Positions 1 to 64,000 of a stretch of DNA of 64,000 nucleotides are shown here, piece by piece. The stretch is taken from positions 1,860,001 through 1,924,000 of the forward strand of contig JANJGN010000071.1 of assembly GCA_026770705.1 (NCBI GenBank). Reading direction: 5' to 3'. Positions within the stretch are counted from its first letter, which is position 1. Each line of letters starts with the position of its first letter. This DNA is from Isurus oxyrinchus (lineage: Eukaryota). Position numbers and translations under genes: made by a program. The notes under the pieces were generated by a model. That model ran no database searches and was not told where the DNA came from. It worked only from the letters and a program-made list of their open reading frames with translations.

Positions 1-807
1 AGAATTAGATCAGCTCCCTGAAGTGTCTCCAGTTAGACATTCATCTGACAGGATTGACTCTACAACCCTGGGGACTCATTCTCCTGTAAGTAAAACACTT
101 GCTGCTCCTGTCAAATCTCTTCTGTACAGCATGGTCTCTGGATGTCCCAGAACACTTTACAGTTGAGTTCACCCTTTTTTCGAAGTGTGGTTACTATTGT
201 AATGTAGGAAACGCAGCAGCCAATTAGCGCACAGCAAGCTCCCACAAACAGCAATGTGATCATCTGTTTTTGGTGATGTTGGTTGAGGGATAAATATTGG
301 TCCCAGGACACCGGGGAGATCTCCCCCCTGCTCTTCCTCCAAATAGTGGCTGTGGGATCTTTCACACCCGCCCGAGAAGGCAGACGGGGGACTCGGTTTA
401 GTGTCTAATATTGGACTAATCTCCAGGCGAGGTTGGCTGGATGGATTATTGACAAGGTCCATTCACCCTGTAAAGAGTTTCTCTGGTTTGAAATACCCAA
501 TCAAACATCGAGTTCTGTGTCTAAACCTTGTGTTGAAAAGACACCTTTCCAGCTCTTCACCTGCCATTAGCTTGTTGAGTCTTCACACGCTCCGTCTGTC
601 CGTGACCAACCCCTCTTAGCTCATCCTTTCCTTGTCGTACATCGAGCTGTTCATCCTGACGGGTTCCATCCTTCCCAGTAACACTCCAACTCCGACATCA
701 AACTAACTCCCAACACGTTGATGAATTGTATGGATTCCAGCGTCAGTTGGTTCTGTCTGAGGCTGTTTCTCTGATCGGGGACCGAGCTGTTCTGAACGGA
801 CATTGTG
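1..807. repeat. Segmental duplicate of 43244-44050
   Basis: Near-identical sequence at offset 43243; e.g. ORFs 111-365/43354-43608 and 401-619/43644-43862 translate almost identically. Confidence 0.95.
170..405 (-). mobile_element. SINE fragment (dispersed family, also at ~11535-11835 in the opposite orientation and 43412-43648)
   Basis: Recurrent motifs 'cccacaaacagcaatgtgatc' and 'aaatagtggctgtgggatctttcacacccgcccgaga' found in both orientations elsewhere in the window. Confidence 0.65.
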
Positions 808-1174
808 TTCAGCAGTTCTTATTGCAGATCAGGCTGTTCAACCAATGCTGCTGTTCACTGAGGTGACTCCGATTCTACATTCACACATTAATGATCTCAT
901 GTCCAGCAGCAAACATCTGAATGAAGCCAGGTTCAAGAAAAATCCCAGCTGCTTGATCCGACAGTTATCTGTTCAGGCATGGCGCCTTGTTCCAAATAAC
1001 AAACATTATTTAAAAATAGTCATCACACGAGCCTGGTTAACAAGGAAATGAAACCATGAACAATTTGCAGTGAAGTGAAACGTACAGGACAATCTATTTA
1101 TATTGAGCTGATGATATAGAATGTTACACGAGGCATGTTGCTAATTTCAAACATCATCTGAATTACGACAGTTC

Positions 1175-1500
1175 TGACAGTGCAGCACTCCCTCAGTACT
1201 GACCCTCTGACAGTGCAGCACTCCCTCAGTACTGACCCTCTGACAGTGCAGCACTCTCTCACTACTGACCCTCTGACAGTGCAGCACTCCCTCAGTACTG
1301 ACCCTCTGACAGTGCAGCACTCCCTCAGTACTGACCCTCTGACAGTGCAGCACTCCCTCAGTACTGACCCTCTGACAGTGCAGCACTCCCTCACTACTGA
1401 CCCTCTGACAGTGCAGCACTACCTCAGTACTGACCCTCTGACAGTGCAGCACTCCCTCAGTACTGACCCTCTGACAGTGCAGCACACCCTCAGTACTCCC
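1175..1500. repeat. 29-bp minisatellite (ctgacagtgcagcactccctcagtactgacc-type)
   Basis: About 11 direct tandem copies with no spacers; gives the 'RECCTVRGSVL' pseudo-ORFs. Confidence 0.95.
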
Positions 1501-2079
1501 TCACTGGGGAGAATCTGCCTGGGTTTTGAGCAGAAATCATGAGCACGTCTTAAAACCACAACCTTCCGTATTAGAGAGAGTGTGTGTGAGAGAGAGAGAG
1601 AGCGAGAGAGACAGAGAGAGTCTGTGAGAGAGAAAAAGAGTTAGAAAGAGTGTGTACNNNNNNNNNNNNNNNNNNNNNNNNNNNNNNNNNNNNNNNNNNN
1701 NNNNNNNNNNNNNNNNNNNNNNNNNNNNNNNNNNNNNNNNNNNNNNNNNNNNNNNNNNNNNNNNNNNNNNNNNNNNNNNNNNNNNNNGGGAGAGATTGTG
1801 CGTATCAGAGAGAGTGTGTGTGTGTGTGAGGGAGGATGTGTGTGTGAGGGAGAGATTGTGTGTGTGTGAGAGAGATTCTGTGTGTGTATGTGAGAGAGAT
1901 TCTGTGTGTGTGAGGGAGAGTGTGTGTGTGTGTGAGAGATTCTGTGTGTGTGAGGGAGAGAGTGCATGAGAGTGAGAAAGAGGGAGACAGCAGAAGAGAA
2001 AGATAGAGAGAGATGGTAAATGTTTGAGAGAGAGAGAATGAGAGTGTCTGAGAGAGAGAGAATGTATGTGTGTGAGAGA

Positions 2080-2177
2080 GAGAGAATGTGTGTGTGTGAG
2101 AGAGAGAATGTGTGTGTGTGAGAGAGAGATAGAGCAGAAGAGTGTGATAGAGAGAGATTGTGTTTGTTAGAGAGAGA

Positions 2178-2208
<31 letters not shown>

Positions 2209-3540
2209 CAGAAGAGTGTGATAGAGAGAGATTGTGAGTGTTAGAGAGAGAATGTGTGAGAGAGAGAGAGAGATAGAGCAGAAGAGTGTGATAGAGAGAG
2301 ATTGTGAGTGTTAGAGAGAGAATGTGTGTGTGAGAGAGAGAGAGATAGAGCAGAAGAGTGTGATAGAGAGAGATTGTGAATGTTAGAGAGAGAATGTGTG
2401 TGTGTGAGAGAGAGATAGAGAGCAGAAGAGTGCGATAGAGAGAGATTGTGAGTGTTAGAGAGAGAATGTGTGTGTGTGAGAGAGAGAGAGATAGAGAGCA
2501 GAAGAGTGCGATAGAGAGAGATTGTGAATGTTAGAGAGAGAATGTGTGTGTGTGACAGAGATAGAGCAGAAGAGTGTGATAGAGAAAAATTTTGTGAGTG
2601 TAAGAGCGAGAATGTGTGTGTGAGAGAGAGAGAGAGAGAGAGCAGAAGAGTGTGATAGAGAGAGATTGTGAATGTTAGAGAGAGAATGTGTGTGTGTGAG
2701 AGAGAGATAGAGCAGAGGAGTGTGATAGAGAGAGATTGTGAGTGTTAGAGAGAGAATGTGTGTGTGTGTGAGAGAGAGATAGAGCAGAAGAGTGTGATAG
2801 AGAGAGATTGTGAGTGTTAGAGAGAGAATGTGTGTGTGAGAGAGAGAGAGATAGAGCAGAAGAGTGTGATAGAGAGAGATTGTGAATGTTAGAGAGAGAA
2901 TGTGTGTGTGTGAGAGAGAGATAGAGAGCAGAAGAGTGCGATAGAGAGAGATTGTGAGTGTTAGAGAGAGAATGTGTGTGTGTGTGAGAGAGAGAGAGAT
3001 AGAGAGCAGAAGAGTGCGATAGAGAGAGATTGTGAATGTTAGAGAGAGAATGTGTGTGTGTGAGAGAGATAGAGCAGAAGAATGTGATAGAGAAAAATTT
3101 TGTGAGTGTAAGAGCGAGAATGTGTGTGTGAGAGAGAGAGAGAGAGAGAGCAGAAGAGTGTGATAGAGAGAGATTGTGAATGTTAGAGAGAGAATGTGTG
3201 TGTGTGAGAGAGAGATAGAGCAGAGGAGTGTGATAGAGAGAGATTGTGAGTGTTAGTGAGAGAATGTGTGTGTGTGAGAGAGAGAGAGAGAGCAGAAGAG
3301 TGTGATAGAGACAGATTGTGAGTGTTAGAGAGAGAATGTGTGTGTGAGAGAGAGAGAGATAGAGCAGAAGAGTGTGATAGAGAGAGATTGTGAGTGTTAG
3401 AGAGAGAATGTGTGTGTGTGAGAGAGAGAGATAGAGCAGAAGAATGTGATAGAGACAGATTGTGAGTGTTAGAGAGAAAATGTGTGTGTGTGTGAGAGAG
3501 AGAGATAGAGCAGAAGAGTGCGATAGATAGAGAGTGTGAG
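2080..3540. repeat. ~55-62-bp compound GA/GT satellite
   Basis: Unit 'gagcagaagagtgtgatagagagagattgtgagtgttagagagagaatgtgtgtgtg(ag)n' repeated more than 20 times; second array at 44640-45562. Confidence 0.95.
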
Positions 3541-3808
3541 GGCTAAACTCACTGAGAGAAAAAGCTGGACACCCAGCACAGGGAGTGAGGGAACAATGAA
3601 TTTTTGCCGTGTTTGGTGAATCGGTTTGCGATGTCCCTTCTCAATCTCTCCTTCCTTGTCTTGACATTAGATAATTCCCTGGGGCTGTTTAATTCCCTGA
3701 AAGGTGCCATTTAAACACAAGTTGTTGTTGTTTGAGGAAGAAACGCTGGGGACAATTTATGAAAAAGTCTCTGTCTTTATCATTTTCCATTTAGATGAGG
3801 AACTGAAG

Positions 3809-3854
3809 ATGGGAGAGGTCGGTCTGATATTGATCTTCATCAGCTTGCTGCAAG
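3809..3854 (+). pseudogene. Siglec-like gene A, signal-peptide exon (MGEVGLILIFISLLQ-G)
   Basis: ATG at 3809, hydrophobic core, phase-1 donor CAAG|gt at 3855, acceptor ttag at 3791-3794; ends SLLQ like the gene B leader. Confidence 0.8.
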
Positions 3855-4184
3855 GTACAAATTCATTACTGATCGGAACTCAGGGAATTGGATTCTTTCC
3901 TGGAGTGAGGAAGTGAACATTTAATTTTAGAGAACAGGGTTAGTGATCACACAGAGAGTGAGTGATTAGCGAGTCAGAGAATTTAGCAAAAGAAAAAGTC
4001 TCATACGGACTCGAAACACCAACTCTGTTTCTCTCTCCACAGATGCTGTCAGACCTGCTGAGTTTCTCCAGCATTTTCTGTTTGTGCATCAGAGAGCTTG
4101 TTTCAATAGGAATGACAGTGCATTTATATAGCACCTTTAATGCAGTAAAACATCCTTATTGCTTCACAGGATTCCCCCACAAGG

Positions 4185-4640
4185 GGTAACATCCCCTCAG
4201 CATCCACCCTGTCAAACCCCCCACCACCTCAGAATCTTATATGTTTCAATAAGATCACCTCTCATTCTTCTAAACTCCAATGGATACAGGGCCCAACCTG
4301 CTCAACATTTCCTCATAAGACAAACCCCCTTCATCCCAGGAATCAGCCCAGTGATCCTCCTCTGAACTGCCTCCAATGCAGAGTCTATCCCTCCCTAAGT
4401 AAGGAGACCAGAACTGTACACACTGCTCCTGATACAATCTCACCAACGCCCTGTATAGTTGTAGCAAGACTTCCCTCCTTTTATACTCCATCCCTTTGCA
4501 ATAAAGGCCAACATTCCACTTGCCTTCCTCATTCCGTGCTGTTCCTGAATGCTGACTTTCTGTGATTCATGTACATGGACACCCAGATCCCTCTGTACCG
4601 CATTCTGTAGACTCTCTCCATTGAAGTAATATTCTGCTTT
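4185..4640 (-). mobile_element. CR1-type LINE 3' fragment
   Basis: Minus-strand translation MEYKRREVLLQLYRALVR..CVQFWSPYL..GLSYEE.L.RLG, typical of the CR1 ORF2 C-terminus. Confidence 0.8.
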
Positions 4641-4674
4641 TTGATGTTCAGTCCCCTCCCTTGTTGCCTTTCAG

Positions 4675-4963
4675 GAGTGATGTCAGAGGGATAGTCTATG
4701 AAGGCGCTGCCTCGGAGGGCCATCAGCAGCTCTTGTGTGGTTATTCCGTGTAGCTTTGACTTTCCTTCCCACTCTTACACAGCACTGCACGGAGCTTGGT
4801 ATAAATATTGGTATAGATGGAAATATACCATCACATACACCAAAGATCCCAATTATGGGGTGGACACATTCGTGGGACGTGCTAAAATAATCGGCGACTT
4901 GGAAGGGAAGAATTGTTCGGTGAGGATTGACAGTCTCAGAGCTGAAGACAGTGACGTGTATTG
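4675..4963 (+). pseudogene. Siglec-like gene A, V-set Ig exon (pseudogenised)
   Basis: Acceptor ttcag|GA in phase 1; reads GVMSEG*SMK..SSCVVIPCSFDFP..HGAWYK..GRAKIIGDLEGKNCSVRIDSLRAEDSDVY; TAG at 4692-4694; truncated in the F strand by Gypsy sequence. Confidence 0.85.
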
Positions 4964-5363
4964 CACCCAATTCTAAATCTTTTCACCAATTAGTCGACCT
5001 CATGAAGATGTATTTTCAGCTGAAGCCGTGGGTAATAATGAAAAGGTTTAAGTTTAACTCCAGAGTAAGGGCCCAGGGAGAGTCCATCGCAACCTATACA
5101 GTGAAGTGGAAGCAGGTGACTGAGCACTGGGACCTCGGAGACACACTCAATGACATGTTGCGGGGCCGATTGGTTTGTGTCGTTCACCCCAACGCCATTC
5201 AGAGCCGTTTACTCGCAGAAGCCGACATCGATTTGAAGCGCACCATGGAAATAGCGCCAGGCATGGAAAGTGCTGGGAGAGACTGGCGGGATTTACAGGA
5301 TGTACAACATGGCACCAGTCCTCAGCTGGGACAGGAACCAACCACCGGGCGTGAGGCTCAAAC

Positions 5364-5398
<35 letters not shown>

Positions 5399-6330
5399 CC
5401 GCCAAGCGAGAGACAGTCTCTGCTGCTCCACAAACTAAAAGGCTTCGTGGGAGTATTTCAGCAGCAACTCCGAAGTTGGCCTGTTCTCGATGTGGGGGGG
5501 AGTGAGCTCGTACCGGACACCTGCAGGTTCAAGGGGGCAGAATGCCATCACTGCCACAAGAAAGGGGCGGGTAATAAAGCAATGCAGGGTGAAATCGAGA
5601 CAGCCCATCAGACAGTGCACCAACATGATGGAAGTGAATAATATCACAGAGCCTGAAGCTGCTGATACCGATGTCTATTCCCTGTCCAATGTCACAGTGG
5701 TAAAAACTGAACCTATAACCATCACAACCCAAGTGAATGGGCAGCCACTAGTAATGGGGCAGATACGGGAGCCTCAGACACAGTGGTGGAAGAGCCCACA
5801 TTTAAACAGCTAAATGAAGGAACCCAGACGCTGAATTTAGAGCCAACAATGGATCAGCTGAAGACACACACTGGAGAATCCATACAGGGAAAGGACCTGG
5901 TCCCAGTACCTGTGTCCTACAGGCAGCAGACAGCCCAGCTTCCAGTGATCATAGCGACAGGTGAGGGCCCTAGTCTTCTGGGCCGAGACTGGTTCCAGAA
6001 AACCAAGCTCAGCTGCTCTGAAATGTTTCACTGGAGGAGTTGCTGAGTTGCTGGGGGAATATGAGAGTGTATCTCGGAATGAGTTTGAAGAATTGAAGCA
6101 TCCTCACAGGCTGCAAGTGTCCCTCAGGTCAGAGTTGGTTCCACTGGAAAATCCTGAAGAGAAAGAAAGCGAATTCTGTGCCGCTCTGAGCAAACTGAAG
6201 AAACAGTTGGCAGGGAAGACCCAACCATGTCCAATGTTCCAGGAGGAAGGCAAGAGATACAAGGAAGAGACTGAAGAGCTGAAGATTCAGCTGAATGAAA
6301 CCAAAGAGGCAGTTACAGTATCACAACAAG
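4960..6330 (+). mobile_element. Degenerate Ty3/Gypsy LTR retrotransposon gag-protease fragment
   Basis: Gag-like 'KRFKFNSRVRAQGESIATY..LNDMLRGRLVC..IQSRLLAE', zinc-knuckle remnants CSRCGG and CHHCHKKG, protease-end motif GPSLLGRDW; frameshifted; no 5' LTR seen. Confidence 0.8.
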
Positions 6331-6334
6331 TTTA

Positions 6335-6710
6335 CAGTGCAGAAGGAGGCCATTCAGCCCCTTGAGCCTGTTACACAGGAACAGGAGGAGGCCATTCAGC
6401 CCCCTCAAGCCTGTTACACAGGAACAGGAGGAGGCCATTCAGTCCCCTCGAGCCTGTTACACAGGAACCAGAAGAGGCCCATTCAGCCCCCTCGAGACTG
6501 TTACACAGGAACCAGAAGAGGCCCATTCAGCCCCCTCGAGACTGTTACACAGGAACAGGAGGAGGCCATTCAGTCCCCTCGAGCCTGTTACACAGGAACC
6601 AGAAGAGGCCCATTCAGCCCCCTCAAGACTGTTACACAGAAACAGGAGGAGGCCATTCTGCCACTTATGTCCGTTATACAGGAACAGGAGGAGGCCATTC
6701 AGCCCCTTGT
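6335..6710. repeat. 39/40-bp tandem repeat (gagcctgttacacaggaacaggaggaggccattcagcccctc)
   Basis: About 9 direct copies. Confidence 0.9.
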
Positions 6711-7094
6711 AGGGTGTGGTGGTGTGTGTCAGCTTCACCTGCGACTTCTGAGCCGTCTGAATCGCTCCCACTCCCTGGGTTCTAGACCTTGGACTTATTC
6801 GGGGCTTGTCACAAAGTGCAGCAGACAACTGGTTTTGGTGCAAGACAAAAACTGAGTTTACTGAAGTCACAAATGAACTTATAACATTAGGATGACACTG
6901 AGATTATACAGACTTACAAAGTACACTGAGTTAAGAATGGGGAACACACGGCATAACGAGGGAGAATCACGCTACTAATGCCCTTACCCTTGTCCCACCC
7001 CCAAACCCTAACTAAATTGCACTAGGAGAGGTCAGGGGTCATGCTCACCAACCCAGGGTTCCTTGACAGTTGGAAATTTTGAGAACCCTTCAAG

Positions 7095-7710
7095 AGATGG
7101 GGAGGGTTACAGGGGCTGGAGGAGGTTACAGAGATAGGGAGGGTTGTAGGGGCTGGAGGAGGTTACAGAGATAAGGAGTGTTGTAGGGGCTGGAGGAGGT
7201 TACAGAGATAGGGAGGGTTGTAAGTGCTGGAAGCTGTTCCAGAGATAGGGAGGGTTGTAGGGGCTGGAGGAGGTTACAGGTATAGGGAGGGTTGTAGGGG
7301 CTGGAGGATGACACAGAGATAGGGCGAGTTGCAGGGGGTGGAGCAGGTTGTAGAGATAGGGAGGGTTGTAGGGACTGGAAGAGATTACAGAAATAGGGAG
7401 GGTTGTGGTGGTTGGAGGATGTTACAGAGATGGGCAGGATTGTCAAGGCTGGTGGAGGCTTGGGAGATTATTAGGGTTACAGTGGCTAGAGGAGGTGACA
7501 TGTATAGGGGTGTTGTCGGGCTGGAGGTTGTTACAGGGATAGGGAGGATTGTATGGGCTTGTGAAGGAGGTTACAGATATAGGGAGGGTTGTGGGAGGTG
7601 GAGGAGGTTACAGAGATGGGGAGGATTGTAGGGGCAGGTGGAGGTTACAGAGATAGGGAGGGTTGTAGGGGCTGGAGGAAAGGGACAGAGAGAGGAGGTT
7701 ACAGATATAG
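7095..7710. repeat. 33-bp G-rich minisatellite (gagatagggagggttgtaggggctggaggaggttaca)
   Basis: Tandem degenerate copies; same unit at 10330-11190, 46050-46290, 48950-50400, 54745-55125. Confidence 0.95.
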
Positions 7711-7869
7711 GGAGGGAGACAGTCAGAGAGAGAGCCTCCAGGAGATAGAGAGCGATAGAGAGATTGAGAGACAGACAGAGACTGAGAGAGGGGGAAGAGA
7801 GAAGGAGAGTGAGAGAGAGAGAGAGCGATTGTGAAAGATGGTGGAAGGGAAGAGTGGGGAGGAGGGGGC

Positions 7870-8210
7870 CTGATGGTATTTTCGCTGGACCAGTAATCCA
7901 GAGACCCAGTGTAATGCTCCTGGGACCCTGGTTAGAATCTCACCACAGCAGTTGGTGGAATTTCAATTCAATAAAAACCTGGAATTAAAAGTCCGATGAT
8001 GACCAGGAAACCATTGCTGATTCTTGTATTTGGGTCACAAATGCCCTTTAGGGAGGGAAATCTGCTGTCCTTACCTGGTCTGGCCTACATGTGACTCCAG
8101 ACCCACAGCAATGTGGTTCACTTTTAAAAAGTGGCCTCTGAACAAGGGCAATTAGGGTTGGGCAATAAATGCTGGCCTAGGCAGTGATGTCCACATCACA
8201 TGAAAGAATG
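7870..8210 (+). mobile_element. tRNA-derived SINE with LINE-like 3' tail
   Basis: B-box-like 'ggttagaatctcaccac', conserved body 'agggaaatctgctgtccttacctggtctggcctacatgtgactcc', tail 'aataaatgctggcct..gaatgaa'; related copies at ~24805-25060 and 46457-46795. Confidence 0.6.
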
Positions 8211-8799
8211 AAATAAAAGGACAGAGAGGGACAGACAGAGTCGAGAGACACCCAGAATGAAAAAAAACACAGTAAACACTGGAAAATAAACATTCTGGTC
8301 TGATCTGGTCTTGTATACCTTCAAATGGAACACCAGTAAAACAGGGAAATAAGAGTACTGGGCCAAACTGTTAGAGAGGGTCACATTTAGAGAGAGAGAG
8401 AGAGAGAGAGAAAGAGGGAGACACTGAAAGAGATAAGGACAAGGAAAGAAAGAGTGAGAGAGAGAGAGACAGACAGAGACACACAAAGAAGTAGAAAGAA
8501 AGTGATAGAGATGAAGCAGGAGAGAATGAGGAGAAAGATAGATAGATAGAGAGAGAGGATGGTAGAGAAAGAGAACGAGAGGAAAAGAGACAAAGGCAGA
8601 ATGTGATGGAACACTGAATCCTTGTCTATGCATTTTGAAATCCAGCCCAGAACTATCATTGGAAGATTCAGCGAGTGTCCAGTACAGGGGACCCAGCCCA
8701 ACCTTCTCATCCTGACCTTCCCAGTGGGGCTGAAGAGGGCAGAGAGGAAACCTTCCTCTGTTATTCTGTTGTCGAATAAACACAACAATTCTGGAACTC

Positions 8800-9400
8800 T
8801 GCCCTTTCTATCTCACGGATTAGAATATAAGGGGGCAGAGGTCATGCTTCAGTCTACATAAAGCCCTGGCTAGACCACACCTGGAGTCACTGTGAGACAT
8901 TCTGGGCCCCACACCTTAGGAAGGATATATTGACCTCGGAGGGAGAGCAGTGTCAGTTTACCAGAATGAGACCGGGACTCCAAGGGTTAAATCACAAGGA
9001 GAGATTAAACACAAACTCGGCTTGTATTCCCTGGAAGTTAGAATGTTAAGCAGGAGATTTGATGAAAGTTCGCATGATAATAAGGGGAACAGATCGGGGG
9101 CGATAAAGAGAAACCATTTCCCCTGGTTGGGGGGAGTCTGGGACTCAGGGTCAGAGCCTAAAAAGGAATTAAATTAGGAAGTACAAAGGGTGGGAGAAAT
9201 TTGGAACTCTCTTCCCCAAACAGGAACTGATGCACGATCAAGTTGTTCATTTTAAACCTGTGAGACTGATAGATTTTTGTTATCCAAAGGTATTAAAGGA
9301 GATGGGACAAAGCCATATGGGGCTAGTTTGCAGATCAGCCATGATCTCATTGAATGGTGGAGCAGGCTCGAGGGGCCAAATGGCCTCCTCCTACCCTCAT
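8800..9400 (+). mobile_element. CR1-type LINE 3' fragment
   Basis: 'LEYKGAEVMLQ..', 'LGLYSLE', and the 3' end 'gaatggtggagcaggctcgaggggccaaatggcctcctcct'; duplicate at ~47380-48000. Confidence 0.7.
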
Positions 9401-9749
9401 GTAATAGAAACTTACCTGTCAGAAGCCAGTTTATGTTGATGTGAGTCTGAGTCGATGACTGAACCCAGTTGGTAACTTGTTCCATACAAAGCAAGAACGT
9501 TCATGCCCTTCAATGTTCCTGGATAAACCATGAACAAAGCTGGTGACAGACAGTCTCCACATGGTAAACAGTTAACCCCTAAACCTCAGCGTAAATCAGT
9601 TCCCCCTCGAGGCCCCTTGTCCAAAATAAAAGCAACGCACACAATTTGTAAAATAGTAAGTGTAGCAATGAGAGGAGTAAGGGGTTAGGGGGCATGCGGT
9701 TCACCTGATTTGCCGACATAAGAACCAGCCCCTCTGTTTTTGCTATGTT

Positions 9750-9965
9750 GTGTTGCGTCAATATGAACACATATCTGCACAAGGTGAAGGGCGTTGCGGA
9801 GGGACTGATAGTTCTCGGTGCCAGACAGTCAATGTCCCAGTGACCTTACTGCTGGTCCCAGGCCAGTGGGACAGGGAACATCGACACTGCAATATCCAGA
9901 AATGGGTGTGATACCACACAGCAACCCGCCCCCGGCTGTCCCCTTCAAGTGTTTCAGGTATAAGA
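9750..9965 (+). promoter_or_regulatory. Putative TATA promoter of the secreted-peptide (hepcidin-like) gene, copy 1
   Basis: TATAAG at 9959-9964, about 75-90 nt upstream of the ATGs; C/EBP-type TTGCGTCAAT at 9753-9762; GGTGCCAGAC at 9817-9826; GC box at ~9925. Confidence 0.5.
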
Positions 9966-10050
9966 GCAGGAAGCTCCTCTAGTTACAAACCAAAGCATCA
10001 AAGCAGAGCCAGAAGATCAGAAGAGACAGGCAGAGATGGGAAGCTCCCAG

Positions 10051-10128
10051 ATGAAATGGCGACTTGTCTTGTTCACTCTGACTTTGCTGCTCTCCCTGCA
10101 GCTGAGTCACTTCTTCTCCTTGTCGAGG
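10051..10128 (+). CDS. Signal-peptide exon 1 of a small secreted precursor, hepcidin-like (MKWRLVLFTLTLLLSLQLSHFFSLSR), copy 1
   Basis: Basic n-region plus Leu-rich h-region; in-frame upstream ATG at 10036; phase-0 donor AGG|gtaag at 10129. The exon is well supported; the hepcidin identity is inference. Confidence 0.6.
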
Positions 10129-10329
10129 GTAAGCTAAGAGATGTCCCTCTGGGTGAGGTGTTTCTTGCACATGACTCTACGTCTACCACCCAGATAGACT
10201 GGTCTCTTCCGCAGTTTGATATTATTATGTTCGTGCCTTTAATATTGTCGCCCTCTATGAATTTAACATCATTTCCTTCTGTCGTTTCCCCTGAAATTCT
10301 CATTCTTGTTTTCAATCCCTCCTCAGCCA

Positions 10330-11190
10330 CTCCCTATCTCTGTAACCTCCACCAGGCCTTACAACCCTCCCTATCTCTGTAACCTCCTCCAGCCCCTACA
10401 CCCCTCCCTATCTCTGTAACCTCCTCCAGCCGCTACAACCCTCCCTATATCTGTAACCTCCTCCAGCCCCTACAACAATCCCTATCTCTGTAACTTCCTC
10501 CAGCCCCTACAACTGTCCCTATCTCCGTAACCTCCTCCAGCCCCTACAACCCTCCCTATCTCTGTAACCTCCTCCAGCCCCTATAAACCTCCCTATCTCT
10601 GTAACCTCCTCCAGCCCCTACAACCCTACCTATCTCTGTAACCTCCCCCAGGCCCCACAACCCTCATGATCACTGTAACCTCCTCTAGACCCTACAACCC
10701 TCCCTATCTCTGTAACCTGCTCCAGACCCTACAACCCTCCCTATCTCTGTAACCTCCTCCAGGCCCTACAACCCTCCCTATCTCTGTAACCTCCTCCAGG
10801 CCCCACGACCCTCAGAATCACTGTAACCTCCTCCAGCCCCTACAATGCTCATGAACTCTATAACGTCCTCTCCACACTATAACTCTCCCTATCTCTGTAA
10901 CCTACTATGGCCCCTACAACAGTATCTATTTTGGTAACCTCCTCCAGCCTCTACAACCCTCCCTACCTCTGTAACCTCCTCCAGCCCCCACAACCCCCCC
11001 CATCTCTTTAACCTCCTACAGCCCCTACTCACCTCCCTATCTCTGTAACCTCCTACAGCCCCTACAACCTTCCCTATCTCTGTCACCTCCTACAGCCTCT
11101 AGAACCCTCCCTATCTCTGTTACCTCCTACAGCCTCTACAACCCTCCCTATCTCTGTAACCTCCTCCAGCCGGAACAACCCTACCTAAAT
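10330..11190. repeat. 33-bp minisatellite (C-rich strand on +)
   Basis: Tandem 'ccctatctctgtaacctcctccagcccctacaa'. Confidence 0.95.
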
Positions 11191-11935
11191 CTCTGGTCTG
11201 AGTCTCACTCCAGGGAATTCAGTCCCATAACGTCGGTCAACACTCCGTGCTGAGGGAGTGCTGGACTGTCAGAGGGTCAGTAGTGTGGAAGTGTTGCACT
11301 ATTGGAGGGACAGTACTGAGTGAGTGCTATACTGTCGGAGGTCAGTACTGAGGAAGTGCTGCATTGTTACAGGGTCAGTACTGTGGAAGTGTTGCACTGT
11401 CGGAGGGTCAGTACTGAGGTAGCGCTGCACTGACGGAGGGACAATACTGTGGGAGTGCAGCACTATCGAAGGGTTAGTACTGAGGGAGTGCTGCAGTGTC
11501 AAAGGGTTAGTACTGAGGGAGCACAACAATGTTGAATGAGACATTAAACCGAGTCCCCCGTCTGCCCTCTCGGGCGGGTGTGAAAGATCCCACAGCCACT
11601 ATTTGGAGGAAGAGCAGGGGGTGTTCTCCCCGGTGTCCTGGGACCAATATTTATCCCTCACCCAACATCACCAAAAACAGATGATCTAGGCCATGATCAC
11701 ATTGCTATTTGTGGGATCTTGCTGTGCACAAATCAGCTGCCACATTTCCTACAGTGTGAGTGCACTTCAAAAACATCCTTCAGTGGCTGTGAAATGCTTT
11801 GGGATGTGGTGAAAGGCGTTAGAGAAATGCAAGTCTGTCCTCCTCCCCCTCTCTCTCCTGTACCTCTCTCTCTCTCTCTCCCTCTCCCTCAATCCTCCTC
11901 TCACTTTCTCCCTGATAAATTCTTTCTTTTTGCAG

Positions 11936-11992
11936 GTTGACACTGCTTTAGGTTCTTCGACGATTGAGAAATCTGTGGATTCCCCGGACACG
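11936..11992 (+). CDS. 57-nt phase-0/0 exon 2, pro-region-like (VDTALGSSTIEKSVDSPDT)
   Basis: Strong polypyrimidine acceptor 'tctttctttttgcag|' and donor 'ACG|gtaggt'; in frame with the 10051-10128 exon. Confidence 0.55.
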
Positions 11993-13526
11993 GTAGGTGG
12001 AAATTCATTCCTTATTTTAAGGTTTCTCCCTGCTCGTTTCTTCCACAGAAAGTTTTCTGATTTCAAGCTGATTTCAGTGGCAGTCTGTCTCGGTTATACT
12101 CAGGAGGCAGGTTTGAAATCGAGCCCCCCCCGCCCCCTTTTTTTGCAAAGCTGGGAAGAGGCAATTCCAAGGAAGTGAACATATCCCCACAGGAATTTTA
12201 AATGTAACCCACGCCGGGAATAGTGAGAGGGAGACTGATCCAGCCTGGGAGTGGGTTAAAGAGAGGCTGGGAGTCGAGAGTCGGAGAGAGGGATGGAATG
12301 GGGGAGGGAGGGATTGGAAGAGAGAGACAGAGAGTGGGACGGGGAGGGGTGAAAGGGAAAGAACATAGGTGGGAGAGAGTGACAGAGGGAGAAATTAAAG
12401 AGATGCAGAGTGAGGGAAAGTGAAAAGGGAAGAGAGATTGTCCAAGAGAGAGAAATTAACAGGAAAGGGAGAGTTACAGAGTGAGCGAAAGGTACAAAAA
12501 TAGTGTGAGAGAGAGGGAGAGATACAGAGTGGGAGAAGGAGACAGGGGAGAGAGAGGGAGAGAGACAGGAAAAGGGAGAGAGGAGAGAAAGATTGGGAGA
12601 GAGGGCAATTGAGCGGAAGAGTAGGAGAGAGAGAGACAGGGAGAGGAGGAGTGGATGAGAGGAAGAGAGAGAGAGATATGGAGCAGGAGAACACCTCCTC
12701 CGGTCCCGATGTTCCTCCAAAATCTCTGACATTACTGCATCTCCCGGGTCCCCCTGATTCCCATCGCTCCACCATTGGTGGCCGTGCCTTCAGCTGCCTG
12801 GGGCCCTGAGCTCCGGAATACCCTCCCTTAACCTCTCTGCCTCTCTCTCTCTCTCTCCTTTAAGACGCTCCTTAAAAACTGACATCTTTGACCAAGCTTT
12901 TGGTCACCTAACCCTAATATCTCCATATGTGACTCAGTGTTAGACTTCTCTCTGATTTACGCTCCGGTAATGTGGGCTGGGACATTTTGCAATGCCAGAG
13001 GCGCTGTGTAAATGCAAGTTGTGAGTGTTATGTGGAAGGGAGACCCCAGGCGGCAGTCAGTGCCAGAGACTGGAGTCATTGTGCGCAGACCGTATCTAAT
13101 CTCTCCGAATGCACAATCGGTTTGACTGTCAGCCAAAGCACTTTTGATATTTGATCCTTCTAACTGTTTATAACCAGGCCTACATCAAACACCGAGAGGC
13201 TGGTTAATCAACAGACACCTTAGAGGATCGAGTGAAAGACAAAGAGGACTTGCATTTCTCTAGCGCCTTCCAACACATCAGGACGTCCCAAAGTGTTTCG
13301 CAGACAATCAAGTGCTTTTTTTCTTTCATGTCAGGTCACTGATGTACTGTGGGAAAAGAATCAGCCATTGGCGCACAGTAAGATCCCACAGACAGCGGCA
13401 TGATAATGACCAGCGCGCTCCCAGTACTTGCACTGCAAGTGTCAGTTCAGGATGTGTGCTCGATTCTCTGCAACTCTCAGCTCTGAGTTAAAAGGACCAC
13501 CAGGCATAATTGAGAAATTACCGAGC

Positions 13527-14075
13527 TGTCGGAGGGTCAGTACCGGCGGGGGGGCAGGACAGTCGGAGGGTCAGTACTGAGGGGGTGCTGCATTGTCAGA
13601 CGGTCAGTCTTGGAGTGCTGCACTGTCAGAGGGTCAGTACCGGCGGGGGACTGCACAGTCGGAGGGTCAGTACTGAGGGGGTGCTGCATTGTCAGACGGT
13701 CAGTACTGAGGGAGTGCTGCACTGTCAGAGGGTCAGGGTTAAGGGACTGCTGCACTGATGGAGGGTCAGTACTGAGTGAGTGCTGCACTGTCAGAGGGTC
13801 AGTGCTAAGGGAGTGCTGCACTGTTGGAGGGTCAGTACTGAGTGAGCGCTGCACTGATGGAGGGTCAGTTCCGAGGGAGTGCTGCACTGTCAGAGGGTCA
13901 GTGCTAAGGAAGTGCTGCACTGTCAGAGGGTCAGTGCTAAGGAAGTGCTGCACTGTACAGAGGGAGTGTGAGACTGACAGAGAGTCAGTAATGAGGGAGT
14001 GTGAGACTGACAGAGGGTCACTATTGAGGATGTGCTGCACAGTCCGGGGGGTCAGTACTGAGGGAGCACTGCACT
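13527..14075. repeat. 29-bp minisatellite (reverse orientation)
   Basis: Tandem 'gagggtcagtactgagggagtgctgcactgtca'. Confidence 0.95.
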
Positions 14076-14221
14076 GACATAGGTGGTTTCTTTCAGATGA
14101 CATGAGAGAGAGGGTTAAACCCACTGAGACAAGACTGACACTAATGAGGCTGCTCAATAATTTAACCCTATCAGTGCCAGTAAATAATGTGAGGATGTCT
14201 TCTGTTTCCATTTCTCTGTAG

Positions 14222-14470
14222 GGTAAACAGAACGTGCTGATTACTGAGCCCCGGAACACAACCAGAGACACAACTAGTGAGGGGGAGACCCCAGCTCCCC
14301 GGGGTCTCTCTGAAGGTGCATCGGGAGGCGATGCTGGACATTGGCACATCGACAATCCCAACGGCCTTCTCTACGCCAATCCCCAAGTATTGAGGATGTC
14401 CAGTGATGATGGGTCTGTCCACAGGGAAGAGGAGACGGAATACGCACAGATCAGGTTCGAGCATAACTGA
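14222..14470 (+). pseudogene. Orphan Siglec terminal cytoplasmic exon (LLYANP..TEYAQI)
   Basis: Acceptor tgtag|GGT, 249-nt open frame to TGA, paralogous to 35416-35664; no TM exon upstream. Confidence 0.8.
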
Positions 14471-14667
14471 ATGAGAAATGGGGAGTGGGAGTGAGGAGGT
14501 GTGGGGGTGGGGGTAGTGATTGAGATTCCTGGGAACAGGAAACAACCCACTGGGGGAGAGGGGGAGAGAGGGAGGAAGGGATGCGATTGGGCTGCGGTTG
14601 GTGTGGTTTGGAATGAAATGCTTCTCCAGAGAGGACTGGATGCTGAGCCACTGGGGATAGAGATTCA

Positions 14668-14708
<41 letters not shown>

Positions 14709-15059
14709 TCTTTGTCTTTCTTTCTGTGTCTGTCACTCATTCTCTATCTCCAGCTCCTCCTTTAAGATGCCCGTTAATAACTGACTTTGTTGACTCAGCT
14801 GTTGGTCTCCTGTCCCTTATATCTCCTCATGTGCCTCAGAGTCAGGTGAAGATGTGACTAACAATTCCCGGATGAGCCTTGGGACATTTTGCTACATTAA
14901 AGCTCCTATATAAATGCAAGTAGTTGCAGTAAGTCTGATCTGCTTCGATTAACAATGGAACCACAAAGGCTCCTTCGACAGGGCGTGTGTGCAGGAGGAT
15001 CCCAATAAATACATTGAGCTGTGAGATTTTTAATTCTTACATCGAATGTGGCTGTCACT

Positions 15060-15490
15060 GGTGATGCCAGCATTAATGCCCATCCCTAATTGCCCTTGAG
15101 AAGGTGGTGGTGATCAGCCTTCTTGACCCGCTGCAGTCCATGTGGTGTAGGTACACCCACAGTGCTGTTAGGGAGGGAGTTCCAGGATTTTGACCCAGTG
15201 ACAGTGAAGGAACGATGATATATTTCCAAGTCAGGATGGTGAGTGGCTTGGAGGGGAACTTCCAGGTGGTGGTGTTCCCATGTGTCTGCTGCCCTTGTCC
15301 ATCTAGATGGTAGAGGTCGTGGGTTTGGAAGGTGCTGTTGAAGGAGCCTTGCTGAGTTGCTGCAGTGCATCTTGTAGATGGTACACACACTGCTGCCACT
15401 GTGTGTTCGTGGTGGAGGGAGTGAATGTTTAATGTGGTGGATGGGGTGTAGATCAATCGGGCTGCTTTGTCCTGGATGGTGTCAAGCTTC
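15060..15490 (-). mobile_element. LINE 3' fragment
   Basis: Minus-strand 'DTIQDKAARL..HSLHH..TVAAVC..YKMHCS'; duplicate at 57440-57880. Confidence 0.7.
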
Positions 15491-15627
15491 TTGATTCTGT
15501 GCTTTGTATAGAACTGATTTAAAGAGACAGTCCCAGTCGTTGGTCTAAGATTACAGTGGGCTCTGTGTCTGTGCTACACTGACTCTCTGCTATATGATAA
15601 CCACAGTGTGATATTTTGTTATTTCAG

Positions 15628-15709
15628 GAGAAAGACAGCGATGGAGGAGAGAGTTTCAGGGACCAGTGACATTGTATTGACCCCCAGTCCACTCTCTGTG
15701 AAGCACCAG
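15628..15709 (+). pseudogene. Orphan Siglec juxtamembrane cytoplasmic exon (RKTAMEERVSGTSDIVLTPSPLSVKHQ)
   Basis: 82-nt phase 2/0 exon, paralogous to 34295-34376 and 58018-58099; no TM exon upstream. Confidence 0.8.
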
Positions 15710-15844
15710 GTACAGGAGCTGTTTACACTCACTCCAAAGCTTCTATCTCAGTGTGTAGACAACACATGTCCCAGATTCCCAGCCCAGTTACCCACTGATT
15801 TGTACCTGTGGAGTCAGCAATGGTTCAGTATCATGCTGTCTCTC

Positions 15845-16605
15845 TGTTATGACACAGCAACTGGTAAAGGCTGTTGTTTAAAATCCCAGAGGGAAACTTT
15901 AAACAACTGTCATAACCTATATTTCCCAGTGGAATGTTTGAGATGCAGCTCTAAATTCAGGAATAAGACCATCAGTTCTTGAGATGGGTTTATATCAAAC
16001 TACATGAGACATTTATTAATTTTCACAAGTTGATCATATGCACATGGCTACAAGCTAGTACTATCATAACTTTTTAACAAATTCCCAAACTAACGTCCTC
16101 TAAGACAACCCATAGACTTTAAGCAGATTCCAAGCGAAGCATTTTCACCTCACAAATTCCAAATGAGGTTCCTTTCACTTTGGTTCCTTTGCAGACAGGT
16201 GTAGGCTTACAGCTGCTTTGATGTTACAAGCCTCTGCTCTGCACACACACATACTGCTCAAGTTATACCCAGCTCTTCTCTTTGAATGTAAATTCTCATT
16301 GTATCATCAGGACCTTTGATCTCCATCTCTTCTAACTATAAATCCCGTTTCATAGTATCAATTTTATTAGTAATATAAACATTGATTGGTTTAAGAATTC
16401 ACTCCCAGGCTTTGAATCCTCCTTTTAAAAATGCAATATGCCTCTTTACCTCTTTGTTTACATCTCAAAACTACTATACATAAAAGTACCCAGACCGGCT
16501 GTCTTTAATCCAATTAAAACACACACACACACACCCACAGACTAAACCTCTGTTTAAAAAGACAATTTCCAATTACAATACATACATTAATAGATTCATA
16601 ACGCT
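15845..16605. mobile_element. Solo-LTR-like element (family also at 20214-21031, 58236-58968, 62150-62979; inverted copies at 35956-36850 and ending at 40540)
   Basis: Begins tgttatgac and ends ..tcataac; shared 5' block 'ggtaaaggctg..aaatcccagagggaaa..aaacaactgtcataac'. Confidence 0.55.
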
Positions 16606-16732
16606 CAGTCTCTGACCCTTCATCTCTCTCTCTCTCTCTCATCCTCTCTCTGATTACAAGATTCATGTTATTGAGCCTCACACCAGGCACCTGAGTGCAG
16701 AATCCAAGCCGACACTCGCCAGAGCCATTACC

Positions 16733-17012
16733 GAGGGAGTGCGAGACTGACAGAGGGTCAGTACTGAGGGAGTGCTGCACTGTCAGAGGGTCAGTACTGA
16801 GGGAGTGTTGCACTGTCAGAGGGTCAGTACTGAGGAAGACCTGTACTGTCGGAGGGTCAGTACTGAGGGAGCGCTGCACTGCTGGAGGGTCAGTACTGAG
16901 GGAGCGCTGCACTGTCGGAGGGTCAGTACTGAGGGAGTGCTGCACTGTTGGATGGTCAGCATTGAGGAAGTGCTGCACTATCGAAGGGTCAGTACTGAGG
17001 GAGCACTGCACT
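16733..17012. repeat. 29-bp minisatellite
   Basis: Tandem copies upstream of a tail exon. Confidence 0.9.
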
Positions 17013-17158
17013 GCCATAGGTGTTTTCTTTCATAAGACATGTGAGAGAGGGTTAAACCCACTGACCCACGACTGACACTAACGAGGCTGCAGAATATTTT
17101 AACCCTATCAGTGCCAGTAAATGATGTGAGGATGTCTTCTGTTTCCATTTCTCTGTAG

Positions 17159-17407
17159 GGTAAACAGAACGTGCTGATTACTGAGCCCCGGAACACAACC
17201 AGAGACACAACTAGCGAGGGGGAGACCCCAGCTCCCCGGGGTGTCTCTGAATGTGCAGTGGGAGGCGATGCTGGACATGGGAACCCCGACAATCCCGACG
17301 AGTTTCTCTACGCCAATCCCCAAGTCTTCAGGGTGCCCAGTGGTGATGGGTCTGTCCACAGGGAAGAGCAGACGGAATACGCACAGATCAGATTCAAGAG
17401 AAACTGA
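17159..17407 (+). pseudogene. Orphan Siglec terminal cytoplasmic exon (FLYANP..TEYAQI)
   Basis: 249-nt open exon, acceptor ctctgtag|GGT, nearly identical to 59314-59562. Confidence 0.8.
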
Positions 17408-18539
17408 GCGTGAAAAAGGCAGAGGTGGTCAGGAGGTTTGTGGATGGTGGCAGGGATGAAGATTCTTGGGAACATGAGACAACCCACTGGGGGAGAGGGG
17501 GAGAGAGGGAGGAAGGGACTGAATGGGTCTGTGGTTGGTGTGGTTTGGAATGAAATGTTTCCCCAGTGACGACTTGATGCTGAGTCATTGGGGACAGAGA
17601 TTCAGTNNNNNNNNNNNNNNNNNNNNNNNNNNNNNNNNNNNNNNNNNNNNNNNNNNNNNNNNNNNNNNNNNNNNNNNNNNNNNNNNNNNNNNNNNNNNNN
17701 NNNNNNNNNNNNNNNNNNNNNNNNNNNNNNNNNNNNNNNNNNNNNNNNNNNNNNNNNNNNNNNNNNNNNNNNNNNNNNNNNNNNNNATTAACTGGCTTTG
17801 TGAAATCAGCTTTTTGTCACCTGTCCCTAATACCTCATTATGTGTCTCAGAGATGGATTTATATGTAGGTAACAATCCCCTGAAGAGATTTGGGACAGTT
17901 TGTTACATTAAGTGTGCCATATAAATGCAAGTTGTTGCAGGAAAGTTGATCTGCCTCGATTCAGAATGGTAATTCGGAGGGTCCATCGACAGGGCGTGTG
18001 TGCAACAGCCTCGCAATAAATGCATTGCACGGCAACAACTAAGCATGTCCTTTGATGCTGATGCATCCCAGTACTGCTGTGTGGACACATCACAACCGAG
18101 GGACTGCCTGACTGCGTGCAGCCAACATGGCCGAATAGTAATTAGCAGAAATGTGATGTCACTGAACTTTGTTGACATTTCAGAAAGTGCTTTCTGAATT
18201 CTGCAACTTGTTTATTCTGTGATAGATTACAAGAAGCCTTTGCATTTTCTATAATATTACATTTATTGTCACAAGGGATTGAAATGCCCAGACACCACCA
18301 CCTGGAAGTTCGCCTCCAAGACACACATCATCCTGATTTTGAAATATATCGCCATTCCTTCACTGCCACTTGGTCAAAATCTTGGACTTCCTTCTCTAAC
18401 TGCATTGTGGGTGTACCTACACCACATGGAGTGCAGAGGGTCCGGAAGGCAGCTCACCACCACCTTCTCAAGGTAATTAAGGATGGGCCATAAATGCTGG
18501 CCTAGCCAGTGATGCCCACTTCCCATGGAAGAATGAATA

Positions 18540-21440
18540 TATAAAATATAAAGTTGGAACAAATGAATGAAGTTATAGCACAAATAGAGATTAATGGGTA
18601 CGATAAGATGGACACTGCAGAGAGTTGGTTGCAAAGTGACCAAGGTTGGAAATTGAAAATTGAAGGATATTTGGAATCTTTGAAAGGATAGGAAAAATGA
18701 AAAGGAGGTGGGGTAGCTCTCTTAATAAAAGATGAGACCTGTAAAGTAGTGAGAAATGATTTTGGCTCAGATGTCAAGATGCACAGTCAGTTTGGGTGAA
18801 CATAAGGAATTGCAAGGGAAAGAAATCACTGGTGGGTTGGTTTATACTCCCCCCTGAATGTAGTTACACTGCAGGGGTAGATTATAAATCAATACATGAG
18901 GAGGTTTATGAGAAAGGCACCACATTAATCATGGGAGTTTTCAATCGTCATATGGATTAGCCAAATCAGATTAGCAAATGTAGCTTTCAGCGAGGTTATA
19001 CAGATTGTATTCAGGACAGTATTTTAGAACAATCCAACATGGAACCAACCAGGGAAGAGGCTGTTTTAGTCCTGGCAATGTTTAATGAGACAAGACTAAT
19101 TAACATCTCATTGTAAAGGACCCTCAAGGGAAGAGTAATCATACGGTGTTGAAATTTAATATTCAGTTTAGAAACTTGGGTCTTAAGCTAGTGTCATAAA
19201 CTTAACTAAAGGCAATTACAAGGGTTAAAAGTAGAGTCGGCCCAAGTAGAGTGGGACAGCAGGTTAAAGGGGGGTGGGTAGGTGAAGAGTAATAGGCATC
19301 TAAAGAGATGTTTCATAAATTCCAATGAAGATATTTTCCAGTAAGAAAGAAAGAATCTATAAAAAGGATGGAGCATCGGTGGCTAACTCAGGAAGCTAAG
19401 GACGGTATCAAATTGTGAGATAAAGCCGGCAATGTTGGGATGCTTAGTGATAGGCTGGAGATTGGGAATATTTGAGAAACCAGAAAAGTGAGGGGAGAAA
19501 TATAAGGAGGCAGAAATGATGATATGAGAGTAAACTAGCAAGAACCATAAACAATGACAGTGAGATGTTGTACATTAAAATAAGAGAGAAGCTACAGTAA
19601 TAATGGGACACATAGAAAATCAGACTGGGGAATTAATAATGGGAAACAGGAAATGACAGAGACTTTCAACAAGAATTTTGTGTCTGTCTTCACAGTAAAA
19701 ATCTCTAAAACCATCCCAATCGCAGGAGAAAGTCACGGTGCAACAAGGAGGGAGGAACATAAAACAATCACTATCACCAGAGAAAAAGTATTAAGAAAAC
19801 TAATGAGACAGATGCTGACAAGTCCCATGGAGCAGACGGCCTGAATGTGAGGGTCTGAAAGGAAATGGCTGCAGAGACAGTGGATGCATTGGTTGTAATC
19901 TTCCAGAATTCCTTAGAATATGGGAAGGTCCCAGCGGATTGGAAAAACATAAATAAAACACTTCTGTTCAATAAAGGGAGGAGGCAGAAAGCAAGAAACT
20001 ACAGGTCAGTTAGTCTAACATCTGTCATTGGGAAAATACCAGCATTCATTATGAAGGAGGGAGCAGCAAGACATTTAGAAAACCATAATTCAATCAGACA
20101 GAGTCAACATGGGTTTGTGAAAGGGATATCATGTTTGAAAAAATAATTAGATTTCCTCGAGGATGGAACAAGTGGATTGGATAAAGGGGAACCTGTAGAT
20201 GTGGTGTATTAGGGACTATGACACAGCCAAGGGTAAAGGCTGAGTTGTTCAAATCCCAGAGGGAAAATTGAAACAAATGTCATAACCCAATTTTGCTGTT
20301 TGTAATTTCGAGATGAAGACTTTGAATTCAGTAGGAATAAGACCACCGAGGATTGTGGGTTTTTTATATAAAACTAAATAAACCATTTATTAATTTAACA
20401 CATACACATTGGCTACAAATAACTACTATAATAACTTTTTAACAAATCCCCCAATTAATCACCCCCATGAAAATCTCTACTAAGGCAACAATGAACCATT
20501 GACATAATATAGACACCAGGCAAAGCACATTTGACATTACGAATTCCGAATGAGGTTCCTTTGCTAGTTGGTTGGAGGCTACAGGCTGGTTAGGTCTGAA
20601 ATGCTCCTGCCTCACACACACAAACTCCTTCCTTTATATAACTAGCTTTCCCTTTGAATGTAAATTTTCCATTGTATCACTCGGACTTCTGAACTCCAGC
20701 TCGTCGAACAATAAAACCCCCTTTCATAGCACCAATTTCATTAGTAAGTTCAAGAAAAAACACATCTTTTGGCTCCTTCTAACTAGGTGCAAGATTTTAC
20801 CCCCAGTCTGGAATGGTTTATTCAACAATTGCAAATGAACACTTTACTGTTCTCCTCACAATTCACCTAATTAACATCTCAAAACTACTAAACATCAAAG
20901 CACACAGACCAGCTGGCTTTAATCCAATTAAGACACACCCAGACTCACACCTATACATGGACCACCACTAGAATTCTATTTTAAATAATAATTTCCAAGC
21001 ACATTTTACACACAAATATCTCTTCATGACATTGGATTTCCAAAAGGCATTCGATAAGGTGCCACATCAAAGGACAATGCACAGGGTGAAATTGGATGGT
21101 GTTGGGGGGTATATATTAATACGGATAGAGGACTGGCTAACTGACAGGAAACAGAGAGCCAGGATAAATGGGTGATTTTCAGCTTGGTAAACTGTAACTA
21201 GTGGAGAGCCACAGGGATCAGTGCTGAGGCCTCAACTATTCACAATCTACATTAGTGACGTGGATGAAGAGACTGACTGTACTGTAGGCAGATTTTCTGA
21301 CTGTATGGTGAAGATAGGTAGGAAATATATAAGCTGTGCAGGAAAGCAAGTTGTGAGGAGGACACAAAGAGGCTGCAGAGGGAGATAAATAGTTTCAGTG
21401 AGTAGATAAAAAAATGAGTGGATGGAATACAAGGAATGAA
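18540..21440 (+). mobile_element. Decayed CR1 LINE ORF2 (endonuclease + RT), interrupted by an LTR-like insert
   Basis: Motifs NYRSVSLTSVIGK, QHGFVKG, VDVVY|LDFQKAFDKVPH (split at 20210/21032), GEPQGSVL; many stops. Partial duplicate at 61434-63380. Confidence 0.85.
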
Positions 21441-21544
21441 AATGTCAGGGTGTCCAGCTGATCCTACTTGTTCTGGTCTTATATTCTTATACAGACACAG
21501 GGTTTGCTGACAGTGCACAGCTAAGTGCTGTTCACTCACTTTGT

Positions 21545-21688
21545 TCCAACTTCCTCATTTTGGCTCACAGTGACACATCAGCCTTTTCTAATTTAATACA
21601 CAGATGGATCAGCACAGGATGAGGTCATTCAGCCCAAGCAGAGCGTGTGGGCAGTTCCTCCCCAGGCGAGCAGTCGGACAGGTCCTGG
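21545..21688 (+). promoter_or_regulatory. Putative TATA-less promoter and non-coding exon 1 of Siglec gene B
   Basis: PU.1-type box (reverse strand aaatgaggaagt, 21549-21560), second GAGGAA box at ~21655, strong donor CTGG|gtaagt at 21689; conserved in the gene D copy. Confidence 0.5.
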
Positions 21689-22120
21689 GTAAGTAACGGA
21701 ACGATTGGAATTCACTTCCACCACCAACACCGTCCTTTGTTGATGTTGTGACTTTATAAAGACAGATTCCAATGATCGATGCCTTTGAAAGATTTCTACT
21801 GATTATTGAGATCTGGGTGTGAGGCTCAAGTCTGTTGTACAGAACATCTTTCTAGCTCAAGGGACATGAGCTTGGGGACATCCAAGGTGGTGAAAGGTGC
21901 TATAGAAATGCAAGACCTTCATTGTTTTTCTTTCTGAAAGCCTTGTAACTCTCTGCAGAGCACCTATCATCCCACAGAGAATCAAATTAGTCTGTGAAGA
22001 TATTGTCTAAAAGCAGTTCTGATCTCTCAAGAGCATTCGTACAAGAGGTGAAGTCTCATTAACTCCTTTCTCTTTCAGAACTTCAGAGTTAGAAGCTGAG
22101 GAAATATCTGGGAGTGGACC

Positions 22121-22160
22121 ATGATCGGGAAATCTTTCTTCCTCCTGTCACTTCTGCAAG
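22121..22160 (+). CDS. Siglec-like gene B, signal-peptide exon (MIGKSFFLLSLLQ-V)
   Basis: Acceptor at 22078, 'gaccATGa' start, phase-1 donor CAAG|gtaa; joins in frame to the V exon. Confidence 0.85.
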
Positions 22161-25100
22161 GTAATACCATTGTCAGCTCGGACAGATTTATGGTTAATAG
22201 TCTTTGTTAAAGATCATTCTTATTGAGCTCTGATAGGGAACTGATTCAGCAGTGATCCAGTGTACAAACTCACACCAAGTCCCATTCACCCATCACCCCT
22301 GTGCTCACTGATGTACACTGACTCCCTGTCTGACAGCAGAATTGGAGTAGACCAGTGGTCTTGAAGGGTTGTAGGGGCTGGAGGAGTTTACAGGGATAGG
22401 CAGGTTTGTAGCAGCGAGAGCAGAATCTTGAAATTCAGGTGCTGTCGGACGTTGGTCAGTGAGCGATGGGGATTGATGTGTTGAGTAGAGAAGCAGGGAT
22501 AAAAACTGGGGGATGAAGCCTATCCTAATGTTAGGTCTCCGATAGCAATGACCTGAAATTTGTGTCCTTTGCTGCCTTTATTCAAAACTTCCCATGAAGA
22601 CAACACAGCAGCTCCTAGAATAGACAGGTTGTTCAGTGTCACACTTCCTGTCCATTCTCACCTTGCTAGATACTTCAATAAGAGAGCAAGATAACTGAAA
22701 GAGAGAAGAAAGGCAAAGCCGACTGGGTGTAAAGGTGTCAAATATTCTGAGTTATCTGATGAGTGTCTCTGATCTGCTGCATAGTTTAAATTTCACGGAA
22801 TCTGGGCACGTTGCAGCTCAGAGAGAGACCATTGCCTCACTGCCTGAAAGAGCGGTGGAAGCAGATTCAACAGGAACTTTCAGAAGGGGAACTGGATAAA
22901 TACTTGAAGGGAAATTTGCAGGAATGTGCGAAAGGTGTTGGAGAGGAATTGGGAAAGAGTCAGCACATGCACGATGAGTCACATGAGCTCCTCCTGTGTT
23001 GTATCAATCAACAATCAGACAATTTAAGACCCTTATCAGCAAATCTTCAGAATCCTGTTGAATCACAGATGTTTCAGAAGGACAGGGAACAAGAGGTTTC
23101 TGGTATCAACACTTCATGTGGGGCCCAGTTCAGTTTGAACAAAAAAAATGACAACAGCATCTTTGAAAGTCATGAAACCAACACAACGGCAACTCCGACA
23201 CATGCAGAGCTCAGGCTAGAGGCACTTTGTTAGTGTGTTTCACAGTCTCTGCTGGAGTAGGGTCAGTGCTGAGCTTGGGGACAAGTCAGTCTACAATGCT
23301 GCATCGGAATCAACAATACAACAATATGGGGTTTGGATCAGAAATAATCCATTAGACAATGAGGATCCAAAGAGATTCCTTCGACAATGAGGATCCGAAG
23401 AGATTCCTTAGACAATGAGAATCCAAAGAGATTCCTTATTCCATTGGTTGTCTAACTGGGGTCCATGATTTTCCAAGGGGTCCTTGGCAGAATCAAATTA
23501 TCGAGCAATAGTGTGTAAAACACCGGAGAGAACGGGAAAGGTGGGATCAATGGAAAACTGTTCACTCTGTTTACACTAATGGGAGTTAGTCTCAGTAATG
23601 GAGACCATGAAACTATCATCGATTGTCATACACACCCATCTGGTTCACTAATGGCCTTTAGGGAAGGAAATCTGCCGTCTATATCTGGTCTGGCCTCCAT
23701 GTGACTCCAGACTCATAGCAACGTGGTTCCTCTGAAATGTCCGAGCAAACCATCCAGTTCTCACCATGCTAGAAACTTCAATAAGGGAGTAAGATAACTG
23801 AAAGAGAGAAGGAAGGCAAAGCTGCTCATGTGGATAGATGTCAAATATCCTGAGTGATCATGATTGTCTCTACTCTGCTACAGAGATTATGTCACGGGAC
23901 ATTAGAGATGGGCAGCAAATGCTGGCCTTGGCAGCGACGCCCACATCCCATGAATGAATACATTTACAAAATCTTATTAATTGGAGGGATAAAAGGGTTA
24001 AAGAGTTGCTGATGGAGGAACAGACACCCAATTTTTTTCGTAATTTACAGTTAGGAACCAATAATATTTTGTTTCAAGTAGACGAGGTTTGAGATTTAAG
24101 ATGCTTGCCAAGAGAATAAAGCTACAAGATTCCATGGCTTTTAAACAAATAAAAATAAACGTTACTGCACCAGCTCAGAAAGATAAAATAATTCACAATA
24201 TCCACCTTATACCCTAACATTCTGGATTAATATGAGCTCATGTGAATTAACAGGCAAACTGTGGTCTCACAGCCACATTACTCATTAAATTGTAAACGCG
24301 ACCAAGATAGAGCCCATGGATTTCACAACAACCCACCCGGACATCAGTGAACACTGTCAGTCAACCAATCTCACTGAAACTCTGTTTCTCTCATGAGGGA
24401 TTCCAATCTTCAACTTCAAAGATCTTGCCTTGGAATTCTCTCCAAAAGTCGCTTCAACTCGGATGGCCTCAGTGACGTTCCACCTCACAGCGTTTCCATC
24501 TCTTCTCCTGAGGCTCCATTGCCCTGGATTCCCGACTATATACTCAAGTACCACTAGGTTTAGATGAAAGGTTTTGATTGACTGGGTAGACAGAGAATGT
24601 TCCCTCTTGTGGGCAGGAGAATAACTAGAGGACGAGTGATTGGTGATTCCTTAAACATTGAAGAGGGAATGAACACCAATCAGATTGAATCAGATTAGCC
24701 AATCAGCTGTGTTGAAGAGCAGACAGGAATGTTAGGCTAATTAGTGATTCATGACGGTGATAATGGGGGGAGTTCTGAGTGGAAGACTGGCTTCACTAAG
24801 GGGAAGCGGTAGCAGAGAGGTATTGTCACTGGGCTAGTATTCCAGAGGCCCCGGGTGATGCTCTGGGGCCCTGGGTGTGAATCCCATCACAGCTGATGAA
24901 TGGAATTAAAAAGCCTGGTTCACTGATCACCTATAGGGAAGGAAATCTGCCACCCTTACCCAGTCTGGCCTACATGTCACTCCAAACCCAAAGCAATGTG
25001 GTTGACTCTTAAATGCCTCTGCTGGACATGGGATGGGTAATAAATCCCATGAATGAATAATTCGAAAAAACTAAACAGGGTCCTGAGGACCATGAGCCAA

Positions 25101-25291
25101 TGTAGAATGAACTTGTCCACTCCTGTGTCCAGGATTCTCTTCCAACCATTGTGAAACCTTGGGGAGTTCCTTGTGTGTCCTGTAGATGGTCCACACTGCA
25201 GCCACTGTGCCCCAATGATGGAGGGAGTGGATATCAAGTCTAATGGAACTACAAACCGTCCAGAATTAAATATTGATATTTCTCTCCCCAG

Positions 25292-25657
25292 TTGGATGGT
25301 CACAAGAGTGGAAAGGTGACACTCCACGAGAGATGACAGCACAGAAAGGTTCGTGTGTACAGATTCCGTGTCATTACAGTTATCCTTCAAATTTGGAAAA
25401 CCAACAACGAGGTGGAGTCTGGTTTAATAATGAGGAACGGGGAAGATCGTCTATAGCCTTTCACTCCAAGGATCACAATCATGAGTTACCACGGTTCCGC
25501 CATCGGACCCAGCTGTCTGGAGACCTGAAAGATGGCGACTGTTCCCTGATTATAAACAACATCAGACGGGAAGATGCAGGACCTTATTTTTTCAGAATAG
25601 AATTTGACAGCAGGAATAGATACAGCTACTATCCTGTAACCCAGCTTCACGTTTCTG
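25292..25657 (+). CDS. Siglec-like gene B, V-set sialic-acid-binding-type domain
   Basis: 366-nt phase 1/1 exon; GSCVQIPC (two Cys), GVWF, GDCSL, DAGPYFFRIE with the F-strand Arg at 25594-25596, G-strand YSY. Confidence 0.92.
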
Positions 25658-26028
25658 GTAAGTGCTGTGTTATAATTACTCAAAAATTCACATTCAACAC
25701 TCAATGGGAAACAACACAAACTGTGACGTTTACATATTAACACAAAACACAGCTTATTATAACACACTGTCTGATTCTCAATAACCTGGTGATGGCTTCC
25801 AGTTCAGTCCTAACGTAACCTTTAATACTCACTTTAATATCAATGATTAAATGTATTCCACTCCCATCGATCTCTCTAATCGTGTCTAACAGTCTATCAG
25901 GATAGTTAAAACAACTCAGTTCTGATATCATCCTTGTAAAAGTGCTTTCTCTTGTGGGACTGTGATTTCTATTTGAACTGATGCTTCACGTTATATTTCT
26001 CTAAAAGGATCCATTCTCTGTGTGTTAG

Positions 26029-26325
26029 ATTTCACAGATAAACCCACAATATTCCCTGCTGAAATTATTGCAGGAAAGCGTGTGGATGTAAGCTGCACCT
26101 TCAACACAACGTGCAATGGAACAGCAGCACCTGTCTTAACCTGGGACACTCCCACTGACGTACCTGGATCAGTCTCAAACACTGTAACTCAGCATGGTGT
26201 CACTCTGACCTATACTTCTGTTCTGACCCTGATCCCATCACTCAAACACCACGGACACACTCTCAGCTGCAGAGTGAGATATCCATCTGTTTCATCGGAG
26301 CGGACCCTCGTACTAACTGTGCAAG
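26029..26325 (+). CDS. Siglec-like gene B, domain 2 (C-type Ig)
   Basis: 297-nt phase 1/1 exon; SCTFNTTC (extra Cys for the D1-D2 disulfide), LTW, SVLTLIP..HG..LSCRV. Confidence 0.92.
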
Positions 26326-26449
26326 GTAAGTACCGACTCCCTTCCATCTACATTAGCTAGAAAGCTCCACATAGTACACTGCAAGATCCCACAACTGCAT
26401 TGTGTTTAGCAACAAATCAATAGTCTTTAATTGATACAAATTCACCTCT

Positions 26450-26905
26450 GACACTGCAGCAGTCCCTGAATACTGACTCTCCAACACTGCAGCATTCCCT
26501 CACTACTGACCCTTCGACAGTGCAGCACCCCCTCAGTACTGAATCTTCGCAGTGCAGCACTCCCTCAGTACTGACCCTCTGAGAGTGCAGCACCCCCTCA
26601 GTTCTGACCCTCAAACAGTGCAGCACCCCCTCTTTACTGACCATCTGACAGTGCAGCACTCCCTCAGTACTGACCCACTGACAGTGCAGCACTCCCTCAG
26701 TACTGACCCTCTGACAGTGCAGCACTCCCTCAGTACTGACACACTGACAATGCAGCACTCCCTCAGTACTGACCGTCTGACACTACAGCACTCCCTCAGT
26801 ACTGACCCTCTGACAGTGCAGTACTCCCTCAGTACTGACACACTGACAGTGCAGCACTCCCTCAGTACTGACCCTCTGTCATTGCAGCACTCCCTCAATA
26901 CTGAA
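26450..26905. repeat. 29-bp minisatellite (intronic)
   Basis: About 15 tandem copies. Confidence 0.95.
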
Positions 26906-27036
26906 CTGATTTGTCTGCCTGGATTACGGGCTTTGTGGTGAAAGAACCTGCATTGATATCAAACCTTTCACATTCTCAGTGTCTTTCAAAGTGCTTCACA
27001 GTCAGTTTAAGTTAATTGATGTTTATTTGTTTTTAG

Positions 27037-27318
27037 ATGCACCACAGAATCTCTCAATTAATTCTCTTGATATGATTAACGCTTCATCGATCAACATAAT
27101 TGAGGGGAATTCTGCAGTGATAATCTGCTCTGTCGAGAGCTTCCCAGCTTCTAACCTGACGTGGCGACATCTTAATGTCCCAATGAACAGAACAAGTTCC
27201 AACAATGAGCTGTGGTTGGTGATTCCTCACGTTACATCCAGGGACACTGGAGACTATCAGTGTGTGGCAGAGAATGAACATGGAGCAGTGGAGGGGTTCA
27301 TAACCATCACTGTGGAAC
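27037..27318 (+). CDS. Gene B C2-set Ig exon 1 of 6
   Basis: 282 nt, phase 1/1; EGNSAVIICSVESFPASNLTW..DTGDYQCVAENEHG. Confidence 0.9.
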
Positions 27319-27356
27319 GTGAGTTACTGCAAACTTCAACATCACTCACACACACA

Positions 27357-27392
<36 letters not shown>

Positions 27393-27991
27393 GACACACA
27401 TGCAGAAGGACACACAACCTTAACTCACACACACACACACGCACAGACAGACACACGTGCGCACACACACAAACACACATGCGTGCATGCACACACAGAT
27501 CCTTGTTGTGCAGAAACATACACACACACAAGCCAACACACACATACACACACAAAAACGTGTGGGTACCCTCTCCTCTCTCAGTGCTGCACTGGAGTCT
27601 CGGTATCAGCTCCGATTCTTTGTTGATGGAAGGTAAAGTCCAGATCAACAAGACCCTGAACTGGATGAGCAACCTCCTGAACAGTGAATTGTAGATTTAC
27701 CCCTCAGTTCTCCATCGATCAAATACAATTCATTGCCTTTGAAGCCCTTGGCGACATCCTGAGGATCTGAAAGGGAGTTTCCTGCATTCTAGATAGACAC
27801 CTCCACTGGTGGGAGAATGTAACTGCAGTGTGACAGTTTACATAGGCAGTGCCCGTTGTAAATGTGAAATAAGTTCTTATCCTGAGGGAAGGTACCTGGA
27901 AATGCATTCAGACATCAGATACAGAGACATGATGCATGGAGTCTTGCTGTGCACTATATTTGCTCATATTAAAATCTTTATATGTTTTTAG

Positions 27992-28273
27992 ATGGACCAC
28001 AGAATCTCTCAATTACTTATCTTGATATGATTAACGCTTCATCGATCAATATAATTGAGGGGAATTCTGCAGTGATAATCTGCTCTGTCGAGAGCTTCCC
28101 AGCTTCTAACCTGACGTGGCGACATCTTAATGTCCCAATGAACAGAACAAGTTGCAACAATGAGCTGTGGTTGGTGATTCCTCACGTTACATCCAGGGAC
28201 ACTGGAGACTATCAGTGTGTGGCAGAGAATGAACATGGAGCAGTGGAGGGGTTCATAACCATCACTGTGGAAT
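27992..28273 (+). CDS. Gene B C2-set Ig exon 2 of 6
   Basis: 282 nt, intact ag/gt; extra Cys (RTSCNN). Confidence 0.9.
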
Positions 28274-28890
28274 GTGAGTGTTCACAAACTACAGCATCTC
28301 ACACACACACACACACACACACATACATGCACATGCACTGACAGACACACGTGCGCACACACACACAAACACACATGCATGCGTGCACACACACAGATCC
28401 TTATTGTGCAGAAACATACACACACACAAGCCAACACACACATACACAGACAAAAACGTGTGGGTACCCTCTCCTCTCTCAGTGCTGCACTGGAGTCTCG
28501 GTATCAGCTCTGATTCTGTGTTGAAGGAAGGTGAACTCCAGATCAACAAGACCCTGAACTGGATGGAGCAACCTCCTGAACAGAGAAATGTATATTTACC
28601 CCTCAGTGCTCCATCGATCAAACACAATTCATTGCCTTTGAAGCCCTTGGGGACATCCTGAGGATCTGAAAGGGAGTTTCCTGCATTCTAGATGGACACC
28701 TCCACTGGTGGGAGAATGTAACTGCAGTGTGACAGTTTACATAGGCAGTGCCCATTGTAAATGTGAAATAAGTTCTTATCCTGAGGGAAGGAACCTGGAA
28801 ATGCATTCAGACATCAGATACAGAGAGATGATGCATGGAGTCTTGCTGTGCACTGTGCTTGCTCACATTAAAATCTTTATATGTTTTTAG

Positions 28891-29172
28891 ATGCACCACA
28901 GAATCTCTCATTTACTTCTCTTGATATGATTAACGCTTCAACGATCAATATAATTGAGGGGAATTCTGCAGTGATAATCTGCTCTGTCGAGAGCTTCCCA
29001 GCTTCTAACCTGATGTGGCGACATCTTAATGTCCCAATGAACAGAACAAGTTCCAACAATGAGCTGTGGTTGGTGATTCCTCACGTTACATCCAGGGACA
29101 CTGGAGACTATCAGTGTGTGGCAGAGAATGAACATGGAGCAGTGGAGGGATTCATAACCATCACTGTGGAAC
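28891..29172 (+). CDS. Gene B C2-set Ig exon 3 of 6
   Basis: 282 nt, intact ag/gt, open frame. Confidence 0.9.
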
Positions 29173-30397
29173 GTGAGTTNNNNNNNNNNNNNNNNNNNNN
29201 NNNNNNNNNNNNNNNNNNNNNNNNNNNNNNNNNNNNNNNNNNNNNNNNNNNNNNNNNNNNNNNNNNNNNNNNNNNNNNNNNNNNNNNNNNNNNNNNNNNN
29301 NNNNNNNNNNNNNNNNNNNNNNNNNNNNNNNNNNNNNNNNNNNNNNNNNNNNNNNNNNNNNNNNNNNNNNNNNNNNNNNNNNNNNNNNNNNNNNNNNNNN
29401 NNNNNNNNNNNNNNNNNNNNNNNNNNNNNNNNNNNNNNNNNNNNNNNNNNNNNNNNNNNNNNNNNNNNNNNNNNNAGACACAGGTGCACACAAACAAGCA
29501 TTCATGTGCAATCCCACATGTGCACAGGTGTGTACGCCTGCATGCTCACACACACAGAAGGAAACATACACAGAATCACACGTGTGCTTGCTCACACACA
29601 CACAGACATGTGTGAGTTGTCTGTTCTCCCTGTGCTGCACTGGAGTGTTGCTCCAGATTCTGCTCTGAAACACTGACGACATCAGCTGAACAAGACCCTG
29701 TATTGGACGAGCAGCCTCCTGCACAGAGAATTGTAGGTTTATCACTCAATACCCCATTATTCTAAAGCAATTCCTCCACTGTCAAATCCCTGTGAATATC
29801 CTGATGATGTGAAAGGCATTTTCTTTTCTTCTAGCCGGACAGTGTCTCCTCTGGTGGAAGGCTGTAATTACAGCGTGACAGTTTACATATCCACACGCAG
29901 CAAGAGCTGAGCAACACTCAGCTTGGGCTGAGAAATGACAATTAATGTTCACACCACACAAGCACCAGGCAGTGATCATCACCAACAAGAGAGAATCTAA
30001 CCATCTCCCCTTGATGTTCAGTGAGTTTACTATCACTGAATCCCCCACGATCAACATCCTGGGGGGTGTTACCCAAACAACTAACTGGACCGGCCATAAA
30101 TACTGTGGCTACAGGAGCCGGTCAGAGGCTGGGAATTCTGTGGGGGTGAAAAACTCACCACCACCTCCTCAAGGGCAATTAGGGATGGGTGATAAATGCT
30201 GGTCTAGATAGATACATCCACTTCCCATGAATGTACAAAAAGAAAAACGCTGGCAGTGACCATTATAAAAGTTGACATAGAAACTTAAAACAGGAAAGAA
30301 CCTTGAAATGCACATAGACACCAAATAGAGAGAGATGTATCATGGAGTCTTGCTGTGCACTGTGTTTGCTCACAATGATACCTTTATTTGTATTTAG

Positions 30398-30679
30398 ATG
30401 CACCACGGAACCCATCAATTACTTCTCTTGATATGATTAACGCTTCATCGATCAATATAATTAAGGGGAATTCTGCAGTGATAATCTGCTCTGTCGAGAG
30501 CTTCCCAGCTTCTAACCTGACGTGGCGACATCTTAATGTCCCAATGAACAGAACAAGTTCCAACAATGAGCTGTGGTAGGTGATTCCTCACGTTACATCC
30601 AGGGACACTGGAGACTATCAGTGTGTGGCAGAGAATGAACATGGAGCAGTGGAGGGATTCATAACCATCACTGTGGAAT
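30398..30679 (+). pseudogene. Gene B C2-set Ig exon 4 of 6, with an in-frame stop
   Basis: 282 nt, splice sites intact; TTG>TAG at 30577-30579 relative to the five sister exons. Confidence 0.88.
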
Positions 30680-30715
30680 GTGAGTTACTGCAAACTTCAA
30701 CATCACTCAGACACA

Positions 30716-30756
<41 letters not shown>

Positions 30757-31486
30757 GGACACGCACACACACACACTCACACACACACACACGTGTGTAA
30801 GCATACACATGCATAATTATATACACACATTCATACACGTACAAACACATACACAGGAAAATACACAGCCATCTCAAACACACACACATATTCATGCCCA
30901 AACATAGACACACACATGCACATTCACTCACTCATGGACAGACGTAGACACACAGAAACGCGTGCATGCGCACGCACAGACACATGTGTGCATACACACA
31001 CAAGCACACTCACCTGTGCAGAAACACAAACACACACACACACATACACACATGTGAGTTCCGTGACCTCTCTCAGTGCTGCACTGGAGTCTCAGTGTCA
31101 GCTCCGATTCTGTGTTGAAGGAAGGTAAACTCCAGATCAACAAGACCCTGAATTGGATGAGCAACCTCCTGAACAGAGAAATGTAGATTTGCCCCTCAGT
31201 GCTCCATCGATCAAATACAATTCATTGCCTGTCAAGCCCTTGGCGAAATCCTGAGGATGTGAAAGCGAGCTTCTTTCATTCTAGATGGACAACACCTCTA
31301 CTGGTGGGAGAATGCAACTGCAGTGTGACAGTTTACATAGGCAGTGTCAATTATAAATGTGCCATAACACCTTATCCTGAGGGAAGTTACCTGGAAATGC
31401 ATTCGGACATCAGATACAGAGACATGATGCATGGAGTCTTGCTGTGCACTATATTTGCTCACATTAAAATCTTTATATGTTTTTAG

Positions 31487-31768
31487 ATGCACCACAGGAT
31501 CTCTCAATTACTTCACTTGATATGATTAATGCTTCATGGATCAATATAATTGAGGGGAATTCTGCAGTGATAATCTGCTCTGTCGAGAGCTTCCCAGCTT
31601 CTAACCTGACGTGGCGACATCTTAATGTCCCAATGAACAGAACAAGTTCCAACAATGAGCTGTGGTTGGTGATTCCTCACGTTACATCCAGGGACACTGG
31701 AGACTATCAGTGTGTGGCAGAGAATGAACATGGAGCAGTGGAGGGGTTCATAACCATCACTGTGGAAC
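31487..31768 (+). CDS. Gene B C2-set Ig exon 5 of 6
   Basis: 282 nt, intact ag/gt, open frame. Confidence 0.9.
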
Positions 31769-32224
31769 GTGAGTTACACACACACAAGTGTGAGCTCCCT
31801 CTCCTCTCTCAGTGCTGCACTGGAGTCATGGTATCAGCTCACATTCTGTGCTGAAGGAAGGTAAACTCCAGATCAGCAAGACTCTGAACTGGATGGAGCA
31901 ACCTCCTGAACAGAGAATTGTCGATTTACACCTCAGTGCTCCATCGATCAAATACAATTCATTGCCTGTCAAGCCCTTGGGGACATCTTGAGAGTGTTAA
32001 AGGATGTTTCTTTCATTCTAGAGGCTTAGCAACTCTACTGGTAGGAGAAAGCAACTGCAGTGTGATAGTTTACATAGGAAGTAGTGCCCATTATAAATAC
32101 GACAGTAATTTTTCATGAGGGAAGGTACCTGGAAAAGCATTCCAACATCAGATACAGAGAGATGATGCATGGAGTCTTGCTGTGCACTATGCTTGCTCAC
32201 ATTAAAATCTTTCTATGTTTTTAG

Positions 32225-32506
32225 ATGCACCACAGGATCTCTCAATTAATTCACTTGATATGATTAACGCTTCATCGATCAATATAATTGAGGGGAATTC
32301 TGCAGTGATAATCTGCTCTGTCGAGAGCTTCCCAGCTTCTAACCTGACGTGGCGACATCTTAATGTCCCAATGAACAGAACAAGTTCCAACAATGAGCTG
32401 TGGTTGGTGATTCCTCACGTTACATCCAGGGACACTGGAGACTATCAGTGTGTGGCAGAGAATGAACATGGAGCAGTGGAGGGGTTCATAACCATCACTG
32501 TGGAAC
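32225..32506 (+). CDS. Gene B C2-set Ig exon 6 of 6
   Basis: 282 nt, intact ag/gt, open frame. Confidence 0.9.
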
Positions 32507-32509
32507 GTG

Positions 32510-32775
32510 AGTGTGGAGATACATTTGTTTGGTTGTTGTCTCCGTGGTCTCTGTGGAGCCATTGGGATCGTGTTGTTTTTAATCCAGTTTTCTTCAATCC
32601 TCGCTCAGTCCACGTTATCCACACATCCAATTTTTCCTCTCCCTTTCTGTTTTTGCTCTCAGTTTCTCCTTCAATGGTTGTGAGGACAAGGCTGTCAGGT
32701 CTTCGTTTCCAATCTCCGTACTTGACGACCTTTCTCTCTCTAACTGTCCTGAACAACCCTTTTAATTGCTGAACT
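32510..32775 (-). mobile_element. RTE-like LINE 3' fragment (longer copy at 53230-53550)
   Basis: Minus-strand 'MLRISWMDRKTNEWL..VRERKVVKYG.WKRR..TIEGETESKNRKG..W'. Confidence 0.6.
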
Positions 32776-33322
32776 TCTCATTCTTTAATTGATAAATATT
32801 ATATATAAATGTTACATGGATTACTTTGAAATGCAACACCTGTATTCATAAATTGCTTAGAAATTGCTAAACATTCAACAGCCAATGAGCATTATCGAAG
32901 TGAGCTCACTGCTGTAATGTAGGAAACACAGGTACTGATTTGTGCACAGCAAGATCCCGCAAACCACCGTGTGATAATGACCTGATATTCGATTATTTCA
33001 GTGAGGTTGGTTGTTACATGTGTAGACAATACATACCCTTTAGGGAGGGAAGCATGTCTCGATGTGGATGTGACTCCAGTCTCAAACACCAACATGGTTA
33101 ACTCACACCTGCCCTCTGAACTGGTCTCCCAGTTTGGGACAAGCCAGTGGTTCAGGAGGAAGACCACCCACCACCTTCTCAAGGGGAAACTAGGGATGGA
33201 CAATAAATGTCAGCATTGCCCGAGAATGAGTATTTAAACACTGAGTGAGTGTATCGCTTCTCGAGATACATCGGAGCATCATTGTAAACCTGTAGTGCAG
33301 TAATTAATGGCTGTTTTTACAG

Positions 33323-33419
33323 GTAGAGACTCCAGTAAATGGACAGTAGGATTGTTCACGGCTGGGATCATGTTGAGTGTTTTCCTGGCTGGAATCTTCA
33401 TCTTCATCTGTGTGAGAAA
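33323..33419 (+). CDS. Gene B transmembrane exon (RDSSKWTVGLFTAGIMLSVFLAGIFIFICVRK)
   Basis: 97 nt, phase 1/2; acceptor ttttacag, donor AA|gtaagt; ~24 uncharged residues followed by RK. Not in the ORF track. Confidence 0.9.
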
Positions 33420-34294
33420 GTAAGTGTGAAGATTTAAATTGATTTTAATATAAACATTTGCTTCAATGTTCTTTCCTCAAGTCGGTGATTGTTTCCCTTG
33501 GGATTAGCACCAGGTCCCTCTCTGTAAGTGGTCCCTGTGTCCACTGTGATCCAGAGAGAACCTTTCATTGTCCTGTATCCAGGTAAACAATCACGAGACC
33601 CAGAGATTCCTCACTCTGCACGATTACTCCTGGATAAACATTTGCTTCAAAGTTCTTTCCTGAAGTCGGTGATTGTTTCCCTTGTGTTAAGCGCCAGATG
33701 CCTCTCCGTAACTGGTCTCTTTATCCGTTATGATCCAGAGAGTGTTTTTCATTGCCCGTTATCCAGATGAATAATAATCAGTTGTTGTGATCTGGAAGGT
33801 GCTGCCTGAAAGGGCGGTGGAAGCAGATTCAATAGGAACTTTCAAAAGGGTAAATGGATAAATATTTGAAGGGGGAACATTTGAAGGGCTATGGGGGGAA
33901 GAGCAGGGGTGGAGGGGATCAAAGATATGGCGTGTTATTATAATGATATTATACCTTAGGCTTATTTACTGTACAAGAAACAAAGCACCAATCACTCACA
34001 GGGATTGGGTGAGAATGTTATGGGCTCGTTAATCAAGACTCAGCACGAGAACAGTTATACATACGGATAAAGCTTGGAGGCATCAGAGCTGTGTGTGTGT
34101 GCTCTGCTCAAAGCAAAAGTGAAACTAAGATTGGATCAAATGACACACTTCTATTATAGTGATATCACGCTGATATCCCTTAATGCAACTAGAGACAGTC
34201 CAGTTGTTGGTTTAAGTTTACAGTGGGCTCTGTGTCTGTGCTGCACTGACTCTCTGCTATATGATAACCACAGTGTGATATTGTGTTATTGCAG

Positions 34295-34376
34295 GAGAAA
34301 GACAGCGATGGAGGAGAGAGTTTCAGGGACCAGTGACATTGCATTGACCCCCAGTCCACTCTCTGTGAAGCACCAG
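34295..34376 (+). CDS. Gene B juxtamembrane cytoplasmic exon
   Basis: 82 nt, phase 2/0; RKTAMEERVSGTSDIALTPSPLSVKHQ. Confidence 0.88.
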
Positions 34377-34582
34377 GTACAGGAACTGTTTACACTCACT
34401 CCAAAGCTTCTATCTCAGTGTGTAGACAACACATGTCCCAGATTCCCAACCAGGTTACCCACTCCTGTGGAGTCAGCAATGGTTCAGTAGGTAGCACTGT
34501 CTCTCACTCCCTCCCGCTCTCTCCCTCCATCACTCGCTCTTTGACCAGAAACCTGAACACAGTAATGACAAGGCAACTGATG

Positions 34583-34965
34583 TCAGTACTGAGGGAGTGC
34601 TGCACTGTCATAGGGTCTGTGCTGAGGGAGTGCTGGACAGTCAGAAGGTCAGTACTGAGTGAGTGCTGCACTGTCGGAGGGTCAGTACTGAGGGAGTGTT
34701 GCACTGTCAGAGGGTCAGTACTGAGTGAGTGCTGGACTGTCAGAGGGTCAGTACTGAGGGAGTGCTGCGCTGTCATAGGGTCAGTACTGAGGGAGTGCTG
34801 GACTATCGGAGGGTCAGTACTCAGGGAGTGCTGCACTGTCGGAGGGTCAGTACTGAGCGCAGTACTGAGGGAGTGCTGCACTGTCGAAGAGTCCATTTTC
34901 AAGGGGTGCTGCCCTCTTGAAGGGGCAGGTCCCAGGGAGTGCTGCACTGTCAGGAGTCAGCACTG
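34583..34965. repeat. 29-bp minisatellite (last intron of gene B)
   Basis: Tandem copies. Confidence 0.9.
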
Positions 34966-35415
34966 AGAGAACATTGCAGTGTTCGAGGTGCCTCTTTCAG
35001 AATAGTTGTATAATGCTGACCATGTTTACCATCTTATCTGGTCCCATGGCCACATTTCCAACACTGTAGCAGTGTCGCCCTTCAATAAAATTCCTTCATT
35101 GGCGTGAGGTTCTTTGTGTGTCTGTGTTTGTGAATAATGGGGCACAAATCTCATGATTGGGATGGTAACATAGGACTTCAAGACTCAGGTCTGCGATAGC
35201 GAGAGAGATTACATGATAAATAGAGAGAGAAAGCAAGAGAGAGAGAGAGAAAGAGAGACAGAGAAAGAGATTGAAAAATGAGACAGAGAAAGAGAGTGAA
35301 AAAGAGGGTTAAACCCATTGAGACATGACTGACAGTAACGAGGCTGCAGAATAATTTAACCCTATCAGTGCCAGTAAATGATGTGAGGATGTCTTCTGTT
35401 TCTATTTCTCTGTAG

Positions 35416-35664
35416 GGTAAACAGAACGTGCTGATTACTGAGGCCCGGAACACAACCAGAGACACAACTAGTGAGGGGGAGACCCCAACTCCCCGGGGTC
35501 TCTCTGAAGGTCCAGTAGGAGGCGATGTTGGACATGGGAACTCAGACAAACCCGACGAGCTTCTCTACGCCAACATCAACTTTTCAAAGCTGCCCGGCGG
35601 TGACAGGACTGTGCACAGGAGCGAGGACACGGAATACGCACAGATCAGGTTCCAGAAAAACTGA
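35416..35664 (+). CDS. Gene B terminal exon with ITIM (LLYANI) and ITSM/ITIM-like motif (TEYAQI)
   Basis: Phase-0 acceptor, 82 codons plus TGA; motifs at 35560-35577 and 35629-35646. Confidence 0.92.
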   Translation, partial: GKQNVLITEARNTTRDTTSEGETPTPRGLSEGPVGGDVGHGNSDKPDELLYANINFSKLPGGDRTVHRSEDTEYAQIRFQKN

Positions 35665-35955
35665 GTGTGAAACAGGGAGCGGGGCTGTGGGGTGTGTGCA
35701 GCCAACATGGCCAAATAGTAATGAACACAAATATGATGTTGCTCAACTTTTTTTTATTGGTTTTAACTGAGCTTTCTGAATGCTGCACCTTTTTCCATGC
35801 TGTAAAAGATTGTGAGAAGCTTATGAATTATGTATAATTTTACATCTGTTAATACAAGGTGAGGTGACAGTGACTGCCTTTGACATCAAGTCTGCATTTG
35901 ACCGAATGTGGCATCTAGGATCCCGAGTAAAACTGGAGTCAATGGGAATCAGGGG

Positions 35956-36850
35956 TGGTACGAAAGTATAATAATTTGCTTAATATTTTCCAGGTTTGTT
36001 GTAAACTAGGTTTATGGGTGTGAGTGTAGATGGGTCTGACTGTGTAGTTTAATTACATCTGGAGACAGGTACACTGCAAGTTTGAGATTATCAAAAGAAG
36101 CTAGATGTAGAAATGTACTTGAAATGCTAATGAGAAGACATGGAGGCTGCCTTAGCATGTAAGGTGTGAAGGGGTTGTTTAGATTTCAAAGGGATGTTGG
36201 TCTGTTTAGGACAAGCCCAATAAGCAAAGCTAAGGAGTTTTTTTTTTATTTTACCCAAACTTCATTGACAATATTGGCAACATGAAAGTTTATATTATGG
36301 GAAAGGTACAGTTCCAAAGAATTTACACATCAAAGAGAGAGAAACATGTATAAAGGAGAATGAAAGGCTATGTTGGGGGCCATGTAAGATCTAACAGGAG
36401 TGTGTGAAACAGGCTTGAAGAAGCCTCCAGGCATTTGTGCATAAGTCTGTTATGTTCAGTAAATAAAGTTGGAGAAATCCATTTAGAATTCCAGTGTCAA
36501 GTGTGTGCTGTGTTAACTCGCTGGGTTTGTTTTTAATCTAAAATCTTATTTTGGACTGTTGCCTTAAAAGGGGTATGTAACTGGGAGTCAGGTTAATTAG
36601 GAATTTGAGAATATATTTTAGCTGTAACTAACCGTGGTATTATGTCTGTGCTTGAAATCTTTTATTTTGTTAATAAATATCTTAATTGAATTTTTAAAAT
36701 CTCTAAAGGTTGTGGTCAACTCATTACTCCTGAATTCAGTGCACGCTTCTTGTAATAAATACAAATTGCAAAACTATTGTGATAGCGTGACCAATTTTCC
36801 CTTGTGGATTTGGAGCACCAAGCACACATCATCTGCCATGTCATGTCACA
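35956..36850. mobile_element. Solo-LTR-like element nested in a LINE RT fragment
   Basis: Splits an 'AFDIKSAFDRMWH..GIRG|KTL..' LINE remnant; ends ..tgtcaca; reverse-complement similarity to the 15845/20214 family. Confidence 0.5.
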
Positions 36851-37544
36851 GGGAAAACTCTCCACTCGTTGGATTCATACCAAGTACAAAGGAAGGTGGT
36901 TGTGGTTGTTGGAGGTCAGTCATCTCAGTTCCAGGACTGTCGTTGGGTCAGAATCCTGCAACACCCTCCCAAACAGTTCTGTGGGTGTACATACACCACA
37001 GAGACTGCAGCAGTTCAAGAAGGCAGCTCATCCCCATATTCTCAAGGACAATTAGGGATGGGCAATAAATTCTGGCCTAGCCAGTGTCAGTGAATAAATA
37101 CAAAAAAGCAATTAAAATGCCCTGACATTTCTGTACATTTTTATCAAATTAAATACGTACTCTAGTGAATAATTCCATTCTCCAAGGCACCACTTCCTGT
37201 TGTCACATGTCCTTCTGATTATTTAAATTCCTGTGTCATTGGTAATGGAACATTCCCATGTAAACATGTCACACTGTAATTACAGCCTCCTACCAGCGGT
37301 GGTGCTTTAGTGTCCTAGTTTTGCTTCTCAGAGACTGGAGGAGCTGGAAACGTTGTGTTTACAATATAAGTAACACTCAGGAGTGACCAGGGGGATTCTT
37401 TTGGCCAAGTTTACGATGTTGCTAAGATACAATGGCCCCATGGGATTTTTCCTCTTGCGTTTACAAGGTTGAATTGAAGAGATTTTTGAAGTGTCTGGCA
37501 CAGTTTTATTAAGATCCCCTCACAACCAATCTGGTGTCACTGAT

Positions 37545-38050
37545 TTCAGTTCTGGGTCCAGCAGCCTAGGAAGGATATATTGTCCTTGGAGGGGGTGCTG
37601 TGCAGAGTCACCAGAACGATCCCGGGGCTGAAAGGGTTAAATCCCGAGGACAGGTTGCACAGACCAGGCTTGTGTTCCCTCGAGTCTCGAAGATTAAGGG
37701 GTGATCTAATCGAGGGGTTTAAGATGATTAAAGGCTTTGTTACGGGCAATAGAGAGAAACTATTTCCTCTGATGGGGTTGAGGTGAGGAGGGTTCAGAAC
37801 AAGGGGGCAGAACATTAACATTGGAGCCAGGCCGTTCAGGGGGTGATGTCAGGAAGCACTTCTTCACACAAAGCGGGGGTGGAAATCTGGAACTCTCTCC
37901 CCCAGAAAAAGCTGTCGAGACTGGGAGGGGTCAATTGTAAATTTCAAAACTGAGATTGGGAGATGTTTGTTGGGTCGGGGGGTTAAGGGTTACAGAACCG
38001 AGGCGGGTGGATGGGGTTAAGATACAGATCGGACGTGATCCAATCAAATG
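37545..38050 (+). mobile_element. CR1 LINE 3' fragment
   Basis: 'TRTIPGLKGL..EDRL..GLCSLESRRLRGDLIE.FK.IKG'. Confidence 0.85.
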
Positions 38051-39124
38051 TTAGGACGGTGAGTCTCAGGGAGGCTGGCCCAACCCCAGACGCAGCCGTC
38101 TCTGTGACCTGCTTCAACCCTGTGGGTCAGCAATGACAACATGAGTTGATGTTAGCCTGATATGTAGTGCATGGAGGGATATTACTCTCCAGGGTGTGTG
38201 TGCATCACAGTGCTCATTCACATGTGTTCCATGTGCACCTACATCAGCTGTGTAGACATACAAGCCTCAATGCTGCATCCGGGGAATGTGCCGTGTCTCA
38301 CACCTTAGCTGCAGCACGACCCTTCCCTTGGAGCTCTGTGTGCTCGAGACCTATTTTGTTATTTTTTCCTGCCGTCTCTGTGTCCCCCGACCCGGGAGTG
38401 AAAATCCGGCCTTAACTTCCACTTTCTAGTGTCTGAGACAAGAGGCAATGAGTGAGTGGGCTGACGGTCAGGATTAATGCTGTTAATCTGTGTTTGAGGG
38501 GCTGTGAATTCTCGGGGGACTAGTTACTCTCTGAGCTGCAGCTTCCAATTCCTTATTTGATGCCGTGCATGTGGGGTTGGAAGATTCTTTTTAAAACCAC
38601 AGGCAGTTCACAGAAACTCACAGGAAACCCACAGAGAGACAGTCACTGGGATACACACTCACTCCTTGTGGTTTCACCTTTTAACCACATCCTGTCTGTG
38701 TGGCTTAAATGTTAAACACAGTGGCCAGACTCAAGGAGGTTTCACTCTGTNNNNNNNNNNNNNNNNNNNNNNNNNNNNNNNNNNNNNNNNNNNNNNNNNN
38801 NNNNNNNNNNNNNNNNNNNNNNNNNNNNNNNNNNNNNNNNNNNNNNNNNNNNNNNNNNNNNNNNNNNNNNNNNNNNNNNNNNNNNNNNNNNNNNNNNNNN
38901 NNNNNNNNNNNNNNNNNNNNNNNNNNNNNNNNNNNNNNNNNNNNNNNNNNNNNNNNNNNNNNNNNNNNNNNNNNNNNNNNNNNNNNNNNNNNCAGACAGA
39001 CACAAACACACACATTCACACACACACACACATTCACTCACACACACACATTCACTCACACACTGACTCACACACACAAACACACACACAAAGACAATAT
39101 CCCAATGACAACAAACTGCGATTA

Positions 39125-41318
39125 AGAGCTTCCTACAACTTAACTAAGAGACCAAAGACATATTGAACTGTCTAAAAGCGACCTGTTTTTCAAAGAAATA
39201 CAAGATTGTACACAGATCAAAAATGGCTGACACAAGTCACCTGATTGCTGATACTGTGAAGTTGATCACTTCTCTGGAAAGGTTCAAATGAATTGCACTG
39301 CAGACCTGTTGCATGGAAGTTCACGCCTGGGGTGTGTCAGGGTCCACTTCAAATAGAGACACTCTTAAAAGGAAGGCATTAAAATGTAAAGTGCTGGACT
39401 TTGATCAGCTGTAGTTCAATCAAAACATTGGGAACTGCTCACCAAGCGGATAATCATCAACCATTCAAAACCCCCTGTGGAGGATACAATACCCCCGTCT
39501 CCTGTTGATTTATATCTTGAAATGCATCAAAGGTTTCAGAGATGCAAAGATAAAAAAATGGGAATACTTGGTCTATAACAATGAATGCAAAACATGCTGA
39601 TCGAATTGACTTCAGGGATATACAGACAGGAGTTTAACAAATGGTTCTGCCAAGCAGATATAAGAGAAAGGAGGGGAAAAAGAAATATGGCAGTCTTCCA
39701 CAAACACTGCTGGAAAAGAGCAGAAATGATTTCTCCCTCTTTCTCTCTCTGTCTGAAGCTAACAGAATGTCTTCAACAATGTGCAAGTCTGAGCCAGATA
39801 AAATACAGGAATCTACAGAAAACCAACTAATTTAAAACAGCTTCAAACTTCACAGCCTACGCTGTAGTACAAGCAAACGACTCTTTTAATTTTTTATTGG
39901 ACTCTATAATTATNNNNNNNNNNNNNNNNNNNNNNNNNNNNNNNNNNNNNNNNNNNNNNNNNNNNNNNNNNNNNNNNNNNNNNNNNNNNNNNNNNNNNNN
40001 NNNNNNNNNNNNNNNNNNNNNNNNNNNNNNNNNNNNNNNNNNNNNNNNNNNNNNNNNNNNNNNNNNNNNNNTGCGCATTTGTCTGTCNNNNNNNNNNNNN
40101 NNNNNNNNNNNNNNNNNNNNNNNNNNNNNNNNNNNNNNNNNNNNNNNNNNNNNNNNNNNNNNNNNNNNNNNNNNNNNNNNNNNNNNNNNNNNNNNNNNNN
40201 NNNNNNNNNNNNNNNNNNNNNNNNNNNNNNNNNNATTATTTTTCCTCCAGTTAGGTAACTAATAAACTTACTCTTTCTTTGACTCCACCATACGTGGTTT
40301 AATTGGTTCATTCTTAACAATCAAAGAGACTTGCTTTGGAAATTGCATTTGGGGGAAAATATATTTTAAACCCTTTTTGTCAACCAACCATAATTACCTC
40401 TTAAACATCTTAATCTCATTACTACTGAATTCAAAGCCCACATCTCAAAACATACAAGTTGGAAATTAGTTGTGACAGTTGTTTCAAGTTTCCCTCCAGG
40501 ATTTGAACAGCTCAGCATTTACCATCTGTTATGTCATAACAGAGCTTCCTTCAACTTAACCAACGAGCCAAAAACGTATTGAACTGTTTAAAGGAGACCT
40601 GTTTTTCAAAAGTACAAGATTAGGCATTGATCAAAAATGGCTGTCACGAGTCACCTGATTGCTGATACTGCAAACTTGATCACTTCTCTGGAAAGCTTCA
40701 AATGAATTGCACTACAGACATGTTGCATGAAAGTTCTCACTGAGGTGTGTCAGGGTCCACTTGAAACAGGGGCTCCATTAAAAATGCAAAGCGCTGGACT
40801 CTGATCACTGTAGGTCTATCAAGCTAATGGGAACTGCTCACCATGCAGATATTCATCAGTCATTCAAAACCTCTTGTGGAGGATGAAATGCCTCCATCTC
40901 CTGTTGATTTATATCTTGAAATGCATCAAATGTTTCAGAGATGCAAAGATCAAAAAAGGGATTACTTGGTCTGCGACAATGAATGCAAGACATGCTGATC
41001 GAATTCCCTTTGGGAATATACAGACAGGAGTTTAACAACAGGTTCTGTCAAGCAGATATAAGAGAAAGTAGGAGGAAAAAGAAAGATGGCAGTCACTCAA
41101 AAACACTGCTGGAAAAGAGCAGAAATTCTCTCTCTCTCTCTCTCTCTTTCTGAAGCTAACAGCGCATCTTCAACAAAGTGCAAATCTGAATCAAATCACC
41201 ACCAGGATGCCACAGGAAACCAATTAACCTTGAACAGCTGCAAACGTCAACAATCTGCACCTCAAAGACAAGCAATTGTATTAATCATATATTCTTTTAA
41301 ATTTTTATTGGACTCTAA
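39125..41318. repeat. Two diverged tandem copies (39125-39910 and 40541-41318) of an LTR-like repeat
   Basis: Both start 'agagcttcct.caacttaac' and align over ~780 bp; 40440-40540 is the reverse complement of the solo-LTR 5' block. Confidence 0.6.
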
Positions 41319-41721
41319 NNNNNNNNNNNNNNNNNNNNNNNNNNNNNNNNNNNNNNNNNNNNNNNNNNNNNNNNNNNNNNNNNNNNNNNNNNNNNNNNNN
41401 NNNNNNNNNNNNNNNNNNNNNNNNNNNNNNNNNNNNNNNNNNNNNNNNNNNNNNNNNNNNNGTGAGTGTGTGTCTGTCTATGTACCCTTGTGAGTGAATG
41501 TGTGTGTGTGTGTACATGTGTGCGTGTGGATTGTTGCATCTTTATTATTAACGTTATTTAAAAATAGTGATCACACAAGCCTGGTTTCTAAGGAAATGAA
41601 ACTGCAAACAATTTACAGTAAAGTGAAACGTACAGGAATAATCTATTTATTTTGAGCTGATGATATATAATTATACATGAGGCATGTTGCTAATTTCAAA
41701 TGTCATCTGAAATATGGCAGG

Positions 41722-42010
41722 TCTGACAGAGCAGCATTCCCTCAGTGCCCACCCTCTGACAGTGCAGCACTCCCTCAGCATTGACCCTTTGAGAGTGCAG
41801 CACTCCTTCAGTATTGACCCTCTGGGAGTGCAGCACTCCCTCAGCACTGACCCTCTGGGAGTGCAGCTCTCCCTCAGTACCGACCCTCTGGAAGTGCAGC
41901 ACTCCCTCAGTGCTAACCCTCCAACAGTGCAGCACTCTCTCAGTACTGACCCTCTGACAGTGCAGCACTCCCTCAGTACTGACCCTCCAACAGTGCAGCA
42001 CTCCCTCACT
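41722..42010. repeat. 29-bp minisatellite within a diverged duplicate (41550-42090) of 1000-1580
   Basis: Flanks match 1005-1175 and 1500-1580. Confidence 0.85.
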
Positions 42011-44639
42011 GGGAAGAGTCCGTCCGCATTTTAAGCTGAAACCTTGAGACGGTCTCAAAATCCCAACCTTCCATCTCAGAGAGAGAGAGTGCGTTTATGT
42101 GAGAGAGAGAGACAATGTATGTGTGAGAGACTGAGAGTGTGTATGTGTGAGAGAGCAAAAGAGAGGTAGAGTGTGTGTGCATGAGAGAGGGAGGTAGCTT
42201 GTGTGTGAGAGAGAGAGTGTGTGTGAGAGAAAGAGAACGTCTGTGAGAGTGAGAGAGAATTTATGTGTGAGAGAGAAAGATAGAGAGAATGTGCGTGTGA
42301 GATAGTGTGTGTGCAAAACAGAGTGTGTGTCTGTGAGAGAGTGTTTGTGTATGTGAGAGTGTGTGTGTGAGATCATGTGTGTGTGTGTGTTTGAGAAAGA
42401 GGGTGTGTGTGTTTGAGAGAGGGAGTGTGCGAGAAAGAGATGGTGTGAGTGTTTGAGGGAGGGGGAGATTGTGTGTTTGAGACAGGGAGTGAGAGAGAAC
42501 ATGTGTGTGAGAGAGAGAGTGTGTGTGTATGTGTGTGTGTGAAAGAGAAAGTGTTTGTGCAAAACAGTGTGTGTTTGAGAGTATGTGTGCATGTGTGAGT
42601 GTGTGTGTGTGTGCTAATGTTTGTGTCTGTGTGTGTGTGAGGGTTTGTGTGTGAGTGAGTTTGTGCGTTTGTGTGCGTGTGTGTGTGCATGTGTGTGCGT
42701 GAAAGAGTGTTTGTGCAAAAGAGTGNNNNNNNNNNNNNNNNNNNNNNNNNNNNNNNNNNNNNNNNNNNNNNNNNNNNNNNNNNNNNNNNNNNNNNNNNNN
42801 NNNNNNNNNNNNNNNNNNNNNNNNNNNNNNNNNNNNNNNNNNNNNNNNNNNNNNNNNNNNNNNNNNNNNNNNNNNNNNNNNNNNNNNNNNNNNNNNNNNN
42901 NNNNNNNNNNNNNNNNACAGTTACACACGTTGCTAGGGACCACTTTTCCGCCTCTCTGTCAGACTGTGTGTATCTGACAGCAGGTCAGGCAGGAATAGTC
43001 CAGAATGCGTTGTGGTTTTGTAGCATTGAAATAACGACATGAACTAAATGAGTGCTGCACCAAATAAAGACATGGAGTGACCACACCAAAAAACCACGTG
43101 ACATCCCCAGTTTCACATCTCCCTCAAACACAGAAAAACTGGGTTAACACTGACCCTCCTCCCAGAGCCAGTTCACCTCGTGTCCGATGCAGTCAGGAGA
43201 GGAAGATCATCTCTCCTCCGATCCTGGTAAACTGAACATTTCCAGAATTAGATCAGCTCCCTGAAGTGTCTCCAGTTAGTCATTCATCTGACAGGATTGA
43301 CTCTACAACCCTGGGGACTCATTCTCCTGTAAGTAAAACACTTGCTGCTCCAGTCAAATCTCTTCTGTACAGCATGGTCTCTGGATGTCCCAGAACACTT
43401 TACAGTTGAGTTCACCCTTTTTTCGAAGTGTGGTTACTGTTGTAATGTAGGAATCGCAGCAGCCAATTAGCGCACAGCAAGCTCCCACAAACAGCAATGT
43501 GATCATCTGTTTTTGGTGATGCTGGTTGAGGGATAAATATTGGTCCCAGGACACCGGGGAGATCTCCCCCCTGCTCTTCCTCCAAATAGTGGCTGTGGGA
43601 TCTTTCACACCCGCCCGAGAGGGCAGACGGGGGACTCGGTTTAGTGTCTAATATTGGACTAATCTCCAGGCGAGGTTGGTTGGATGGATTATTGACAAGG
43701 TCCATTCACCCTGTAAAGAGTTTCTCTGGTTTGAAATACCCGATCAAACATCGAGTTCTGTGTCTAAACCTTGTGTTGAAAAGACACCTTTCCAGCTCTT
43801 CACCTGCCATTAGATTGTTGAGTCTTCACATGCTCCGTCTGTCCGTGGCCAACCCCTCTTAGCTCATCCTTTCCTTGTCGTACATCGAGCTGTTCATCCT
43901 GACGGGTTCCCTCCTTCCCAGTAACACTCCATCTCCGACATCAAACTAACTCCCAACACGTTGATGAATTGTATGGATTCCAGCGTCAGTTGGTTCTGTC
44001 TGAGGCTGTTTCTCTGATCGGGGACCGAGCTGTTCTGAATGGACATTGTGTTCAGTACTGATCCTCCGACAGTGCAGCACTCCCTCAGTACTTACCCTCT
44101 GACAGTGCAGCACGCCCTCAGTACTGATCCTCTGACAGTGCAGCACTCCCTCACCACTCCCTCACTGGGGAGAATCTACCTGGGTTTTGAGCTGAAATCA
44201 TGAGCAGGTCTTAAAACATTCTGTATCAGAGAGAGAGAGAGTGTCTGAGAGAGAGAGAGAGACAGAGAGACTGTGTGAGAGAGAAAAAGAGATAGAGAGT
44301 GTGCATGTGTGAGGGTGAGTGTTTGTATATGAGGGAGAGAGTGTGCATGTGAGAGTGTGTGAGAGAGAGTGTGTGGGAGAGAGCGTGTGTTTGTGACAGA
44401 GAGTGTGTGTGTGTGTGCGAGGGAGAGAAAGAGAGAGACAGCAGAAGATCGAGATGAAGAGAAATGTTAAATGTTTGAGAGAGAGAGAATGTGTGTGTCT
44501 GAGAGAGAGAGTGTGTGTGTGTGAGAGAGAGTGTGTGCTTGACAGAAAGAGAGATTGTGTTAGTTTTAGGGAAAGTGTGTGAGTGTGTGAGAGAGTGTTT
44601 GTGTCTTTGAGAGAGAGAGAATGTATTTGAGGGACGGAG

Positions 44640-45562
44640 ACAGAGAGAATGTGTATGTGAGAGAGAGAGAGAGAGCAGAAGAGTGCGATAGAGAGAGATT
44701 GTCAGTGTCAGAGAGAGAATGTGTGTGTGTGAGAGAGAGAGAGATAGAGCAGAAGAGTGTGATAGAGAGAGATTGTGAGTGTTAGAGAGAGAATGTGTGT
44801 GTGTGAGAGAGAGAGAGAGAGCAGAAGAGTGCGATAGAGAGAGATTGTGAGTGTTAGAGAGAGAATGTGTGTGTGTGAGAGAGAGAGATAGAGCAGAAGA
44901 GTGCGATAGAGAGAGATTGTGAGTGTTAGAGAGAGAATGTCTGTGTGTGTGAGAGAGAGATAGAGCAGAAGAGTGTGATAGAGAGAGATTGTGAGTGTTA
45001 GAGAGAGACTGTGTGTGTGTGTGAGAGAGAGATAGAGCAGAAGAGTGTGATAGAGAGAGATTGTGAGTGTTAGAGAGAGAATGTCTGTGTGAGAGAGAGA
45101 GAGAGATAGAGCAGAAGAGTGTGATAGAGAGAGATTGTGAGTGTTAGAGAGAGAATGTCTGTGTGAGAGAGAGAGAGAGAGAGAGCAGAAGAGTGTGATA
45201 GAGAGAGATTGTGAGTGTTAGAGAGAGAATGTGTGTGTGTGAGAGAGAGAGATAGAGCAGAAGAGTGTGATAGAGAGAGATTGTGAGTGTTAGAGAGAGA
45301 ATGTGTGTGTGTGAGAGAGAGATAGAGCAGAAGAGTGTGATAGAGAGAGATTGTGAGTGTTAGAGAGAGAATGTGTGTGAGAGAGAGAGAGATAGAGCAG
45401 AAGAGTGTGATAGAGAGAGATTGTGAGTGTTAGAGAGAGAATGTGTGTGTGAGAGAGAGAGAGAGAGAGCAGAAGAGTGTGATAGAGAGAGATTGTGAGT
45501 GTTAGAGAGAGAATGTGTGTGTGTGAGAGAGAGAGATAGAGCAGAAGAGTGTGATAGAGAGA
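44640..45562. repeat. Compound GA/GT satellite, duplicate of 2080-3540
   Basis: Same unit. Confidence 0.95.
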
Positions 45563-48369
45563 GTTCTAATCAAATCAAGGTTCGTTCTTTGTTTGTCTTT
45601 GGTGGGCTTCCCCAGGTGATTGATGTCTCGTTGTTGTTAATGGGCTCGCATGATGTTTATCATTGTCTTCCTGCCCAGTAACTAGTTTTGAACAGAAAGC
45701 CATTGTATGTGTGGAGTATTGATGGGTTCGCATAATTAAATTGCCGGCCTCAGAAGTTAGGAGCGATTATTGATGCAAGATTTAGATGGGCTTCAGTTGC
45801 GTGTGAAGTGAAGTCTTTCTCTGGGTTGATTGTATTAAAGGGAAGAATGCGTATTCTGTCTCCTCTCGTTGTCTGGTTTCAGGCCAAACATTCCACACTG
45901 CTCTCAATAAGCCCGGACATGTGCAGCCCCAGGCCTTCATGGGCCCAGCCTCCTGTCTGCAGGGTTTTCCACTTAACTCAGCAGTTTAAAGGTGCAAAAG
46001 TAATATCCTTGTTGATGATATGGGAAATGTGGGAATTTTGAGAACCCTTCAAGAGATAGGGAGGGTTACAGGGGCTGGAGGAGGTTACAGGTATAGGGAG
46101 GGGTGTAGGGGTTGAAGGTGGTTACAGAGATGGGGAGGGTTGTGGGGGTTGGAGGTGGTTACAGATATAGGGAGGGGTGTAGGGGTTGAAGGTGGTTACA
46201 GAGATGGGGAGGATTGTAGAGGCAGGTGGAGGCTGCCTTAGGGAGGGTTGTAGGTGCTGGAGGAAAGGGAGAGAGAGAGGAGGTTACAGATATAGGGAGG
46301 GAGACAGTCAGAGAGAGAGCCTCCAGGAGATAGAGAGCGATAGAGAGATTGAGAGACAGACAGAGACTAAGAGAGGGAGAAGAGAGAAGGAGAGTGAGAG
46401 AGAGACAGAACAAGTGTGAAAGATGGTGGAAGGGAAGAGTGGGGAGGTGTTGGCCTGATGGTATTTTCACTGGACCAGTAATCCAGAGACCCAGCGTAAT
46501 GCTCCTGGGACCCTGGTTAGAATCTCACCACAGCAGTTGGTGGAATTTGAACTCAATAAAAACCTGGAATTAAAAGTCCGATGATGACCAGGAAACCATT
46601 GCTGATTCTTGTATTTGGGTCACAAATGCCCTTTAGGGAGGGAAATCTGCTGTCCTTACCTGGTCTGGCCTACATGTGACTCCAGACCCACAGCAATGTG
46701 GTTGACTTTTAAAAAGTGGCCTCTGAACAAGGGCAATTAGGGTTGGGCAATAAATGCTGGCCTGGGCAGTGATGTCCACATCACATGAAAGAATGAAATA
46801 AAAGGACAGAGAGGGACAGACAGAGTCGAGAGACACCCAGAATGAAAAAAACACAGTAAACACTGGAAAATAAACATTCTGGTCTGATCTGGTCTTGTAT
46901 ACCTTCAAATGGAACACCAGTAAAACAGGGAAATAAGAGTACTGGGCCAAACTGTTAGAGAGGGTCACATTTAGAGAGAGAGAGAGAGAGAGAAAGAGGG
47001 AGACACTGAAAGAGATAAGGACAAGGAAAGAAAGAGTGAGAGAGAGAGACAGACAGAGACACACAAAGAAGTAGAAAGAAAGTGATAGAGATGAAGCAGG
47101 AGAGAATGAGGAGAAAGATAGATAGATAGAGAGAGAGGATGGTAGAGAAAGAGAACGAGAGGAAAAGAGACAAAGGCAGAATGTGATGGAACACTGAATC
47201 CTTGTCTATGCATTTTGAAATCCAGCCCAGAACTATCATTGGAAGATTCAGCGAGTGTCCAGTACAGGGGACCCAGCCCAACCTTCTCATCCTGACCTTC
47301 CCAGTGGGGCTGAAGAGGGCAGAGAGGAAACCTTCCTCTGTTATTCTGTTGTCGAATAAACACAACAATTCTGGAACTCTGCCCTTTCTATCTCACGGAT
47401 TAGAATATAAGGGGGCAGAGGTCATGCTTCAGTCTACATAAAGCCCTGGCTAGACCACACCTGGAGTCACTGTGAGACATTCTGGGCCCCACACCTTAGG
47501 AAGGATATATTGACCTCGGAGGGAGAGCAGTGTCAGTTTACCAGAATGAGACCGGGACTCCAAGGGTTAAATCACAAGGAGAGATTAAACACAAACTCGG
47601 CTTGTATTCCCTGGAAGTTAGAATGTTAAGCAGGAGATTTGATGAAAGTTTGCATGATATTAAGGGGAACAGATCGGGGGCGATAAAGAGAAACCATTTC
47701 CCCTGGTTGGGGGGAGTCTGGGACTCGGGGTCAGAGCCTAAAAAGGAGAGGCTGACCTTTCAGGAGTGAAATTAGGAAGTACAAAGGGTGGGAGAAATTT
47801 GGAACGGTCTTCCCCAAACTGAAACTGATGCACGATCAAGTTGTTCATTTTAAACCTGTGAGACTGATAGATTTTTGTTATCCAAAGGTATTAAAGGAGA
47901 TGGGACAAAGCCATATGGGGCTAGTTTGCAGATCAGCCATGATCTCATTGAATGGTGGAGCAGGCTCGAGGGGCCAAATGGCCTCCTCCTACCCTCATGT
48001 AATAGAAACTTACCTGTCAGAAGCCAGTTTATGTTGATGTGAGTCTGAGTCGATGACTGAACCCAGTTGGTGACTTGTTCCATACAAAGCAAGAACGTTC
48101 ATGCCCTTCAATGTTCCTGGATAAACCATGAACAAAGCTGGTGACAGTCTCCACATGGTAAACACTGACCGATCAACACATGACATGGCTGTTAACCCTT
48201 AAACCTCAGCGTAAATCAGTTCCCCCTCGAGGCCCCTTGTCCAAAATAAAAGCAACGCACACAATTTGTAAAATAGTAAGTGTAGCAATGAGAGGAGTAA
48301 GGGGTTAGGGGGCGTGCGCTTCACCTGATTTGCCGACATAAGAACCAGCCCCTCTGTTTTTGCTATGTT

Positions 48370-48585
48370 GTGTTGCGTCAATATGAACACATATTTGCAC
48401 AAGGTGAAGGGCGTTGCGGAGGGACTGATAGTTCTCGGCGCCAGACAGTCAATGTCCCAGTGACCTTACTGCTGGTCCCAGGCCAGTGGGACAGGGAACA
48501 TCGACACTGCAATATCCAGAAATGGGTGTGATACCACTCAGCTACCCACCCGCGGCTGTCCCCTTCAAGTGTTTCAGGTATAAGA
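48370..48585 (+). promoter_or_regulatory. Putative TATA promoter of the hepcidin-like gene, copy 2
   Basis: TATAAG at 48579-48584; GGCGCCAGAC at 48437-48446; TTGCGTCAAT at 48373-48382; ATTTGCACAA at 48393-48402. Confidence 0.5.
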
Positions 48586-48670
48586 GCAGGAAGCTCCTCT
48601 AGTTACAAACCAAAGCATCAAAGCAGAGCCAGAAGATCAGAAGAGACAGGCAGAGATGGGAAGCTCCCAG

Positions 48671-48748
48671 ATGAAATGGCGACTTGTCTTGTTCACTCTG
48701 ACTTTGCTGCTCTCCCTGCAGCTGAGTCACTTCTTCTCCTTGTCGAGG
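48671..48748 (+). CDS. Signal-peptide exon 1 (hepcidin-like), copy 2; exon 2 absent
   Basis: Identical to 10051-10128, including the donor. Confidence 0.55.
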
Positions 48749-48949
48749 GTAAGCTAAGAGATGTCCCTCTGGGTGAGGTGTTTCTTGCACATGACTCTAC
48801 GTCTACCACCCAGATAGACTGGTCACTTCCGCAGTTTGATATTATTATGTTCGTGGCTTTAATATTGTCGCCCTCTATGAATTTAACATCATTTCCTTCT
48901 GTCATTTCCCCTGAAATTCTCATTCTTGTTTTCAATCCCTCCTCAGCGA

Positions 48950-50400
48950 CTCCCTATCTCTGTAACCTCCTCCAGCCCGTACAACCCTCCCTATCTCTGT
49001 AAACTCCTCCAGCCCCTACACCCCTCCCTATCTCTGTAACCTCCTCCAGCCCGTACAACCCTCCCTATCTCTGTAAACTCCTCCAGCCCCTACAACCCTC
49101 CCTATCTCTGTAACCTCCACCAGGCCTTACAACCCTCCCTATCTCTGTAACCTCCTCCAGCCCCTACACCCCTCCCTATCTCTGTAACCTCCTCCAGCCC
49201 CTACAACCCTCCCTATCTCTGTAACTTCCTCCAGCCCCTACAACCCTCCCTATCTCTGTAACCTCCTCCAGCCCGTACAACCCTCCCTATCTCTGTAACC
49301 TCCTCCAGCCCCTACAACCCTCCCTATCTCTGTAACCTCCTCCAGCCCCTACAACCCTCCCTATCTCTGTAACATCCTCCAGCCCCTACAACAATCCCTA
49401 TCTCTGTAACATCCTACAGTCTCTACAACCCTCCCTATCTCTGTAACCTCCTCCAGTCCCTATAACCCTCCCTACCTCTGTAACCTCCTCCTGACCCGAC
49501 AACCCTCCCTATCTATGTAACCTCCTACAGTCCCCACAACACTCCCTATCTCTGTAACCTCCCCCAGGCCCCACAACCCTCACGATCACTGTAACCTCCT
49601 CCAGACCCTACAACCCTCCCTATCTCTGTAACCTGCTCCAGACCCTACAACCCTCCCTATCTCTGTAACCTGCTCCAGACCCTACAACCCTCCCTATCTC
49701 TGTAACCTGCTCCAGACCCTACAACCCTCCCTATCTCTGTAAAATCCTCCAGGCCCCACAACCCTCACAATCACTGTAACCTCCTCCAGCCCCTACATCC
49801 TCCTGAACTCTATAAGCTCCTCTCCACACTATAACTCTCCCTATCTCTGTAACCTACTGTGGCCCCTACAGCAGTGTCTATTTTGGTAACCTCCTCCAGC
49901 CTCTACAACCCTCCCTACATCTGTAACCTCCTCCAGCCCCCACAACTCCCCCATCTCTGTAACCTCCTACAGCCTCTACAACCCTCCCTATCTCTGTAAC
50001 TTCCTACAGCCCTTACAACCGTCCCTATCTCTGTAACCTCCTACAGCCTCTACAGCCCTCCCTATTTCTGTAACCTCCTCCAGCCCCTACAACCCTCCCT
50101 ATCTCTGTAACCTCCTACAGCCTCTACAACCCTCCCTATCTCTGTAACTTCCTAGAGCCCTTACAACCCTCCCTATCTCTGTAACCTCCTCCAGCCCCTG
50201 CAACCCTCCCTATCTCTGTAACCTCCTCCAGCCCCTACAATCCTCCCTATCTCTGTAACCTCCTCCAGCCCCTACAACCCTCCCTATCTCAGGAGCCTCC
50301 TCCAGCCCCTACAACCCTCCCTATCTCTGTAACCTCCTCCAGCCCCTACAACCCTCCCTATCTCTGTAACCTCCTCCAGCCCCTACAATCCTCTGAGATC
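48950..50400. repeat. 33-bp minisatellite, expanded array
   Basis: More than 40 tandem copies. Confidence 0.95.
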
Positions 50401-50639
50401 TCTGCACTCCTCTAATTCCGGTCTCTTGAGCTACCTCCGATTCCCATCGTTGTGCCATTGGAAGCCATGCCTTCTGCTGCCTGGGGCCCCGAGCTCTGGA
50501 ATTTTATCTCTACAACTCTCCCCACCTCTCCCTCTCTATCTCTCTCTCTCTCACTCTCTCTCTCTCACTCTCTCCCTCTCTCTCTCTCGCTATCCCTTTT
50601 ATCCCTCTTTTAATATTCTTCATAACACAACAACATAAG

Positions 50640-51370
50640 AACATTAGAAATAGGAACAGGAGCAGGCCATTCGGCCCCTCGAGCCTGCTCTCGCTGATCT
50701 GGTTGTGGCCTTAACTCCATTTTCCTGCCTGTCCCACAAACCCTTGACTCCCTTGTCGATCAAAAACCTGCCTCACTCAGCCTTGAGTCTATTCAATGGC
50801 CCAGCCTCCACTGCTCTCTGGGGAAGAGAATTCCACAGGCTAGCGCCCCTCTGAGAGAGGAAATTCCTCCTCATCTCAGTCTTAAATGGGAGAGCCCTCA
50901 TTCCGAAACTGTGCTCCCTGGTTCTAGATTCCCCCACGAGGGGGAAACATCCTCCCAGCATCCACCCTGTCAAGCCCCCTCGGAATCGGATATGTTTCAA
51001 TAAGGTCACTCCTCATTCTTCTAAACTCCAATGGATACAGGCCCAACCTGCTCAACATTTCCTCACAGGACAAACCCTTTAATCCCAGGAATCAGCCCAG
51101 TGAAGCTTCTCTGAACTGCCTGTACACAATGATCCTGTTACAATCTCACTAACGCCCTGTGCAGCTGTTGCAAGACTTCCCTCCTTTTATACTCCATCCC
51201 TTTGCAATAAAGGCCAACATTCCACTTGCCTTCCTCATTCCGTGCTGTTCCTGAATGCTGACTTTCTGTGATTCATGTACAAGGACACCCAGATCCCTCT
51301 GTACTGCATTCTGCAGCCTGTCTCCAGTTAAATAATATCCTGTTTTTCTATTCTTCCTGCCAAAATAATT
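50640..51370 (-). mobile_element. CR1 LINE 3' fragment
   Basis: 'FPLVGESRTR.H..FKTEMRRNF.SQR...LWNSLPQ', 'QRDLGVLVHESQK'; very similar to 4185-4640. Confidence 0.85.
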
Positions 51371-51484
51371 TGTTGCCATTCTCCTCAGTATTGACCATCC
51401 CCCCAATTCAGCCTCATCTGTAAATATCGGGTTCAGTGGATCCACAAACCATTCAGAGTTAAATATTGAGATTTCTCTCCCCAG

Positions 51485-51853
51485 TTGGACTGTCACAAGA
51501 GTGGAAAGGTGACACTCCACGAGAGGTGACAGCGCAGGAAGGTTCGTGTGTACAGATTCCATGTCATTACAGTTATCCATCGTGTCTGGAAAACCAACCG
51601 CGAGGTGGAGTCTGGTTTAATAATGAGAAACAGATTCCCTGGGCTCCCATTGCCTTTCACTCCAAGGATCACAGTCACCAGTTACCACGGTTCCACCATC
51701 GGACCCGGCTGTCTGGAGACCTGAAAGATGGCGACTGTTCCCTGATTATAAACAGCATCACACGGGAAGATGCAGGACCTTATTTTTTCAGAATAGAATT
51801 TGACAATGGTCCGAGCCATAACTATTACCCTGTAACCCAGCTTCACGTTTCTG
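51485..51853 (+). CDS. Siglec-like gene C, V-set exon (open; gene probably pseudogenised or rearranged)
   Basis: 369 nt, phase 1/1; YFFRIE Arg at 51790-51792 retained; no cognate leader exon upstream. Confidence 0.85.
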
Positions 51854-52665
51854 GTAAGTGCTGTGTTATAATTACTCAACAATTCACATTCAACACTCAA
51901 TGGGAAATAACACAAACTGTGATGTTTACATATTAACACAAAACACAGTTTATTATAACACACTGTCTGATTCTCAATAACCTGGTGATAGCTTCCAGTT
52001 CATTCCTAAAGCAACCTCTAATACTCACTTTAATATCAATGATTAAATGTATTGACTGTGTCCATCAATGTTTTCGGGATATCCACTCCCACTGATCTCC
52101 CTAACCCTGTTTGACAGTCTTACATATCGACAAAAGAATGATTCACATTTCTTTAGCACCTTTCACCACCTCTGTCGGTCGCAAATGGATTCACAACCAA
52201 TGAAATAATTCCTGAAATGTCACCCTTGTTGTAATATGGGAAACACAGCAGCCAATTTGTGCACAGGAAGCTCCCAGAAACAGCAATGTGATCAATAACC
52301 TTATCACCTGCTTTAGATGCCGTTTCAGTGATTGGTTCAAATGGATTCTCTCCTGCTGGGAACAGGATAGAATTTAAATTGGCAGATTTCGGAGAAAGTA
52401 ACAAGCCAGTGTGTCAGGAACTGTGAGCTGCTCCCCCACCCTCACCTGGGATTGTCAATTCAATTGTCTCAAAGTGGAAGTGAATTCATCTGAGTGACAG
52501 AAACTCCACTAAGTCTGAAAATAGGAAATTCTCTCCTGATCATTGTAATCTCTCAGTTCTGATATCATCCTTGTAAAAGTGCTTTCTCTTGTGGGACTGT
52601 GGTTTCTATTTGAACTGATGCTTCACGTTATATTTCTCTAAAAGGATCCATTCTCTGTCTGTTAG

Positions 52666-52962
52666 ATTTCACAGATAAACCCACGATATTCCCTGCTGAA
52701 ATTATTGCAGGAAAGTGTGTGGATGTAAGCTGCACCTTCAACACAACGTGCAATGGAACAGCAGCACCTGTCTTAACCTGGGTCACTCCCACTGACGTAC
52801 CTGGATCAGTCTCAAACACTGTAACTCAGCATGATGTCACTCTGACCTATACTTCTGTTCTGACCCTGATCCCATCACTCAAACACCACGGACACACTCT
52901 CAGCTGCAGAGTGAGATATCCATCTGTTTCATCGGAGCGGACCCTTGTACTGACTGTGCAAT
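52666..52962 (+). CDS. Gene C domain 2 exon
   Basis: 297 nt, open, 3 amino-acid differences from gene B D2. Confidence 0.85.
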
Positions 52963-53160
52963 GTAAGTATGAACACCCTTCATTCTATATTAGCTGTAAT
53001 AGGATACATTGTGCAGAGCAAAATCCCACAAACTTCACTGGGTTGAAGACAAAACTGGTCCTTTTTTAATGAGTGATATTGACCAGGGAGAGCTCTTCCT
53101 TGTATTGACCCTTGGGATTGTTTATCCCAACCTGATAGGGCAGAGGGGGCCCAGGTTGTA

Positions 53161-53225
53161 ACTATCAGTGTGTGGCAGAGAATGAACATGGAGCAGTGGA
53201 GGGATTCATAACCATCACTGTGGAA
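53161..53225 (+). pseudogene. 3' remnant of a C2 exon (YQCVAENEHGAVEGFITITVE)
   Basis: Only the last 65 nt and the donor remain; the 5' part and acceptor are deleted. Confidence 0.85.
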
Positions 53226-53964
53226 TGTGAGTGTGGAGATACATTTGTTTGTTTGTTGTCTCCGTGGTCTCCGTGGAGCCATTGGGATCGTGTTGTTTTT
53301 AATCCAGTATTCTTCAATCCTTGCTCAGTCCACGTTATCCACACATCCAATTTTTCCTCTCCCTTTCTGTTTTTGCTCTCAGTTTCTCCTTCAATGGTTG
53401 TCAGGACAAGGCTGTCAGGTCTTCGTTTCCAATCTCCGTACTTGACGACCTTTCTCTCTCTAACTGTCCTGAACAACCCTTTTAATTGCTGAACGTCTCC
53501 TCTTGATCTAAGCCACTCATTGGTCTTTCTATCCATCCAGCTGATTCTGAGCATCTGGCAGCATCTGTGGAGAGAAAGACAGGGTTAGCGTTTGGAGTCT
53601 GTATGACTCTTCTTCAGAGCTAAAGGGAAGTAGACATGTGGTGAAATATATCGTCTAAGGGGGGGGCGATGGGACAGGTGGAGCTGGATAGAAAACCAGC
53701 GATAGGTGGAGGCAATGGAGAGATTGTGGAAGATGTCATAAACAAAAGGTCAAAGGGTTGTTAACAGTGGTGGTATTGGATAAAGGAGGTGCTAATGGTG
53801 ACATTAAGCAGAGTGTGATAATGGGCGGACCAGGGTAAGCACTCTGGAAAGAGACAGATGGGCCTCGTGGGGGTGTGGCAGGGGGAGGGGACGGTGGAGG
53901 GAATAAAGATCGAAAACAGACTAAAACCTGCGGATAAAACAATCAATAAAAATGGAAATGAATT

Positions 53965-54600
53965 TCAAATAATAATAATAAAAATAAGTGGAAAACAGTT
54001 AACAAATAAAACAAATAAAATGAATACATAAAAAAAGGGTTCAAAAAGCAGTGAAGATCGAGGAAAGAGTTCATGCCAGAAATTGTTGATCTCAATATTC
54101 AGACCGGAAGGCTGTAAAGTGCCTGGTCGGAAGATGAGGTGCTGTTCCTCCAGTTTGCGTTGGGCTTCACTGGAACAATGCAGCAGGCCAAGGACGGACA
54201 TGTGGGCATGAGAGCAGGGTGGGATGTTAAAATGGCAAACGACAGGGAGGTCTGGGTCATGCTTGTGGACAGACCGAAGGTGTTCATCAGAGCGATCACC
54301 CAGTCTGTGTTTGGTCTGTCCCATGTAGAGGAGACCACATTGGGAGCAGTGAATGCAGTAGATTAAATTGAAGGAAGTGTACATGAAGCGCTGCTTCACC
54401 TGGAAGGAGTGTTTGGGTCATTGGACAGTGAGGGGGGAGGAAGTAAAGGGGCAGGTGTTGCACTTTCTGTAAATGCATGGGAAGATGTCATCGGAGAGGG
54501 TTGAGGTGCTAGGGGTGATGGAGGAGTGGACCAGGGTGTCCTGGAGGGAATGATCCCTGTGGAATGCCAACGGGGTGGGGGTGAAGGGAAGATGCTTTTG
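53965..54600 (-). mobile_element. Penelope-like element, GIY-YIG endonuclease remnant
   Basis: 'NLIYCIHCSQCGLLYMGQTKHRLGDR..EHLRSV..PVVCHFN..RKLEEQHLIF..GTLQPSGLN'. Confidence 0.85.
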
Positions 54601-54744
54601 ATGGTGGTCAGATTTTGTCCGAAGGAGGTGAGAAATGAGGGAGGGAATTCCAGAGGTTAGGATCCAGGCAGCTGAAGGCACGGCCGCCAATGGTGGAGCG
54701 ATAGGAATCGGGAGAAGGTCAAGAGGCTGGAATTGGAGGTGCAC

Positions 54745-55125
54745 AGAGATCTCGGAGGGTTGTAGAGGCTGGAGGAGTTTACAGAGATAAGGAAGGTTGT
54801 AGGGGCTGGAGGAGGTTACAGAGATAGGGAGGGTTGTAGGGGCTGGAGGAGGTTACTGAGATAGGGAGGTTGTAGGGGCTGGAGGAGGTTACAGAGATAG
54901 GGAGGGTTGTAGGGGCTGAAGGAGGTTACAGAGACAGGGACGGTTGTAGGGGCTGGATGAGGTTACAGAGATCGGAAGGGTTGAAGAGGCTGGAGGAGGT
55001 TACAGCGATAGGGAGAGTTATAGGGTCTGGAGGAGGTTACAGAGATAGGGAGGATTGTAGGGGCTGGAGGATGTTACAGAGATAGGGAGGGTTGTAGGGG
55101 CTGGAGGAGGTATCAGAGATAGGGA
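54745..55125. repeat. 33-bp minisatellite
   Basis: About 11 tandem copies. Confidence 0.9.
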
Positions 55126-55438
55126 GGGAGTAAGGAGGGATTTGAAACGATGTAAATTTTAAAATTGTGGCATTGCCGGACCGGGAGCCAGTGTAGCTCA
55201 GTGACCAACAGGGAGTGATGTGTGAACGGGATTTGGTGTGAATTTGGACATGGGGACAGCAGAGTTTGGGATGAGCTGATGTTTCCGGAGAGTGGAAGAT
55301 GGGAGGTCGGGCAGGAGAGTGTTGAGATAATTGAGTGCGGAGGTAACAAAGGCAGGAATGAGTGTTTCAGTGTGAAGATTCTATCTTACGCTCTAACTTT
55401 GCTATGACGTTGTCTCATTGTTGTCCTTCCCTCCTCAG

Positions 55439-55732
55439 ATAAGCCGGAGATTTCCCAGCAGTCGGAGTGCACTTGGAGGTCAGAGGGGGTCACCTGCGTC
55501 TGTGTGGCCAACTCCAACCCACCCGGAGACCTCACCTGGCACCTGCCCAGTGCCAACATCAGTGGTAACCAAACACACGGAGGTTTTGTGTCGTGGCAGG
55601 TCAGAGATGGGCATCTGGTGACTGGTTCCCTCACCCTGATGAGACCCTAGGATGAGGGGGGAGTGATTGCATCCTGCTCGGTTCAAAACCCACACGGGGA
55701 AGCCATGTTCAAGGAGTATCTGTGGGTCAAAG
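55439..55732 (+). pseudogene. Gene C membrane-proximal Ig exon (MAG D5 / Siglec-5/10-like) with an in-frame stop
   Basis: 294 nt, phase 1/1; KPEISQQSECTWRSEGVTCVCVANSNPPGDLTW..VTGSLTLMRP*..IASCSVQNPHGEA; TAG at 55648-55650; this frame is missing from the ORF track. Confidence 0.85.
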
Positions 55733-56084
55733 GTGAGAACTCGCTCAGGATCGATCTCCACTCAGCTGGATTGATCCCTAAACTCGAGAATTCCCTCCCT
55801 CAACCTCTCCACCTCTCTCTCTACCTCCTCTAAGATGCTCTTTACAACTGACCCCTTTGACCAAGCTTTGAATCACCTGACCTCATGTGACAATGGCAAC
55901 ACTTGGTCAAATTGGAGCCAGGCCGTTCAGGGGGTGATGTCAGGAAGCACTTCTTCACACAAAGGGGAGTGGAAATCTGGAACCCTCTCCCCCAGATAAG
56001 CTGCTTCATTGGGTGCAAGACAGAAAGCTTTGACAAAATGTCCTTTCTCAGCAATACTCAGGTTCTCCTCCCAAACGATGAAAT

Positions 56085-56665
56085 ATTATATATAAATATT
56101 ACATAGATTACATCGAGAAAAATTATATATAAATGTTACATAGATTACGTTGATAAATATTATATATAAATGTTACATGGATTACATTGATAAATATTAT
56201 ATATAAATGTTACATCGATTGCATCGAGAAACATTTTATATAAATGTTACATAGATTACATTGATAAATATATATAAATGTTACATATATTACATTGATA
56301 AATATTATATATAAATGTTACATGGATTAAATCAAGAAATATTATATATAAATATTACAGAGATTAAATGGATAAAAATTATATATAAATGTTACATAGA
56401 TTAAATTGATAAATATATATAAATGTTACATATATTACATTGATAAATATTATATATAAATGTTACATATATTACATTGATAAATATTATATATAAATGT
56501 TACATGGATTAAATCGAGAAACATTATATATAAATATTACAGAGATTAAATGGATAAAAATTATATAGAAATGTTACATAGATTATATTGATAAATATTA
56601 TAAATTTATGCTATAGGGATCACATTGATAAATATTATATATAAATGTTACATGGATTAAATCGA
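56085..56665. repeat. AT-rich 31-33-bp minisatellite (gataaatattatatataaatgttacatggattacatt)
   Basis: About 17 tandem copies; a single unit survives at 32789-32824. Confidence 0.95.
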
Positions 56666-57196
56666 AAAATAAGACTTGCGTTGATAAAATACTTAGGAAT
56701 TCCCAAAACGCTCGATAACCAGTGAAGCAGTTTCAAAGTGAGCTCACTGTCATCATGTAGGAAACGCAACAGCTGATTTGTGCACAGCAAGATCCCACAA
56801 ACAACAGCGTGAAATTGAGGTGATAATTGATTATCTTAGGGAGATTAGTTGATACATATATATAGAAATTACATATATAATATGGGTCACTAATTATCTT
56901 AAGGGAGGGAAACCTGTCCATTTTAACAGGTCTGGGTGTATATGTGACTCCAGTCTCAAACACCAACATGGTTAACTCTTACCTGCCCTCTGAACTGGTC
57001 TCCCAGTTTGGGACAAACCAGTGGTTCAGGAGGAAGACCCCCCACCACCATCTCAAGGGGAAACTAGGGATGGACAATAAATGTCAGCATTGCCCGAGAA
57101 TGAGTATTTAAACACTGAGTGAGTGTATCGCTTCTCGAGATACATCGAAGCATCATTGTAAACCTGTAGTGCAGTAATTAATGGCTGTTTTTACAG

Positions 57197-57293
57197 GTAG
57201 AGACTCCAGTAAATGGACAGTAGAATTGTTCACGGCTGGGATTATGTTGAGTGTTTCCCTGGCTGGAATCTTCATCTTCATCTGTGTGAGAAA
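57197..57293 (+). CDS. Gene C transmembrane exon (RDSSKWTVELFTAGIMLSVSLAGIFIFICVRK)
   Basis: 97 nt, phase 1/2, intact splice sites; G>E and F>S relative to gene B. Confidence 0.85.
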
Positions 57294-58017
57294 GTAAGTT
57301 TGAAGACTTAACTTGATTTTAATATAAACATTTGTTTAGGACTAATTGGACAGTTTTTACAAAGGGCCAGCACAGGCACGATGGGCTGAGTGGCTTCCTC
57401 CTGAGCTGTGAGATTTTAAATTCTTTCAACGAATGTAACTGTCACTGGTGAGGCCGTTATTAAATTGCCCATCTCTAATTGCCCCTTGAGAAGATGGTGG
57501 TGAGCTGCCTTCTTGACCCGCTGCAGTCCATGTGGTGTAGGTACACCCACAGTGCTGTTAGAGAGGGAGTTCCAGGATTTTAACCCAGCGACAGTGAAGG
57601 AACGGTGATATATTTCCAAGTCAGGATGGTGAGTGACTTGGAGGGGAACTTCCAGGTGGTGGTGTTCCCATGTGTCTGCTGCCCTTGTCCTTCTAGATGG
57701 TAGAGGTCGCGGGTTTGGAAGGTGCTGTTGAAGGAGCCTTGCTGATTTGCTGCAGTGCATCTTGTAGATGGTACACACACTGCTGCCACTGTGTGTTCGT
57801 GGTGGAGGGAGTGAATGTTTAATGTGGTGGATGGGGTGTCGATCAATCGGGCTGCTTTGTTCTGGATGGTGTCAAGTTTCTTGATTCTGTGCTTTGTGCA
57901 GAACTGATTTAAAGAGACAGTCCCAGTTGTTGGTGTAAGGTTACAGTGGGCTCTGTGTCTGTGCTGCACTGACTCTCTGCTATGTGATAACCACAGTGTG
58001 ATATTGTGTTATTGCAG

Positions 58018-58099
58018 GAGAAAGACAGCGACGGAGGAGAGAGTTTCAGGGACCAGTGACATTGCATTGACCCCCAGTTCACTCTCTGTGAAGCACCAG
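58018..58099 (+). CDS. Gene C juxtamembrane cytoplasmic exon
   Basis: 82 nt, phase 2/0, open. Confidence 0.85.
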
Positions 58100-59313
58100 G
58101 TACAGGAACTGTTTACACTCACTCCAAAGCTTCAATCTCAGTGTGTAGACAACATGTGTCCCAGATTCCCTGCCCAGTTACCCACTGATTTGTACCTGTG
58201 GAGTCAGCAATGGTTCAGTATCATGCTGTCTCTCTGTTAGGACACAGCAACTGGTAAAGGCTGTTGTTTAAAATCCCAGAGGGAAACTTTAAACAACTGT
58301 CATAACCTATATTTCCCAGTGGAACGTTTGAGATGCAGCTCTAAATTCAGGAATAAGACCACCAGTTCTCGAGATGGTTTTATATCAATCTACATGAGAC
58401 ATTTATTAATTTACACAAGTTAAACATATGCACATGGCTAAAAACTAGTATTATCATAACTTTTTAACAAATTCCCAAACTAATCTCCTCTAAGACAACA
58501 CATAGACTTTAAGCAGATTCCAGCAAAGCATTTTCACCTCACAAATTCCAAATGAGGTTCCTTTCACTTTGGTTCCTTTGCAGACAGGTGTAGGCTTACA
58601 GCTGCTTTGATGTTACAAGCATCTGCTCTGCACACACAAAACTGCTCAAGTTATACCCAGCTCTTCTCTTTGAATGTAAATTCTCATTGAATCATCAGGA
58701 CCTTTGAACTCCACCCTTCATCGTATCAATTTGATTCGTAATATAAACATTGATTCGTTTAAGATTTCACTTTCAGACATTGAATGCTCTGTTTAAAAAT
58801 GCAAATTACCCCTTTATCTCTTTGTTTACATCTCAATACTACTATACATCAAAGTACCCAGACCGGCTGGCTTTAATCCAATTAAAACACACACACACAC
58901 CCACAGACTAAATCCCTGTTTAAAAAGACAATTTCCACTTACATTACATACATTAATAGATTAATAACACCCTATCTCTATCCCTTTCTCTCTTTCTCTT
59001 CCCTCTCATCTTCTCTCTGATTACAAGGTTCTTGTTAATGAGCCTCACGTCAGGCACCTGAGTGCAGAATCCAAGCCGGCACTCACCAGAGCCATTACCG
59101 AGGGAGTGCGAGACTGACAGAGGGTCAGTCCTGAGGGAGTGCTGCGCTGTCGGGGATCAGTACTGAGGGAGTAGTTGGTTTCTTTTATATGATATGAGAG
59201 AGACAGTAAAAGCAACTGAGACACGACTGACAGTAACGAGGCTGCACAATAATTTAACTCTATCAGCGCCAGTAAATGATGTGAGGATGTCTTCTGTTTC
59301 CATTTCTCTGTAG

Positions 59314-59562
59314 GGTAAACAGAACGTGCTGATTACTGAGCCCCGGAACACAACCAGAGACACAACTAGCGAGGGGGAGACCCCAGTTCCCCGGGGTCTC
59401 TCTGAAGGTGCAGTGGGAGGTGATGCTGGACATGGGAACCCTGACAATCCCGCCGAGCTTCTCTACGCCAATCCCCAAGTCTTCAGGGTGCCCAGTGGTG
59501 ATGGGTCTGTCCACAGGGAAGAGGAGACGGAATACGCACAGATCAGATTCAAGCGAAACTGA
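59314..59562 (+). CDS. Gene C terminal exon (LLYANP..TEYAQI)
   Basis: 249 nt, open, TGA at 59560-59562. Confidence 0.85.
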   Translation, partial: GKQNVLITEPRNTTRDTTSEGETPVPRGLSEGAVGGDAGHGNPDNPAELLYANPQVFRVPSGDGSVHREEETEYAQIRFKRN

Positions 59563-61433
59563 GTGTGAAACGGGGAGAGGGGGTGAGGAGGTTTGTGGAT
59601 GGGGGCAGGGATTGTGATTCCTTGAAACATGAGACAACCCACTGGGGGAGAGGGGGAGAGAGGGAGGAAGGGACTGAATGGGTCTGTGGTTGGTGTGGTT
59701 TGGAATGAAACGTTTCCCCAGAGACGACTTGATGCTGAGTCATTGGGGACAGAGATTCAGTGTCTCTCTCTCTCCCAGTCTGTCTCTCNNNNNNNNNNNN
59801 NNNNNNNNNNNNNNNNNNNNNNNNNNNNNNNNNNNNNNNNNNNNNNNNNNNNNNNNNNNNNNNNNNNNNNNNNNNNNNNNNNNNNNNNNNNNNNNNNNNN
59901 NNNNNNNNNNNNNNNNNNNNNNNNNNNNNNNCCCTCTCTGTCTATCTCTCTATCTCTCTCCCTCTGCTTCTCTATCTCTCTCTCTCTCTCTCCTCCTTTA
60001 ACATGGTCCTTATTAACTGGCTTTGTTAACTCAGCTTTTTGTCACCTGTCCCTTATATCTCATTATTTGTCTCAGAGATGGATTTATATGTGGTTAACAA
60101 TCCCCTGAAGAGCTTTGGGACAGTGTGCTACTTTAAGTGTGCTATATAAATGCAAGTTGTTGTAGTAACGTTGATCTGCCTCGATTCAGAATGGAAACAC
60201 GGAGAATCCTTCGACAGGGCGTGTGTGCAACAGGCTCGCAATAAATGCATTGCACGGCAACAACTAAGCATGTCCTTTGATGCTGATGCATCCCAGTCCT
60301 GCTGTGTGGACACATCACAACCGAGGGACTGCCTGACTGCGTGCAGCCAACATGGCAGAGTAGTAATTAGCAGAAATGTGACATCACTGAACCTTGTTAA
60401 CATTTCAGAATGTGCTTTCTGAATTCTGCATCTTGTTTATTCTGTGATAGATTAAAAGAAGCTTTTGCATTTTCTATAATATTACATTTATTGTCACAAG
60501 GGATTGAAATGCCCAGACAACTCTGTACAGATATATTTTTATTAAACATCTTACTCTGGGACAACCTCCCTGCTCCAATCTGTTAATTCATGTCATTGCA
60601 TTTCCCCACCAAATTATGTAAATTCTTGTGTCCACATTTATCATGAAAATTTCCCATGTAAACATGTCACACTGTACTTACACTCTCCTGCCAGTGGTGG
60701 TGCTGTAAGCACACCAAATACTTTCTCAGCGATTGCAGCACATCTCCCATTTGTCTTTACAATATTATTAAGATACAGGGAATGGGGACAATCTTCACAC
60801 TGTGGTTACGATGTTGTTAAGACAGAGAGCTGGTGAAACCTCCCCCCCCCTCCTGAGGCAGCATCTGTTCTGGCTGTGAGACCCCCACACTTATCCCACG
60901 CCCCCTGTTCATTTCTCCATCCCTGCTCTAACTTAGCGCTTTTACACATGAAGTGCGGGGCCCACAGGAAAGTGTGGAAGGGCTGCCCATCGCAGCTGGA
61001 ACAAGGAACCTGGCAGGTCTCCCAGGATAGAATGGCGGAGTGGGGGAGGGGGAGCAGTGGGGTCAATATCCACACCCTCCAGGAGGGCAGCATCACTCAT
61101 CAGGGAAACGCAGGGCCGAATGCCCCTCCACCCGGAACGCTGTCCACCATGATTTCAACGTCCTTCACCGGAAGCCTTTTGAAGGTTGCCGTGGCCAGAT
61201 TTCAATCGGCCGCTTGGTCACCATTGGTCCAAGCAGTCACTAAGCACCCACCTCTGCCCGCCCCTTTGCACTCATTCTGCAGCCACATCTTATGTGGGCA
61301 GGCCTTAATTAGCCCGGCCGCGTAAAATCGCAGCGCGGAGCTGATCGCGGGCGATAGTCGGATTCCTCACCGCCCCCAGCCCTGTGCACCCCTGCCGAGG
61401 GCAAAAATCTGACCTGAAGGATCCCAGCAGAAT

Positions 61434-64000
61434 AATAAAGAGGCAGAAATGATGATATGAGAGTAAACTAGCAAGAACCATAAACAATGACAGTGAGATG
61501 TTGTACATTAAAATAAGAGAGAAGCTACAGTAATAATGGGACACATAGAAAATCAGACTGGGGAATTAATAATGGGAAACAAGGAAATGACAGAGACTTT
61601 CAACAAGAATTTTGGGTCTGTCTTCACAGTAAAAATCTCTAAAACCATCCCAATAGCAGGAGAAAGTCACGGTGCAACAAGGAGGGAGGAACATAAAACA
61701 ATCACTATCACCAGAGAAAAAGTATTAAGAAAACTAATGAGACAAATGCTGACAAGTCCCATGGAGCAGACGGCCTGAATGTGAGGGTCTGAAAGGAAAT
61801 GGCTGCAGAGACGGTGGATGCATTGGTTGTAATCTTCCAGAATTCCTTAGATTATGGGAAGGTCCCAGTGGATTGGAAAAACATAAATAAAACATCTCTG
61901 TTCAATAAAGGGAGGAGGCAGAAAGCAAGAAACTACAGGTCAGTTAGTCTAATATCTGTCATTGGGAAAATACCAGAATTCATTATGAAGGAGGGAGCAG
62001 CAGGACATTTAGAAATCCATAATTCAATCAGACAGAGTCAACATGGGTTTGTGAAAGGGATATCATGTTTGAAAAAATAATTAGATTTCCTCGAGGATGT
62101 AACAAGTGGATTGGATAAATGGGAACCTGTAGATGTGGTGTATTAGGGACTATGACACAGCCAAGGGTAAAGGCTGAGTTGTTCAAATCCCAGAGGGAAA
62201 ATTGAAACAACTGTCATAACCTAATTTTGCTATTTGTAATTTCGAGATGAAGTCGTTGAATTCAGTAGGAATAAGACCACGGAGGCTTGTGGGTTTTTTT
62301 ATATAAAACTAAATAAACCATTTATTAATTTAACAACAAAATTAACACATACACATTGGCTACAAATAACTATTATAATAACTTTTTAACAAATCACCAA
62401 ATTAATCAACCCCACGTAAATCTCTACTAAGGCAACAATGAACCATTGACATAATATAGACACCAGGCAAAGCACATTTGACATTACGAGTTCCGAATGA
62501 GGTTCCTTTGCAAGTTGGTTGGAGGCTACAGGCTGGTTCGGTCTGAAATGCTCCTGCCTCACACACACAAACTCCTTCCTTTATATAGCTAGCTTTCCCT
62601 TTGAATGTAAATTTTCCATTGTATCACTCGGTCTTCTGAACTCCAGCTCTTCGAACAATAAAACCCCCTTTCATAGCACCAATTTCATTAGTAAGTTCAA
62701 GAAAAAACACATCTTTTGGCTCCTTCTAACTAGGTGCAAGACTTTACCCCCAGTCTGGAATGGTTTATTCAACAATTGCAAATGAACACTTTACTGTTCT
62801 CCTCACAATTCACCCAATTAACATCTCAAAACTACTAAACATCAAAGCACACAGAGCAGCTGGCTTTAATCCAATTAAGACACACACAGACACACCCCTA
62901 TACATGGACCACCACTAGAATTCTATTTGAAAATATTATTTCCAAGCACACGTTACACACAAATATCTCTTCATGACATTGCATTTCCAAAAGGCTTTCG
63001 ATAAGGTGCCACATCAAAGGATACTGCACAGGGTGAAATTGGATGGTGTTGGGGGGGATATATTAATATGGATAGAGGACTGGCTAACTGACAGGAAACA
63101 GAGAGCCAGGATAAATGGGTGATTTTCAGCTTGGTAAACTGTAACTAGTGGAGAGCCACAGGGATCAGTGCTGAGGCCTCAACTATTCACAATCTACATT
63201 AGTGACTTGGATGAAGGGACTGACTGTACTGTAGGCAGATTTTCTGACTGTGTGGTGAAGATAGGTAGGAAATATATAAGCTGGGCAGGAAAGCTAGTTC
63301 TGAGGAGGACACAAAGAGGCTGCAGAGGGAGATAAATAGTTTCCGTGAGTGGATAAAATAATGAGTGGATGGAATATAAAGAATGAAAATGTCAGGGTGT
63401 CCAGCTGATCCTACTTGTTCTGTTCTTATATTCTTATACAGACACAGGGTTTACTGACAGTGCACAGCAAAGTGCTGTTCTCCCACTTTGTTCCAGCTTC
63501 CTCATTTTGACTCACTGAGACACATCAGCTCTTTCTAATTAAATACACAGAGGGAGCAGCACAGGAAGAGGTCATTCAGCCCAAGCAGAGCGTGTGGGCA
63601 GTTCCTCCCCAGGCGAGCAGTCGGACAGGTCCTGGGTAAGTAACAGAACGATTGGAATTCACTTCCACGACCAACACCGTCCTTTGTTGATGTTGTGACT
63701 TTATAAAGACAGATTCCAATGATCGATGCCTTTGAAAGATTTCTACTGATTATTGAGATCTGGGTGTGAGGCTCAAGTCTGTTGTACAGAACATCTTTCT
63801 AGCTCAAGGGACATGAGCTTGGGGCATCCTGAGGTGGTGAAAGGTGCTATAGAAATGCAAGTCCTTCATTGTTTTTCTTTCTGAAAGCCTTGTAACTCTC
63901 TGCAGAACACCTATCATCCCACAGAGAATCAAATTAGTCTGTGAAGATATTGTCTAAAAGCAGTTCTGATCTCTCGAGAGCATTCAGACAAGAGGTGAAG
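61434..64000. repeat. Segmental duplicate of ~19500-22052 (CR1 + LTR-like insert + Siglec promoter)
   Basis: Colinear near-identity at an offset of ~41.9 kb. Confidence 0.95.
63490..63635 (+). promoter_or_regulatory. Promoter and non-coding exon 1 of the next Siglec paralogue (gene D), continuing beyond the window
   Basis: Paralogous to 21545-21688, donor CTGG|gtaagt at 63636; the window ends ~25 nt before the expected leader-exon acceptor. Confidence 0.6.

What the first reader, a model, noticed from the sequence alone, without database searches (positions are those of the whole stretch)
9750..14470. Hepcidin-like promoter and prepro exons lacking the mature-peptide exon, spliceable in frame to a Siglec signalling tail
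Seen: a TATA promoter, a phase-0 signal exon (10051-10128) and a 57-nt phase-0/0 exon (11936-11992). The next recognisable exon is the phase-0 Siglec tail (14222-14470). Splicing all three gives an uninterrupted 127-aa ORF: MKWRLVLFTLTLLLSLQLSHFFSLSR-VDTALGSSTIEKSVDSPDT-GKQNVLITE...TEYAQIRFEHN. Known: HAMP has three exons (signal exon, short pro-region exon, then an RxxR + Cys-rich exon), and human HAMP lies immediately next to the Siglec genes MAG and CD22. Inference: these are hepcidin exons 1-2 swept into the Siglec duplication unit. I found no RxxR/8-Cys exon in the window, so this may be a young chimeric gene whose product would be a secreted version of a normally cytoplasmic tail.
Basis: partly seen in the sequence, partly recalled or inferred. 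Interest (0 to 1): 0.82.

Follow-up and report, generated by a model that had tools for sequence, protein, structure and literature searches.

The report
Truncated hepcidin spliced onto Siglec tails
A partial copy of a shark hepcidin gene (promoter, signal exon and pro-region exon, but no hormone exon) sits in front of the tail-coding exons of a Siglec immune-receptor gene and matching RNA is spliced onto them in frame; this is most likely a transcribed by-product of rearrangement, not a working new gene.

Summary
Exon 1 (10036/10051-10128), the 57-nt exon (11936-11992) and the tail exon (14222-14470) have the stated splice sites and phases.

- **Splicing:** contigs of run X1 carry both predicted GT..AG junctions, 10128|11936 and 11992|14222.
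- **Hepcidin origin:** exon 1 is 29/31 and exon 2 is 16/19 identical to the prepro region of a basking-shark protein that carries the Pfam Hepcidin domain.
- **Missing exon:** no hepcidin exon 3 is in the window.
- **Siglec tail:** the tail exon matches the C-termini of shark receptors that NCBI names Siglec or CD33-like.

- The ORF starts at the upstream ATG, 10036.
- A donor inside the tail exon (after 14454) joins in frame to a juxtamembrane exon (15628-15709). By phase arithmetic the frame then continues into a second tail exon (17159-17407), about 237 aa. This mirrors the 3' half of a double-tail basking-shark Siglec.
- The tail shows no purifying selection (dN/dS 0.9-1.5).

The scan found the same chimera before on other DNA of this genome (s1-866030, s1-868551, s1-866042). 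The spliced RNA therefore cannot be assigned to this copy. The locus is real but most likely a non-functional by-product of rearrangement.

The parts
9959..9964 (+). TATA box (TATAAG) of the hepcidin-type promoter
   Evidence: X1 depth jumps between bins 9800-9999 and 10000-10199, which fits a start near 9990.
10036..10128 (+). The donor after 10128 is in phase 0.
   Evidence: 29/31 identical to residues 1-31 of Cetorhinus hepcidin P0002. Joint 10128|11936 in 11 X1 contigs.
10330..11187 (+). 37-bp minisatellite (23 copies) in intron 1. Homology to unit B ends at or within it.
11936..11992 (+). Hepcidin exon 2 (pro-region, 19 aa, phase 0/0)
   Evidence: 16/19 identical to P0002 residues 32-50. 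The only copy in the window. Joints on both sides.
13178..13207 (+). Start of a cryptic alternative exon. It reads AYIKHREAG then a stop after exon 2.
   Evidence: Joint 11992|13178, GT..AG, 1 X1 contig at depth 844. Sequence.
13526..14040 (+). 33-bp SINE-type tandem array. The left edge of the Siglec-derived block (13808 onward) lies inside it, so it is the likely recombination breakpoint.
   Evidence: 13808-14667 matches 16734-17604 at 85%.
14222..14470 (+). Siglec cytoplasmic tail exon (tail', 82 aa plus stop). Keeps LLYANP and TEYAQI. Has an internal phase-2 donor after 14454.
   Evidence: 85-86% nt identity to the other tail exons. 73% aa identity to both tails of Cetorhinus Siglec-8-like P0004. 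Joints 11992|14222 and about 14454|15628.
15628..15709 (+). Siglec juxtamembrane exon (phase-2 acceptor, RKTAMEERVSG...KHQ). In frame with the 14454 donor.
   Evidence: 25/27 identical to the second juxtamembrane segment (JM2) of P0004.
17159..17407 (+). Second Siglec tail exon (82 aa plus stop), the end of the double-tail 3' half
   Evidence: The loose end at 15710 in X1 reads the start of a tail exon.
48370..48940 (+). Second copy of the promoter plus exon 1 (98.4% identical, exon identical), without exon 2, upstream of a Siglec V exon

Best explanation
This is a partial duplicate of a shark hepcidin gene. It keeps the TATA promoter, the signal-peptide exon and the pro-region exon, and it has lost exon 3, which carries the furin site and the 8-Cys peptide.

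It now lies directly upstream of the 3' half of a Siglec-type receptor gene with a duplicated tail module (tail1, juxtamembrane exon, tail2). That half has no leader, Ig or transmembrane exons.

The hepcidin exon 2 donor is in phase 0 and so is the tail exon acceptor. Transcripts from the hepcidin-type promoter therefore splice in frame into the tail exon. They give a 132-aa ORF, or about 237 aa through the internal donor at 14454, the juxtamembrane exon and the second tail.

Shown:
- homology of both halves
- absence of exon 3 and of Ig/TM exons
- phases of the exons
- spliced RNA contigs with these junctions

Inferred:
- The fusion arose by deletion or unequal recombination inside the 33-bp repeat array at 13526-14040.
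- The product would enter the secretory pathway carrying tyrosine motifs that only work in the cytoplasm, so it is a non-functional by-product that was then copied along with the tandem unit.
For: - **Hepcidin homology:** exon 1 29/31 and exon 2 16/19 identical to a protein with Pfam Hepcidin at E 1.5e-11.
- **Not a Siglec leader:** the Siglec leader differs in sequence and phase.
- **Exon 3 absent:**
- **No Ig or TM exon between 10129 and 15627:**
- **Tail identity:** the tail matches C-termini of V-set/Ig_CD22 + TM receptors named Siglec-8, Siglec-12 or CD33-like.
- **Double-tail precedent:** Cetorhinus P0004 shows TM-JM1-tail1-JM2-tail2 with the same '...YAQIR|RKTA...' junction.
- **Spliced RNA:** joints 10128|11936, 11992|14222 and 14454|15628, all GT..AG.
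- **No constraint on the tail:** tail' dN/dS is 0.87-1.54 against 0.62-0.85 among the tails of intact genes.
- **No nearby polyA signal:** none within 425 nt after the tail' stop.
- **Promiscuous splicing elsewhere:** Cetorhinus isoforms X1 and X3 also join hepcidin exons 1-2 to unrelated 3' exons.
Against: - The tail' frame is still open and keeps both tyrosine motifs.
- X1 depth on the tail' exon is high (56,937).
- Earlier notes report the same chimera at three other places in this genome. That could mean retention rather than recent copying.
- dN/dS on 246 nt has little power.
- Reads were laid at 90% likeness or more, from contigs, so the junction contigs may come from paralogous copies.
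- The breakpoint could not be mapped because no intact hepcidin gene DNA was reachable.
Confidence: 0.8

Rival explanations
1. It is a working new gene. The strong hepcidin-type promoter and signal peptide export a soluble, N-glycosylated, tail-derived polypeptide with a function of its own.
For: Open frame of 132 or about 237 aa. In-frame splices seen in RNA at high depth. Several copies in the genome according to earlier notes.
Against: dN/dS is about 1 or above on tail'. There is no domain, Cys pattern or furin site. ITIM/ITSM motifs need cytoplasmic kinases. No such protein is annotated among the hits in public shark proteomes. A cryptic isoform ends after 9 codons.
Confidence: 0.07
2. This copy is silent. 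The spliced contigs all come from near-identical chimeric copies elsewhere in the genome.
For: At least three other such loci are noted. X1 intron contigs differ from the window by 1-3% (table 8). Contigs cannot be assigned to one copy.
Against: Some X1 contigs are identical to the window (10206-10350 and 11545-11737 have 0 differences). The promoter, splice sites and frame are all intact here. Most X1 depth at variable tail' positions carries the window's letters (table 3).
Confidence: 0.25
3. It is an assembly artefact. A normal three-exon hepcidin gene lost exon 3 through collapse of repeats during assembly.
For: Intron 2 holds long tandem arrays. The window has nine N gaps.
Against: No gap lies in 9750-14470. 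An RNA contig joins 11992 directly to 14222, so the chimeric order exists in transcripts. X1 contigs cover 11965-12188, 12867-13206 and 13233-13528 colinearly.
Confidence: 0.04
4. Exon 1 is simply the leader exon of the Siglec gene, and the 57-nt exon is a chance ORF. This was my own first reading.
For: A copy of exon 1 sits 2.7 kb upstream of a Siglec V exon in unit B.
Against: The phase-0 donor does not fit the phase-1 V exon. The real leader at 22122 is different. Both exons match hepcidin. Both junctions are seen in RNA.
Confidence: 0.01

Closest known systems
Hepcidin (HAMP) gene. Nearest sequence: Cetorhinus maximus LOC144671611 isoform X2, XP_078389754.1
   Same: TATA promoter. Exon 1 is the signal peptide (29/31 aa) and exon 2 is the 19-aa pro-region (16/19 aa). 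Both exons end in phase 0. The gene lies among Siglec genes, as HAMP lies beside MAG and CD22 in human (own knowledge). The shark hepcidin and Siglec proteins sit on one 13.67-Mb Cetorhinus contig.
   Different: No exon 3, so there is no RxxR site and no 8-Cys peptide. It cannot make a hepcidin.
CD33-related or CD22-like Siglecs of sharks, especially the double-tail Cetorhinus 'Siglec-8' XP_078389619.1
   Same: Tail exon, juxtamembrane exon and second tail in the same order, with the same internal splice ('YAQIR|RKTA'). TEYAQI is an ITSM-like motif. Tail' shares 'GHWH' with tail1 of that protein.
   Different: No leader, V-set, C2 or transmembrane exon in this transcription unit. The proximal motif LLYANP misses the ITIM +3 position.
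Chimeric genes and transcripts born by partial duplication and exon shuffling (such as jingwei in Drosophila, or fusion transcripts in primate segmental duplications; own knowledge)
   Same: The 5' half of one gene is placed before the 3' exons of a neighbour. Compatible intron phases give an in-frame fusion mRNA.
   Different: No sign of selection or function here. The fusion puts cytoplasmic motifs behind a secretion signal.
Cetorhinus LOC144671611 isoforms X1 and X3
   Same: The same hepcidin exons 1-2 are spliced to non-hepcidin 3' exons.
   Different: Their 3' exons are unrelated to Siglec tails, and that locus still has exon 3.

Membership tests
Hepcidin (Pfam PF06446) | Signal peptide and pro-region homologous to hepcidin preproproteins | tested here: met
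   29/31 and 16/19 identity to P0002, which carries PF06446.
Hepcidin (Pfam PF06446) | Furin-type RX(K/R)R site followed by the 8-cysteine mature peptide (exon 3) | tested here: not met
   No match in the window. Pfam finds no Hepcidin domain in any of the exon translations scanned.
Siglec (CD33-related or CD22-like) | N-terminal V-set domain (Ig_CD22 type), C2 domains and a transmembrane segment | tested here: not met
   None between 10129 and 15627. TM exons occur only at 33253-33420 and 57127-57294.
Siglec (CD33-related or CD22-like) | Cytoplasmic tail with ITIM and ITIM-like/ITSM tyrosine motifs | tested here: met
   The tail is homologous to C-termini of receptors with V-set/Ig_CD22 domains that NCBI names Siglec or CD33-like. 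TEYAQI is kept. The proximal LLYANP deviates at +3.
Chimeric (fusion) gene | Parts from two parent genes joined in frame in a transcript | tested here: met
   Phase arithmetic and joints in X1 contigs. The copy of origin is not resolved.
Chimeric (fusion) gene | Evidence of function (constraint, conservation, protein) | tested here: inconclusive
   dN/dS is 0.87-1.54 on 246 nt. No annotated counterpart among the hits. No proteome data.

The most novel reading that the evidence does not exclude
The hepcidin-Siglec fusion has been kept in several copies because its secreted, glycosylated tail polypeptide, or its very abundant transcript, does something. It could act as a decoy, or as a new liver-derived plasma peptide. 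That would make it a documented case of gene birth by phase-compatible exon shuffling in a shark immune cluster.
Probability: 0.06. Interest if true: 0.7.

Novelty: new member of a known kind. Interest (0 to 1): 0.33.

Why it matters
This is a clean, RNA-supported example of how tandem duplication in an immune gene cluster shuffles exons. Phase-0 hepcidin exons are placed before phase-0 Siglec tail exons and give an in-frame hybrid message from a very strong promoter.

It matters for annotation. These loci should not be called hepcidin or Siglec genes. Counts of 'hepcidin' RNA from exons 1-2 in this shark are inflated by such copies.

It also shows that shark Siglecs can carry a duplicated tail module joined through a splice donor inside the first tail exon. 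As biology it is probably a dead end rather than a new function.

Tried and rejected
- **Pfam on single exons:** no Hepcidin hit for exon 1 or exon 2, and nothing for the tails. This was expected, because the model matches residues 53-87 of P0002, the exon-3 part.
- **Word search with tail' (82 aa, candidates of 45-143 aa):** no hit. This says nothing about longer proteins.
- **Finding hepcidin relatives of exon 1:** the query had to be lengthened by reference to window:9964-10128, which is the open 5' UTR frame plus exon 1.
- **The look-up of encoding contigs for P0002:** meant to fetch an intact hepcidin gene and map the breakpoint.
- **The joined 127-, 132- and 237-aa models:** Exons were searched apart and frames were checked by arithmetic.
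- **Promoter motifs:** no GGCGCC, TTCNNNGAA or CACGTG upstream of the start. This is not informative without comparators.
- **Literature:** no paper on shark hepcidin-Siglec fusions or shark Siglec tails turned up. One paper only lists hepcidin among nurse-shark plasma proteins (PMC9207270).
- **My first reading (Siglec leader exon plus chance ORF):** rejected.
Full report
**Observation**

- TATAAG lies at 9959.
- The signal exon ends at 10128 before GTAAGC.
- The 57-nt exon 11936-11992 lies between TTGCAG and GTAGGT.
- A further exon starts at 14222 after CTGTAG and stops at 14468-14470.
- All three are joined in phase 0. The translations are 26, 19 and 82 aa, and exon 1 gives 31 aa from the better-placed upstream ATG at 10036.
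- No N gap lies in 9750-14470.

**Context**

The window is a tandemly duplicated Siglec-like cluster.
- Unit A (1-22053) parallels unit B (43244-64000).
- Promoter plus exon 1 (9750-10320) recurs at 48370-48940 with 98.4% identity, and the exon itself is identical.
- The 57-nt exon is unique in the window.
- Intact Siglec-type exon sets lie at 22122-35661 (leader, V, C2, six repeated C2, TM, juxtamembrane, tail) and at 51485-59559.

**Is exon 1 a Siglec leader?**

No. This was my first reading. The cluster's leader (22122-22161, MIGKSFFLLSLLQ) ends in phase 1, as the V exons require. Exon 1 here ends in phase 0 and would frameshift into the V exon at 51485.

**Is it hepcidin?**

Yes, for exons 1 and 2.
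- Pfam does not see the short exons.
- A word search with window:9964-10128 found only Cetorhinus maximus LOC144671611 isoforms.
- Isoform X2 (P0002, 88 aa) carries Pfam Hepcidin at residues 53-87 (E 1.5e-11, 44.8 bits against a cut-off of 27).
- Its residues 1-31 match exon 1 at 29/31, and its residues 32-50 match exon 2 at 16/19.
- Isoforms X1, X2 and X3 share residues 1-50 and diverge exactly where the window's exon 2 ends.
- tblastn with P0002 and a six-frame cysteine scan find no exon 3 anywhere in the window.

**Is the third exon a Siglec tail?**

Yes.
- It is 85-86% identical in DNA to the tail exons at 17159, 35416 and 59314.
- A full HMMER scan of 1.84 billion representatives finds it at the C-terminus of proteins with V-set/Ig_CD22 and Ig domains and a transmembrane segment.
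- NCBI names these proteins Siglec-8, Siglec-12 or CD33-like, in Cetorhinus and Carcharodon.

**Expression**

Run X1 (contigs, organism A) carries four GT..AG joints:

| Joint | Contigs | Depth |
|---|---|---|
| 10128\|11936 | 11 | 10,779 |
| 11992\|14222 | 1 | 4,352 |
| 11992\|13178 | 1 | 844 |
| about 14454\|15628 | 1 | 5,054 (also seen in X7) |

- Contigs that skip introns with exact GT..AG ends show that X1 holds spliced RNA.
- The 13178 exon stops after nine codons.
- Reads were laid at 90% likeness or more, and earlier notes list three more chimeric loci in this genome. The junctions therefore prove the chimeric mRNA type, not the activity of this particular copy.

**New points**

- The donor after 14454 is in phase 2 and the exon 15628-15709 has a phase-2 acceptor. 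The frame therefore runs on through RKTAMEER...KHQ.
- By phase, it then continues into the second tail exon 17159-17407, about 237 aa. The 15709|17159 joint itself lay outside the stretch that was laid. Only a loose end at 15710 that reads the start of a tail exon was seen.
- The same layout, TM-JM1-tail1-JM2-tail2 with '...TEYAQIR|RKTATEER...', is annotated in Cetorhinus XP_078389619.1. Its tail1 shares 'GHWH' with tail'.
- Tail' is therefore not a stray exon. It is the first tail of a double-tail Siglec gene whose leader, Ig, TM and JM1 exons are missing here.
- There is no polyA signal within 425 nt of the tail' stop.

**Origin (inferred)**

The Siglec-derived block begins at about 13808, inside a 33-bp SINE-type array at 13526-14040. 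Such arrays are common across the cluster. Deletion or unequal recombination there would remove hepcidin exon 3 and the Siglec 5' exons.

**Function**

- Tail' against the other tails gives dN/dS of 0.87-1.54. The tails of intact genes give 0.62-0.85 among themselves. The power is low, but there is no sign of constraint.
- Behind a signal peptide, the ITIM/ITSM-type tyrosines would face the lumen.
- No chimeric protein was found in public proteomes.
- Cetorhinus isoforms X1 and X3 show that hepcidin exons 1-2 readily splice to whatever lies downstream.
- I conclude that this is a transcribed by-product, with about 6% left for a real new function.

**Limits**

- The joined models were not searched.
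- The scan found this same kind of locus before on other DNA of this genome (s1-866030, s1-868551, s1-866042).

Noticed in passing
window 48370-51853: A second copy of the hepcidin promoter plus exon 1 has no exon 2. It lies 2.7 kb upstream of a Siglec V exon (51485). The phase-0 donor and the phase-1 acceptor do not fit, so a direct splice would stop after about 14 codons.
   Followed up: partly
window 14222-17407; Cetorhinus XP_078389619.1 (P0004): Shark Siglecs can carry a duplicated juxtamembrane-plus-tail module. The modules are joined through a splice donor inside the first tail exon ('YAQIR|RKTA'), which gives four tyrosine motifs in one tail.
   Followed up: partly
window 7093-7698, 10330-11187, 48950-50393, 54735-55147, 22365-22411: A 37-bp minisatellite occurs in both orientations. 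It is found in hepcidin intron 1, upstream of the promoter, inside a Siglec gene, and as a single unit in the leader-V intron of the Siglec at 22122. It is a possible substrate for the rearrangements.
   Followed up: no
window 4698-6855: A divergent V-set-like exon (Pfam V-set E 2.5e-5) runs into retroelement-like ORFs. This segment is absent from unit B, where 45563-46062 stands in place of 3540-7473.
   Followed up: no
window 26982-32541: Six near-identical C2-type Ig exons lie in tandem in one Siglec gene (75-86% aa identity to P0004 residues 49-170).
   Followed up: no
Cetorhinus LOC144671611 (P0001, P0003): NCBI isoforms X1 and X3 join hepcidin exons 1-2 to unrelated 3' exons. The end of X3 (…VRVTVLNIKAAFD) weakly resembles a stretch at window 35855-35902 (10/16 aa, E 0.028); I take it for a transposon reverse-transcriptase motif, which was not tested.
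   Followed up: no

Follow-up and report, generated by a model that had tools for sequence, protein, structure and literature searches.

The window analyzed here is a 64,000-nt stretch of Isurus oxyrinchus DNA (GCA_026770705.1, contig JANJGN010000071.1), and between positions 22121 and 35664 it holds a gene in which signal-peptide, V-set, first C2-set, transmembrane, cytoplasmic linker, and ITIM/ITSM exons are arranged around six stalk exons:

22121..22160, + strand: signal-peptide exon, with ATG at 22121; its joint to the V exon is seen in RNA-like contigs of the family
25292..25657, + strand: V-set exon; YxFR motif with Arg115; Cys35, Cys40, and Cys97; Pfam V-set and Ig_CD22
26029..26325, + strand: first C2-set exon, single copy and of a type distinct from the repeats; Cys158, Cys164, and Cys216; Pfam C2-set_2
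27037..27318, + strand: stalk repeat exon copy 1; two sister genes with 12 copies have a unit 1 that differs from it by 1 nt
27992..28273, + strand: stalk repeat exon copy 2, collinear with sister-gene units
28891..29172, + strand: stalk repeat exon copy 3, collinear with sister-gene units
30398..30679, + strand: stalk repeat exon copy 4, stop-bearing, with intact AG/GT splice sites
30577..30579, + strand: in-frame TAG, codon 577, in copy 4
31487..31768, + strand: stalk repeat exon copy 5, collinear with sister-gene units
32225..32506, + strand: stalk repeat exon copy 6; its 3' intron corresponds to that of the final unit in the sister genes with 11-12 copies; Pfam Ig_3 / I-set
33323..33419, + strand: transmembrane exon, with a span without charged residue
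34295..34376, + strand: cytoplasmic linker exon, also seen in RNA-like contigs
35416..35664, + strand: last exon, which encodes the ITIM-like LLYANI and the ITSM TEYAQI (motif definitions in PMC13358205)

Much of the gene structure described in a first-pass annotation was recovered. All six stalk exons are 282 nt long, bounded by AG and GT, and of phase 1/1 (starts at 27037, 27992, 28891, 30398, 31487, and 32225). Their starts lie 738-1507 nt apart, in agreement with the proposed repeat units of ~0.7-1.5 kb, and any two copies differ by only 3-12 nt (95.7-98.9% identity), as expected from the few-residue differences that had been claimed. The anticipated three to four sequons per stalk exon were likewise found (4, 4, 3, 3, 3, and 3 in copies 1-6, for a total of 20). 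A stretch of N at 29180-29475, within the intron 3' of copy 3, spans 296 nt; this is less than the shortest unit (738 nt) and thus leaves no room for an additional intron-plus-exon unit. The spliced length of 2823 nt does equal the claimed 940 codons plus a stop, but the frame is closed by a TAG in copy 4.

The earlier assignment to a Siglec-type inhibitory architecture (V-set domain with a YxFR arginine, further Ig domains, a transmembrane segment, and an ITIM/ITSM tail) holds as a prediction. The N-terminal domain matches Pfam V-set (E 1.8e-13) and Ig_CD22 (40.1 bits versus a cutoff of 27), both above curated cutoffs. Arg115 sits in the motif named YXFR, the Siglec essential-arginine motif, in PMC13358205; motif and Pfam match together mark it, from sequence alone, as the predicted essential arginine, and this arginine is conserved in 73 of the 89 intact V exons sampled in the genome. 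Domain 2 is matched by Pfam C2-set_2 (E 2.2e-9), and the best Pfam matches of the stalk repeat are Ig_3 and I-set, such that the label C2 for this exon follows Siglec usage rather than Pfam. Siglecs are characterized by an intra-sheet disulfide in the V domain and an inter-domain disulfide between V and C2; here, V and domain 2 each contain three cysteines, and the YxFR strand is without cysteine. In the tail, TEYAQI fits the ITSM form TxYxxI/V, and LLYANI fits the ITIM consensus, as given in PMC13358205, save for isoleucine instead of leucine or valine at the final position. Among 109 homologous proteins, 107 bear elasmobranch names, mainly Siglec, CD33, MAG, or CD22; the names are mixed among Siglec subfamilies.

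At 30577-30579, copy 4 reads TAG and the other five copies read TTG. The frame from signal peptide to tail is closed by this TAG at codon 577, with termination of a fully spliced message at codon 576, and the proposal of an eight-Ig receptor, which overlooks the stop, does not stand. In the predicted transcript, the TAG would lie 843 nt and five junctions 5' of the last exon, and with five junctions ahead of that exon the full message is expected to be degraded. The stop in repeat 4 therefore likely silences this gene copy. Production of a secreted decoy of 576 residues, made of the V and C2 domains, three complete repeats, and a partial fourth, would be compatible with the intact signal peptide and V domain, but the predicted decay and the truncation of the last domain ahead of its second cysteine make such a product highly improbable.

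Should the stop be an assembly or polishing error, the gene would encode an intact 940-aa, eight-Ig receptor. Near-identical exons do favor read misplacement, and no TAG-bearing contig was present in four public runs (X2, X11, X15, and X6), although these hold contigs only, from which rare variants, such as one at 2 in 881, are easily lost. The 27-mer that bears the TAG has, however, one other match in the genome (C71:1855451, - strand), in an inverted neighbor 35 kb away, and the stop is found in 2 of 207 intact-length repeat exons. These two exons are identical at exon nt 67-281 and differ at 11 sites in nt 10-66, and the second has different introns. Moreover, the 10 of 217 repeat exons that are frameshifted all share one common deletion, indicating that sporadic assembly indels are absent from this set. 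An error is thus considered unlikely; a conversion event linking this gene to the inverted fragment may have carried the TAG from one to the other.

Removal of copy 4 leaves no internal stop, and an open 846-aa, seven-Ig receptor would be obtainable only by skipping that exon. The gene could then be a working inhibitory Siglec from which copy 4 is skipped in frame, with skipping of repeat exons tuning receptor height within a single gene. The V, C2, transmembrane, and tail exons are intact and joints that leap over copies are seen in RNA-like contigs, yet copy 4 retains AG/GT sites as in its sibling exons, and the same jumping joints would arise from paralogs with fewer copies, as the contigs collapse the family. 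A working receptor of this kind is accordingly doubtful, and this gene copy is likely either null or a five-repeat skipper. Family exon joints are seen in these RNA-like contigs, whose status as RNA is a guess and in which paralogs are collapsed, such that no contig is assignable to one gene.

The stalk exon is present in 12, 11, and 12 copies, respectively, in three sister genes whose V exons differ from that of this gene by 3, 5, and 5 nt, and across 52 genes sampled the number ranges from 0 to 12, in keeping with the accordion-like stalk length suggested earlier. The first five units of the sister genes are collinear with this array, mostly at 97-100% identity; tiles from the introns align with sister units 1-5 and, after these, with the final one, and those from the exons are 99-100% identical to several units. 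The direction of change between 6 and 12 copies is not polarized. The suggestion that the six copies arose very recently within this gene alone, or its alternative, that they are haplotigs stacked by the assembler, finds some encouragement in copies 5 and 6, which are mutually the nearest or tied-nearest exons (3 nt). A private expansion was nevertheless rejected given the collinearity with sister genes, the likeness of exons between genes (four of the six copies have their closest counterpart in a different gene and not among their siblings), and the arrays of the same exon in eight other species of sharks and ray. Stacked haplotigs were likewise rejected, as introns differ between units (79-96% identity over 101-449 aligned nt), are collinear with those of paralogs, and a search with the last exon gave, within the best 40 of 406 candidates, no second match at 100%. 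Both origins are thus extremely improbable.

The stalk exon is one of at least 881 copies genome-wide (exact matches to a 31-mer), and at least 194 exact matches to a 30-mer of the transmembrane exon were found, a gene count that takes in fragments and possibly both haplotypes. The latter matches are spread along the full length of contigs C52 and C71, and 79 distinct proteins are encoded by the 89 intact V exons; as in CD33-related Siglecs, these are clustered, fast-changing genes. Amino-acid divergence is 18.6% in the V domain versus 3.2% in the next domain. The V exons show no excess of amino-acid change (pN/pS of 0.54-0.57 within same-length classes, the length-variable loops being outside the scoring), and positive selection on V was rejected on these values. 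Values of 0.53-0.64 across all exon classes indicate weak constraint only, under which stalk length may be drifting. Of the tall genes (5-12 repeats), 17 of 20 carry the canonical ITIM-like tail and none the other tail, a Pro-substituted motif that 24 of 32 short genes (0-2 repeats) carry; these genes are related duplicates, and Fisher tests of stalk class versus tail were set aside as support for that reason.

Repeat exons are as divergent within a gene (3.87%, 624 pairs) as between genes (3.83%, 20286 pairs). Synonymous diversity is 13.6% in codons 1-22 versus 2.6% in codons 23-93, with a pN/pS of 0.64 in both parts, and all four gametes are present at 213 of 820 site pairs. The nearest exon lies in another gene for 176 of 195 exons, a proportion inflated by the far greater number of other-gene exons. 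Intron type shows weak linkage to the 5' and 3' parts of the exon (rho 0.21 and 0.11), and this result is given no weight here. Copies could also come to be alike without conversion, through repeated duplication and loss, and many of the sampled genes are recent duplicates of one another.

Similar arrays, of 4-10 copies, occur in 13 of the 109 homologous proteins, from seven other sharks and a stingray, with the same V, C2, repeat, transmembrane, and tail modules; names here are machine-made, with long-array members scattered under names that bear no relation to one another, and neighboring genes are fused in some of the models. Stingray copies are 95% alike mutually and 59% alike to those of this shark, sevengill copies 96% and 68%, and each of the two sets forms a fully supported clade. 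Copies group by lineage overall (19 label changes versus 60.5 when shuffled). Homogenization is incomplete in some groups: certain carpet-shark copies pair by position between species, and identity within the catshark and whale-shark arrays is just 81-92%.

Taken with a probability of roughly 0.7, the locus belongs to a very large and old elasmobranch Siglec-like cluster, in which each stalk uses one Ig exon, repeated 0 to 12 times; the number likely changes through unequal crossover, gene conversion likely holds the copies nearly identical throughout the family, and the stop in repeat 4 likely silences this member. Units of ~1 kb, intron plus exon, would misalign and change the stalk copy number in frame, since every stalk exon is 282 nt long and of phase 1/1. 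Exchange would take place mainly in the 3' three-quarters of the exon, with introns and the first 66 exon nt retaining position-specific sequence. In intact sisters, a V domain with its arginine would be displayed on 2 to 14 Ig domains over an ITIM/ITSM tail, and at ~4 nm per Ig domain these paralogs would consequently differ in height.

Mammalian CD33-related Siglecs, as described in three papers (PMC6288428, PMC13358205, PMC13324755), similarly combine a V-set domain bearing a conserved arginine with more Ig domains, a transmembrane segment, and an ITIM plus ITSM tail, and are encoded by clustered genes in which V is more variable than the next domain. Humans have fourteen functional Siglecs, compared with the at least 194 transmembrane-exon matches in this shark, and human stalks comprise 1-16 C2 domains, with the number given per Siglec, whereas shark paralogs with nearly the same V differ by 5-6 near-identical domains. 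In SIGLEC11/SIGLEC16, conversion is described between neighboring Siglec genes in opposite orientation, with a non-functional donor among the sources (PMC5701461), a parallel to the conversion proposed for the shark. Conversion there homogenizes the N-terminal V plus C2 region of one receptor pair; in the shark, by contrast, the homogenized part is a stalk exon common to hundreds of copies, and V loops differ. The closest precedent for how such a cluster may work, with no claim of membership, is the Xenopus FcR-like XFL family, another receptor family lacking the sialic-acid-type V domain, for which PMC2413239 reports a cluster of at least 75 genes, one Ig subtype present as many as 7 times in a single protein, and exon recombination between genes yielding many architectures.

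No description of such a cartilaginous-fish Siglec-like expansion was found in the open literature searched. Since this gene is probably broken, its value lies in the view it offers of its family, which points to cartilaginous fish having expanded Siglec-like genes to more than 10 times the size of the human family. We tentatively suggest that sharks and rays may maintain hundreds of Siglec genes, diversified in height via an interchangeable, heavily glycosylated stalk exon that has been re-homogenized in each lineage since the shark-ray split; in this genome they would sort into tall and short classes with largely distinct tails. If so, whether sialic acid is read in cis or in trans would depend on receptor height, which would also be coupled to signaling strength. 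The sister genes provide a natural series, with nearly the same binding domain on 6, 11, or 12 identical modules, in which the effect of height on cis versus trans binding could be tested.

The gene under study (window 22121..35664, plus strand) was modelled with twelve coding exons, every one bounded by AG and GT, and a spliced coding length of 2823 nt. The exon following the signal exon matches the Pfam V-set and CD22 first-domain models, both above cutoff, domain 2 matches C2-set_2, and the stalk repeat matches Ig_3/I-set. Arg115 of the V domain sits in YxFR, the Siglec motif according to PMC13358205, which also gives ITIM and ITSM consensus sequences. Of the 109 proteins found in a V-exon homolog search, 107 have names from sharks or rays, and some of the nearest come from basking shark (88%) and white shark (89%). 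The six near-identical 282-nt, phase-1/1 stalk exons described in the first-pass annotation are borne out: they start at 27037, 27992, 28891, 30398, 31487, and 32225, differ pairwise by 3-12 nt, and together hold 20 N-glycosylation sequons. In RNA-like contigs of the family from public sequencing runs X15 and X16 (one sample) and X17, joints fit signal-V, V-C2, C2-repeat, repeat-repeat, repeat-TM, and linker-tail boundaries, and the TM-linker joint is matched by loose ends of contigs from X15/X16 and X17. These joints lend support to the exon model and to transcription within the family, though not to expression of the window gene itself. Another type of TM exon (76% identity) occurs at C71:1783465 (+) and C71:798611 (-), on the contig from which the window was taken, and as a spliced loose end in X16.

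The 940-codon structure proposed earlier holds in length but not as an open frame, because copy 4 of the stalk exon carries TAG at 30577-30579, where the other five copies have TTG. According to the exon model, the full message ends at codon 577, 843 nt upstream of the last junction and with five junctions downstream; leaving copy 4 out of the splice gives a computed open frame of 846 residues. Stops occur in only two of 207 full-length repeat exons: copy 4 and the final repeat of a gene fragment that lies 35 kb away in inverted orientation. That repeat is also the sole other genomic site of the TAG-containing 27-mer. The two exons match at every position of nt 67-281, but they diverge at 11 sites of nt 10-66 and their introns differ on both sides, a pattern that fits passage of the stop between them by conversion. 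Such spread can be likened to the conversion transfer from SIGLEC16P to SIGLEC11 (PMC5701461). Frameshifts affect 10 of 217 repeat exons, and all ten share one common deletion, so the base accuracy of the assembly looks high. Counting against the stop, no TAG-bearing contig was found in public runs X2, X11, X15, and X6, though contigs drop rare variants. On balance, the TAG is quite likely real, and an intact eight-Ig protein of the window gene is probably not.

The family is large: exact genome matches number 881 for a 31-mer from the repeat exon and 194 for a 30-mer from the TM exon, with the first 100 of each listed. Sixty gene-centred 20-kb pieces (32 on C71, 28 on a second contig, C52), placed around TM matches drawn from the first 100 of 194 listed, and 200 kb adjoining the window yielded 68 TM-anchored genes; the 52 with V and first C2 exons in view were counted and the other 16 excluded. 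Genes with a perfect match to the TM 30-mer are over-represented in the sample, and fragments, perhaps also both haplotypes, are counted in the totals.

Stalk repeats per gene among the 52 counted genes (number of genes in parentheses)
0 (19), 1 (7), 2 (6)
5 (1), 6 (3), 7 (7), 8 (2), 9 (2), 10 (2), 11 (1), 12 (2)

No gene with 3 or 4 repeats was found among these 52. Full-length exons are free of lesions in 41/52 genes, a check covering exons other than signal exons, the alternative C2 exon, and partial repeats. In 29/52 genes there is more than one V exon (2-4 in tandem, on C71 and C52, e.g., C71:2364193 (-)), and homolog models reach 7 in other sharks. The length of V exons is 366-396 nt, varying in one loop, and 16/89 lack the motif Arg or the whole motif.

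Long-stalk genes (5-12 repeats, n=20) have an ITIM-like tail in 17/20 cases, the Pro-substituted tail in 0/20, and an unresolved or broken tail in 3/20, whereas short-stalk genes (0-2 repeats, n=32) have the Pro tail in 24/32, the ITIM-like tail in 3/32, and an unresolved tail in 5/32. The alternative C2 exon occurs in 20/32 short-stalk versus 0/20 long-stalk genes. Because the genes are related duplicates, this association may reflect two subfamilies rather than selected coupling.

The window also holds a neighbouring paralog:

Window 51485-59562, plus strand: V, first C2, partial repeat, different C2, TM, linker, and Pro-type tail exons

Its repeat exon is reduced to the last 66 nt, its different C2 exon (55439-55732) contains an in-frame stop, and no signal exon was found for it within the window; it is probably a pseudogene. 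Orphan duplicated tail exons lie upstream of the gene under study at 14222-17407. The gene's upstream region (19499-22053) is duplicated at the window end (61431-64000; 2.6 kb, 96%), probably as the start of the next gene. A disrupted V exon belonging to another Siglec/CD22-like type (4668-4961, plus strand), with a stop near its start, has 65% identity to the N-terminal V of sevengill protein P0032. A three-repeat fragment, followed by TM and tail, recurs at ten places on C71 and C52 (e.g., C71:1856455 (-)); its middle exon always has the same 1-nt deletion, and no V exon lies beside it within the 17 kb examined. In a subfamily comprising C71:1734521-1741548 and nine similar genes, an internal stretch is deleted from the first repeat exon and the last one is trimmed to its final 66 nt, a form copied at many places.

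Across the 207 repeat exons, diversity is 0.13 over the first 30 nt but 0.01-0.04 past nt 60, and 15/20 variable columns among the six window copies lie within the first 66 nt. Synonymous diversity shows the same 5' to 3' drop (13.6% versus 2.6%) at a steady pN/pS of 0.64, so protein selection alone does not explain the gradient. All four gametes occur in 213/820 pairs of common sites. Exon bodies would thus appear to be exchanged among copies by conversion or crossover; distance correlations between intron and exon parts are weak, which counts against exchange, and repeated duplication also makes copies alike.

Repeat-exon divergence is 3.87% within genes versus 3.83% between genes. The very recent expansion inside the window gene suggested earlier is not upheld: the nearest exon lies in another gene for four of the six copies (a tie for one, a sibling for one), and units 1-5 are collinear with those of sister genes. 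Three such sisters, with V exons 3-5 nt from that of the window gene, have 12, 11, and 12 repeats. Intron tiles of the window array fall on their units 1-5, mostly at 97-100%, and the last intron on the last unit; exon tiles fit several units at 99-100%. Near-identical V exons and collinear introns therefore indicate that the sisters have recently come to differ in unit number, six against eleven or twelve, by gain or by loss. Stacking of allelic haplotigs by the assembler is unlikely to have produced the array, because its introns differ (four of them share 88-95.5% identity across ~445 nt, and the intron preceding copy 4 reaches 79-84% across 101-143 nt) and no second perfect match of the gene's last exon was found among the 40 best of 406 candidates. 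CA-rich microsatellite tracts of varying length follow each repeat exon in the inter-repeat introns (27343-31775) and may promote misalignment between units; the unit running from copy 5 to copy 6, at 738 nt the shortest, has lost most of its tract.

Beyond this genome, 4-10 copies of the stalk domain occur in 13/109 homologs from 8 species, although three of the 13 are isoforms of apparently one catshark gene and adjacent genes are fused in some models. Copies within the stingray array are 95% alike, against 59% to window copies; for the sevengill array the corresponding values are 96% and 68%. Both arrays come out as clades with full support, and window copies intermix with white-shark copies. 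On the repeat tree, species labels require 19 changes, compared with 60.5 after shuffling (90 rows, 93 columns, with many unresolved forks). Carpet-shark copies pair partially by position across species, indicating slower homogenisation there. The tendency to array the stalk exon thus spans sharks and rays, and shared origin and repeated expansion are both compatible with it.

Siglecs use 1-16 C2 domains to keep the V domain at a distance from the membrane (PMC13324755). The genes of CD33-related Siglecs lie in clusters, their V domains change fast, and pairs of them undergo conversion (PMC6288428). Xenopus XFL receptors, of at least 75 genes, repeat one domain up to seven times (PMC2413239). 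Searches of openly accessible literature for shark or fish Siglec expansions found no description of the cluster on C71 and C52; a whale-shark genome paper (PMC8455134) gives the subject one passing mention. The interest lies in the family, a cluster of some two hundred Siglec-like genes whose modular, homogenised stalk varies in length.
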